Below, one piece after another: positions 1 to 32,000 of a stretch of DNA of 32,000 nt. The notes beneath the pieces are model-generated. The model worked only from the letters and a program-made list of their open reading frames with translations, was not told where the DNA came from and did not search any database. The DNA comes from an uncultured Chloroflexia bacterium (lineage in GTDB: Bacteria > Chloroflexota > Anaerolineae > Anaerolineales > Anaerolineaceae): positions 1,350,001-1,382,000 of the forward strand of contig OY969938.1 in assembly GCA_963704755.1 (NCBI GenBank), in the 5' to 3' direction. Each line of letters starts with the position of its first letter. Position 1 is the stretch's first letter. Both the position numbers and the translations under genes were made by a program.

Positions 1-78
1 GCGATCCGGCGGTTATTGCGCGCTTGCAGTCCCCGGCGTTGGATGCCCTGGGACAGGTAAAAGTAAGACCACTTCATG
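1..78 (-). CDS. partial CDS, N-terminal 26 codons only (continues past the window start); product unknown
   Basis: ATG at 78-76 lies 8 nt downstream of the stop of the 87..962 gene. The frame stays open to the window edge (MKWSYFYLSQGIQRRGLQARNNRRI...). Too short to classify. Confidence 0.25.
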
Positions 79-86
79 CGCTAGGG

Positions 87-962
87 TCAGTCGGTCACCC
101 GGCGTAACTTTTTCAGCGAAGATAACTCGCTGTCATAGACCTTTTTGACGCCGTCGCCCAGGGCCTGTTCGGTCACGCGGATGTATTTGACCAGGCGTTC
201 GAAGCCGCCCGGTTCGACTGAGGCAGCCTGGTCTGAGCCCCACATGGCCCGGTCGAGGGTAATATGGCGTTCTACCAGGCAGGCGCCTAACCCGACCGCC
301 ACCACACTGGGGATCAGGCCCACTTCGTGGCCTGAATAGCCGATCGGGCAGTCGTATTCGCCCTTGAGCGTCTGTACCATGCGCAGGTTCAGGTCTTCCG
401 GCGGGCAGGGATAGGCGCTGGTGGTGTGGCAAATCACCAGCCGGCCAGTGTCCAGGTATTGGATCGCCTGCTTGATCTGGTCCTGGGTGGACATGCCGGT
501 GGAACAAATGACCGTCCGGCCGGTGCTGGTGAGCTTTTTCAGCAGGTCGTGATCGGTCAAGGCCGCCGAGGGCACCTTATAGGCTACCGGGTCGAAAGCC
601 TCCATGAAATCCACCGAGGGTTCATCCCAGACCGAAGCGAACCAGGTGACGCCGATCTTTTTGGCGTAAGCATCGATCTCGCGGTACTGCTTCTCATCAA
701 ATTCCACTTTATAGCGGTAATCCAGATAGGTGATGTATCCCCAGGGGGTTTCACGCATCACGTTGCGCTGGTCAACCGGCGTACACAGCTCCGGCGTGCG
801 TTTCTGGAATTTGACCGCATCGATACCGGTTTGTTTGGCCACGTCCATCAACCTTTTGGCAATTTCCACATCGCCGTTGTGGTTGATTCCGATCTCCGCC
901 ACAATGTAGGTCGGTTGACCTTCGCCGATCAACCGGTCCCCAATTTTTACTGTCTTCGCCAT
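87..962 (-). CDS. neuB: NeuB-family nonulosonic-acid (sialic-acid-type) synthase, short form without the C-terminal SAF/antifreeze-like domain
   Basis: 291 aa. The N-terminus IGEGQPTYIVAEIGINHNGDVEIAKRLMDVAKQTGIDAVKFQKR and the later YSGHE and ERHITLDR motifs are typical of the NeuB/PseI/LegI TIM barrel. The protein ends about 55 aa earlier than the paralog at 15140..16216. GGAG RBS 6 nt upstream of the ATG. Confidence 0.85.
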   Translation of the reverse strand: MAKTVKIGDRLIGEGQPTYIVAEIGINHNGDVEIAKRLMDVAKQTGIDAVKFQKRTPELCTPVDQRNVMRETPWGYITYLDYRYKVEFDEKQYREIDAYAKKIGVTWFASVWDEPSVDFMEAFDPVAYKVPSAALTDHDLLKKLTSTGRTVICSTGMSTQDQIKQAIQYLDTGRLVICHTTSAYPCPPEDLNLRMVQTLKGEYDCPIGYSGHEVGLIPSVVAVGLGACLVERHITLDRAMWGSDQAASVEPGGFERLVKYIRVTEQALGDGVKKVYDSELSSLKKLRRVTD

Positions 963-1023
963 AGGTTCTCCATTTGGTTTATGCAGGAATAATGTAACCG
1001 TTCAGCCTTACCAACTAAAACCC

Positions 1024-1074
1024 CGAATTTGAGATGTTTACACGGACGAAGCCCGCACAAACATCTCAAATTCG
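1024..1074. repeat. intergenic palindromic element with a perfect 16-bp stem (cgaatttgagatgttt / aaacatctcaaattcg) and a 19-nt loop; may act as a terminator or RNA-stability hairpin
   Basis: Read directly from the sequence. On the minus (transcribed) strand the stem is followed by GGGGTTTTAG. It shares the GAATTTGAG stem base with the element at 7362..7399. Confidence 0.6.
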
Positions 1075-1131
1075 AAAATTCTTTACCAGCCTGTCCGGTT
1101 ACGAAATAATTTGCTCAAAAGCATACTTCCT

Positions 1132-2361
1132 CTATCCAGCCTGGCGCTCTACCAGCAAGTCGCACAGTTCGCGCACCGCACCGTGGCCGCCCGGCCGCGA
1201 AAGGACCACGTCGGCCGCCCGGCGAGCTTCCGGCTGGGCATCCGCTACCACTACCCCACACCCGACCAGCGGGAAGCAGGGCACATCGTTGATATCGTTC
1301 CCCAGGTAAATCGCTTCCTGCGGATCGATTTGTTGTTCCCTTAAGTAATTCTTTAACACTCCGGTCTTGTCGGCCACACCCTGGATATAGGGCAAGCCGA
1401 TTTTCTCACAGCGGGCCTGGACGACTTTGTTCGTCTCGGCCGAGATCACCACCACTTTGACGCCGGTATGCATCAGCCTGGCCAGCCCGAGGCTATCGGA
1501 GCGATATACAGCCACGTATTCGTGCGCCTGGTCATCCACCCAGGCGCGATTATCGGTCATGACCCCGTCGAAATCGAAGACCACCAGCTTGACCTGCTCT
1601 GGCAGCGGGCGGCGCGCTTGCCCGGGCGTGACCATTTCCAGACCCGATTCGCGCACCAACCGCTCGGCATTGATCCAATCACCCGGGTTGTCGATATCCA
1701 CCGTGTAGCGCGGGTCCACCATCACCGGAAAAATTACCCTGCCGCTCATCGAACCCTGCTCCAGGATGGTGGTGGAGCGGATGGCATCGATATGGCCGGT
1801 CTGCCAGTAAACCGGTGGCAGGACCTGGCGCGGGGCGTTGTAAGGCTCGGCAATGCCGGCTACGTCGATCAGGTTCTTCATGTAACCGGTCTGGGGATCC
1901 ACTCGCCACATTTTGTGCGGGTTTTGCCCGGATGGCACGATCCCGCGGACCGAATCGACCTCCGGGTGATCGATCAGGGTTTGCACGGCCTGATCGACCA
2001 GGCCTACCGGCCGGACCGGGGAAGTCGGGCGCAACTGCACCACGATATCAGGCCCGTAGGCCTCGTTAGAGGTCAACCAGGCCAGGGCATGCTGAAAGAC
2101 CGGCAAATCCAGCGTGTTGTCTTGTGCCAGCGCCGGCGGGCGCAAAAAAGGCACATCCGCCCCAAAGTTCCGGCCAACCTCCGCTATCTCGGGGTCGTCG
2201 GTCGAAAGGATTACCCGTGTGACCAACCTGGACTGCAAGCCGGCTGCAATGCTATACGCAATCAACGGATAACCGGAGAAATCGCGGATGTTCTTGTGCG
2301 GGATACCTTTTGACCCACCACGGGCCGGGATGATGGCCAGGACTTCGAGGCGTTTTACCAT
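1132..2361 (-). CDS. neuA: fusion protein: N-terminal acylneuraminate (CMP-nonulosonate) cytidylyltransferase and C-terminal KdsC-type (C0) HAD sugar-phosphate phosphatase
   Basis: N-terminal LAIIPARGGSKGIPHKNI motif of CMP-NeuAc synthetases. The C-terminal half has HAD motif I (VVFDFDGVMTDN), motif II (VVISAETN) and motif IV (YLGNDINDVP), as in KdsC and KDN-9-P phosphatases. The ORF track starts at a TTG at 2370. I prefer the ATG at 2361, which has a GGAGG 9 nt upstream. It overlaps the end of the SDR gene. Confidence 0.85.
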   Translation of the reverse strand: MVKRLEVLAIIPARGGSKGIPHKNIRDFSGYPLIAYSIAAGLQSRLVTRVILSTDDPEIAEVGRNFGADVPFLRPPALAQDNTLDLPVFQHALAWLTSNEAYGPDIVVQLRPTSPVRPVGLVDQAVQTLIDHPEVDSVRGIVPSGQNPHKMWRVDPQTGYMKNLIDVAGIAEPYNAPRQVLPPVYWQTGHIDAIRSTTILEQGSMSGRVIFPVMVDPRYTVDIDNPGDWINAERLVRESGLEMVTPGQARRPLPEQVKLVVFDFDGVMTDNRAWVDDQAHEYVAVYRSDSLGLARLMHTGVKVVVISAETNKVVQARCEKIGLPYIQGVADKTGVLKNYLREQQIDPQEAIYLGNDINDVPCFPLVGCGVVVADAQPEARRAADVVLSRPGGHGAVRELCDLLVERQAG

Positions 2362-3179
2362 GCCGTCCAACCTCCATCCACGACCAGGTTTGCACCGGTC
2401 ATGTAGCTGGATGCATCTGAGGAAAGGAACAGGATCGCCCCGTTCATCTCGTCCTGATGGGCCATACGGCCCATCACCGCCCGGTAGGAATAATTCTGAA
2501 CGAAGGTCTCATTGTGGTTGACGAAGACCCCACCGGGCGTCAGCGCATTGGCGCGGATATTCCGCCCGGCATAATACGTAGCCAGGTAGTGGGTCAAGCC
2601 CAATACCCCGGCCTTGGTCACCGAATAAAATACCGGCTTGAACTGCTGGGGCTGGCCAGGGCGCTCGTAGATCCGCTGGTCCGGGCCGACCAACCCGTAG
2701 GTAGAGCAAATGTTGATGATCACCCCGTGATTCTGGTCGATCATAGGCCGGACGGCTGCCTGGGCACACAAAAACATGCCGGTCAGGTTGACATCCAGGG
2801 CTTGCCGCCAGGCGTCCAGGGGATAAGTTTCGAATGCGTTGTTCTGTTGGCCGCTCTGATGTTCCTCGTCGAACTTGGGGTCCATCGCTGCGCTGCAAAT
2901 CAGCACGTCCAGCCGGCCGTACTGGTTGATCGCCGCGGCGACCATGTCTTCCACCGAAACCGGATCGGTCACATCCACGCCGGTGCCAACGGCCGAATAG
3001 CCATCCTTTTGCAGGTTTTCAGCCACGGTCACGGCCGCGCTGCGGTTGAGATCGGCCACTACCACCCCCGCCCCGGCCTCAGCCAGCGTGCGGCAAAATT
3101 GCTTACCTAACAATCCGGCCCCACCGGTAACAGCGACGGCCTGGCCTTCCATTGAAAATTTATCAAAGATATGAGTCAT
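2355..3179 (-). CDS. SDR-family (short-chain dehydrogenase/reductase) oxidoreductase
   Basis: 274 aa. Has the TGGAGLLG cofactor motif, a YSVTKAG catalytic Y-x3-K and a C-terminal YMTGANLVVDGGWTAW typical of classical SDRs. Confidence 0.85.
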   Translation of the reverse strand: MTHIFDKFSMEGQAVAVTGGAGLLGKQFCRTLAEAGAGVVVADLNRSAAVTVAENLQKDGYSAVGTGVDVTDPVSVEDMVAAAINQYGRLDVLICSAAMDPKFDEEHQSGQQNNAFETYPLDAWRQALDVNLTGMFLCAQAAVRPMIDQNHGVIINICSTYGLVGPDQRIYERPGQPQQFKPVFYSVTKAGVLGLTHYLATYYAGRNIRANALTPGGVFVNHNETFVQNYSYRAVMGRMAHQDEMNGAILFLSSDASSYMTGANLVVDGGWTAW

Positions 3180-3200
3180 ACTTCCTCGGATCGATCCATT

Positions 3201-3971
3201 TTAGGGTAAAGAATAGCGGTTCTTCATCTCTTCCCACTGGCTAGGGGAACAAGACTGGAAATGCATGTCCATGTTCGGGCAGGTTTGAATGGAATAATAG
3301 GCCCCACACGCATCTGTACAACTGGCGACGATGCAAGGATTGCCATCCGGGGCGATCCGGCATTCGGTCTCACAAGACACGTTTTGCCCGCGCTGCGGGC
3401 AGGAGTTGTAGGTGTTGTAAGCCGGGACCGCCGTAGCGAACAACAGGCTTGGAATTTCAACTGTCGATTGATAAATTACTTCACCCGTATCAAAATCCCA
3501 AATCTTCAGGCTGATCGACTGGTCCAACGCCGGTTTGCCAATCCCCTGGCAGAACAATTTATCCGGGTATTGGGCGTCAAACGTACACGAGTACGAAACA
3601 CCCCCTAACTCGAGTTTATAGTTTTTATTTACCCCGGGCAAATCTACCGTGGTCATGACGCCATAAACATTGGTGACCAGGCCGGTAATCTTTAAATTAG
3701 CGAAATCTGGGCCTTAAATCGCGGTAGCGCTAGGGATGGGCGTATCACTAACCGCAGGCACCTGAGTCGGAGTCGGTACAGGTGTATCGGAAGGCAAAAT
3801 TGTCGCCGATGGCGACTGGCTGGGCGACTGGGTCGGCACAGCCGTAGCCGGTGCAGATGTATCCGTCGCGGCCGGTGTTGCGGTCGCCGATGTACAGGCA
3901 GAAACAATCAACACGATCAGGCAAAGAACAGGTCCTATCCATAATTTCGATTTCTGGCTGGATGGTTTCAT
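3201..3971 (-). pseudogene. paralog of the 4077..4847 Cys-rich lipoprotein, interrupted by an in-frame TAA at 3716-3714
   Basis: ORFs 3714..3971 (lipoprotein signal peptide plus Pro/Thr linker) and 3201..3656 (Cys-rich domain) are in the same frame. Translating across the stop gives ...SATAI*GPDFANLKITGLVTNVYGVMTTVDL..., which aligns with ...ATPSIAFDQAKIIGVTQQL... of the intact paralog. Confidence 0.75.
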
Positions 3972-4076
3972 AATTTACCCACTTAGAAAGTTTACTCCGC
4001 GGAAATACAGGAAATATTGTAACTGATCTGGCCCCGGTGGGTACGCTTCACTCATCCCGTGACCCAACCTGCCCGA

Positions 4077-4847
4077 TCAGGGGATATTGTATTTGGCCTT
4101 CATTTGGGCGATGACTGCATCGCTGCAATAGGTGAAGGGCTGGTGCAGGTCGGCCGGGCAGGAATCGATGGAGAAATAATACCCGCAGGCGTCGTAGCAG
4201 GATGCCACCAGGCAGGCCGAGCCGTCCGGCGCAATGCGGCACTCGTATTCGCAGTACTCATTTTTGCCGCGGTCCGGGCACCAGTTGCCGGTATCCCCTG
4301 CCGGGATGTCGGTTGGAATATAGGCCGATGGGATCGACACCTCGGTCGAATAAAGCACTGCGCCGCTGTTCACGTCGGTAAAATCCAGGCTCAACGACTG
4401 GTCGCCCTTGGGTTTGACCAACCCGTTGCAGAACAACCGGTCGGGCACACTGGCTACCACCGAGCAATAATAGTTCACTTTATTGAGCACCACGTTATAG
4501 GCCTGTTGAATGCCCGGAAAAGCGATGACGAGCTGGACGTTGACGCTGCCGGTGGACACCCCGTTCAACTGTTGGGTCACGCCGATGATCTTGGCTTGAT
4601 CGAAAGCGATGGATGGCGTGGCAGTGGCCGGGATGGCTGTGGGGGTGGGTGTTTCGGAAGGAATTTCCGTAGCGGTCACTGTGGCGGATGGCGCCGGAGT
4701 GAAGGTATCTGTCGGTTGGACAGGCGTCGTTGGGACGGCTTCAGTGGCGGTTGGTTGGGGTGTGCTCGCCTGGCAGCCGGCAATGACCAAAGCCAGCAGT
4801 CCAACTAAAACAAGAAGAAGAACATGGGTAAAGAGTGGTTTTTTCAT
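4077..4847 (-). CDS. lipoprotein with a Pro/Thr-rich linker and a C-terminal 10-cysteine domain of unknown function
   Basis: 256 aa. Signal peptide with lipobox (LALVIAGC), then about 55 aa of T/P/A-rich linker. The Cys pattern is C-x13-C ... CPDRG-x4-C-x3-CRIAPDG-x2-C-x4-C-x2-C-x9-CP...C. I recognise no family. Starts 3 nt after the stop of the upstream gene. Confidence 0.8.
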   Translation of the reverse strand: MKKPLFTHVLLLVLVGLLALVIAGCQASTPQPTATEAVPTTPVQPTDTFTPAPSATVTATEIPSETPTPTAIPATATPSIAFDQAKIIGVTQQLNGVSTGSVNVQLVIAFPGIQQAYNVVLNKVNYYCSVVASVPDRLFCNGLVKPKGDQSLSLDFTDVNSGAVLYSTEVSIPSAYIPTDIPAGDTGNWCPDRGKNEYCEYECRIAPDGSACLVASCYDACGYYFSIDSCPADLHQPFTYCSDAVIAQMKAKYNIP

Positions 4848-4850
4848 TAG

Positions 4851-5837
4851 TTATAGGGAAATGGGTGTGTTTATTCGACTGGATTCCAGGATGGCCAGGG
4901 CAATCGCAAGGGCCTGTTTTCCATCCTGTAAGGTACATACCGGCTTTTCGTTCCCTTCCACAACACGCAAGAAATGGCGGGTTTGTTCCAGGAACAAATC
5001 GTTTCGCTCGAAGCCATCCGGCAGAGAAAAGAGTGTGGGAGAATCGCCCTGCTCCCGCGAGAGGGTTAAATTCCCGTTGGAATTATCCCACCGTATGGTC
5101 CCCTGGGTACCTACAATTTCCAGGCTGTGTTCTGCCGGTCTTTGCAGGTAGTCCAGGTGGACGGCAGCCACCAGGCCTTGATCGAATTTCAACAGGGCAT
5201 CGGCGCTTAAATCGACCTCGAGCTCTAACTCGGGGGAGGGATGGGTCGCGCCAAACACTTCGTGTGCCCGGCCAAAAAGCCAGCCCAGGTAATCCAATGG
5301 ATGGCAAAGGGTGCGGACCACCCCGCCGCCCAGGTCGGCCCGGGCCGCGTAAGACTGGCGATAATCTTCCCAGGGATGCCAGCCCGGCAGATACTCGCCC
5401 CAATGGGCACGCGCATGCACCGGCCGGCCGATGGTGCCCTCAGACAATAACCGGGCCGCGATGCGCAGGGTGGGATGGTAGCGGAACTGATAACCCACCA
5501 GGAGTTGGCCGCCCCCACTGCGCACAGCCGCCTCCAGGGCGTCGATCCTGGCCAGGCTGTCGGAAACCGGCTTTTCGATGAAAATATGACAGCCTGCCCG
5601 TGCAGCCGGGATGGCCACGTCCAGGTGCAGGGCGGTCGGGGTGGCGATCAGCACCGCGTCCGGGCGATGGGCCAGGGCAGCCGCCAGGTCAGTCTCGACC
5701 GGGATGTCGCGGATCTCATCCGTAGGCAGCGTCGACTTCTGGCTGCGCAGCAAGACAATGTCATGCTGGCCCAATTCGCTCAGGTTGCGCAGGTGCCGCC
5801 GGCCAATCGATCCAAAACCCACAATCAAAAATTTCAT
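4851..5837 (-). CDS. Gfo/Idh/MocA-family NAD(P)-dependent oxidoreductase
   Basis: 328 aa. N-terminal Rossmann MKFLIVGFGSIGRRH and the EKP motif (HIFIEKPV) typical of the family. Confidence 0.85.
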   Translation of the reverse strand: MKFLIVGFGSIGRRHLRNLSELGQHDIVLLRSQKSTLPTDEIRDIPVETDLAAALAHRPDAVLIATPTALHLDVAIPAARAGCHIFIEKPVSDSLARIDALEAAVRSGGGQLLVGYQFRYHPTLRIAARLLSEGTIGRPVHARAHWGEYLPGWHPWEDYRQSYAARADLGGGVVRTLCHPLDYLGWLFGRAHEVFGATHPSPELELEVDLSADALLKFDQGLVAAVHLDYLQRPAEHSLEIVGTQGTIRWDNSNGNLTLSREQGDSPTLFSLPDGFERNDLFLEQTRHFLRVVEGNEKPVCTLQDGKQALAIALAILESSRINTPISL

Positions 5838-5896
5838 AGGGTCCTTGTTTTCACAGCCTTTTCAGGAAAATTGGCAAATTTCACGCACATACCGGA

Positions 5897-7330
5897 TTAT
5901 TTAACCAGGGAAGCCAGGTATTCGCCGGTATGTTTGCCGGCCGAGCCGTCCGTGTAGGTCACCTCGTCGGCGACAAAGCGCAGGCGTTGTTCGGCGTCCA
6001 GCCCAGGATTGCGCAGGTAGGCATCGATGGCCTCGCGCGCCTGATCGGCATTGAAGGCCACTCTGCCCGCGCCGGCATTGCGGAAGCGCTGGTGGGTCGG
6101 CCATTCGGCGATTTCGGACAGCGCCAGTGAAAACTTGCCGGGGGTATTCCAGCCGCCGGGCGTGTCGATGCAGACGCTCACGATCGGCCGGTTGTGAATG
6201 GCCGTCTCGACCACCATGGTCGAATAGACGGTTAAGAATACATCCGCGTGGGCCATCATCGAGGACTTCTCCGGCATATCTTCGCCTGAATAATACCCCA
6301 ATTCTCCCCCCAATGGCACCGGTTCCACCAGGTGAATATGAGGGTGTTCGCTGGCCAGTTGGCGCACCCGGTTGGCCTCCTGCTCGTACAGCGACCCTGG
6401 AATGAAATGGTTGGGGTGCAGGCGGATCAAAAGCTGGCAGGGTTCGCTCAAGCTGTCCGACTTGACCAGCTCCGCCAGAGCCTCGATATTGGGCAGGTTG
6501 GGCGAAAAAGTGACAAAACTGGAGGCATACGCCAGCAGTTTGCGGTTGGGGTCCAGCCCGTGCAGCTTGAAATACTCCGCGCGGCTCATCTGCCACTGCT
6601 TGCGGAAGTAACCATCGTAGGTAGGGATGCCGCCCACGTTGACCTGTTCCGGCGCCCAATCGCCGCCGTAAACCAACTCGTCCCGTTGGGTCTGCGACCA
6701 ACAGGTGGCGTAGTCCATATGCGCACCTGGCAGGCGGTAGCTGCTGGGGTTGTCCCAGCCGATGATGGCCGTGGCCGTTTTGGTCCCACGGGCCGCTGCT
6801 TCGCGCAGCAGGTAGCGGTCCAGGCGCCAGCCCGGGGTGCTGGCCACCACCAGGTCCGGTTGGTATTTCTCGAACAGGTCGGTATAAATCGCGGGAGTAA
6901 AGCGCTGTTGATAATTTACCAGGGCCTTGCGCGCGGCTTGTGAACGGCGCAGCAGGGCTATCGCCAGGCGGACCGCCGGCAGGGTCAGCTTGCCGCCGCG
7001 GGAGGTCTCGTAGGCCATCTGGCGCATATGTGAAATCTGCGGGTTGAGGTTGACCTTGTTCGAGCCGCCCATCCAGCGCAAAAAGTGGACCCAATACTGG
7101 GTATGGTAGGCGGTGTGCTCGAAGTAATCGCGCGCCTTGTCGAGCCGCAGCCCCTCTACGATCAGGCCGGGTTGGCCAAAACGTTGGTTGATTTGCTCGA
7201 TCAGGGCATCATCGCTGAGCAGGACCACTTCGATGCCGGCCGAAAGCAAGGTCTGCAAAACATCGCTCTGCAAGAAATAAACGATGGCCAGTCCATGATC
7301 GGCGCTGATGAATATTCGTCGTGAAGGCAT
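5897..7330 (-). CDS. GT-B-like two-Rossmann protein with an HP motif (TagF/KpsS/sialyltransferase-like); function unassigned
   Basis: 477 aa. LLIRLHPNH lies in the C-terminal half, followed by ADVFLTVYSTMVVETAIHNRPIV (a nucleotide-sugar-binding style). The N-terminal half reads like a Rossmann fold. Assigned from motifs only. Confidence 0.5.
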   Translation of the reverse strand: MPSRRIFISADHGLAIVYFLQSDVLQTLLSAGIEVVLLSDDALIEQINQRFGQPGLIVEGLRLDKARDYFEHTAYHTQYWVHFLRWMGGSNKVNLNPQISHMRQMAYETSRGGKLTLPAVRLAIALLRRSQAARKALVNYQQRFTPAIYTDLFEKYQPDLVVASTPGWRLDRYLLREAAARGTKTATAIIGWDNPSSYRLPGAHMDYATCWSQTQRDELVYGGDWAPEQVNVGGIPTYDGYFRKQWQMSRAEYFKLHGLDPNRKLLAYASSFVTFSPNLPNIEALAELVKSDSLSEPCQLLIRLHPNHFIPGSLYEQEANRVRQLASEHPHIHLVEPVPLGGELGYYSGEDMPEKSSMMAHADVFLTVYSTMVVETAIHNRPIVSVCIDTPGGWNTPGKFSLALSEIAEWPTHQRFRNAGAGRVAFNADQAREAIDAYLRNPGLDAEQRLRFVADEVTYTDGSAGKHTGEYLASLVK

Positions 7331-7361
7331 ATGGATAATGATTTACTCCAGGATTTTTTCT

Positions 7362-7399
7362 GAATTTGAGGCACTTGCGGCTGCAAACACCTCAAATTC
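7362..7399. repeat. intergenic palindromic element, second member of the GAATTTGAG hairpin family
   Basis: Arms are gaatttgaggcacttgc and gcaaacacctcaaattc: a 10-bp and a 4-bp stem around a 3-nt bubble, with loop ggct. The reverse complement of the right arm (gaatttgaggtgtttgc) matches the 1024..1039 arm over gaatttgag, and the next 6 nt agree at 5 of 6 (gtgttt vs atgttt). Confidence 0.55.
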
Positions 7400-7418
7400 C
7401 GTCTTTTTATACGCAGAT

Positions 7419-8384
7419 TTACATCTGCCGGTCATAATACCAACGAAATATTTTGTCGTATAAACCCAGCAGTGCCCTCTTGACCGGTGGGAAATCCAGA
7501 ATCGGGTGTTTGCCGGCATCGGCCTGGCGGGCGGGGGCTTGCCCGGCCTGGGCCGCCTGCACCCCGCGCAGGGTATTGGACATGTTCATGGCGTAGGGCT
7601 GGACGGGCATCAGCCGCAGCAGGCCGGCCCCGTTCATGCGCTGGTCGAGCTGCTTGACCTGGCCCATCGGGCGGTCCATGGCGAAGGGCAGAAATTGGGC
7701 CAGCACCTTCTTGTAAGCCAGAAACTGCCAGTGCGAACCGCCCGCCAGGGCCTGCAGGCCGCGGTAGGTCAGGCGCACATCCTGGCTGGTCTCATAATGC
7801 TGGCGAATTTCCTCGTCGGATTGGCCCAGGCTGAGGTCGAACTCCTCGAAGGTCTCCCAGGGGATGAACTGGCCCTGCTCGACCGCCACGTCGGGAGTCG
7901 TTTGGCCCCAGGCGAGGGTCTTGCTATAAAAATCCGGGTTGGTGCGGAAGGGCCGGGAGGTGACCATGCCCACGTTGGGGTAGGTTTCCAGCAAGACCAG
8001 GCTCTCTTTCAGCCAGCCGGGGTAGAACAGCACGTCGCTATCGGCGTAGGCGATGATCTCGCCCGGCGCGCCGCTCAGAATCATGTTCCAGGCGCCACCC
8101 TTACCCAGGTTCTTCTCCGAAAGCAGCAGGTATTGAATGCGCCCCTCGCGCTGTTCATTGAGCAGCCAGTCCTGCACTTCCGGGCAGCTGCCGTTGTCGA
8201 AGACCATCAGGTCGAACGGCTCGCCGGCCTCGGTGCGGGCGGATTGCAGGCAGGCCTTGAGCACGTCCAGCGTCTCGCTGTAGAACCCGCTCAAAAAGGG
8301 AATGTAATTCAAAACCGCCGCGGTGATCCGCTCGGGTCGGGCAACGTTTTTCACATACTTGGCCGGGTTTTGGCCTACGCGCAT
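7419..8384 (-). CDS. family-2 (GT-A fold) glycosyltransferase
   Basis: 321 aa. Has MVFDNGS and YADSDVLF (DxD-type) motifs. Strong GAGGAG RBS 6 nt upstream of the ATG. Confidence 0.8.
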   Translation of the reverse strand: MRVGQNPAKYVKNVARPERITAAVLNYIPFLSGFYSETLDVLKACLQSARTEAGEPFDLMVFDNGSCPEVQDWLLNEQREGRIQYLLLSEKNLGKGGAWNMILSGAPGEIIAYADSDVLFYPGWLKESLVLLETYPNVGMVTSRPFRTNPDFYSKTLAWGQTTPDVAVEQGQFIPWETFEEFDLSLGQSDEEIRQHYETSQDVRLTYRGLQALAGGSHWQFLAYKKVLAQFLPFAMDRPMGQVKQLDQRMNGAGLLRLMPVQPYAMNMSNTLRGVQAAQAGQAPARQADAGKHPILDFPPVKRALLGLYDKIFRWYYDRQM

Positions 8385-8416
8385 ACGAAACTCCTCAAGT
8401 TCATAATCGGAAAGAT

Positions 8417-8589
8417 ATCACCGCAGAGACGCAGAGGACGCTGAGAAGAAATTATATTAATTCTTCGAGGAATGGCGCCTTGTTCGGCACGGTTCCCTGG
8501 CCAAGGGCACTCTTCAGCGTTTGCCAAGAAGGTTTCACCGCAGAGACGCGGAGGGCGCTGAGAAGAATTTATATTAATTCTTCGAGGAA
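8417..8589 (+). repeat. two direct copies of a 55-bp repeat (8418..8472 and 8535..8589), each starting with a triple 8-mer (CGCAGAGA CGCAGAGG ACGCTGAG) and ending in an AT-rich palindrome (gaagaaattatattaattcttc)
   Basis: My hand alignment gives 52/55 identical positions. 8417..8437 is a perfect 21-bp inverted match to 9468..9488. Confidence 0.85.
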
Positions 8590-8715
8590 AGTCTTTTTCG
8601 GCAAAGTCTCTCGATCGAGGCCGATTTCCAATGCCTGAATGGAGAATTCTCAATGTAAATAGCAAGGGAACACGCAAAAGGAGCAGTGAACGAGGCGAAG
8701 ATGGCAAAACCTTTG

Positions 8716-9108
8716 TCATGACGCTTGCTCCTCGTAATTCAGGACAATTCGGCGCAACCCACGTTTCAGGACGGGCACATTGAAATTGATTAATAAAGCT
8801 GTTTTCCAACCGCCCAACTTTAAATAGGTGATCACCTGAGCCTCATGGATTGGCAACACAGTTTCAACACATTTCAATTCGACTACAACCAGATCTTCTA
8901 CCAAAAAATCCAACCGATAACCACAATTGAGGAGCCTGTCCTTGTAGTGAACAGGAAGCTCCATCTGTCTTCTAAAACTTAATCCTCTCAGGCCAAATTC
9001 ACAATCCAGGCATTCTTCATAGGCCGATTCCAATAAACCGGGGCCCAATACTTTATGAACCTCGATCGCAGCGCCTATAATTTTTTCAGTAACCTGGTTA
9101 ATTTCCAT
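8716..9108 (-). CDS. GxxExxY-family protein (PD-(D/E)XK nuclease-like fold)
   Basis: 130 aa. [13 protein letters not shown] contains the name-giving G-x2-E-x2-[14 protein letters not shown] is the D...E-x-K-like core. Visibly lower GC than the flanking biosynthetic genes. Confidence 0.85.
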
Positions 9109-9197
9109 AATAGTGGCTCGTTGTATTCTCTGAACTTCTCTAACGGTCCTTCTCTAAATCTTTATTTACAATCTTTCTCTCTTCCTCTCTCCTAAAA

Positions 9198-9490
9198 CTC
9201 TTCTCTGCGCCCTCAGCGTCTCTGCGGTATTTTTCATTCCTAAATCCGCTTTTCTTCTCCGTGACCTCTGTGGCTTTTTATTCCAAAACCCATTCTTCTT
9301 CTCCGTGAACTCCGTGCCTCCGTGGTTTTCTATTCCAAAATCCTCTCTTCTTCTTTGTGCACTCTGTGGTTTTCTTTCTTTCTCTCTCTTTTCTTTTTTC
9401 TTAAATCCGTTTTTCTTCTCCGTGCACTCCGTGCCTCCGTGGTTATTTATTCCTAAATCCTTTGCGCCCTCTGCGTCTCTGCGGTGATTA
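9198..9490 (-). repeat. array of about six degenerate tandem units
   Basis: Read on the minus strand, each unit is GGATTT(A/T)GGAATAAA...CCAC(G/A)GAG(G)CACGGAG..CACGGAGAAGAA, or the CCGCAGAGACGC(A/T)GAGGGCGC variant. Units are at about 9198-9248, 9252-9291, 9293-9343, 9345-9400, 9413-9460 and 9461-9490. The outer units (9198..9229 and 9461..9490) are inverted copies of the 8418/8535 repeat. The last unit contains the TAA stop of the 9488..10399 gene. Confidence 0.8.
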
Positions 9491-10399
9491 TTTCTTCTTC
9501 AGCGCTTTGCGCAGTTCGGGCAGGCCTTTCCTGGGATGGAATACGGCATAAAAAAGCCACGCCAATCGAGAAGAGTGCAGGCGCACCAGCGGGAAGATCT
9601 CCACCTCGCGCCAGAAACGCCGCCAGGTCAGCGGCAGCCGGCGGATTTGGCCGCCCGCCAGACGGCAGGACACATCCGCCAGTTTGAAGATGGTCAATTT
9701 GCCGCCGCCCAGGCGCACGTTTTCGTCCGTCTCGGGCAGGCGATAATGGGGTTGGCCGTTCGGCAGGTGCGCATAATCGTGGTTCTGGTGGACCACCTGC
9801 ATGTCGGCGGTAGCGTCCACCACGGCCCAGCCGTTCCGGCGGGCAAAATAAATCATCCAGTTGTCCCAGCCGGCCCGCCCAACCGCCATGGGTGGCAGCG
9901 TAGCAAAGCAGGCGCGCGGGAAGATGAAGTAATCGCTGCCCCCGGCCGGGTGCAGCCGGCCGGCGTGAGCCAGGAAATCGCAAAGATGGGCATCCCAACC
10001 CTGCGAAAAATCGAGGTCCTCCTGCACGTCCAGGTCCCAGCGCTGGCCAACAACCAGGAATTTATCGAACCGCTCTGCCACACAGGCAGCCCCGCTGACA
10101 AAATCCGGCCGTAAAAGAATATCCGCGTTGACGTAGGCCAGCAGATCCCCGCTGCCTTGCCGGCGGGAGATATCGAAGATCGAGCTGATCAGCGGCGTGC
10201 CGTAACTGTTGCGGTCCACCTCTGCCACGTGTAAAACACCCAGGTCCCGCGCGGCTTGCTCGATACCGTCTTCGTTGCCGATCAGGATCACTTCAACCTG
10301 TGGTCCCAGGGCCTTCCACGAGCGGATGGCATTGCGCTGGATACGGGCAATATGCGCGTTGGTAAAGGGTTTCGGTGCAGTGAAAAGCGTCAGCAGCAT
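9488..10399 (-). CDS. putative GT-A-like glycosyltransferase (uncharacterised family)
   Basis: 303 aa. Coding quality is clear. The N-terminus FTAPKPFTNAHIARIQRNAIRSW and the acidic motif YVNADILL resemble a widespread unnamed glycosyltransferase-like family. The function is inferred from context. Confidence 0.5.
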   Translation of the reverse strand: MLLTLFTAPKPFTNAHIARIQRNAIRSWKALGPQVEVILIGNEDGIEQAARDLGVLHVAEVDRNSYGTPLISSIFDISRRQGSGDLLAYVNADILLRPDFVSGAACVAERFDKFLVVGQRWDLDVQEDLDFSQGWDAHLCDFLAHAGRLHPAGGSDYFIFPRACFATLPPMAVGRAGWDNWMIYFARRNGWAVVDATADMQVVHQNHDYAHLPNGQPHYRLPETDENVRLGGGKLTIFKLADVSCRLAGGQIRRLPLTWRRFWREVEIFPLVRLHSSRLAWLFYAVFHPRKGLPELRKALKKK

Positions 10400-10408
10400 C
10401 GAGGCACC

Positions 10409-12461
10409 TTAATTCCCGCAGGAAAGGTTGATTTTCAGCCAACCGTAGCGGTCGGCTTGGGCCGAATCGAGCGAACTCTCATCCAGCGAATCCTTCCAGA
10501 TCGAGCACAGGTACGGCTCTGCCCCGCGAACAGTCTTGCGGACTGTATCGGTCAAATCGTAGGCCTGGTCCCAATTCTGGGTATGGATATCCGCCTCGAT
10601 GAACGGGATCAGCTCGGTGCTGACATTGGTGCTGACCTGCGCCTTTTGGGCCTGGCTCCACAACTGGTTGACCGTATCCCACTGGCCAAACTGACGTGCC
10701 AGGTCCGCCTTCTGGTAATAGTAACACCAGCTATTCTGGTCCTGAACCGGGAAGAAAATTTTCTGGGCATAACCCGGATCGGGTGTATCTTTGATCAGCG
10801 ACATATCGGCCGCATCCAACGCAGTGCGCGTATCCTCATCGATCAGCGGGTTGAGCTTATCCTCCGGCGAAAGCACCCACAAGCAGGCGCCGGGTACCTC
10901 GCCATAGGAAATTACCAGGCTGCGGTTGCTGACACCCTGGAAAGAGTCTTGCCAGCGCACCTGAGTCACATCGACTCCGTTGGCCAGATCGTACATGTTG
11001 TTGGGAAAATACTTGCTCAAGGTCAGGAACCAGTAATCGAACTGGTTGGATTGTTTGGCCTGGTCGGATTGGGGGTAGAGCACATTTAAAGCAAATGAGG
11101 TGGGGTAAACCCCCATCTTGGAGAACAGTTCATTATCCGAAAGGATGAGCGTATCCGGCTCCAACTGGGGCACGCGCCAGCCCAATTGGGAATAGAAACG
11201 GGATTGGTTGATCCACGACCAGCGATAATCGCTCAAGTTGCGGGATTGGACCCCCACTGCCAGACCGATCAATACACTGATCACGATCAGCCGGGCTTTC
11301 TCGCTGCGCACCAGCCAATAGATCAGGGCCACAATCGCCAGGGCAGCCCCCGGCATGGATGCGATGCCAAAGCGGTCATTCCACAAGCCGCTGGTATCGC
11401 TGATGTGGCGGTCGACCAACCAGCCCGGCAGGAAACCCAGGACCATCCAGGCAACGCCAACCCAAAACGCCTGTATATACCAGGTGGAGGAAGAATTCTC
11501 TTCCCGTTCTACCGGCTGGGTAATGAACCGGCTAAAAAAGAACACCCCAATTGCCACCAGGATGAATAAGCCCAGGGCCAGAATCAGCGCCGGGGAAGTG
11601 AAATCGATCATCGAGGGATCGAAAGCACCCGACCAGGTATAAAAGACCATGTGAACCAGGTCGCGCAGGCTGGACTGGACCAGGCTTAAAATTCTTAACC
11701 GGCGATTGGGCCAGCAATTGGAATAACTTGACGTAATTCCGGTCCCGGCTGATGGGGAGTTGGATAAAGAACTCGCGCCAGACCACAAACGCCACCCAAA
11801 CGGCCAGGTAGGGCGCCCACATTTTGATCACATACAGGCGGCGCTTTTTGGGATCGGAGGAGACATTTTTGGAATACAACCACAGCAGGATGGGCCGGAA
11901 CAGCTCCAGGCCGACAAAGAACTCCTCCAGCACAAAACCAACCCCATTCAGAATCAATCCCAGCAGAGTCAGGGGGATGGCCCAGCGCGGTTTTTGAGTG
12001 GCCAGGATCATCAGGTAGAAAGTGGCCACGATGCACAGGAACGAGAACCAATGCGCACTGAAGGTGAGGGAAATGGGCTGCTGCATAAACTGGGGATAGA
12101 CCAGGAAGAGCAGGGCCGCCAGTGTGACCAGCACCCGCTGTTTGGGCCAGATCTGGTTGAACACCAGCCAGAAGAAAATAACGGTCAACACCCGGGCAGT
12201 GAAGGTGAAGATCTGCCAGGCCAGGGCGTTATAACCCAGGGTTGCGAAAAGCGGCAAATAAAACCAGCCGGAGAGCGGACGGGTATCGACTGCGTGGAAA
12301 AGGATCGTACCGGCGTTGCCATTGGCAGTCTGGAAGAAAAGATTGGGCCAATCATCCAGGTAAAAACCGATCTGGGGCAGGTATATCCCAAAAGTGACCA
12401 GGGCAACGGCCAGAATGGCCAGGACCGGCAGGAGTTTGCCTTTTCGCAATTTATTGATCAT
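10409..12461 (-). pseudogene. large polytopic membrane protein (GT-C-like glycosyltransferase, oligosaccharyltransferase or polymerase candidate) with a +1 frameshift near 11688..11696
   Basis: ORFs 11532..12461 and 10409..11788 overlap in different frames. The sensible sequence switches from ...KLFQLLAQSPVK (frame of 12461) to ILSLVQSSLRDLVHMVFYTW... (frame of 11788) at an A4/T4 run. Joined, the protein would be about 680 aa: more than 10 hydrophobic segments, an early FYLDDWPN loop and a soluble C-terminal domain of about 280 aa. Confidence 0.7.
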
Positions 12462-13237
12462 GGTTCTCAGCTCTTAAATCTACGTCAAACATGCTTTTAT
12501 GTCGCACGTCAGCATTGATTTCCTGTAACTCGGGGTGGGCCTGCCAGGCGGTCAATACATCCTGCCAGGAAAAATTGTGGCGCTCGGCCAATAAATCGAA
12601 CAATTTGCGCACAACCTGTAAATCCTGCTCGGTATCCACCGTCCAACGCAGGTCACCGTAATCCTGCTCGGCATCCACCACCACTACCTTTAAAGCGGCC
12701 CGGTTGATCGTACAGATAGGGCATCACGTGCTCGCGTTCGTGGGGCAGTTTAGCCTCGTTCCAGGCCCGCTCCAGGGCCGTAAAGCTGCACACTTCCACA
12801 TCCAGGCCAATGGGATAGGTGCGCTTATAAGGCGGCGGGAGGCGGTTCGCGGCGAAGTCCGCGCCCTGTTCGAAGAAGGCCCGCACCGTCCGGTCGATCA
12901 CGCCCGGGTCGATCAAGGGGCAGTCGGCGGTAATCCGCACGATCACGCTCGCATCGGCCAGGCTGGCCGCCTGGTAGAAGCGGTCGAGTACATCGAACTG
13001 GCTGCCGCGGTAGCACAGGTAGCCTTCCCGGCTGCAAGTCAACTCAATCGGGTCATCGGAAGGATCATCGCTGGTCGCCACGATCACCTCATTGATCGTC
13101 TCCGCGCTGGCCGTCCGGTCCATAACGTGGCACAACATCGGCCTCCCGGCGATCGGCTTAAGCACTTTACCGGGCAAACGGCTGGAATTCATCCTCCCCT
13201 GTATAATGGCAATCGCCTGTTGGTTACTTGCGTCCAT
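12451..13237 (-). pseudogene. SpsF-type cytidylyltransferase (CTP_transf_3-like), with a +1 frameshift near 12686..12695
   Basis: N-terminal IAIIQGRMNSSRLPGKVLKPIAGRPML is the SpsF signature. Frame 1 ends ...YLYDQPGRFK then nonsense. The next frame continues VVVVDAEQDYGDLRWTVDTEQDLQVVRKLF, the conserved family C-terminus. There is an extra G in the context tttaaaGgta. Confidence 0.8.
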
Positions 13238-13428
13238 TTCAATGCTTTCGTTGTTTCAATTTCAGGTTTACGAGCAGCTTTCTCTTTCAAAAGGAAGCTC
13301 GGGTTCCGTGCAATGTTGGCGGGAACGAATAGTGTTCTAACAATGCTGCCCAAAGGCAGGTGAAGTATACTCCCGCAAATCGCGAGAGCGGTTTTGCATA
13401 TCCGGGAGAAAAGTGGGAACTGCCATAG

Positions 13429-14541
13429 CTATTCCGGCCTGCCCTGCCGGGCAAGCTGGTAGGCTCGCAGCAGCTCCTGGAAATTCTTGTTCCAATCGGC
13501 CCGCTGTTCGGCTAACCGGCGTGATTGGCTGCCCAGGCCGGCCAACTGATTTCGCTGCTCATAGGCTCGCAAGATACCCTCGGTAACGGCCTGGTCGTCC
13601 CCATCCGGGAACATCCAGCCTTGTTCGGGTGTGACCCATTCGCGGTTTCCGGGGATATCTGTAACCAGCACCGGCAGGCCGCTGGCCAATGATTCCAGCA
13701 AGGAAACCGAGGTACCATCACTGTGAGAGGCGCTGGCGTACAGATCGGCCACGCGATACCAATCGGGCAATTCGGTCTGGGTGACCCTCCCGCCAAAATA
13801 GACCTGTTCCATCACCCCGGCCTGCAGCAAGATGCTGCGCAGTTCGGCGGTCTGCGAGCCGGCTCCCAGCAGCGCCAGGCGTAGCTGGGGCACCTGTTGA
13901 GCAGCGCGCACAAAGCCGCGCACCAGCACGTCCACCCCATAAATCGGTTCCCAGGAGCGCAGCGAGAGCACCACAAAGGCATCTTCCCAGCCGAGCCGTT
14001 CACGCAGGGTTTGGTTTTTTCCAGGCTTGAAGCGCTGCAGGTCCACGCCCCATGGGAAAAGTACCACTCTTTCGGATGGAAAGCCGAACTCGGCGGCCTT
14101 TTCCTGTTCGGCCCGGCAATCACCGACCAGGACCGCCGTCCGGTCGAGGGTGTAGCGGGTCGCCCGCTGCATCCAGGGCGATTGATCGGCCTCCTTGAGC
14201 AGGTCCGAGCCCCAGGTCATGGTCACCAGCGGCTGAAAGCCGCTGCGCGCGGCCAGGTAAGCGGCCGATTGGACCGGCCCGGCATGGATCAGGTCGGGCT
14301 GGATTTCACGGATCACCCGGCGCAGTTCTGCCAGCAAGTGCGGGTAATCGCGCGGTTCGGCCGGCTGCCGTCCGCCGGCCCAGGGCACCTGGGTAATCTC
14401 CGGCGGCAAAGGCCGGTCCTCCAACTGCACGCCGCGGCGTTCCAGGCGCAAAGCGTACACCTGGTGCGCAGTCCCGGCCAGCGCGCTCAGAAAGCGGTGG
14501 TCGTGGGGAGAGTAGTCGCGGGTGAAATACAAAAGTTTCAT
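13429..14541 (-). CDS. GT4-family (GT-B) glycosyltransferase
   Basis: 370 aa. The C-terminal SHSDGTSVSLLESLASGLPVLVTDIPGNREWV is the E-x7-E region typical of GT4 enzymes. Confidence 0.85.
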   Translation of the reverse strand: MKLLYFTRDYSPHDHRFLSALAGTAHQVYALRLERRGVQLEDRPLPPEITQVPWAGGRQPAEPRDYPHLLAELRRVIREIQPDLIHAGPVQSAAYLAARSGFQPLVTMTWGSDLLKEADQSPWMQRATRYTLDRTAVLVGDCRAEQEKAAEFGFPSERVVLFPWGVDLQRFKPGKNQTLRERLGWEDAFVVLSLRSWEPIYGVDVLVRGFVRAAQQVPQLRLALLGAGSQTAELRSILLQAGVMEQVYFGGRVTQTELPDWYRVADLYASASHSDGTSVSLLESLASGLPVLVTDIPGNREWVTPEQGWMFPDGDDQAVTEGILRAYEQRNQLAGLGSQSRRLAEQRADWNKNFQELLRAYQLARQGRPE

Positions 14542-14561
14542 GATTCTTACTGCGTGATAGA

Positions 14562-14596
14562 GTGATTCGGTGATTTAGTGTCTCGGTTGTTCAGTG
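14562..14596 (-). repeat. left arm of an imperfect 35-bp inverted repeat flanking the four-helix-bundle gene
   Basis: The reverse complement, cactgaacaaccgagacactaaatcaccgaatcac, matches 15100..15134 at 26/35 positions (hand alignment). Confidence 0.55.
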
Positions 14597-14673
14597 ATTC
14601 TCAGATGGCATTTTACATAAATTGGATCGGAATTCCAATTTGGCTCTTTGTAAACATACGCTGCGCCCCATGG

Positions 14674-15045
14674 CTATTTTGTACGTTGGTATTGTGAGCT
14701 TCTCAGTGAACCGATCATTGACTTGATAAGTTCAATCTTTTTATAAAGCGTATCAAATTTATTCTGATCGATATATCCGGCATCCAAAGCGACATAAAGT
14801 AAGGATTGAACTTCAGCGCCTGAGCGGTGGGCAATTCCAAGAAATTTCGCAAATTCAATCGGCGATTTACAATCAAAACCTTCTGCGATGTTGGCCATGA
14901 TTGACACTGAAGCTCTGCGAAGCTGGTCAGAAAGTCCATAGTCTTTACCAAGCGGCGGAACGGATGCCATTCGGTAAATTTCCTGTGTCAACAACCGTGC
15001 TTCTTGCCAACCCTTGATGTCTTCGAAACTGCGAATGAGCGGCAT
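14674..15045 (-). CDS. four-helix-bundle protein (23S rRNA intervening-sequence protein / Avd-like family)
   Basis: Has FEDIKGWQEARLLTQEIY, SDQLRRASVSIMANIAEG and GIAHRSGAEVQSLLYVA, characteristic of the family. I place the start at the ATG at 15045 (MPLIRSF), which has a GGGGAAG RBS, rather than the track start at 15096. Lower GC than its neighbours. Confidence 0.85.
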   Translation of the reverse strand: MPLIRSFEDIKGWQEARLLTQEIYRMASVPPLGKDYGLSDQLRRASVSIMANIAEGFDCKSPIEFAKFLGIAHRSGAEVQSLLYVALDAGYIDQNKFDTLYKKIELIKSMIGSLRSSQYQRTK

Positions 15046-15099
15046 GCAGGTCTTCCCCTTTGAACTCATCAAACTTCTGATGGATGAGAAGAACACTTA

Positions 15100-15134
15100 C
15101 ACTGAAAAACCGAAAAACTGTATCACTGGAAAAC
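15100..15134 (+). repeat. right arm of the inverted repeat flanking the four-helix-bundle gene
   Basis: cactgaaaaaccgaaaaactgtatcactggaaaac; see 14562..14596. Confidence 0.55.
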
Positions 15135-15139
15135 GATTT

Positions 15140-16216
15140 TTAAACCAAATCCGTCCAATACATTTCCTTTCCGGCCGGGATATCATGCGCGGCGGTAGTG
15201 CCGACCACACGGGAGATATCCGGAGGGAGGATGGCGCCGCGGACGGCCGGACGCAGCACGTTCAGCATCTCACGGGTGATCACGTCGCCGGCATGGATGT
15301 CCTGCCCGGCACGCAGGCAGCGCCGCTGCAAAACGACCGTTTCCTGCTCGTTGCCGGCCACGTCCTTGTCGGCTGAACCCAGGGCCAGCTCCAACTCGCG
15401 GCTGCGGGTGACCATCTCCGCCCAGGCGATTGGGTCCAGCGCGAAAGCGTGATCCGGGCCATCCCGCAGGTTGTCGTCGGTGAAGTGCTTTTCGATCACC
15501 CGCGCGCCCAGGCTGATTGCACCCAGCACGGCCGCATGGCCGGGGGTATGGTCCGAAAGACCTAACACCGTCTCCGGGAACATCATCTGATATGTCTTCA
15601 ACACGTTCAGGTTGACATACTTGAAGTTCTCCAGGCTGCCGGTGTAATTGGTATTGCACTGCATCAGCACCAGTTGCGGATTCCTGGCCAGGATGGTATG
15701 CGCGGCCTGCTGGACCTCGCCGATTGTGGCGGCGCCGGTGGCCAGCAGCACCGGTTTACCTTTAGCCGCAATCCGGTCGATGGCCTCCAGCCAATCGATT
15801 TCACCCGAGCCAATCTTATAGACCGGCATATACTCGTCCAGGAAATCGATAGCCTCGAAGTCATATGGGGCCGAAAAATAATCGATGCCGACCTTGTCAC
15901 AGGTCTCCTTCAGTTCATTGGTCCACTCGAAGGGAATCGAAGCGGCCTGGTAAACCTCATAGACCGATTTTTTCCACTGAGCCTGGTGGGACTGCTGCCC
16001 GCCCAGCGATTTGAACCCGTAATCGGAAACAATCTTGGGAGCGCTGAAGTTCTGGAATTTGGCAGCATCCGCACCGGCCTGTTTGGCCAGCTTGATCAAA
16101 TATTTGGCCCGCTCCAGGCTACCATCATGGTTTGCGGCGATATCCGCCACAAAATACACTGGGTGGTCTTCACCGACCAACCGATTGCCGATTTTGATTT
16201 CCATCTTACCCTCCAT
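15140..16216 (-). CDS. neuB: NeuB/PseI/LegI-family nonulosonic-acid synthase, full length with a C-terminal SAF domain
   Basis: 358 aa. Has VGEDHPVYFVADIAANHDGSLERAKYLIKLAKQAGADAAKFQNF, LSDHT and EKHFT motifs. The C-terminal approx. 60 aa (RRCLRAGQDIHAGDVITREMLNVLRP...) are SAF-like. An alternative start at 16204 has a GGAGG RBS. Confidence 0.9.
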   Translation of the reverse strand: MEGKMEIKIGNRLVGEDHPVYFVADIAANHDGSLERAKYLIKLAKQAGADAAKFQNFSAPKIVSDYGFKSLGGQQSHQAQWKKSVYEVYQAASIPFEWTNELKETCDKVGIDYFSAPYDFEAIDFLDEYMPVYKIGSGEIDWLEAIDRIAAKGKPVLLATGAATIGEVQQAAHTILARNPQLVLMQCNTNYTGSLENFKYVNLNVLKTYQMMFPETVLGLSDHTPGHAAVLGAISLGARVIEKHFTDDNLRDGPDHAFALDPIAWAEMVTRSRELELALGSADKDVAGNEQETVVLQRRCLRAGQDIHAGDVITREMLNVLRPAVRGAILPPDISRVVGTTAAHDIPAGKEMYWTDLV

Positions 16217-16236
16217 GCTCTCTCTAGGGTGGTCTA

Positions 16237-17172
16237 TTAATCGATTTCCTGGCTTACCCTGGCCAACGAGCGGATCGTCTCGGCCGTACCGTCGCCCATC
16301 TGCCGGTAAAAACGCTGCAAACCTTCCGCCACGCCCGGTGCGGGTTCGCCCAAGGTCCGGGCAAGCTTATCGGTGCGCATACGCAGGTTGGGCGAACGCC
16401 TGGCAACCAGCCCGCTCTCCAAGACCCTGACCGGCTGTACGCGGGCCGGGTCAAACCCGAAAATTTCAGCGATCCGGCAGCCGAAGTCGTATTTGCTCAA
16501 ACAATCCCGGCTGAGGACGTGATAAATCCCTTGCACGTCCAGCTCAACCAGGCGCAGCAAGGTCTCGCCTAACTGGGTCACTTCCAGCGGGCAAAAGAAC
16601 ACATCGGTAAAGCCCCTAACCGGCAAATTTTCGGAAAAAGAGCGGTAAAAATATTCGCTCAGACTGCGCCGGCCGGTCAAACTCCAGCCATAAAAATTGA
16701 CCCGGGCGACCAACGCCCGCGGGCAGGCCGCCAGGACCTTTTCTTCAGCCGCCAGTTTGCTGTTTGCATACACGCCCAATGGATTGGGCCGGTCCTCTTC
16801 GCTATAATTTCCCCGGGCGCCGTCAAAGACGGCATCGGTGGAGATGTGCACCAGCTTGAATCCATCCCGGGCAGCCCGTTCGGCCAGCCGCTGCGGCGCC
16901 AGGGTATTGATCTGCCAGGCCAGCTCCGGCTGGCTTTCGCAGGCATCGATGTTGGCCAGGGCCGCGCAGTGTAAAACGACCTCGGGCTCGGCCTGGTCGA
17001 TCAGCTTATCCAGCGCTTCTGGTTGGGCCAGGTCGGCCTGGACAAACGCAAAAGGTGCTTTCTGCAAGGAATTGTGGTTGACCACACCGGTCACCGTATG
17101 CCGGCGGTAATACATCATAGCAAAATTCAAGCCCAGCAGTCCGCTGGCGCCGGTGACCAGAATGCGGGTCAT
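16237..17172 (-). CDS. RmlD-like (dTDP-4-dehydrorhamnose-reductase family) NAD(P)-dependent sugar-nucleotide reductase
   Basis: Has ILVTGASGLLG, then HCAALANIDACE and VHISTDAVFDG, typical of the RmlD substrate-binding family. I place the start at the ATG at 17172, which overlaps the pseB stop (ATGA). The track start at 17244 would overlap pseB by 76 nt. Confidence 0.8.
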   Translation of the reverse strand: MTRILVTGASGLLGLNFAMMYYRRHTVTGVVNHNSLQKAPFAFVQADLAQPEALDKLIDQAEPEVVLHCAALANIDACESQPELAWQINTLAPQRLAERAARDGFKLVHISTDAVFDGARGNYSEEDRPNPLGVYANSKLAAEEKVLAACPRALVARVNFYGWSLTGRRSLSEYFYRSFSENLPVRGFTDVFFCPLEVTQLGETLLRLVELDVQGIYHVLSRDCLSKYDFGCRIAEIFGFDPARVQPVRVLESGLVARRSPNLRMRTDKLARTLGEPAPGVAEGLQRFYRQMGDGTAETIRSLARVSQEID

Positions 17173-18185
17173 TCCAAAGTACCCTGTTTGTAGTCCTCTT
17201 CGATGGGATGGACGATCTCGCGGATTTTTTCCAAAGTCAACCATTCCTGGTTGGTATTGCTAGCATAGCGGAAGCCATCTTCCAGCGGTACGCCCTCATA
17301 GCGCAGGTCGCGCTGCCAGAGTGCCTGGGTAGGCGTAACGATATAACGATCAGGCAGTTCCACGGTGCTGCGTGCCTCATCTTCGGAGATCAGTACCTCG
17401 TGTAATTTTTCGCCTGGGCGGATGCCGATGGTTTCGATGTGGGCTTTAGGCGCAACCGCCTTGGCCAGGTCGACCACCTTCATGCTGGGAATTTTCGGCA
17501 CGAATACCTCGCCGCCCAACATTTGCTCGGTGCAGCCGATCACGAACCGCACACCCTGTTCCAACGAAATCCAAAAGCGGGTCATGCGGTCATCGGTGAC
17601 GGTGATCGAACCCGATTCGCGTTGTTTAAGGAAGACCGGTACCACACTCCCTCGGCTGCCAACCACGTTGCCATAACGGACGCAGCTAAAGCGGGTGGCC
17701 GTTCCACCGGCGTAGCTGTTCGATTGGACAAATAACTTTTCGGCCGCCAGCTTGGTCGCCCCGTACAGGTTGATCGGGTTGACCGCTTTATCCGTGCTCA
17801 AGGCGATCACTTTGGTCACCCCGGCATCCAGAGCCGCTTCGATGACGTTGCTGGAGCCCAGGATATTGGTCTTGATCGCTTCCATCGGATTGTATTCGCA
17901 GGCCGGCACCTGTTTGAGCGCCGCCGCGTGGACCACAATGTCCACCCCGTGAAAAGCCCGGCGCAGGCGCTGCTGGTCGCGTACATCACCGATAAAATAA
18001 CGCAGGCTCTTGTCGTCGTAGCCGGCCTGGCGCATCTCGTGCTGCTTGAGTTCGTCCCGGGACAAAACGATGATCTTCGCCGGTCGGTATTCTTCCAGCA
18101 TTACCTTGATGAATTTCTTTCCGAAGGAACCCGTTCCTCCGGTAACAAGGACAACTTTATCGCTCCAATCCATCCTGTTCTCCAT
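17169..18185 (-). CDS. pseB: UDP-N-acetylglucosamine 4,6-dehydratase (inverting), PseB/FlaA1 type
   Basis: 338 aa. Collinear with my recollection of Helicobacter FlaA1/PseB: VLVTGGTGSFGKKF, LSRDELKQHEM, FIGDVRD, AAALKQVP, EYNP, IKTNI, LSTDKAVNPINLYGATKL, RYGNVVGSRGSVVP, MTRFWI, GGEVFVPKIPSMK and GIRPGEKLHE. An alternative ATG at 18173 has a GGAG RBS. Confidence 0.9.
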   Translation of the reverse strand: MENRMDWSDKVVLVTGGTGSFGKKFIKVMLEEYRPAKIIVLSRDELKQHEMRQAGYDDKSLRYFIGDVRDQQRLRRAFHGVDIVVHAAALKQVPACEYNPMEAIKTNILGSSNVIEAALDAGVTKVIALSTDKAVNPINLYGATKLAAEKLFVQSNSYAGGTATRFSCVRYGNVVGSRGSVVPVFLKQRESGSITVTDDRMTRFWISLEQGVRFVIGCTEQMLGGEVFVPKIPSMKVVDLAKAVAPKAHIETIGIRPGEKLHEVLISEDEARSTVELPDRYIVTPTQALWQRDLRYEGVPLEDGFRYASNTNQEWLTLEKIREIVHPIEEDYKQGTLE

Positions 18186-18296
18186 TACCCCATCCTAGCG
18201 GGGAAAAATTTTTCTTCCGTAAAAGTTTACTAACCGGCCAGTCTATGAAGCCAAACCACCTGCGATGCAGGCATTCCCACTGGATAGAATCACCGA

Positions 18297-19166
18297 TTAA
18301 GGCTTTCGTACCACGATCAGAGGGTACTGGCCCTTTTCACCATAATAATGTGGGAAGCGCTCTTCCAGTCTGTACAGCAGGCGCAGCCAGTACCTGCCGC
18401 CCAGGGCCGTATGAAATACCGCCCGCGAAAACCGTACGCTGATGCTGCGCCAGACCAGGATGTCCACATCCAGGTCGGCCAGCTCTTGCCTCAACCGGCC
18501 GGCGTTGAGTTTTTCGACAAAGGTGCCGGTCGGGTCCTTGGCGGCCGGGCCGCCATAGGAGTCCGCTTTTTCTGTCACAGGTTTGGCTTTGGCCGGGTGG
18601 CGCAGGCTGTTTACCAGCTTTCCAAGCCAGGCCATCGCATTCTCCAGCCACTTCCAGCGGTTCATCAGGGCCGATTCGGTCCAGCCGTTAACGACCACCG
18701 CTTGCGAGCCGGGGGCCAACGAGCGATAGATTCCACGGTAAGCCGGCCATTGGTCCTCCAGCGGCAGGTGGTGCAGTGTGTGCAGCGAAACTACTCCGTC
18801 GAAGGCGTTCGACTTGAACGGCAGGTTGGCCACGTCGGCCACCACGTACAGGCCATGCTGACCCAGGCGCTTGCGCGCCTCCTGCAGGGCCACAATCGAA
18901 ATATCTGCACAGACCCGGTAGTCATACCCTTCCGAAAAGGTCAAATACTCTGCATACTGGACCGGCCCAGAACCGGCGTCCAGCAAAAAGCGACCCGTGG
19001 GTTTAAGATGTCTCTTTACCCGCAGATGGCATTTATGGATGTATTCCCGCGCCACCGGGCGCAAATCTTCGTAACGGGCATTCTGGTACTGGCCCTGGCC
19101 GACTAACTGCCAGCCAACCTGGTCATAGAACCTGCGTACCCGTTCCTTAACGTCAACCTCTCCCAT
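18297..19166 (-). CDS. class I SAM-dependent methyltransferase
   Basis: LLDAGSGPVQY (motif I) and AFDGVVSLHTLHHL (Methyltransf_11-like). I place the start at the ATG at 19166 (MGEVDVKERV), preceded by GAGGTAGAGGTG. The longer track start would overlap the upstream gene. Confidence 0.8.
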   Translation of the reverse strand: MGEVDVKERVRRFYDQVGWQLVGQGQYQNARYEDLRPVAREYIHKCHLRVKRHLKPTGRFLLDAGSGPVQYAEYLTFSEGYDYRVCADISIVALQEARKRLGQHGLYVVADVANLPFKSNAFDGVVSLHTLHHLPLEDQWPAYRGIYRSLAPGSQAVVVNGWTESALMNRWKWLENAMAWLGKLVNSLRHPAKAKPVTEKADSYGGPAAKDPTGTFVEKLNAGRLRQELADLDVDILVWRSISVRFSRAVFHTALGGRYWLRLLYRLEERFPHYYGEKGQYPLIVVRKP

Positions 19167-19180
19167 CCGCACCTCTACCT

Positions 19181-20818
19181 CTATTGAGTATTTACCCGCG
19201 TCCTGGTCCCATTCTCCTGCGAATAGGCCCAATCGAAGGGCTCGCCCACAAGATAGCGGAAAGTGCGCTCGTACATGCCCTTATGCTCGCTGGTCAGCAC
19301 CGCGGCCAGGGGGTGGGTTTTGTAATCTTCCCAGGCCCTTACCAGGTGCCAGGGGAAATTCTGGGGGTAATCGAAGAAAAAGCGGTAGGCGTAATTCCAG
19401 GCGCTCTCCACTTCGTTCTTTTTCAGGCGAAAATCCGCCGGGTTTTCCAGAATCGATCCGAGCAATTTAAAATAGGATACCCACGAATCGGGATCAAAGG
19501 TGAAGCCGCGGTCGCGGTAGTGGGTCTGCCCGGAAACGACCACCGGAACGCCGTTCATGGCCATTTCCATGCCTACCGTGGTGGTGTACACCAACCCCAG
19601 GTCGGCCACATCGATCAAATCGTAGGTATTAATTTCGTCCTGGGCGCGGATGAGGCGGATGTTATCCGGCAGACGCGGCAGGGCTTCCAACACCACATCG
19701 GCCATCGACTGGCCGTGGGTCAGCACTTCCCCCGGGTGGATACGGATCACCAACTGGATGTCCGGGCGGCCTATGAAATACTGCACGGTCCGGCTGATCC
19801 ATTCCGCCATACTCTTCGAAAAGACCTGCCGGCCCAGGGTCAGGCTGTCGCCCAACACGTTGGTTGCCAATAATACCATCGGGCGTTTATCCAGCCCGAG
19901 TTTTGCCCGGGCCTGTTCGCCGCCTTCGGCCGGGATACCCTGCCATAGGCGGGCAAAGTTTTCCCACATCGAGCCGCGCTGGCGGGCCACCATCAGGCTG
20001 TGCATCCGCTCCAATTGCTCATCATTCAAGGGCTGTTCACGGAAGGCTTTCCACAAGCCATCGGTATCCTGGCGCATAACCTCGCTGTTCTGGGCAATCC
20101 AGATGCGTTGGCGCTGGTCGCTGAATTCATAAGTGACGGTAGGGATCTTCAAATAACGTGCTACCCGGTAAACCACACCCAGTTCCTGGATGGTCCCATT
20201 CGGAACAATGACCACATCCGGCTGGCTCTGGCGCAAATAAGCCAGGGTAGATTGGGCGATATCCCGGTTGCGGTTGAGCCGCAATTTATAGACCGCATCC
20301 TCCGGATCGAAATCTTCCTTCTGCAAGGTGTATTGGGTATCGTAAGTGGATACTTCCTGGACAGCCTGGACGAGTTCTTTGGGTAATGGAATATAAGGGG
20401 CGCGGACACTCAAAAAAGAAATCGAATCGAAAGCCGGCCGGCCAAGTTCGAGCACACGGCGGGCGTAGGCGTTTTGCCGGCGCAGATCGAAGCGGTTGAT
20501 CTCGCTCTGCCAGTCAGCGTATGGCAAATAGCCCAGGATCACCTTATGTCCCTGGGCACCTAATGCGGCTGAAAGAAGAGCGGCGTGCTCGATCCAATAA
20601 TGCAGCGTGGCAAAAACAAATACTTTCTTGCCCTCAGGCGCGTCCTTGGCAATCTCGACGGCCTGCCGGGAAATTTCCGGCAGCTCTTCCTGTAAGTTAC
20701 GCAAAGAAAACCGGCTGCGCAGTGGCTTATTCCGCTGGCGGGCCAGATAATATAATTCTGCTGTAAATGGGATCCCTCCCAACATTCGCTTTATTGCTTC
20801 TTTTCCCGAGGGTGCCAT
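19181..20818 (-). CDS. capsule-biosynthesis-like protein (KpsS/KpsC 'Capsule_synth'-like GT-B with an HP motif)
   Basis: 545 aa. QLVIRIHPGE is followed by YDLIDVADLGLVYTTTVGMEMAMNGVPVVV. The overall layout resembles KpsS/KpsC-type CMP-sugar transferases. Starts 1 nt after the Wzt stop. Confidence 0.6.
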   Translation of the reverse strand: MAPSGKEAIKRMLGGIPFTAELYYLARQRNKPLRSRFSLRNLQEELPEISRQAVEIAKDAPEGKKVFVFATLHYWIEHAALLSAALGAQGHKVILGYLPYADWQSEINRFDLRRQNAYARRVLELGRPAFDSISFLSVRAPYIPLPKELVQAVQEVSTYDTQYTLQKEDFDPEDAVYKLRLNRNRDIAQSTLAYLRQSQPDVVIVPNGTIQELGVVYRVARYLKIPTVTYEFSDQRQRIWIAQNSEVMRQDTDGLWKAFREQPLNDEQLERMHSLMVARQRGSMWENFARLWQGIPAEGGEQARAKLGLDKRPMVLLATNVLGDSLTLGRQVFSKSMAEWISRTVQYFIGRPDIQLVIRIHPGEVLTHGQSMADVVLEALPRLPDNIRLIRAQDEINTYDLIDVADLGLVYTTTVGMEMAMNGVPVVVSGQTHYRDRGFTFDPDSWVSYFKLLGSILENPADFRLKKNEVESAWNYAYRFFFDYPQNFPWHLVRAWEDYKTHPLAAVLTSEHKGMYERTFRYLVGEPFDWAYSQENGTRTRVNTQ

Positions 20819-20819
20819 G

Positions 20820-22073
20820 TTAAATTGCCTCTATTTTCCAATCCAATCGCGGCCTTACCGCTCCCAGGCGCGGTTCGGGCCATTGCATCCCCGGCGCACC
20901 GGCCGGGTCCACGGTAAAGACCAATGCCTGCTCATCCTGGAAATAGCGTTTTATGCGATATGAGCTGGCATTAATACCAATGACGAACCGGCCTTCATTG
21001 AGCAGGTTTGCCGGTAGGCTGCAGCGGCTAATGTAATGGCCGGGTTGGCGCACGGCCATTTTCTCATAAATACACGGCTCGTCGGTATCGAAAGACGTAA
21101 AAACGTATTCGCCACGGGTACTCATCAAATAAACTCCGACGCGCAGCCCGGCGATGGGTGCATTGACCCGGTATTCGATTTCCATGTAGTTATCTTCGAT
21201 CGACCGGATCGTATCCATTACCTTGCCCTGCCCGTTCAAAACACGCACAGCCAGGGGTTGGAAAGGATAAGCGCTGGCGGGCACTTCGTCTGCATCCCAG
21301 GTCCGTTGACCCTCTTGGGCAAAACCTTGCGAAAGGTAAAAATCGACTGCCTGGGGCGTCGGCGCGCGCAGGACCATGGTACCTTTATCGATCACCAGGG
21401 CCTCGTTGGTCAGGCGTAAAACCGCCGACATATTATGGCTGACGAACATTACCGTGCGGCCTTCGCGAGCCACATCGCCCATTTTGCCCAGGCATTTGCG
21501 CTGGAATTCCGCATCGCCGACCGCTAGCACCTCGTCCACCACCAGAATTTCCGGTTCCAGGTGGGCAGCCACTGAAAAAGCCAGACGCAGGTACATGCCG
21601 CTGGAATAGCGTTTGACCGGGGTATCGATGAACTGTTCCACCTCAGAAAAAGCGACAATTTCGTCGAACTTTCGCTCGATCTCGGTGCGCTTCATCCCCA
21701 AAATGGCTCCATTGAGGTAAATATTCTCACGGCCGGTCAATTCCGGGTGAAACCCGGTGCCAACTTCCAGCAGCGATCCAACCCTGCCATGGATTTCCGC
21801 CTCCCCTTCGGTCGGTTCGGTAATGCGGGAAAGCAACTTCAACAAAGTACTTTTACCGGCACCGTTCCGGCCAATCACGCCAAGGACCTGGCCTTGCTGG
21901 ACATCGAAGGAAACATTGCGCAGCGCCCAAATATGGTCAGCTTTCGAGTGATGGTCGCCGCCGTGGAATATCCCGGCAATGTTATCCCGCAAGGTATGGT
22001 AACGCTGCTCGTAGAGCGCACCGATTCGATATTGTTTTCCTATATTCGAGACCCGTAGGGCAATATCGCTCAT
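20820..22073 (-). CDS. wzt: polysaccharide ABC exporter ATP-binding protein (Wzt/TagH/KpsT type) with an extra C-terminal domain of about 170 aa
   Basis: Walker A (GRNGAGKST), the TagH/Wzt-typical GFHPELTGRENIYLNG, the signature YSSGM and Walker B (ILVVDE). Residues from about 250 to 417 lie beyond the NBD and are beta-rich, like Wzt_C. ATGA overlap with wzm. Confidence 0.9.
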   Translation of the reverse strand: MSDIALRVSNIGKQYRIGALYEQRYHTLRDNIAGIFHGGDHHSKADHIWALRNVSFDVQQGQVLGVIGRNGAGKSTLLKLLSRITEPTEGEAEIHGRVGSLLEVGTGFHPELTGRENIYLNGAILGMKRTEIERKFDEIVAFSEVEQFIDTPVKRYSSGMYLRLAFSVAAHLEPEILVVDEVLAVGDAEFQRKCLGKMGDVAREGRTVMFVSHNMSAVLRLTNEALVIDKGTMVLRAPTPQAVDFYLSQGFAQEGQRTWDADEVPASAYPFQPLAVRVLNGQGKVMDTIRSIEDNYMEIEYRVNAPIAGLRVGVYLMSTRGEYVFTSFDTDEPCIYEKMAVRQPGHYISRCSLPANLLNEGRFVIGINASSYRIKRYFQDEQALVFTVDPAGAPGMQWPEPRLGAVRPRLDWKIEAI

Positions 22074-22921
22074 ATCATATCCGCAAAGATGCGCTCCATC
22101 CGGCGGAAATAGAACAAACCGGATACAAACAGGACCAGGACCACGCCAACCGAAACCAGGGTTGTAGCGCCGGGCGGATTAGTGCCCAAAATAGCCCAGC
22201 GGAAGCCCTGGATCACACCAACCATCGGGTTGAGCGCGTAGATCCACTGCCAGATCTTGCCGGTATTGATCACACTGGCCGAATAAACCACCGGGGAAAT
22301 GTACATCCAGGCCGTCAGCACGAACGGCACCATTTGCTGCACGTCGCGGTACTGGACGTTTAACGCCGAAAGCCACAAACCAATCGCCAGGGCGGTCAAC
22401 AATGCCAGGAGCAAAAAGACCGGCAGCCATATCAAATGGATGCTGATCGGCATCTTGTAAAAGATGATCAGTGCCACCATGACGAAAAAGGAGAACACGA
22501 AGTCCACCAAACCGGCCGCGACCGCCGCGATAGGGATAATCAGCCGGGGGAAATACACCTTGGTGAGCAAGTTGGCGTTGGTCACCAGGCTGATGCTGGC
22601 CCGCTGCGCAGCAGACTGAAAAAACTGCCAGGGCAGCAAACCGGCAAAACTAAAAATTGGATACAGATCAGCCGGGATACCTGGATCAGGTTGGACATTC
22701 AACAGTTTATTGAAGATCACTGTAAAAATGACCATGCTGAAAACCGGCTGTAAAATGGCCCAACCAATACCCAGAACGGCCTGCTTATAACGAACTTTGA
22801 TGTCTCGCCAGGTAAGGAAATAAATCAGTTCGCGATATTTCCACAGGTCGCGCAGGTTAACAGATAACCACCCACGAGATGGGCGGATAAGGGTGATGTT
22901 TGATTCTGCGCGAACAGCCAT
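22070..22921 (-). CDS. wzm: ABC-2 type polysaccharide exporter permease (Wzm/TagG/KpsM type)
   Basis: 283 aa. Six hydrophobic segments. The N-terminal LWKYRELIYFLTWRDIKVRYKQAVLGIGWAILQP is the ABC-2 family signature. GGAG RBS. Confidence 0.9.
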   Translation of the reverse strand: MAVRAESNITLIRPSRGWLSVNLRDLWKYRELIYFLTWRDIKVRYKQAVLGIGWAILQPVFSMVIFTVIFNKLLNVQPDPGIPADLYPIFSFAGLLPWQFFQSAAQRASISLVTNANLLTKVYFPRLIIPIAAVAAGLVDFVFSFFVMVALIIFYKMPISIHLIWLPVFLLLALLTALAIGLWLSALNVQYRDVQQMVPFVLTAWMYISPVVYSASVINTGKIWQWIYALNPMVGVIQGFRWAILGTNPPGATTLVSVGVVLVLFVSGLFYFRRMERIFADMI

Positions 22922-22941
22922 TAATTGCTCCTACAGTTTGG

Positions 22942-24377
<1,436 letters not shown>

Positions 24378-24385
24378 AAGGATCC

Positions 24386-24406
24386 ATAATTCAATTGTTG
24401 AATTAT
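24386..24406. promoter_or_regulatory. candidate operator: perfect 9-bp inverted repeat ATAATTCAA-n3-TTGAATTAT
   Basis: Read directly from the sequence. It overlaps the -10 hexamer and the predicted transcription start, 9-29 nt upstream of the regulator's ATG. Confidence 0.55.
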
Positions 24407-24430
24407 AAACTTGCCCGGCGAATCGGTCAA
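24402..24430 (-). promoter_or_regulatory. sigma70-like promoter: TTGACC, 17 nt spacer, TATAAT
   Basis: Minus-strand reading is cccTTGACCgattcgccgggcaagttTATAATtcaacaattg. The -35 is at 24430-24425, the spacer is exactly 17 nt and the -10 is at 24407-24402. It lies just downstream of the terminator at 24567..24604 and upstream of the first gene of the long cluster. Confidence 0.6.
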
Positions 24431-24566
24431 GGGCGATAACCCGGCAGGAGGAGCGCAGAGCAGCGCAGTAGAGTTAACACTTCATTAAATCAGTTTTAAT
24501 GCAGGAGAGATCAGCGGCGGATCACCCCGGACGAACCGGTTATTAACAATTTCCACCCAAAACGAC

Positions 24567-24604
24567 AATGGGGATTTGCCCTGGCTGGAGGGCAAATCCC
24601 CATT
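24567..24604 (-). terminator. rho-independent-type terminator hairpin with a perfect 16-bp stem (aatggggatttgccct / agggcaaatccccatt) and a 6-nt loop
   Basis: Lies 34 nt downstream of the stop of 24638..25120. On the minus strand it is followed by GTCGTTTTGGG, which is only a modest T tract. Confidence 0.6.
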
Positions 24605-24637
24605 TGAAACCAATTAATAATGCGTCCCAAAAAACGA

Positions 24638-25120
24638 TCAGGCGCTGATATCGATCATGTTACCCGATTGCATCAACCCTGCGTTCGTCAACTGCGAGAT
24701 CAGGTTTGTTTCCTGATCGGACGACAGGCTGGACAGGTCATACTGGTCGAGAATAGATTGCAACGATTGTAAGGCCGAGACGTTTACACCTGACGAAGAT
24801 GAAGAGGAAGACGAAGATGGCGGTGGACCACCGGCGCCCTGTGGAGGCTGATCGGGCATGCCCAGGGAGCGTAATTCGTCCGCATCGAAACCTGCGTCGG
24901 TAATCGCTTCCTTCATCCCCTTGGAGGGGCGAATGCCCGCATCGCGGAACTGCTCGAAGATCGATTTAGCGTCATCAGCCGTGATGTTATCCGGATCGTA
25001 CTGCGACAAAATGTCACTGATCGTCGATTTCTGATCGTCGGTCAGCGTCGCAGACTGCATGCTGGACATCATCCCACTCATAGAACCCAAACCGGAAATG
25101 CTATCAACCATAATTTTCAA
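24638..25120 (-). CDS. hypothetical protein with an internal duplication and a poly-Ser/Pro linker
   Basis: 160 aa. AAGGAG RBS 8 nt upstream. The modules ISDILSQYDPDNITADDAKSIFEQFRDAGI and LQSILDQYDLSSLSSDQETNLISQLTNAGL are separated by PPQGAGGPPPSSSSSSSSS. Met/Ser-rich N-terminus with no obvious signal peptide. Confidence 0.7.
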   Translation of the reverse strand: MKIMVDSISGLGSMSGMMSSMQSATLTDDQKSTISDILSQYDPDNITADDAKSIFEQFRDAGIRPSKGMKEAITDAGFDADELRSLGMPDQPPQGAGGPPPSSSSSSSSSGVNVSALQSLQSILDQYDLSSLSSDQETNLISQLTNAGLMQSGNMIDISA

Positions 25121-25152
25121 CTCCTTTTTAATTTATTTTTGTGGAAATTTGA

Positions 25153-25160
25153 GGGGGGGG
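25153..25160. repeat. G8 homopolymer (C8 on the transcribed strand) in the leader of the 24638..25120 gene
   Basis: Read directly from the sequence. It lies 33-40 nt upstream of the ATG, between a TATAAT at 25187-25182 (minus strand) and the RBS. Confidence 0.9.
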
Positions 25161-25278
25161 TTATCGTCCTGAATGATCAAAATTATAGGAAGCACTTATT
25201 CAGATTTGATTTACCAGCCGTAAAATACGCGTGAATTTATTTAAAGATTTGAAATTGTTCAGCCCAATAAGTTAGATC

Positions 25279-25333
25279 TCCGAAATTCAGGTATATGCAA
25301 AGGCTTGGCCCTCGCATATACCTGAATTTCGGA
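25279..25333. other. perfect 20-bp stem hairpin (tccgaaattcaggtatatgc / gcatatacctgaatttcgga) with a 15-nt loop
   Basis: Read directly from the sequence. On the plus strand it is followed by AACTTTTTAA, which looks like a terminator. No plus-strand gene precedes it. Confidence 0.6.
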
Positions 25334-25402
25334 AACTTTTTAACGTGAGCCTGGGTAAATACGTTTTTTATTATTTTGTTTGCCGGGTGTGTGGCTTGCA
25401 AA

Positions 25403-25427
25403 AAGCCTCGAGGCAATCCCGAGGCTT
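25403..25427 (-). terminator. small rho-independent-type terminator (8-bp stem aagcctcg / cgaggctt)
   Basis: On the minus strand the stem runs into CTTTTTGC. It lies about 75 nt downstream of the stop at 25504. Confidence 0.45.
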
Positions 25428-25503
25428 CGTATAAATTCTTGCGTCCGTCCGTCGATCTGCCTAAACGGTGCTTGCTGTCCGAGCGCGACTCACTTCTGCG
25501 GAA

Positions 25504-26296
25504 TCAATGATTTACCACGGCCGGCAAATCGATGGTGAACATACCGGAGGTTTGGCGAAAATTGACCAAAGCCAGGTTATCTTCACAATCCGGTGTAATT
25601 TGAAAATTGAAAATATCTGTAATAGGGTTCCCTTGCTGATCGTAGGCTTGCAGCCAAAAAATACCTGGGCCTACCGTGCTGGTCAGCTTGATCTCGTATC
25701 CACCCGGGCCGTAGCCATCGACCAGGCCGGTATACCCCAGCCCCTGCACCGACTGGCCGGCCACATTGCCCACCACGGCTACCAGCACGTTTTGGACCGG
25801 ATCACCGCCGGCGTTGAAGAACTGGCCGGCAATACCCAGCCAGTTACAGCCTTCATCGGTGTGCAGAAAGGCCCTGGCCAACATCGGTGCGCCGGTTTGG
25901 ACATCGTAATGCAAAGCCGGCGTGGCTGTGGGGGTTGGGACGACTGCGTTGACCGACTTATCTTCGGTCGGCTGCGCCGCGGCCGGATTGGGCACCAAAG
26001 AAGCAAACATGGTCGGCACATAAGCCGGCTCGGTCGTATTCAGGATCGTGATTCCCACGGATGCCGTTTGGCCGGGAACCGGCGTGGCAGAAGGTGCGGG
26101 TTGGCTCGCGGCAGCGGTTGGCAAAGGCGTTTCAGCCAACGGAACTCTTTTGCAGCGGTGCCGCCTCGACGACAACCGGCGTCGCCGACGGCAAAACCAC
26201 CACCCGGATCCACGGCCCACTGCCGCTATCCGGGACAACCCGGCAGCCGGCCAGGAGAATCCCCACCAAAATGAGCCCGATCAAACCCTTCTTCAT
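25504..26296 (-). pseudogene. lipoprotein with a Pro/Thr/Ala-rich linker and a beta-rich C-terminal domain; +1 frameshift between about 26135 and 26160
   Basis: An untracked 54-codon ORF starts at 26296 (AGGAG RBS 6 nt upstream) and encodes MKKGLIGLILVGILLAGC..., a lipobox signal peptide. It stops at 26134-26132. The 244-aa track ORF only makes sense from ...VPLAETPLPTAAASQPAPSATP onward. The two frames join at an A4 run (ctgcaaaagag). Confidence 0.7.
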
Positions 26297-26374
26297 ACCT
26301 TGCTCCTAAGAGAAAACGGATATGAAAAGGGATGCAAGGTTTGTGCCGGGAAAGGAAAGAGCAGAAAAATTGAT

Positions 26375-27538
26375 ATGCGGTTAAAATATCAGGATATGAA
26401 AATTGTACTCATCGGACCAGTGTATCCTTATCGTGGGGGAATTGCGCATTTTACAACCCAGTTGGGGAAAGAACTGAAAAAAAAGGGCCATGAGACAACC
26501 ATAATCTCATATAAAAAAATGTATCCCAAGTTTCTTTATCCGGGAAAATCAGATAAAGACCAAAGTCGGGTTACCTTCGAAATTCAAGCTAGTTTTATCT
26601 TGAACCCGTTAAATCCATTTTCCTGGATAACCACATGCAAATTAATTAAAAAATCATTGCCAGACCTGGTAATAAATCAGTGGTGGACAACATTTTTCGC
26701 ACCGATGAATTGGGCTTTAGGATATTGTCTATCCAAATGGAAAATTCCCTTAGCTTACGTTGTTCATAATGTAACACCTCATGAAGCAAGCCCGTTTGAC
26801 AGATTTCTAACAAAGTTAGCATTAAGACCCGCCAAAAGCTATATTGCCCAATCACCTTCGCAAGTCAGCTCCTTGAATGATTTAATAAGCTCAAAAAATA
26901 TTTATTACAGCCCCCATCCAATTTATGATCAATTCAATATCGAGAAAATTGATCGGCCAACAGCCAGAAAGCACTTTCGCCTGAACGAAAACGATTTTGT
27001 TTTATTGTTTTTTGGAATAGTCAGGCCATACAAAGGTCTCAAATATTTGCTGGACGTAGTCGCTAAATTAACTCACCAAGGCTTACCAATTAAATTGCTG
27101 ATTGCTGGCGAATTCTGGGAAAACGAAGCCGAATATCGTGAACTCATCAAAGAACTTAAAATAAACCAAGAAGTTTTGATAGATAATCGATACATACCAA
27201 ACGAAGAAATATCAATATATTTTACGGCGGCAGATCTATTTATCGCTCCATATATTAACGGTACACAAAGCGGAGCGATCAAGATCGCTTTAGCTTTTAA
27301 TTTACCCATTATGGTCAGCGAAATTATTGCGACCGATCCATGGATGAAATCAAGCCCGGAAAATTGCGTCATAATCGATCCATTAAATACATCCGCCTTC
27401 TCGGGTGCAATTGAAGAGAAGTACCAGGATTTGCTTAAGAAAGAAAATTTAGGAAGCTCTAACGAAAAAGTCCCGCTATCCACCTGGGATGATTTCGTTT
27501 CTGTGGTAGAAAAAGCAATTTCGCCAGACGAAGAATAG
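26375..27538 (+). CDS. GT4-family glycosyltransferase (low-GC); the only plus-strand gene
   Basis: MKIVLIGPVYPYRGGIAHFT is a typical GT-B N-terminus. The C-terminal half has YFTAADLFIAPYINGTQSGAIKIALAFNLPIMVSE. Start at ATG 26375 or 26396. The track's N-terminal extension back to 26048 is high-GC antisense sequence of the neighbouring gene. Confidence 0.8.
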   Translation: MRLKYQDMKIVLIGPVYPYRGGIAHFTTQLGKELKKKGHETTIISYKKMYPKFLYPGKSDKDQSRVTFEIQASFILNPLNPFSWITTCKLIKKSLPDLVINQWWTTFFAPMNWALGYCLSKWKIPLAYVVHNVTPHEASPFDRFLTKLALRPAKSYIAQSPSQVSSLNDLISSKNIYYSPHPIYDQFNIEKIDRPTARKHFRLNENDFVLLFFGIVRPYKGLKYLLDVVAKLTHQGLPIKLLIAGEFWENEAEYRELIKELKINQEVLIDNRYIPNEEISIYFTAADLFIAPYINGTQSGAIKIALAFNLPIMVSEIIATDPWMKSSPENCVIIDPLNTSAFSGAIEEKYQDLLKKENLGSSNEKVPLSTWDDFVSVVEKAISPDEE

Positions 27539-27639
27539 GTTATATATATTATCAAGTCGAAAATGCGATAATTGTCACAAATTAAAATCAAATGTATCTG
27601 TGAATATTCGATAAAAAGGAGATAAATTTTTCAATGAAA

Positions 27640-28086
27640 TCAGGGTTCATCAATTTTTCCCAAATTCAATTGGCTCCCCTCTATTACCTCAATTAGCAGA
27701 AATGTGTTCTTGTTTGAAGTAGATGGAACTACCTTGATACCATCTACACTCCAAAATACCAAAGCGTATTCGCCAGGGGGGACATCCGAAAACACAAATT
27801 CTCCGTTTTCGTTTTGTAACGCCCGAGGATCGTGATTATATGAAAACGCCAAAGCGGCAGGAATATCCGTTTGGCCTTCTGATAAATTTTTTGTGAGAAA
27901 TAATATCGATTCAAGAGGAGGATTTTTTATATTCACTTCACCATAAACCACCCCTGTTCCAGTTACAGGAGTAGGTATGGATGAAAGGATAGATTTTTCA
28001 TTTTCACTTGATTGCACAGATTTATTACAACCGCTGCCAAGAATAATCAAAAAAATAAACAAAATGAATACAAGGATTTTTTTCAT
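27640..28086 (-). CDS. lipoprotein with a carboxypeptidase-regulatory-like (prealbumin-fold) domain
   Basis: 148 aa. Signal peptide with lipobox (ILGSGC). GTGVVYGEV...ENGEFVFSDVPPGEYALVF is the CarboxypepD_reg-like pattern. GGAGG RBS. Confidence 0.7.
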   Translation of the reverse strand: MKKILVFILFIFLIILGSGCNKSVQSSENEKSILSSIPTPVTGTGVVYGEVNIKNPPLESILFLTKNLSEGQTDIPAALAFSYNHDPRALQNENGEFVFSDVPPGEYALVFWSVDGIKVVPSTSNKNTFLLIEVIEGSQLNLGKIDEP

Positions 28087-28104
28087 CTATTCCTCCACTT
28101 ACAT

Positions 28105-28136
28105 AAAATAGTAGGACCGAGAGGTCCTACTATTTT
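28105..28136 (-). terminator. rho-independent terminator with a perfect 14-bp stem (aaaatagtaggacc / ggtcctactatttt) and a 4-nt loop; bidirectional in form
   Basis: Lies 23 nt downstream of the stop at 28159. The GC core stem gtaggacc/ggtcctac is followed by TATTTTA on the minus strand. Confidence 0.75.
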
Positions 28137-28158
28137 AGCGTATTGGTTCCAGAAAATG

Positions 28159-29553
28159 TTATGGGGTTACGTTGAAACCTTCATACACCAATAGAGAATC
28201 TATCGATGAGTTCTGAAGTTCATTCACCGTTCCTACCATTTGAGAACCACTTGGTCCTGTACAAATTGCGCCACCAACAAACCGATTAGCAATTACGCCT
28301 TGATGGTTTAATGTCCACCCTGCTCCCGGAGCAATGGACGAAGGGTTTTTCAAAATTTTATCGACACTGGTTCCATTAATGTCTTTACCCTTCACTTCAC
28401 AGGAGATTGCATTGGCAGGAATAGCCGCTGTGCCCAGGTTAGCGATACTCCAACTAGTGAAAAAGTCGTAGTTCCGATCCATAATTAGCGGAAATACAAC
28501 TTTTTCGGTACCTGCATTGGAACCAAATGCATCGTATGCTTCCCCTTTCTTCGCTGCTGAATTAAGTTGATTAACAACTGCAGCTAAGGGAACGCTTGCA
28601 CTATTTGCCGTTATCACGCCGGTACCAACGAAGGTTGCACCTTGCGTGCAAGTTGTACTGACAAAAGTTGATGCATCTTTCGATGGAGTAAATACGTGCT
28701 GTGCAAAGATAGTTGACTTGCCAGCCGGAATGGTTCTCACTTCTTTACAACCTGTCCCTGCTAGCGAAGCTGTGTAGGTTACCTCTACCTGAGTAGATAC
28801 AGATCCCAAATTTTGGATTGTTGCGCTCGTAAAATAGCCATAATTATTTTCGTTAATCAATGGCATTACAACATCCGTGGCGCCTTCAGAAAAGCTACTG
28901 TAGGTAAATAGTGTATCTGGCCCAACCTCTGCAATCACCGCACCAATCGGAACACTGCCAGACGAACTCACTACACCCGAGAATACAGTTGCAGAATGCG
29001 TTTCGGTAGATTGGTCAAATTTGTGAGATGCACCTGGCTGCAACCCGTTAAAGGTTACCGTATGGCCATCGCTATATGTAGCCGTTAAGTTAGTCGCAGA
29101 AGTGCCAAGGTTTTGCACAGTCACAAAGGTGTTGTACTGATAGTTATTTTTCATTAGCAACGGCAAATATGCCGAAGAACTTCCTGTCGAAAAAGCTACA
29201 TAACTCGCATATGCCATAGCAGAGCCAGATGAACCAACGCCTTCCAGATTAGAACTAGAAGCAATTCTGCCATTCGCCGAAACAACTACTGAACCGTCAA
29301 AACTTCCTGAAATCGATTCGTTTGCAACAGTTACAGTAATACTATCATTTGCTGCAATTGAAGTATCAATTGAATGAACCTCGGTTCCGGTTGAATCAAG
29401 GAATGCAACATGGATAGTGGTCGCTGATGACTTAAGGTTTATGATTTGAAATGTCGATGTATAGGACACCGGCGCGGCTTTAGCAGGAGAAACCCATATT
29501 CCTGCCAAAATAATTAATACCATGACTACAAAGAGATTAATTCCCCTTTTCAT
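28159..29553 (-). CDS. secreted Ser/Thr/Gly-rich protein built of four tandem modules of about 100-125 aa; candidate cell-surface (S-layer-like) protein
   Basis: 464 aa. Sec signal peptide ending AKA|AP. Modules at residues about 27-129, 130-229, 230-353 and 354-464. The last three open with LPLLMKNNYQYNTFVTVQNLG, MPLINENNYGYFTSATIQNLG and FPLIMDRNYDFFTSWSIANLG. AAGGAG RBS. Followed by a strong terminator. Confidence 0.8.
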   Translation of the reverse strand: MKRGINLFVVMVLIILAGIWVSPAKAAPVSYTSTFQIINLKSSATTIHVAFLDSTGTEVHSIDTSIAANDSITVTVANESISGSFDGSVVVSANGRIASSSNLEGVGSSGSAMAYASYVAFSTGSSSAYLPLLMKNNYQYNTFVTVQNLGTSATNLTATYSDGHTVTFNGLQPGASHKFDQSTETHSATVFSGVVSSSGSVPIGAVIAEVGPDTLFTYSSFSEGATDVVMPLINENNYGYFTSATIQNLGSVSTQVEVTYTASLAGTGCKEVRTIPAGKSTIFAQHVFTPSKDASTFVSTTCTQGATFVGTGVITANSASVPLAAVVNQLNSAAKKGEAYDAFGSNAGTEKVVFPLIMDRNYDFFTSWSIANLGTAAIPANAISCEVKGKDINGTSVDKILKNPSSIAPGAGWTLNHQGVIANRFVGGAICTGPSGSQMVGTVNELQNSSIDSLLVYEGFNVTP

Positions 29554-29609
29554 TGTGCATTCTCCTTTGATTTTTAGCGGCTTTTAATAACTAATGTAAG
29601 GATAAGGAA

Positions 29610-30542
29610 TTAGTTCGCTTTCATCAATAATTCTTTTGGGTTAATATACCTAAATAAGACTATTACACTTAATGACATCAACAAATCATAAACTGTGAAT
29701 AACAACCTGGATAGCAGCGCTAACAAACTAGCAGTTGCAAGAGGAATCGATTGCGCTAAAACAACACTCAAAGAAGCGTCGCTTACTCCTAAACCAGAAG
29801 GCAATATTCCTATTACTACCCCCGACACACCGCTCACCGCCCAGGCGTTCATCATTCGGAAGAAAAAACTTATATCGATATTCAAGATGCTTTTTAAAAT
29901 AACTAATTGAAAGCCCGTTCCTAAAATCCATTGAATAATATAACCAGCCCACAAAAGTATAATTTGTGCTGGAGTAACATTTAAAAGCTGATCTGTTTTA
30001 CAAATTTTCCCGTATAGAAATTGAATTATTTTAGGGTGGAATAACACACTTAGCAATAACAACCCGATAATCAAGAGTATATACTGGGTGTTCTTTGTGA
30101 AAAAAATCAGTATTCCGCTAATAAGAATTACCTGAACCCCAGTCCAAACAACCATCAATATTTCTATTCCACTTGCGAAACCTGAGGTTTTTACATCTAC
30201 TCCGCTTCTCTTATATAATGCCATTCTCCCTACCACGTTCATATATGGCCCTGGAAGTCTTCTCCCTGCCAATGTACTCAAGTAAATAATGAGATGCGAG
30301 TGGAATTCTCCAGGGATATTAAAAATCTTCGCAATAATTGCCCACAAAATGCCAGAATTGATAGTTACGATAATATATATAGGGATAGTTAGTAACAGAT
30401 AAACCCAGTTGATTTCTTCTTTCGAAGATAATACATCCTTAAATCCATTCCATGCTTGAAAACAAATGTAAGCCATTATAAGAACGCTAATAGAAATTCC
30501 TAGAATCTTTACGAATAGCGAATTCTTTATATTCTTAAGCAT
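29610..30542 (-). CDS. flippase-like / lysylphosphatidylglycerol-synthase-TM-domain (UPF0104) family membrane protein
   Basis: 310 aa with about 8 hydrophobic segments. The STLAGRRLPGPYMNVVGRMALYKRSGV loop is typical of the UPF0104 family. Confidence 0.65.
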   Translation of the reverse strand: MLKNIKNSLFVKILGISISVLIMAYICFQAWNGFKDVLSSKEEINWVYLLLTIPIYIIVTINSGILWAIIAKIFNIPGEFHSHLIIYLSTLAGRRLPGPYMNVVGRMALYKRSGVDVKTSGFASGIEILMVVWTGVQVILISGILIFFTKNTQYILLIIGLLLLSVLFHPKIIQFLYGKICKTDQLLNVTPAQIILLWAGYIIQWILGTGFQLVILKSILNIDISFFFRMMNAWAVSGVSGVVIGILPSGLGVSDASLSVVLAQSIPLATASLLALLSRLLFTVYDLLMSLSVIVLFRYINPKELLMKAN

Positions 30543-30549
30543 GAGATGC

Positions 30550-31474
30550 TCACTTTTTTTGAAAAAACAAAGTCATGTATGAGCTTTTATTTAATTTTCC
30601 CAATACATAATTTATCGGAAAAAGTACTATTCTGAAAAACATGGAATTTGTAAATCTTTCAAGAATTTTATAAAGAAAATTGTTGCTTTCCATATCAGAA
30701 TAAATAAATTTAAGCGAAATAACTACTCCCCCAAAATTTCCGGTAAAGCTTTTAATGCCCTTATATTCAAAATCCTCTTTACGAATTAGTTTTCTGATAG
30801 TAGAACGCGAGAAAAGAAAAAAGTGCCGGGGAACATCCCATCCTGCCCAATACTTGCCAAAAATTCTGGAGTCCAAAGAATCCGGATTAGGAATATTTAA
30901 TATTAACCACCCGCCTGGTTTAAAGAATCCTTTTAGTTTCCGTTATAGAGGAGAGCGGATCTTTTAAATGCTCTAATACATCCCAATAAGTTACAACATC
31001 AAAAAAATTATCTTCAAAATTTGATTCCAATAAATCAACATTTCTTACACTTAATCCTAATGTCTCATTCGCGTACTTCGAAGCAATTTCGGAAGTTTCA
31101 ACTCCAAAAGCTTCCCATCCCTTTTCTTTAAATCTCCTGAGCAATAAACCAGTAGCACACCCAACATCAAGAATTCTTCCAGGAAAGCGCACCTTATCCA
31201 TGACCGCAAAATACTTTTTCGTTATAGCAAAGCTTTTATCAATCTTTTGAAATTTACTTTCGTCCGAGTTTATTTTTTGAAAAGCCAAATAGTTGTCTGG
31301 ATAATACAATTCCAGTTCTTTTCCATTTGGGCGCGTTTCAAGAAAATAAAGGCCACATTGTTGACACTGAACTAGCCGAAATTCTCCCCCTAGTTTATGC
31401 AACATATCTTGACCGCTAAATACTAAGGCGAAAGTAGCGCTTCCGCACAATATGCATTGGTTTACTTTCTCCAA
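30550..31474 (-). pseudogene. class I SAM-dependent methyltransferase with an N-terminal CxxC...CxxC zinc ribbon; +1 frameshift at 30919..30925
   Basis: 184-aa ORF (CILCGS...CQQCG, ILDVGCATGLL, FDVVTYWDVLEHL) ends ...ETKRIL*. Skipping one T gives KPGGWLILNIPNPDSLDSRIFGKYWAGWDVPRHFFLFS, which runs into the 108-aa ORF. That ORF's 'M' in the track is a TTG Leu codon. Confidence 0.8.
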
Positions 31475-31485
31475 AGAATTACCTT

Positions 31486-32000
31486 TTAATCCTTAATAAG
31501 ATGATCATAAAATACTTCTAACTCATTGGCTCTTTTTTCCCAATTATACTGGGTCTCTGCTATATACCTGGCATTTCCACCCATAATTTTGCGTAATCCC
31601 TCATTGCTTAAGAGAGCAAGGATATTCCTTGCATGCTCGCGAAAATCCGGTTCACATAATATGCCAATATTCTCGTGAGAAAAAACTAATGATATATCTC
31701 CCACATCTGAACTTATGATTGGCTTTCCAATAGCCAAATAATCTGTCAATTTTAAAGGAAGCCTTCCTTGGTTTGCTATAGAGTTTGTTAATGGCAACCA
31801 TAAAATATCACACGCATTAAGGAGATAATTTACTCGACCAATTGGAAGAGCGCCTGTCATTATTACAAATTCCGAATTTGCAATTAATTTTTTTATATCA
31901 AACGGGAAATATCCAATTATAAGAAACAGGATTTTAGGGTTTGTTTTATGCACCTCGTTAATTGTATCGATCATTAGGAGAGCATCTTTGTAAAAGATTG
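31486..32000 (-). CDS. GT-B (GT4/GT1-like) glycosyltransferase, C-terminal part only (N-terminus lies beyond the window end)
   Basis: The frame stays open upstream of the track's ATG out to position 32000 (IFYKDALLMIDTINEV...). NACDILWLPLTNSIANQGRLPLKLTDYLAIGKPIISSDVGD is the C-terminal Rossmann region of GT-B enzymes. Confidence 0.7.
   Translation of the reverse strand, partial: IFYKDALLMIDTINEVHKTNPKILFLIIGYFPFDIKKLIANSEFVIMTGALPIGRVNYLLNACDILWLPLTNSIANQGRLPLKLTDYLAIGKPIISSDVGDISLVFSHENIGILCEPDFREHARNILALLSNEGLRKIMGGNARYIAETQYNWEKRANELEVFYDHLIKD

Follow-up and report, generated by a model that had tools for sequence, protein, structure and literature searches.

Lipoproteins of Actinobacteria can be O-mannosylated, as is the mycobacterial 19-kDa LpqH, which is modified by a PMT-family GT-C enzyme. 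Acceptor proteins such as flagellins, S-layer proteins and pilins are often encoded within glycosylation loci, and glycosylated flagellins are acceptors encoded in nonulosonic-acid loci. In E. coli the capsule-locus lectin Wzi, an outer-membrane beta-barrel of a diderm, retains the polysaccharide. Small disulfide-rich lectins such as hevein bind through exposed aromatic residues, and the carboxylate of sialic acid is commonly bound by arginine. Anaerolineae are abundant filamentous anaerobes of digesters, sediments and sludge, and to our knowledge their envelopes are poorly characterised. Surface proteins of Tannerella forsythia have been shown to carry a Pse/Leg-terminated O-glycan, and BFO_1060 is a nonulosonic-acid transferase of Tannerella (PMC5420450). 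Our literature searches on Anaerolinea and nonulosonic acids, and on Chloroflexi lipoproteins and O-glycosylation, returned nothing relevant.

Here we describe two adjacent genes, A and B, that encode surface lipoproteins of an uncharacterised family. The window, i.e. the whole stretch of DNA that was analysed, is 32,000 nucleotides long. The genes discussed are listed below, and the space between the Gfo/Idh/MocA and SDR genes is referred to as the slot.

87-962, minus strand: NeuB-family synthase (Pfam, NCBIfam).
1132-2370, minus strand: fusion of a CMP-sugar synthetase with a KdsC/Kdn-9-P-phosphatase-like HAD domain (Pfam, NCBIfam).
2355-3179, minus strand: SDR oxidoreductase, which bounds the slot downstream (Pfam adh_short_C2).
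3201-3971, minus strand: paralog B, from signal peptide to C-terminus, with an in-frame stop inside (translation, sequence).
4077-4847, minus strand: lipoprotein paralog A, intact, 256 aa (ORF list and sequence; 100% match to P0001).
4851-5837, minus strand: Gfo/Idh/MocA oxidoreductase, which bounds the slot upstream (Pfam PF01408, PF22725 and PF02894; conserved neighbour).
5897-7330, minus strand: 477-aa protein weakly like the BFO_1060 family (NCBIfam NF046086).
7419-8384, minus strand: GT2 glycosyltransferase (Pfam GT2).

Based on the family matches, the CMP-sugar synthetase-HAD fusion and the NeuB synthase (87-2370) form the predicted nonulosonic/ulosonic-acid core of the operon. The 477-aa protein matched NF046086 with an E-value of 6e-8 and a score of 32 bits, far below the cutoff of 200, and its ortholog in locus L001 gave a weak Glyphos_transf match. 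The locus also holds a Wzm/Wzt ABC exporter. The only polytopic transferase-like candidate in the window (10409-12461, 683 aa) is frameshifted. It had no Pfam or PDB match, a GT-C label is unsupported, and in BLASTP it showed no similarity to the PMT_2 protein that takes the corresponding place in L005. No recognisable PMT gene was found in the window, and PMT/PMT_2-family GT-C genes were found in the related loci L004 and L005. In other lineages GT-C enzymes occupy the slot itself, once together with a different Pro/Thr-linker lipoprotein.

A and B were found to be 40% identical over 250 aa when B was read through its stop (BLASTP, E 1e-55, far beyond chance), and all ten of the mature, post-lipobox cysteines align between them. 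These ten and the lipobox cysteine were invariant in 29 full-length homologs. The tandem paralogs and the ten aligned cysteines, both reported in a preliminary description, were thereby confirmed. The single 10-cysteine domain of that description was not, as two of the cysteines (C128, C140) belong to a beta-sandwich and eight to a separate C-terminal domain. The named members of the family all come from Anaerolineae (Chloroflexota). The SDR-adjacent copy, i.e. the B type, formed a single orthologous clade with a member in each of the 14 loci compared, which indicates that both paralogs have been retained since before these genera split. The tandem pair of A and B is of ancient origin.

The 256 residues of A divide into four parts.

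4773-4847, minus strand: signal peptide with lipobox (MKKPLFTHVLLLVLVGLLALVIAG followed by C; Cys25 is the lipidation site; read from the sequence).
4608-4772, minus strand: Pro/Thr/Ala/Ser stalk, residues 26-80, 55 aa (composition, AF2).
4290-4607, minus strand: beta-sandwich of seven strands, residues 81-186, which contains one Cys pair, C128 and C140 (AF2).
4080-4289, minus strand: new 8-Cys domain, residues 187-256, 70 aa (AF2, Cys parity, co-loss).

The lipobox signal peptide and the Pro/Thr/Ala linker of 50-60 aa, described earlier for both proteins, were recovered. An h-region and a lipobox can be read in each of them: A begins with MKK and has the lipobox ...LVIAG-C, B has ...LIVSA-C, and both agree with the consensus [LVI][ASTVI][GAS]-C. 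Cys25 of A is invariant in the 29 homologs, and the AF2 model has a helix at residues 6-22. No twin-arginine signal was present in the sequence, and the signal is of the Sec type. The family is predicted from these features to be Sec-exported and lipid-anchored at the lipobox cysteine.

The stalk of A consists of 22% Pro and 29% Thr, with Pro, Thr, Ser and Ala together making up 75%, and was modelled with a pLDDT of 54-68 and no secondary structure (AF2). Across the family the stalk is 51-66 aa long with 58-84% of these four residues and 19-39% Thr, and its mean pairwise identity is 0.34. An exported Ser/Thr-rich segment, which is expected of an O-glycosylation acceptor, is present. It is also found in relatives outside glycan loci, and the Pro/Thr linker is therefore not specific evidence for glycosylation. 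The strands of the beta-sandwich span residues 86-171 with a pLDDT of about 90-97 (AF2). Foldseek with the full model of A gave weak Ig-like matches, to beta-2-microglobulin and TIG (E 0.05-0.1, TM at most 0.44), and none at E 1e-3. This module stands alone in 66 of 184 relatives.

The C-terminal domain was modelled as a three-stranded antiparallel sheet followed by a C-terminal helix (pLDDT 93.1; AF2). Its cysteines are spaced C-x8-C-x3-C-x8-C-x4-C-x3-C-x8-C-x10-C, and the chain of A ends in Y-N-I-P, in line with the end motif Y-x-I-P of the 8-Cys subfamily. The preliminary description did not recognise the domain, and homology search and structure prediction likewise gave no family. Pfam and NCBIfam returned zero families for A and B, and a scan of the full set of 29 homologs with the E-value limit set to 1 returned low-complexity noise only. 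PDB sequences likewise offered no family for either folded domain, and a PDB profile search with the cysteine domain gave zero matches at E up to 10. Foldseek of the domain model gave a best E of 0.6 (TM at most 0.37) in the PDB and of 0.066 in BFVD. The cysteine domain, of about 45-70 aa and very conserved, is previously undescribed.

Six or eight cysteines were found in the C-terminal region of 113 of the 116 relatives. C203 was lost together with C241 in at least 37 relatives, C199 with C217 in 3 and C190 with C221 in 1. In our reading of the hairpin register of the AF2 model, C199 lies opposite C217 and C212 opposite C230. From Cys parity and pairwise co-loss across the 116 relatives we infer four disulfides, C190-C221, C199-C217, C203-C241 and C212-C230. 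The paired losses, the 6 or 8 cysteines and the Sec-type lipoprotein signals also bear out the earlier view of extracytoplasmic, disulfide-rich surface proteins. Binding of a metal or Fe-S cluster by the cysteines was considered and rejected, given the Sec rather than Tat signal, the even cysteine counts and the paired loss.

The cysteine core is the most constrained part of the protein (mean identity 0.72), and within it R193, E200, E202, R204, D219 and Y224 are invariant and F225 is nearly so (C-G-x-Y-[FY]-S motif). These residues, together with the small three-stranded disulfide-rich module, point to a head that may bind the acidic nonulosonic-acid glycan and tether it to the membrane through lipid and stalk, in analogy to the surface lectins encoded in capsule loci. 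The C-terminal helix and the Y-x-I-P end, which are specific to the subfamily and occur only in operon-linked members, are consistent with this. However, the same core (R-G...C-E-T-E-x-R...D-A-C-G-Y-Y-Y-S) is also found in 6-Cys relatives away from glycan genes, and no sequence or structural likeness to a known lectin, carbohydrate-binding module or knottin was detected with Pfam, the PDB profile search or Foldseek. We consider a lectin-like anchor unlikely.

The preliminary description treated B as a gene like A and overlooked an in-frame stop. B is not intact, and its reading frame falls into the following pieces.

3717-3971, minus strand: 5' part of B, signal peptide with lipobox (...LIVLIVSA-C) and Pro/Thr linker, 85 codons.
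3714-3716, minus strand: in-frame TAA, codon 86 of B (translation and sequence).
3201-3713, minus strand: 3' part of B, beta-sandwich and 8-Cys domain, 170 codons plus stop.

The TAA cuts off the folded domains of B (3204-3713) from the signal peptide and linker. The first ATG past it, at 3656, would give a 151-aa product lacking a signal peptide, and the public record annotates B as such a 151-aa protein starting at 3656 (P0008). Orthologs are uninterrupted at this point and have a Pro/Ser position opposite the TAA, immediately ahead of a conserved (G)PDF motif. Contigs L103 and L104 of the closest relative (P0002) cover the first 54 codons of B and end short of the stop position. The C-terminus of B reads YSLP, where the 29 homologs have Y-x-I-P. 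The TAA, which precedes the folded domains, reflects a nonsense mutation or else an error of the assembly. Unless it is such an error, B is inactivated in this genome and A is the sole copy that can yield a lipoprotein. Recoding of the stop was rejected, as the codon is TAA and not TGA and there is no sign of recoding. Readthrough of the TAA is conceivable, with nothing in its favour.

Natural decay of copies was also observed elsewhere, with a relic of B persisting in L034/L035. A recurrent truncation of copy A, proposed from a 137-aa gene call in L003 (P0007), was rejected. Read from a TTG start, the frame there is uninterrupted and encodes a normal signal peptide, and the short call is therefore a gene-calling artefact.

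The preliminary description correctly placed A and B between the Gfo/Idh/MocA gene and the SDR gene, within what is a NeuB operon. A starts 3 nt past the Gfo stop codon and B stops 21 nt ahead of the SDR start. No promoter-like site was found on the coding (minus) strand, and two terminator-like sites were found as compared to 3.8 expected from shuffles. The gene spacing suggests that A and B are co-transcribed with the operon. The 8-Cys Y-x-I-P subfamily was present as one to three tandem copies directly after Gfo/Idh/MocA in all 20 non-redundant loci examined. The SDR gene follows downstream in every locus whose contig extends that far, and its product is 65-85% identical between related loci. 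Anaerolinea thermolimosa and Bellilinea caldifistulae, both cultured, are among the sources of these loci, as is a MAG that carries the label A. thermophila. Across the 20 loci, which cover several genera, the subfamily was not found outside the slot. Single copies occur in L031 and L034/L035. The distant 6-Cys relatives are found in housekeeping contexts, as tandem arrays or single genes.

Seen from the side of the operons, the lipoprotein genes were absent from 33 of the 38 related metagenomic operons. In about 17 of these the Gfo gene abuts the SDR gene, and in about 15 the slot holds other cargo, such as PMT-like GT-C transferases, PAPS synthesis genes (ATP sulfurylase/APS kinase) or an acyltransferase. 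Close relatives, in which the 477-aa protein is 75-76% identical, are among the operons lacking them. The lipoproteins are therefore accessory to the operon and dispensable for the sugar pathway, and the slot is a variable cassette site. The linkage to glycan genes suggested earlier is thus true of the 8-Cys subfamily and not of its 6-Cys relatives, nor do most of the related sugar operons carry the lipoprotein genes.

A slot that holds unrelated cargo or nothing in other lineages could also be merely recombination-prone. A and B would then be generic envelope lipoproteins, with a structural, protective or inhibitor-like knot role, that share only the operon promoter. The relatives in housekeeping contexts and the gain, duplication and loss of copies, with B broken here, are in line with such hitch-hiking. 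The other cargo is nevertheless related to glycan transfer or modification, which indicates that the slot is not random, and both the restriction of the 8-Cys subfamily to the slot and its position-specific orthology argue against passive carriage. Hitch-hiking is in our view decidedly unlikely.

We hold the architecture, paralogy and genomic placement with high confidence, and much more securely than the functional reading. As to the latter, A and B are candidate acceptors or carriers of the glycan, a reading to which we give slightly less than an even chance. A and B would be the dedicated partners of the operon on the cell surface. The disordered stalk of about 55 residues would hold the protein away from the membrane, its Thr/Ser-rich sequence might receive the glycan of the locus by O-glycosylation on the outer side of the membrane, and the conserved folded head could serve as a recognition or display module. 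The Thr content of the linkers (19-39%) agrees with this, as do the Wzm/Wzt exporter of the locus and, in the operon, a putative nonulosonic-acid transferase with a distant likeness to the Tannerella protein O-glycosylation enzyme. GT-C enzymes of the PMT/PMT_2 family are encoded in the same loci (L004, L005) or in the equivalent slot of other lineages.

Several observations speak against the acceptor reading. The Pro/Thr stalk also occurs in members from housekeeping contexts and is probably a generic spacer. The cysteine core is the most constrained part (72% identity as compared to 34% for the stalk), which a mere carrier would not need. In addition, 33 of the 38 related operons do without the genes, copies decay naturally, as the relic of B in L034/L035 illustrates, and the polytopic transferase-like candidate of the window is frameshifted and matches no family. 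A further reading, which we consider somewhat unlikely, is that Anaerolineaceae build a lipoprotein-anchored, sialic-acid-like glycoprotein coat from a dedicated A/B pair. The 8-Cys head would in this case be a new fold with specificity for a nonulosonic-acid glycan, either as its binder or as the site of its attachment.

Two anciently diverged paralogs in a fixed order could also act as accessory subunits of the extracytoplasmic transfer machinery. Their heads would hetero-oligomerise and dock on a membrane glycosyltransferase, ligase or exporter to present or measure the glycan. The invariant C-terminal Y-x-I-P suggests a docking peptide, and lipoproteins and tandem GT-C proteins alternate in one slot. 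However, only A is intact here and L031 and L034/L035 have a single copy. We consider such a role very improbable.

The family offers a confidently modelled domain that has no known structural relative and is tied to a nonulosonic-acid operon, and some of the strains concerned are cultivable. If A and B are acceptors, as we favour, or anchors, they would show a display route of sialic-acid-like sugars and add a small disulfide-rich binding or display module. Should the head prove to be a new glycan-directed fold, it would represent an undescribed monoderm way of attaching an acidic glycan and a new lectin or acceptor family. If they are neither, the Gfo-SDR slot still illustrates clearly that a glycan operon can contain a variable cassette site.

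In comparison to known systems, the 8-Cys domain resembles hevein/CBM18, knottins and EGF-like domains in its size of about 45 residues with three to four disulfides, its short antiparallel three-stranded sheet and its conserved exposed aromatics. It differs from them in having no Pfam or PDB profile match (best Foldseek E 0.6), and its cysteine spacing departs from what we take to be their patterns. Like LpqH, A and B are Sec/SPII lipoproteins of a monoderm envelope with a Thr/Pro-rich stretch right after the lipid anchor, and PMT/PMT_2-family enzymes are encoded in related loci. Their folded domains are unrelated to LpqH. They also differ in that their genes lie inside a nonulosonic-acid operon, in a window with no recognisable PMT, whereas LpqH-type genes are scattered over the genome.

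Like the Tannerella and flagellin acceptors, A and B are surface proteins co-located with a NeuB-type synthase, a CMP-activating enzyme and glycosyltransferases, and the 477-aa protein encoded nearby shares a distant similarity with the Tannerella transferase family, but with 32 bits against the cutoff of 200. In contrast to these acceptors, A and B are small lipoproteins and neither S-layer proteins nor flagellins. They show no similarity to Wzi, from which they also differ in being lipid-anchored, stalked proteins of a monoderm. Like Wzi, however, they are non-enzymatic surface proteins encoded in a locus for glycan biosynthesis and export, which here includes a Wzm/Wzt ABC exporter.

Two homologous reading frames were found on the minus strand between 3201 and 4847 by translation of the open reading frames:

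4077-4847, minus strand: gene A (protein P0001), intact open reading frame, 256 aa
3201-3971, minus strand: gene B, single frame in which codon 86 is TAA (3714-3716)

When gene B was read through the stop, a 250-residue alignment of its product with that of gene A showed 40% identity (E 1e-55) and had every one of the ten cysteines following the lipobox in register. The preliminary description of tandem paralogous lipoproteins with ten cysteines was thus borne out, except that gene B in the window is not an intact gene. The TAA cuts its frame into an 85-codon part (signal peptide and linker) and a 170-codon part (folded domains). Translation from the next ATG downstream of the stop, at 3656, gives a 151-aa product without signal peptide, and this is the product annotated in the public record (P0008). 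One change from the serine codon TCA would suffice to create the stop, and orthologs have proline or serine thereabouts. A second disrupted gene of this locus lies at 10409-12461 on the minus strand, where a frameshift near 11690 leaves the open reading frames 11532-12461 and 10409-11788. Its homolog in a related locus (L001, 1722-3773) encodes a 683-aa polytopic membrane protein with about 10 transmembrane helices and a soluble C-terminal domain, which matches no family. On a related long MAG contig (L004, which is also L013) the gene for the CMP-transferase/HAD fusion is in two pieces at 11580-12801, which again suggests that assembly errors may account for broken genes in assemblies of this kind. 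The breaks in all three genes may reflect either long-read assembly errors or genuine decay.

Next we aligned 29 full-length homologs (alignment A1). The lipobox cysteine, ten further cysteines, the residues R193, G194, E200, E202, R204, G209, D219, G222, Y224, P231 and K250 (gene A numbering) and a C-terminal Y-x-I-P were invariant, as compared to YSLP at the end of gene B. AlphaFold2 modelling from this alignment (mean pLDDT 80) divided the gene A protein into four parts:

residues 6-22: signal helix
residues 23-80: unstructured stalk
residues 86-171: seven-stranded beta-sandwich (pLDDT about 90-97)
C-terminal unit: antiparallel strands 198-205, 211-219 and 222-228, and a helix at 243-252

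The C-terminal unit modelled by itself from 56 diverse sequences reached a pLDDT of 93.1. Mean pairwise identity was highest in the cysteine core (0.72), followed by the C-terminal extension (0.55), the sandwich (0.41) and the stalk (0.34), which is 51-66 residues long with 14-25% proline and 19-39% threonine. Searching 1.84 billion representative proteins with a profile returned 595 relatives at E ≤ 1e-3, 57 of them at E ≤ 1e-30. Both domains were present in 99 of 184 sequences, the sandwich alone in 66, and the cysteine domain alone in 17, while neither was detected in 2, a distribution in which the two behave as independent modules.

The C-terminal region contained 6 or 8 cysteines in 113 of 116 cysteine-domain proteins, and cysteines were lost pairwise: C203 with C241 in at least 37 proteins, C199 with C217 in three and C190 with C221 in one. 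In the predicted hairpin register, as we read it, C199 lies opposite C217 and C212 opposite C230; in some relatives the partner of C212 is instead an alternative C-terminal cysteine. Together with a Sec-type, non-Tat export signal, the paired loss and the register argue for four disulfides in the cysteine domain and disfavour a metal cluster.

No family was found for A and B in Pfam and NCBIfam, the 29 homologs scanned at E ≤ 1 gave nothing beyond low-complexity noise from the stalk, and sequence and profile searches of the PDB gave no match. Foldseek with the whole model returned weak Ig-like matches to the sandwich only (beta-2-microglobulin and TIG, E 0.05-0.1). The cysteine-domain model had no relative in the PDB (best E 0.6, TM ≤ 0.37) or BFVD (best E 0.066), with the poor sensitivity of Foldseek for very small domains limiting any claim of a new fold. 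The cysteine domain is new relative to the libraries searched.

The whole window is a single large locus for surface glycans. B is followed downstream by genes for an SDR, for a fusion of a CMP-sugar synthetase with a KdsC/Kdn-9-P-phosphatase-like HAD domain, and for a NeuB-family synthase. Going upstream from A, the genes encode a Gfo/Idh/MocA oxidoreductase, a protein of 477 aa and a GT2 glycosyltransferase. Similarity of the 477-aa protein to the BFO_1060 family is weak (32 bits, where the cutoff is 200); BFO_1060 is a strain ortholog of Tannerella forsythia transferases for Pse/Leg derivatives active in protein O-glycosylation (PMC5420450). Only 3 nt separate the Gfo stop from the start of A, and 21 nt the end of B from the SDR start. 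The coding strand showed no promoter-like sites, and sites resembling terminators were not commoner than in shuffled sequences. These results are weakly consistent with a single transcript, and the lipoproteins are probably co-expressed with the glycan pathway. Farther along the window are a second NeuB, PseB-like and RmlD-like enzymes, GT4 genes, methyltransferases and a Wzm/Wzt ABC exporter. A GT4 gene and a methyltransferase belong to a second, separate gene set of nonulosonic-acid type (12653-23997), which also includes:

12653-13237: cytidylyltransferase
15140-16216: NeuB with SAF domain
16237-17244: RmlD-like reductase
17169-18185: PseB/CapD-like dehydratase
19181-20818: KpsC/S-like 545-aa protein
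20820-22921: Wzt/Wzm ABC exporter

Between the GT2 gene and a 303-aa gene lies an inserted gene of the PD-(D/E)XK_3 family (8716-9108); the insertion is absent from related loci. Several repeat copies, each about 30-60 nt long (ACCGCAGAGACGCAGAGGACGCTGAGAAGA...), flank it within 8350-9500, those at 8412-8472 and 8529-8589 being inverted relative to those at 9195-9228 and 9412-9496. Between 26000 and 32000 the G+C content falls from about 0.55 to 0.34-0.45, and this part, which may be a horizontally acquired portion of the glycan locus, encodes a methyltransferase, GT1-family genes, an 8-TM protein (29610-30542) and a secreted Ser/Thr-rich protein of 464 aa (28159-29553) in which the motif ...QNLG... 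recurs and which matches no family, another candidate surface glycoprotein.

An alignment of the 477-aa neighbour, used to scan contigs from metagenomes, yielded 80 loci (60-77% identity), 38 of which had both Gfo and SDR genes. The interval between these two genes held lipoproteins in five (two copies in 2 loci, one copy in 3), other cargo of 2-5 kb in about 15, and nothing in about 17, where Gfo directly abuts SDR; the latter include L023 and L024, whose 477-aa proteins are 75-76% identical to that of the window. In nine loci from other lineages (L032, L039, L051, L052, L059, L060, L067, L074 and L075) the interval contained polytopic membrane proteins of 530-630 aa, two or three in tandem, some of them exceeding the Pfam PMT_2 threshold, and in L032 these were followed by a different lipoprotein with a Pro/Thr linker (16113-16943). 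In L069, L093 and L097 we found a bifunctional ATP sulfurylase/APS kinase, alongside a hexapeptide acyltransferase in L069 and L097, which suggests a sulfated or acylated sugar variant. Based on these contents, the Gfo-SDR junction is a variable cassette slot in which most identifiable cargo modifies or transfers glycan. The lipoprotein genes are accessory and show birth-and-death behaviour. A remnant of the SDR-adjacent copy, about 250 nt long, lacking its middle but keeping the signal peptide MKKLWVMFVLIVIFVQAC and the terminal ...KKYQIP, occurs in L034 (5820-6069) and L035 (13177-13426), and indicates that copies decay in nature. It is unlikely that the lipoproteins are hitch-hiking cargo.

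The 8-Cys subfamily ending in Y-x-I-P was placed in 20 non-redundant loci, including the window. It strictly occupies a single slot of the nonulosonic-acid operon: every locus had 1-3 copies immediately after the Gfo gene, with the SDR gene next wherever the contig extends there. The named records comprise Anaerolinea thermolimosa IMO-1, a MAG labelled A. thermophila, Bellilinea caldifistulae GOMI-1, and Anaerolinea, Bellilinea and Chloroflexota MAGs. Clustering showed position-specific orthology. The SDR-adjacent copy (usually ...YQIP) formed one clade over the 14 loci compared, and Gfo-adjacent copies formed lineage clades; in three-copy loci the middle copy (...YGIP) clustered with the first. 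The A/B split is therefore older than these genera, with both types usually retained, and the broken copy B is a member of the universally retained SDR-adjacent type. The expected linkage of homologs to glycan genes holds for this subfamily and fails in the wider family, whose more distant 6-Cys members have neither C203 and C241 nor the C-terminal helix. In L019/L020 four tandem cysteine-only lipoproteins are found amid DNA polymerase III, RRF, UppS and CdsA genes, and single-copy relatives directly follow S-adenosylhomocysteine hydrolase in L016 (744-1517), L021 (8001-8705) and L022 (4724-5428), a neighbourhood that recurs on two distinct contig sets (L016; L021/L022). The main rival account of function, a lectin-like anchor, would explain why the head is constrained and the stalk is not. 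However, the same core is conserved in these relatives distant from any glycan genes, and we consider an anchor a lesser possibility.

The proteins have lipoprotein signals, a stalk-sandwich-cysteine-domain architecture and paired cysteines, and probably lie on the outward-facing side of the membrane of a monoderm cell. We tentatively prefer to see them as surface partners dedicated to the operon, with the Thr-rich stalk O-glycosylated so that the lipoprotein would carry the operon's glycan at the surface. This draws on the repeated association of the operon family with PMT-type GT-C enzymes and Pro/Thr-linker lipoproteins in the same slot, and on the Tannerella-like transferase candidate in the operon. 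It also draws on the common location of acceptor genes within glycosylation loci. A role as machinery subunits seems quite improbable. As the locus is present in cultured strains, the remaining questions are directly testable. The feature is real and well conserved, and its role in the glycan locus is a proposed one.

Follow-up and report, generated by a model that had tools for sequence, protein, structure and literature searches.

The segment at 8417-9488 of the window (the whole 32,000-nucleotide stretch of an uncultured Anaerolineaceae genome analysed here) is, by comparison with related genomes, an insertion, and we hold with moderate confidence that it is a selfish, promoterless cassette of a kind resembling the intervening sequences (IVS) of 23S rRNA or the REP/RAYT systems, in this case an enlarged and nested version of a small cassette that is widespread. 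The recurrence of the same gene-plus-repeat unit, in which a GxxExxY nuclease gene is framed by inverted arms of short tandem units, suggests a small mobile element of a kind not yet described.

The preliminary description of this DNA had proposed an element bounded by a perfect 21-bp inverted repeat, and the termini are as proposed: ATCACCGCAGAGACGCAGAGG occupies 8417-8437 on the plus strand and 9468-9488 on the minus strand with 0 mismatches, 100 shuffles gave an expectation of no match, and near-copies with 2-3 mismatches lie at 8534-8554 (plus) and 9211-9231 (minus). When extended, this outer inverted repeat measures 25 nt at 96% complementarity. The features of the cassette and both neighbouring genes lie on the minus strand. 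The intact upstream neighbour (9488-10399) encodes a conserved Anaerolineae protein of 303 aa, earlier called GT-A-like, that has no Pfam match. The outer 5' arm A, of CGC type (ATCACCGCAGAGACGCAGAGGGCGC, 9464-9488), is 96% complementary over its 25 nt to 8417-8441 and begins within the TAA stop of that gene; the overlap had been noted before, and it involves the last base on the gene's strand (9488) rather than the first. The inner 5' arm F (9195-9228), also of CGC type, pairs with 8537-8570 over 34 nt at 91% and is followed by an 86-nt purine-rich leader (9109-9194) that runs to the ATG of the GxxExxY/PDDEXK_3 gene (8716-9108, 130 aa). Beyond the gene lie a 3' spacer (8590-8715) whose end resembles a coding remnant (...LPKKTFLEELI-stop), the inner 3' arm R2 (8537-8570), which is the reverse complement of arm F, a second spacer (8450-8536) with the palindrome GAAGAAATTATATTAATTCTTC (8445-8466) and a second remnant (...PNKAPFLEELI-stop), and the outer 3' arm R1 (8417-8449), the reverse complement of arm A; both 3' arms were located by repeat search. 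The left end lies 32 nt from the ATG of the intact GT2 glycosyltransferase gene downstream (7419-8384), and not 33 nt as first given. These 32 nt (8385-8416) are probably native, and retain the Shine-Dalgarno-like GAGGAG of the GT2 gene; the corresponding spacers of relatives measure 6-23 nt.

Further 5' arms between A and F were recovered by repeat and motif search: B (CACGGAG three times, then GAAGAA; 9413-9443), C (two degenerate units, CACAGAG and CACAAAG; 9348-9370), D (CACGGAG three times; 9296-9326) and E (CACAGAG and CACGGAG; 9252-9275). The region 5' of the gene (9195-9488) holds six units with 2-3 CRCRGAG motifs each on the gene strand, in agreement with the earlier estimate of about six degenerate units. 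The direct repeats described 3' of the gene are likewise present (8412-8472 and 8529-8589), with a length of 61 nt at 92% identity in place of the 55 bp reported. CRCRGAGNNCRCRGAG has 8 matches against 0.15 expected, all of them within 8430-9475, and the periodic arrays are further copies of the inverted-repeat arms (six 5', two 3') and no separate repeat class. Within the 330-nt 3' region the arms are the sole part that matches other loci, and the 3' palindrome module GAAGAAWTTATATTAATTCTTC has no copy in IMG/VR. Analysis of ORFs and Pfam domains left the 130-aa nuclease as the only coding content of the cassette, and a promoter and terminator scan of the gene strand returned nothing convincing.

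Comparison of the junction with relatives that lack the insert supported the suggestion that the segment entered the operon without breaking it. Three related Anaerolineae (L195, L196 and L198) have empty sites at which the same two genes stand 6, 23 and 8 nt apart, so the operon does not need the insert, and the region is not a regulatory feature shared by all relatives. Both neighbours are complete (the upstream protein has 303 aa and its counterparts in relatives 310-315 aa; GT2 has 321 aa and its counterparts 317-329 aa), and in L196 a separate junction of this operon is occupied by a GxxExxY cassette distinct from the one here. The low GC content reported for the insert is also evident (0.41-0.47, against about 0.60 in the flanks). 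No direct repeat that could represent a target-site duplication was found beside the termini in 67 loci and the window; excision footprints, circular forms and recent identical copies were likewise not seen. In the 67-locus comparison the host flanks are not conserved beyond TTC/GAA, and the insertion junctions of the family are diverse.

The encoded protein belongs to the GxxExxY/PDDEXK_3 family, matching PF13366 at 143.9 bits (cut-off 22, E 3e-42) and the GxxExxY model TIGR04256 at 147.7 bits (cut-off 35, E 2e-43). The motif G24-L-L-E27-S-A-Y30 and residues D67, E77 and K79 are invariant among 33 sequences, and the predicted model forms an alpha-beta nuclease core (pLDDT 86) that most resembles lambda exonuclease and Cas4, by weak Foldseek matches (E >= 3e-3); a sequence search of solved structures gave nothing real. 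On its invariant catalytic residues and its predicted lambda-exonuclease/Cas4-type fold, the nuclease looks active. The family comprises 21,226 representatives at 50% identity (E <= 0.001); the gene was present in 7 of 72,556 plasmids and in 0 of 50,697 GenBank phages, which tells against both as its carriers and counts against the cassette reading.

The repeats are not unique to this site, as the exact 20-mer terminus recurs in 20 IMG/VR stretches and the gene is framed by TTCACC-(CRCRGAG)x3 and its reverse complement in 70 of 80 further GxxExxY loci, with at least 15 phyla represented. The same framing surrounds homologues of 37-54% identity in Bacteroides (radA|X), Sphingomonas (fabD|X|fabG), Bernardetia and Treponema. 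The basic unit measures about 450 nt and consists of a promoterless gene for a PD-(D/E)XK nuclease of about 125 aa and an inverted repeat of 28-32 nt around it; the upstream arm, (T)TCACC followed by three tandem 8-9-nt CRCRGAG units, typically lies 0-40 nt ahead of the ATG, and its exact reverse complement follows 3-20 nt past the stop. At about 0.50, the GC content of the gene lies below the roughly 0.60 of the flanks; it is lower in all but 3 loci, a composition that points to foreign origin. The two arms of one locus are 89.5% complementary and arms of different loci 77%, with 92% of cells paired where shuffles gave 87.1% (0 of 500 reached the observed value). In 54 of 69 loci a cassette is of the same arm type (CAC or CGC) as its nearest protein neighbour, where permutations gave a mean of 34.5 and a maximum of 49. 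These comparisons between loci show that gene and arms are inherited as one unit and move together across phyla. Host GC was rejected as a cause of arm type (0.59 versus 0.60), and in a search for protein residues that track it one C-terminal column alone emerged, which was not convincing.

The same type of arm accompanies a second gene family. PF05635 (23S-rRNA-IVS-protein) genes located outside rRNA carry inverted tandem-unit arms of the same architecture with a period of 7 or 9 and an unrelated motif, their units being of the GTTCAAG, GTCCAAAG or GTTGCAGG type where those of GxxExxY are CRCRGAG; 50 of 73 PF05635 loci scored >= 14, compared with 8 of 73 in the control. The statement in the preliminary description that four-helix-bundle genes are accompanied by similar periodic sequences holds for the presence of repeats and not for their motif. 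The shared architecture with unrelated motifs indicates that the arms are specific to the protein that they accompany.

Arms also occur without the gene. Among viral and prophage contigs of IMG/VR, 114 stretches contain an arm and 0 encode GxxExxY; most are F-loop-R hairpins, and hairpins or single arms lie between predicted ORFs or directly upstream of them. Locus L030 contains a dense local cluster of arms, and the ORFs around them are putative HEPN- and nucleotidyltransferase-like genes, judged by eye.

The placement of the cassettes bears on how they could be expressed. The upstream neighbour is co-oriented with the nuclease gene in 67 of 77 loci and 42 of 58 loci have an arm that begins no more than 15 nt past the stop of that neighbour, which we count as support for a cassette that would depend on host transcription. 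This placement can also be read in favour of an alternative that we consider unlikely, namely an RNA-only module of benefit to the host, in which the arm stems are mRNA processing or stabilising sites (for RNase III or a similar enzyme) or serve translational coupling, the nuclease gene is a rider or processing factor, and conservation reflects a host factor. The co-oriented upstream gene, an arm right past its stop codon, arms that adjoin the start and stop codons of the nuclease gene, and the position of the viral-contig hairpins relative to ORFs would all suit this alternative, as would the predicted long-range stems; that between arm F and 8537-8570 is present in both MFE and centroid folds, and the predicted RNA stem of the compact L011 element has z = -4.7. 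A precedent exists in the Coxiella 23S IVS, whose 28-bp terminal stem is cut by RNase III (PMC4990558).

The pattern of arm mismatches argues against an RNA-only function. Sense-strand G-U pairs were not significantly in excess over A-C mismatches (76 versus 56, p = 0.10), and the same test on PF05635 arms revealed no preference (49 versus 60), leaving an RNA role unsupported by the mismatch test. Transversions, which disrupt pairing, make up about 39% of the mismatches in the arms. A point against the selfish-cassette reading itself is that the covariation of the arms is almost wholly one coordinated CAC/CGC switch, for which concerted evolution could be the source with no need of selection for pairing. 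RNase III cleaves without a specific sequence requirement, so simple RNase III stems could do without a conserved arm sequence; yet the motif is conserved in at least 15 phyla, and each of the two cargo families has its own. The absence of the insert at the same junction in relatives and the AT-rich composition suggestive of foreign origin also speak against a host-beneficial module.

A still less probable alternative, which we regard as doubtful, is an addictive or defensive module whose nuclease acts as a toxin or anti-phage effector, whose repeats regulate it as antisense or decoy RNA, and which has spread as a passenger of defence islands. PD-(D/E)XK nucleases are common effectors, several cassettes lie within a system that contains DUF499, where five MAGs share the junction, and the arms of L030 are situated between its presumed HEPN- and nucleotidyltransferase-like ORFs. 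These points are countered by the lack of any match to PADLOC or PHROGs models, by a cassette with no antitoxin or sensor partner gene, and by insertion sites that are mainly housekeeping operons (fab, radA, polysaccharide). Finally, the tandem, periodic nature of the upstream units might suggest an operon-specific regulatory region, a repeat that arose by chance or slippage, a cassette of integron type or a decayed CRISPR array, readings to which we assign almost no weight and which are refuted by the empty sites in relatives and by the distribution of the same arms across the family at hundreds of unrelated loci, as well as opposed by the absence of any expected chance match, the empty Rfam E-value scan of 7800-10000, and the presence of arms on both sides with immediate neighbours of glycosyltransferase type and no integrase or cas genes.

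Under the selfish-cassette reading, the arms are probably the encoded nuclease's own recognition sites, each tandem unit being recognised by one nuclease subunit. The element was inserted into a short spacer between two co-transcribed glycosyltransferase genes, just past the upstream stop and sparing the downstream ribosome-binding site. The nuclease could cut DNA at or near the arms, after which the unit would be copied or moved by host repair or recombination, in a manner closer to REP/RAYT or homing-type gene conversion than to a DDE transposase. A PD-(D/E)XK hydrolase alone cannot rejoin DNA, and any mobility would therefore need host functions; the nuclease itself may be the mobilising enzyme, and the earlier label of a non-autonomous element is not established. 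In the operon transcript, the arms are predicted to pair in a stem of at least 25 bp with the ORF looped out, as in ORF-carrying 23S rRNA IVS. This stem would be a candidate RNase III substrate and could hide the start region of the nuclease, which would make the insertion tolerable and keep nuclease levels low. The extra arms B-E and R2 may be debris of repeated insertion or duplication at one spot.

A broader and more tentative possibility is that GxxExxY and PF05635 cassettes form one undescribed prokaryotic superclass of 'foldback / IVS-type' elements, each with a gene of about 120 aa and inverted arms of tandem 7-9-nt units read by its own multimeric protein. The 23S rRNA IVS would then be a special case that landed in rRNA, and the GxxExxY nuclease would drive the movement of copies with and without the gene, along a route that no known transposase follows. 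The architecture of the cassettes links GxxExxY genes to a 30-year-old puzzle, the origin of ORF-carrying rRNA intervening sequences. We found no published description of this cassette type: the literature on 'GxxExxY' or PF13366 contains incidental mentions alone, eleven exact arm sequences had no occurrence, and work on S23p/IVP, on REPIN/RAYT and on 'S23 ribosomal' with polysaccharide includes no description of these repeats. The GxxExxY family is large, and its genes clutter operons, polysaccharide, fab and defence loci among them. Conserved family-specific arms, intact host operons and gene-less relatives now make its role testable, with a defined protein and a defined 8-nt motif. For annotators, the arms help to recognise inserts and to avoid spurious repeat-derived ORFs such as '...HRDTEDTE...'.

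Several known systems share parts of this organisation. As in REP/REPIN elements with their RAYT (TnpA-REP), one small nuclease-type gene is flanked by its own inverted repeats, and the same repeats are dispersed as gene-less intergenic hairpin doublets that are often clustered (compare PMC8266576). RAYTs are HUH/Y1 enzymes of IS200-like type, whereas the enzyme here is a PD-(D/E)XK protein for which Pfam and NCBIfam give PDDEXK_3/GxxExxY alone, and REPs are palindromes headed by GTAG and specific to a species, whereas the arms here are tandem octamers conserved across phyla. Drosophila FB foldback elements have long inverted termini of short tandem sub-repeats. The cassette resembles MITEs and foldback transposons in having such termini, in their variable copy number and in the occurrence of forms with and without an ORF, and differs from these and from IS elements in that no target-site duplication was seen and no DDE or other recognised transposase is present; it is also prokaryotic and far smaller than foldback elements. 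I-Ssp6803I is a PD-(D/E)XK homing endonuclease, and genes of this kind are free-standing or intron-borne. The likeness to them lies in a small selfish nuclease gene that spares host function and probably spreads by cutting followed by host repair; unlike them, the cassette has no intron or intein framework, and its unconserved flanking host sequence implies no fixed homing site. Integron cassettes have a single 3' attC in place of arms on both sides, and belong to intI arrays rather than to glycosyltransferase-type surroundings.

The 23S rRNA IVS enclose a single small ORF within a stem of about 28 bp formed by terminal inverted repeats (Coxiella, PMC4990558). They reside in helix 25 or 45 of the rRNA and carry PF05635, whereas the present cassette lies between protein-coding genes and carries a PF13366 PD-(D/E)XK nuclease. 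The ORF-carrying IVS of Leptospira and Coxiella, with their PF05635 'S23p' four-helix bundle, match the cassette in size (about 430-450 nt) and in having a single ORF of about 120 aa, which in both is enclosed by a long stem of complementary termini (here in predicted RNA), and both are AT-richer than their hosts, sporadic, laterally acquired and tolerated within a transcription unit.

Our comparison of the junction between a 303-aa ORF (9488-10399, minus strand; no Pfam match) and a GT2 glycosyltransferase gene (7419-8384, minus strand) bears on the origin of the GxxExxY cassette that separates them on the same strand. The 303-aa protein is conserved in Anaerolineae, with homologues in Thermanaerothrix and Longilinea, and in all three relatives compared at this junction (GCA_034411135.1, locus L195; GCA_900174595.1, locus L196; and Longilinea arvoryzae, locus L198) the GT2 gene comes immediately after the corresponding gene, the two being 6, 23 and 8 nt apart, respectively; on the Logan contig that carries the Thermanaerothrix daxensis protein (L197), the GT2 gene is absent. 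The same junction in the window spans 1,103 nt. The element starts 0-1 nt past the upstream TAA and stops 32 nt short of the GT2 ATG, with the GAGGAG ribosome-binding site of the GT2 gene left in place, and both neighbouring genes are full length. This comparison shows the window segment to be an insertion, and the bare statement that a laterally acquired, inverted-repeat-bounded cassette has inserted here is one we make with high confidence, much more safely than the overall reading of how it functions. A second PDDEXK_3/GxxExxY cassette, encoding a 138-aa protein 60% identical to that of the window and carrying CACAAAG-type arms, occupies positions 7390-7990 of L196 elsewhere in the orthologous operon, at the junction between a 487-aa gene and GFO_IDH_MocA, and the two cassettes constitute an insertion polymorphism within one conserved operon. 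Upstream in the window, two overlapping minus-strand ORFs (10409-11788 and 11532-12461) form the C- and N-terminal parts of one protein, matching residues 268-673 and 12-266 of a 696-aa protein in L196 (1900-3990); the frameshift near 11690 is due to a sequencing error or else marks the gene as a pseudogene.

Within the element, a 130-aa protein is encoded at 8716-9108 (minus strand), with matches to PF13366 PDDEXK_3 (E 3e-42) and TIGR04256 GxxExxY (E 2e-43). The preliminary description had bounded the cassette with a perfect 21-bp inverted repeat, and the copies at 8417-8437 (plus strand) and 9468-9488 (minus strand) indeed agree with 0 mismatches where none are expected by chance; positions 8534-8554 and 9211-9231 hold weaker copies. 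The approximately six 5' units it reported are six on the gene strand (minus; 9464-9488, 9413-9443, 9348-9370, 9296-9326, 9252-9275 and 9195-9228; arms A to F from the outside inward), each opening with two or three CRCRGAG motifs, and two reverse-complement copies follow downstream of the gene (inner arm R2, 8537-8570; outer arm R1, 8417-8449). The outermost arms are complementary over 25 nt (96%) and the innermost over 34 nt (91%), and since both pairs are complementary the structure is nested. The insert is AT-rich as proposed (GC 0.41-0.47 inside compared with ~0.60 outside), and two direct repeats do lie 3' of the gene, where they enclose the 3' arms, although they are 61 nt long and 92% identical rather than 55 bp as first given; as a whole, the earlier sequence observation is confirmed. 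Ahead of each 3' arm, at 8450-8528 and 8567-8645 (minus strand), diverged coding-like remnants read ...GQGTVPNKAPFLEELI and ...GLDRETLPKKTFLEELI, each closed by a stop. Both remnants, within the 3' region 8450-8715, terminate in FLEELI and a stop immediately before the arms; the stop codon falls within the palindrome GAAGAAWTTATATTAATTCTTC, of which no copy was found in IMG/VR.

The arms are a hallmark of the gene family and extend well beyond this locus. A scan limited to one genome per species yielded 80 loci (proteins 57-71% identical) from Acidobacteriota, Chloroflexota, Planctomycetota, Verrucomicrobiota, Pseudomonadota, Desulfobacterota, Bacteroidota, Elusimicrobiota, Actinomycetota, Thermotogota and others. 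Nearly all carry about three sense-strand CRCRGAG motifs within 500 nt upstream and about three reverse complements downstream, and an explicit best-inverted-repeat search recovered motif arms in 70 of the 80, with the consensus (T)TCACC-RCAGAG-R-CRCRGAG-RN-CRCRGAG-A(A). Usually 0-40 nt separate the end of the upstream arm from the ATG, the downstream arm begins 3-20 nt past the stop, and the typical unit is therefore ~450 nt, expanded to 1.07 kb in the window. Distant homologues also have arms, as in Bacteroides finegoldii (48% identity, between radA and an FAD-dependent protein gene, CRCRGAG), Sphingomonas (37%, between fabD and fabG, CGCGAAG), Bernardetia (54%, between ade and a mannose-1-phosphate guanylyltransferase gene, CACAGAG) and Treponema (43%, between a hypothetical gene and Fic, with an 11-nt ACACGGATTCG repeat). 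The motif of the arms is particular to the GxxExxY gene family. Tandem four-arm arrays with identical spacers occur on one or both gene sides at L017 (2283-3212) and, downstream of the gene, at L038 and L041, with periods of ~64, ~103 and ~60-180 nt, and arm amplification of the kind seen in the window is thus recurrent. At five loci (L001, L007, L010, L022 and L024) one shared junction, between an upstream gene ending in LLDAMLLAVPR and a DUF499 gene, is occupied by a cassette in all five; the MAG labels are Acidobacteriota, Verrucomicrobia, Planctomycetota and Desulfatibacillum, with L007 labelled only 'bacterium', and either whole-system transfer or repeated insertion would account for it.

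Gene and arms evolve together. All six sub-repeats are uniform in type within a locus (all CGC in 30 loci, all CAC in 39), independently of host GC (0.59 and 0.60), and the type equals that of the nearest protein neighbour in 54 of 69 loci (permutation mean 34.5, maximum 49). Because arm type tracks the protein, gene and arms are shown to be inherited together, as a single unit in which the type has switched repeatedly and in concert. We considered a stem maintained by compensation at the RNA level. Across 60 arm pairs, the share of paired cells is 92%, compared with 87.1% in shuffles (0/500), and doubly changed cells number 91 versus 38.5; nearly all of this signal comes from two columns co-switching between A-U and G-C. 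The excess of G-U over A-C among sense-strand inter-arm mismatches is not significant (76 versus 56, p = 0.10), and transversions make up 85 of 217 inter-arm mismatches. On the pair counts and mismatch spectrum we did not adopt this explanation. Together with the closer arm match within loci than between them (89.5% versus 77% over 20 nt) and the type-following, the mismatch spectrum leads us to read the arms as conserved sequence elements copied together.

The gene shows signs of a foreign, transcription-dependent passenger in its composition and orientation: its GC lies below that of the flanks in all but three loci (means ~0.50 and ~0.60), and a crude ORF-based call puts the upstream neighbour in the same orientation as the gene in 67 of 77 loci and the neighbours on both sides in 40. 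An arm starts within 15 nt of the stop of a nearby co-directional ORF in 42 of 58 loci, chiefly a consequence of insertion into the short spacers of operons. The flanks showed neither a target-site duplication nor any conservation beyond TTC / GAA. The gene was found in 0 of 50,697 GenBank phages and 7 of 72,556 plasmids, crossing phyla yet avoiding both vehicles.

Gene-less derivatives exist. A 28-nt arm pattern matches 114 IMG/VR contig stretches, in whose 975 kb tblastn found no GxxExxY, and 20 such stretches contain an exact copy of the 20-mer terminus seen in the window. Seventy occurrences are hairpins of a forward and a reverse arm with non-conserved loops of 5-130 nt, 52 are single arms, in most cases with a predicted ORF beginning shortly downstream, and a few pairs enclose other small ORFs (51-157 aa). 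A Limisphaera isolate (L030) has hairpins between ORFs that, by eye, look HEPN-like and nucleotidyltransferase-like. At L057, a 78-nt gene-less hairpin and a single arm (490-620 and ~723) read in frame (...NHKGTEDTKSLDSSDLRDLRASVVN...) within an 821-aa ORF that, again by eye, looks helicase-like. Related hairpins of CRCGAAG units in IMG/VR (L088, L093, L113 and L115), sometimes nested inside CRCRGAG hairpins, suggest several arm subfamilies and hairpin-into-hairpin insertion.

The encoded protein has invariant residues E27 (in GxxExxY), D67, E77 and K79, and its AlphaFold model (pLDDT 86) has a PD-(D/E)XK core whose best structural matches, all weak (E 3e-3 to 3e-2, TM ~0.5), are to lambda exonuclease, Cas4 SSO0001 and the AdnAB nuclease domain. 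At 50% identity and E up to 1e-3 the family comprises 21,226 representatives, some with two GxxExxY domains in tandem (P0241-P0256 and similar, ~260-295 aa). The same design recurs with PF05635, the four-helix bundle encoded by the ORF in the 23S rRNA intervening sequences (IVS) of Leptospira and Coxiella. A consensus-like four-helix-bundle probe retrieved 80 metagenome loci (L203-L282), and three sampled proteins are PF05635 '23S rRNA-intervening sequence protein' (E ~1e-35); the loci surveyed lie outside rRNA. Flanking inverted repeats score at least 14 in 50 of the 73 loci with enough flank, compared with 8 of 73 in a control that matches the upstream flank of one locus with the downstream flank of another. 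These arms consist of short units repeated in tandem every 7 or 9 nt (GTTCAAGNC, GTCCAAAG, GTTGCAGG and GTTTCAAG), with no CRCRGAG among them. The Coxiella 23S IVS is 428-444 nt long with a 28-bp terminal stem that RNase III cuts in vitro (PMC4990558). That two unrelated small proteins each have their own conserved tandem-unit arms argues that the arms are read by the encoded protein, and not solely by a host RNase that is blind to sequence.

The outer and inner stems of the window element are retained in both MFE and centroid folds, a compact element (L011) has a folding z of -4.7, and the arms are predicted to pair in the operon RNA. We infer that the nuclease would bind the tandem units and cut arm DNA, after which host recombination or repair could spread the unit, while the RNA stem may render the insert tolerable and limit how much nuclease is translated. 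The additional arms, namely R2 and the CAC-type B-E, would be debris left by recurrent insertion or duplication at a single spot; comparable arrays occur at L017, L025, L038 and L041. Taken together with the insertion itself, this combination of arm cutting, host-mediated spread, RNA-stem tolerance and arm debris is a reading that we regard as moderately probable.

In the openly accessible literature we found no published account of these repeat sequences, or of GxxExxY genes tied to flanking repeats. The window element differs from an IVS in lying outside rRNA and in being without PF05635, and from a REP/RAYT pair, in which repeats accompany their HUH gene, in that its gene does not encode an HUH enzyme; although it lacks features that define each of them, by analogy it would work like an IVS or a REP/RAYT pair.

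Follow-up and report, generated by a model that had tools for sequence, protein, structure and literature searches.

A five-gene cassette in the window (the whole stretch of 32,000 nucleotides that was analysed) couples the dehydratase PseB to an RmlD-like reductase, and its gene content, synteny and phylogeny make it on balance somewhat probable that the reduced sugar, likely UDP-6-deoxy-L-AltNAc, feeds a nonulosonic acid synthase and gives rise to a CMP-activated 5-acetamido-3,5,9-trideoxy-nonulosonic acid. The five genes would constitute a portable pathway, the product of which would carry a hydroxyl at the position of pseudaminic acid's second amino group.

Organization of the locus

All of the cassette genes are on the minus strand. 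The features of the locus and its context are as follows.

12451-13237, minus strand: SpsF-type cytidylyltransferase (CTP_transf_3; PF02348, E 1.3e-30), predicted CMP activation
13429-14541, minus strand: GT4-like GT-B protein (Pfam GT4 domains)
14674-15096, minus strand: four-helix-bundle (23S rRNA IVP family) gene (PF05635, E 2.6e-32)
15140-16216, minus strand: nonulosonic acid synthase, NeuB plus SAF, of the reductase-adjacent clade (SH-aLRT 98); KIGSGE / QCNTNY signature
16237-17172, minus strand: RmlD-family NAD(P)H reductase, Red (PF04321, E 5.8e-58; GxxGxxG, STD, Y135xxxK139)
17169-18185, minus strand: PseB, inverting UDP-GlcNAc 4,6-dehydratase (TIGR03589, 505.6 bits; T-x9-Y-x3-K motif)
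18297-19166, minus strand: SAM methyltransferase between the Kps-like gene and pseB, context (PF08241, E 2e-17)
19181-20818, minus strand: KpsS/KpsC-like protein of 545 aa, context (weak Capsule_synth match, E 0.002)
20820-22921, minus strand: Wzt and Wzm ABC exporter pair, context (ABC_tran plus Wzt_C; ABC2_membrane)

The sequence at the pseB/reductase junction, GGAATGACC, bears out the 4-nucleotide ATGA overlap between the two genes that the earlier note described, and the reductase starts at the ATG at 17172 and not at 17244. Of 66 Anaerolineae loci, 37 share this 4-nucleotide overlap. The synthase gene begins 20 nucleotides past the reductase stop, and the domains found in the translated genes agree with the previous description of a SAF-containing NeuB followed further on by an SpsF-type cytidylyltransferase. 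The four-helix-bundle gene sits between NeuB and GT4; in relatives NeuB and GT4 abut at this place and the gene is absent, and it is an insertion outside the pathway. The SpsF-type gene is 787 nucleotides long, not a multiple of three, and in the assembly sequence a single additional G near 12690 puts the gene out of frame, such that tblastn splits the cytidylyltransferase into frames -2 and -3 at 12689-12693. It is one of three apparent gene disruptions in the window, two frameshifts and a stop codon, at 12680-12700, 11685-11695 and 3657-3713. The GT4-like gene, the four-helix-bundle gene and this frameshift are absent from the earlier note's discussion.

On the other side of pseB, the SAM methyltransferase is kept in most Anaerolineae loci. 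The Capsule_synth family, weakly matched by the KpsS/C-like protein, is also matched by the homologue in locus L026 and by proteins in loci L115 and L119, and on its sequence the KpsS/C-like protein is a candidate CMP-ulosonate transferase.

The dehydratase and the reductase

Against the PseB model (TIGR03589, cut-off 407.75) the dehydratase scores well above the threshold, as is the case for the enzyme that begins the CMP-pseudaminic acid pathway, and against the FnlA model it reaches 250 bits, below the cut-off of 730. Its catalytic motif is T131-x9-Y141-x3-K145, with a Tyr where CapE has a Met (PMC7439481). Judged by sequence, the enzyme is PseB-type rather than FnlA-type.

RmlD and RmlD-like reductases act on beta-L-configured 4-keto-6-deoxy nucleotide sugars, and WbvR of Vibrio cholerae O37 is an RmlD-like UDP-sugar 4-reductase. 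The reductase of the window shares with RmlD (dTDP-4-dehydrorhamnose reductase) the fold, the catalytic Thr, Tyr and Lys and the GxxGxxG motif, and 14 homologues all keep residues G8-G14, S111-T112-D113 and Y135xxxK139. Unlike RmlD, it scores 193 bits against TIGR01214, below the equivalog cut-off of 224, and is linked to PseB and NeuB and not to rmlABC; the true RmlD of the genome is a separate gene at 4.33 Mb, with 274.9 bits. A search for longer forms of the reductase found only RmlD-like::DegT fusions, which come from a more distant subfamily. A Red::GT4 fusion (P0339) supports a link between both proteins but carries little weight because it is present on a single contig.

A Polysacc_synt_2 dehydratase followed by an SDR has a superficial likeness to an ordinary L-FucNAc, L-RhaNAc or L-QuiNAc pathway (FnlABC, CapEFG, WbvBRD) or to a Pen/Pal two-enzyme dehydratase. 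Such an origin is very improbable: the dehydratase passes the cut-off as PseB and falls far below it as FnlA, no CapF-type chain is present among the PDB matches of the reductase down to E 0.01, and the locus is without a 2-epimerase (FnlC/WbvD). A role as the Pal half of a Pen/Pal enzyme was considered and is rejected on the PDB scores, with Pal (6bwl) at 26.8 bits versus 119.7 for the RmlD structure 2ggs. By sequence the reductase is an RmlD-family paralogue that, among the PDB chains matched, looks neither CapF-like nor Pal-like, and we propose that it acts as a UDP-4-keto-6-deoxy-L-AltNAc 4-reductase.

Enzymes absent from the window and the genome

A scan of the ORFs in the 32 kb finds no DegT, GNAT, PseG or Epimerase_2 domain in any of them, in agreement with the earlier statement that DegT/PseC, PseH and PseG/NeuC enzymes are lacking there. 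The genome-wide search for pseC, pseH and pseG that had been suggested as a check, performed here over 4.87 Mb, likewise finds none that reaches its family cut-off (423.5, 93.1 and 153.55 bits, respectively). The best PseC match (350 bits) belongs to a different EPS locus at a distance of 340 kb, the best PseH match has 70.5 bits and is at 2.6 Mb, and the best PseG match has 26.3 bits, with all Glyco_tran_28_C matches more than 2.4 Mb away. NeuC, LegG and GlcNAc 2-epimerase are also missing at the family cut-off from the 4.87 Mb genome, and its sole Epimerase_2 gene, which lies 1.8 Mb away next to a UDP-ManNAc dehydrogenase gene, encodes a WecB of the non-hydrolysing type (484 bits). With WecB present but PseC, PseH, PseG and GlcNAc 2-epimerase lacking, no other hexosamine source is therefore visible for the synthase. 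A dispersed legionaminic acid pathway was considered, composed of a LegB-like protein, a nucleotidyltransferase and a DegT protein at 1.69 Mb and an Epimerase_2 protein at 3.19 Mb, and was rejected; the genes at 1.69 Mb belong to an EPS locus of their own, of the Wzc/phosphotransferase kind, and the one at 3.19 Mb is the non-hydrolysing WecB.

The synthase and the cytidylyltransferase

The genome has only two NeuB genes, both of them inside the window. The reductase-adjacent synthase scores 271.6 bits against NeuB_NnaB/LegI (TIGR03569, cut-off 399.65) and 250.8 bits against PseI (cut-off 340.25), below the threshold in each case. The phylogeny that the earlier note had proposed places it in a clade of its own: 36 reductase-adjacent synthases form one group (SH-aLRT 98) that is sister to PseI (100) and stands apart from both canonical NeuB_NnaB rows of the same tree. 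The synthase carries the signature KIGSGE / QCNTNY, and its clade has a Gly where PseI has a Phe, a position linked to the orientation of the substrate at C2 (PMC7371886), and the substrate may therefore not be altro-configured. The cytidylyltransferase has 24 bits against TIGR03584 (PseF, cut-off 205.7) and is instead of the SpsF-type CTP_transf_3 family.

Distribution and gene orders

The cassette is found in 17 of 17 sampled genomes of the order and also in cultured strains, which include Pelolinea submarina MO-CFX1, Ornatilinea apprima P3M-1, Longilinea arvoryzae and Modestobacter sp., and a relative of the reductase is encoded in 531 species-level genomes. The five families (PseB, Red, NeuB, GT4 and CTP) are together in 80 Anaerolineae species loci, and in metagenomes they occur in at least three other gene orders. 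Among the orders counted, PseB-Red-NeuB-GT4-CTP is seen in 13 loci, and PseB-CTP-Red-NeuB-GT4 and PseB-PseC-CTP-Red-NeuB-GT4 in three loci each. All five are also present, with unrelated flanking genes, in a Modestobacter sp. isolate (Actinomycetota) and in a Gemmatimonadota MAG.

Adjacency was counted in 80 diverse metagenome loci. The synthase directly follows the reductase in 40 of 55 loci and is further downstream in 10 of the 55, and PseB directly precedes the reductase in 26 of 54 loci and is elsewhere in the locus in 20 of the 54. Locus L119 contains a canonical set above cut-off (PseB 499, PseC 465, PseG::GNAT 229 and PseI 497 bits) and, in addition, the reductase, behind which come another synthase, of non-canonical type, and another cytidylyltransferase.

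A more complex relationship is seen in about one-fifth of the diverse loci, in which PseB has as neighbours a true PseC (480 bits against the cut-off of 423.5) and a methylase of the Pse-associated type, in company with Red-NeuB-GT4. The reductase can therefore not be read just as a stand-in for the amination step, and the earlier suggestion that it takes the place of the aminotransferase fits this genome, which has no PseC at cut-off, but not those related loci that keep a true PseC. A scenario in which the reductase acts at another step, on C5-epimerised 4-keto-6-deoxy-D-GlcNAc or on a PseC-dependent intermediate, and yields another isomer, or else a nonulosonic acid that is diamino or N-methylated, would account both for these loci and for the Neu/Leg-like Gly of the synthase at the C2-geometry position. 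We regard it as quite improbable, since an aminotransferase is absent from most loci and from all of the Anaerolineae loci examined, since this genome has no PseC at cut-off, and since the ATGA overlap that couples pseB to the reductase is conserved, which argues for consecutive steps.

The GT4-like protein and UDP release

The predicted model of the GT4-like protein (pLDDT 91.8) has BshA and MshA as its nearest folds, with a TM-score of 0.8 to BshA, MshA and HepE, and possesses a GT-B fold with a GT4 C-terminal domain; the 50 structures that match it best do not include PseG. The fold search does not discriminate between a hydrolase and a transferase. The gene directly follows the synthase in 25 of 30 loci and is the usual companion of the dehydratase-reductase pair, and in the loci examined it is never found together with PseG. 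Loci without it have a small GT2 protein beside the reductase, which fits a transferase role for this slot. The GT4-like protein is a candidate for either a UDP-sugar-releasing enzyme or a 6-deoxy-HexNAc transferase. Another gene, u310 (9488-10399), was considered as the missing hydrolase and set aside, as it occurs only in Anaerolineae-type loci and not in other architectures.

The transferase possibility bears on the first of two alternatives in the earlier note, that the PseB-reductase pair only supplies a 6-deoxy-HexNAc to the glycan. In its full form, PseB and the reductase make UDP-6-deoxy-L-AltNAc or another 6-deoxy-HexNAc that GT4 transfers to the glycan, and NeuB and SpsF draw on a different precursor to make a nonulosonic acid unrelated to it. 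In structure the GT4-like protein is an ordinary retaining GT4 nearest to the UDP-GlcNAc-using BshA and MshA, it travels with the pair and is replaced by a GT2 where it is missing, and the genome searches for PseG and Glyco_tran_28_C reveal no hydrolase, all of which agree with such a division. We nonetheless find it unlikely as the whole explanation: the genome lacks an alternative precursor route (NeuC/LegG, PseG, GlcNAc 2-epimerase), the reductase adjoins the synthase more often than it adjoins PseB, the synthase clade tracks the reductase, and L119, in which the Pse pathway is complete, has an additional synthase and cytidylyltransferase immediately after the reductase. The note's second alternative, in which NeuB would take the reduced 6-deoxy sugar as its substrate, is favoured by the absence of pseC, pseH and pseG at their cut-offs, by the RmlD-family type of the reductase and by the separate synthase clade. 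The complete pseC/pseH/pseG set elsewhere, which the note had named as part of a refuting result, is not seen in the 4.87 Mb genome. Supply of 6-deoxy-HexNAc to the glycan may be an additional role because an ordinary-looking GT4 travels with the pair.

A proposed pathway

A plausible scenario is that PseB, from what is known of its family, would act as an inverting UDP-GlcNAc 4,6-dehydratase, and that the RmlD-like reductase would then reduce C4 to give UDP-6-deoxy-L-AltNAc, with an RmlD-type stereochemistry leading to the altro configuration. UDP would be removed, with the GT4-like protein as the candidate, and the synthase would join the free 6-deoxy-HexNAc to PEP to form 5-acetamido-3,5,9-trideoxy-non-2-ulosonic acid, from which the SpsF-type enzyme would make the CMP sugar. 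The acid would have the formula C11H19NO8 (monoisotopic 293.11), and its DMB derivative is calculated to lie near m/z 410.16 [M+H]+, from the 116.04 Da DMB increment that gives 451.18 for di-N-acetyl Pse/Leg (PMC7371886). In the Anaerolineae the sugar may next be attached to a glycan that leaves through Wzm/Wzt, with the KpsS/C-like protein as the possible transferase. Counting against this reading are the ordinary GT4 fold of the UDP-release candidate, the loci with a true PseC, the GT2 protein of the loci that lack GT4, the Gly of the synthase clade and, in this genome, the frameshift in the cytidylyltransferase. A more ambitious version, that the GT4-like protein is a new type of UDP-sugar-releasing enzyme (taking over the part of PseG, or even acting as a hydrolysing epimerase) and that the five genes are a complete, previously unassigned pathway for a fusaminic-type trideoxy nonulosonic acid, universal in Anaerolineales and scattered in Actinomycetota, Gemmatimonadota and other phyla, is tentative and has perhaps one chance in several of being correct. 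Our literature searches found no description of a reductase-type route.

The CMP-pseudaminic acid pathway of Campylobacter jejuni and Helicobacter pylori consists of PseB, PseC, PseH, PseG, PseI and PseF. The cassette resembles it in its bona fide PseB first enzyme, in a synthase clade that is sister to PseI and in the proposed logic, whereby a 6-deoxy-HexNAc would lose its UDP, be joined to PEP by a synthase of the NeuB family and be activated with CMP. It differs in lacking PseC, PseH and PseG and in having an RmlD-family reductase coupled to PseB, a synthase below the PseI cut-off with Gly for Phe, an SpsF-type enzyme and not PseF, and the GT4-like protein as an extra constant member. The legionaminic acid pathway of Bacillus subtilis (SpsM, C, D, G, E and F; PMC7439481) similarly runs through UDP-linked intermediates and combines an SpsF-type protein with a synthase of the NeuB family, but it includes an aminotransferase, an acetyltransferase and SpsG and makes a diamino sugar.

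To the earlier note's placing of the product outside the standard Pse/Leg sugars it can be added that the chemical structure of a nonulosonic acid of this trideoxy mono-amino kind has already been described. The O-antigen of Fusobacterium nucleatum ATCC 25586 is described as containing L-6dAltNAc and a fusaminic-type 5-amino-3,5,9-trideoxy-non-2-ulosonic acid (PMC13014188; Vinogradov 2017, as cited in PMC7371886), the latter bearing a 5-acetimidoyl group and given a tentative L-glycero-L-gluco configuration in these accounts (Vinogradov 2017; PMC13014188). The predicted product class (one nitrogen, 9-deoxy, 7-hydroxy) is thus found there alongside the predicted hexose precursor; the differences are the 5-acetimidoyl group, the tentative L-glycero-L-gluco configuration and that the F. 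nucleatum sugar is a chemical structure only, with no genes for this acid assigned in the literature searched.

Significance

Nonulosonic acids shape bacterial surfaces and their recognition by phages and immune lectins. For the trideoxy mono-amino members of this group, known as structures from F. nucleatum and without assigned genes in the literature searched, the cassette is a candidate pathway, and its host order is very common in sludge and sediment. The presence of the cassette in cultured strains makes enzymology and mass spectrometry feasible. If the proposed route is correct, it would make 7-hydroxy analogues of pseudaminic acid accessible by chemoenzymatic synthesis, and if the GT4-like protein is the UDP-releasing enzyme, this would be a new function for the GT4 family.

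Composition of the cassette

The window covers positions 1350001-1382000 of a 4.87 Mb genome in one contig, which its closest homologues place in Anaerolineae (Chloroflexota), near Bellilinea. The cassette consists of genes for PseB, an RmlD-family reductase, a NeuB synthase with a SAF domain, a GT4-like protein and an SpsF-type cytidylyltransferase, with one further small gene lying among them:

17169-18185, minus strand, PseB (TIGR03589, 505.6 bits; cut-off 407.75)
16237-17172, minus strand, RmlD-family reductase (PF04321, E 5.8e-58)
15140-16216, minus strand, NeuB synthase with SAF domain
14674-15096, minus strand, small four-helix-bundle gene, 23S rRNA IVP family
13429-14541, minus strand, GT4-like gene
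12451-13237, minus strand, SpsF-type cytidylyltransferase

The pseB stop codon overlaps the reductase start in the sequence ATGA, and 37 of 66 Anaerolineae loci share this 4-nt overlap. PseB contains the motif T-x9-Y-x3-K and scores only 250 bits with the FnlA model against a cut-off of 730; the reductase carries GxxGxxG, STD and YxxxK motifs and its rmlD model score of 193 bits is under the cut-off of 224. The profile scores and the junction thus bear out the earlier note, which described PseB coupled to an RmlD-like reductase and followed by NeuB-SAF and SpsF-type genes. It had also reported no DegT/PseC-type aminotransferase, no PseH-type acetyltransferase and no obvious PseG/NeuC-type hydrolase in the 32 kb, and DegT, GNAT, PseG and Epimerase_2 domains are indeed absent from all ORFs of the window. 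The set works like the pseudaminic acid pathway, but five of the six features of membership in that pathway are lacking, and it is very probably not of the FnlABC/CapEFG type.

Close relatives of the reductase family number more than 4,300. The match to Pal, which acts second in the Pen/Pal dehydratase pair of Bacillus thuringiensis, was weak (26.8 bits, versus 119.7 for RmlD 2ggs), and that assignment was rejected. In four proteins (P0385, P0391-P0393; 525-738 aa), a DegT aminotransferase domain is naturally fused to an RmlD-like domain of a more distant kind.

In relatives the synthase and GT4 genes abut, and the four-helix-bundle gene, missing at that position, is by this comparison an insertion. 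A PD-(D/E)XK_3 gene at 8716-9108 is a second small gene inside the operon, and both look like selfish insertions.

Three genes are disrupted within about 9 kb of the window. A single surplus G near 12690 (12680-12700), which the earlier note had missed, breaks the reading frame of the SpsF-type gene; tblastn with an intact relative aligns residues 1-183 in frame -2 and continues in frame -3 for residues 182-246. A 696-aa membrane protein homologue downstream of it has a frameshift near 11690 (11685-11695), and a lipoprotein gene (3201-3971) contains an in-frame TAA within 3657-3713. They reflect either errors of long-read assembly or genuine decay of the locus, and the cassette may be broken in this genome.

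Search for precursor routes elsewhere in the genome

A complete pseC, pseH and pseG set elsewhere, together with a CapF-type reductase, would have made the pair an ordinary 6-deoxy-HexNAc pathway. This is not what is found, because in the single 4.87 Mb contig the best matches to PseC (350 bits), PseH (70.5) and PseG (26.3) all lie under their cut-offs (423.5, 93.1 and 153.55), and PDB matches of the reductase down to E 0.01 include no CapF-like chain. Matches to Glyco_tran_28_C are all more than 2.4 Mb distant from the window. Three strong DegT genes are each more than 100 kb distant; the one at 1.69 Mb is part of a distinct locus that also encodes a LegB-like dehydratase, nucleotidyltransferase, polyprenyl phosphotransferase and Wzc-type kinase. 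The sole Epimerase_2 gene encodes a WecB of the non-hydrolysing type (484 bits; 78.6 with the NeuC model versus a 235.9 cut-off) adjoining a UDP-ManNAc dehydrogenase, and the genome has no GlcNAc 2-epimerase. A true RmlD (274.9 bits) is encoded at 4.33 Mb, and the only two NeuB genes are both inside the window.

Conservation within Anaerolineae

Relatives of the reductase occur in at least 531 species-level genomes. The best 80 of these belong without exception to Chloroflexota; nearly all carry the label Anaerolineae, and they include the cultured Ornatilinea apprima and Pelolinea submarina. Throughout these 80 loci roughly 20 kb are colinear, in the order MarR, epimerase, Wzm, Wzt, KpsS/C-like, methyltransferase, PseB, reductase, NeuB, GT4 and SpsF, then further glycosyltransferases and a second module centred on a NeuB without a SAF domain. 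Since the whole locus is colinear, Anaerolineae synteny alone defines no five-gene unit. Among 201 evenly sampled Chloroflexota genomes, the synthase type is present in all 17 of the window's family and order, and canonical PseI in only 3 of the 201.

The second module (87-8384), conserved alongside the cassette across Anaerolineae, encodes the SAF-less NeuB, a cytidylyltransferase::HAD phosphatase fusion, an SDR, a GFO/IDH/MocA oxidoreductase and a GT2, and is probably a Kdn-like route via a phosphorylated intermediate. Two paralogous lipoprotein-like genes at 3201-4847 (signal peptide with Cys, Pro/Thr-rich linker, Cys-rich C-terminal domain) encode possible acceptors for the glycan. At 27000-32000 the G+C content drops from about 57% to 34-43%; this region, with glycosyltransferase and methyltransferase fragments and ORFs lacking a Pfam match, may have been acquired horizontally.

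Phylogeny of the synthase

The placement that the earlier note proposed for the NeuB paralogue gives it a clade of its own. In a tree of 49 rows, 36 synthases of reductase-type loci form one clade (SH-aLRT 98), including 5 rows in which the reductase was not seen beside the synthase or adjacency was unchecked. Its sister group consists of five canonical PseI rows (100), and two canonical NeuB_NnaB rows lie apart from both groups. The motifs K-[IVA]-G-[SA]-G and QC[NVI]TNY are common to all 36 synthases; at the second Gly of the former, PseI rows have Phe, Tyr or Pro. The C2 N-acetyl orientation is tied to that position, with Phe in the Pse pathway and Gly in Neu and Leg (PMC7371886), and a Pse-like product stereochemistry is therefore not to be assumed.

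Gene sets in other contexts

To look beyond the colinear Anaerolineae locus, 80 metagenome loci were collected via more distant reductases with 32-47% identity to the lead sequence of the reductase alignment. Of 55 loci with sufficient flanking sequence, 40 have the synthase immediately 3' of the reductase and 10 have it farther downstream; PseB immediately precedes the reductase in 26 of 54 and is elsewhere in the locus in 20. Within the main synthase subclade, 25 of 30 loci have a GT4-like gene as the next gene after the synthase. The five families occur as PseB-reductase-NeuB-GT4-cytidylyltransferase (n=13) or PseB-cytidylyltransferase-reductase-NeuB-GT4 (n=3). The isolate Modestobacter sp. 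SYSU DS0875 has PseB-reductase-NeuB-GT-cytidylyltransferase and then a flippase-like gene amid unrelated neighbours, its proteins being 38-65% identical to those of the window (the cytidylyltransferase compared with that of a relative, L026). A Gemmatimonadota MAG has cytidylyltransferase-reductase-NeuB-GT4.

About one-fifth of the diverse loci carry a true PseC (479.8 bits; cut-off 423.5) and the Pse-associated methylase TIGR03587 beside PseB, and also hold reductase-NeuB-GT4; the order PseB-PseC-cytidylyltransferase-reductase-NeuB-GT4 is seen three times. The reductase thus does not stand in for amination in every locus, and those with PseC may yield either two products or another product. 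In L128 (3847-11127), L130 and L188, PseC and the methylase lie between PseB and the cytidylyltransferase, followed by reductase-NeuB-GT4; this variant contains no PseH, PseG or PseI.

Locus L119, the most informative one, has a complete canonical set entirely above cut-off (PseB 498.9, PseC 465, PseG::GNAT fusion 229.3 and PseI 496.7 bits). It also encodes a reductase, immediately downstream of which lie another synthase, of non-canonical type (scores of 288 and 262 bits, each under its cut-off), and a second cytidylyltransferase. It contains no GT4 gene, and reads as a branch off the PseB product with its own synthase and activating enzyme, PseB and PseG being shared.

We note that KpsS/KpsC-like (Capsule_synth) proteins occur together with the reductase-synthase pair in L115, L119 and the window (19181-20818). 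Because they accompany the pair in unrelated loci, this suggests that they are CMP-sugar transferases.

Release from UDP and the predicted product

The sugar would have to come off UDP before reaching the synthase, and the GT4-like protein is a candidate for the releasing enzyme. It is a constant member of the gene set, many residues of its N-terminal domain are invariant across phyla, and in one contig only it is fused to the reductase. GT4-like genes alone are found in 26 loci, PseG-like genes alone in 3, both in 0 and neither in 8 (Fisher p 0.02, not corrected for relatedness of loci). It may equally be a 6-deoxy-HexNAc transferase: its confident model (pLDDT 91.8) resembles an ordinary retaining GT4, with BshA, MshA, HepE and PimB' as nearest folds and PseG absent from the top 50, and loci without it often have a small GT2 protein adjoining the reductase. 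In five of these (L120, L121, L122, L125, L126) a 214-224 aa GT2-family protein directly follows the reductase or synthase, and may be an alternative occupant of the GT4-like slot. L-6dAltNAc and the trideoxy acid occur in one repeat unit of F. nucleatum 25586 (PMC13014188), and both uses of the UDP sugar, release and transfer, could therefore coexist.

The class of the predicted product, a 5-acetamido-3,5,9-trideoxy-nonulosonic acid, is chemically known from that strain (Vinogradov 2017 as cited in PMC7371886; PMC13014188), and our literature search found no paper assigning genes to the trideoxy mono-amino acid. Of the two roles that the earlier note offered for the reduced sugar, supply to the glycan only or feeding NeuB, we lean towards its being the substrate of the synthase. 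The cassette is a real, conserved and uncharacterised variant of nonulosonic acid biosynthesis.
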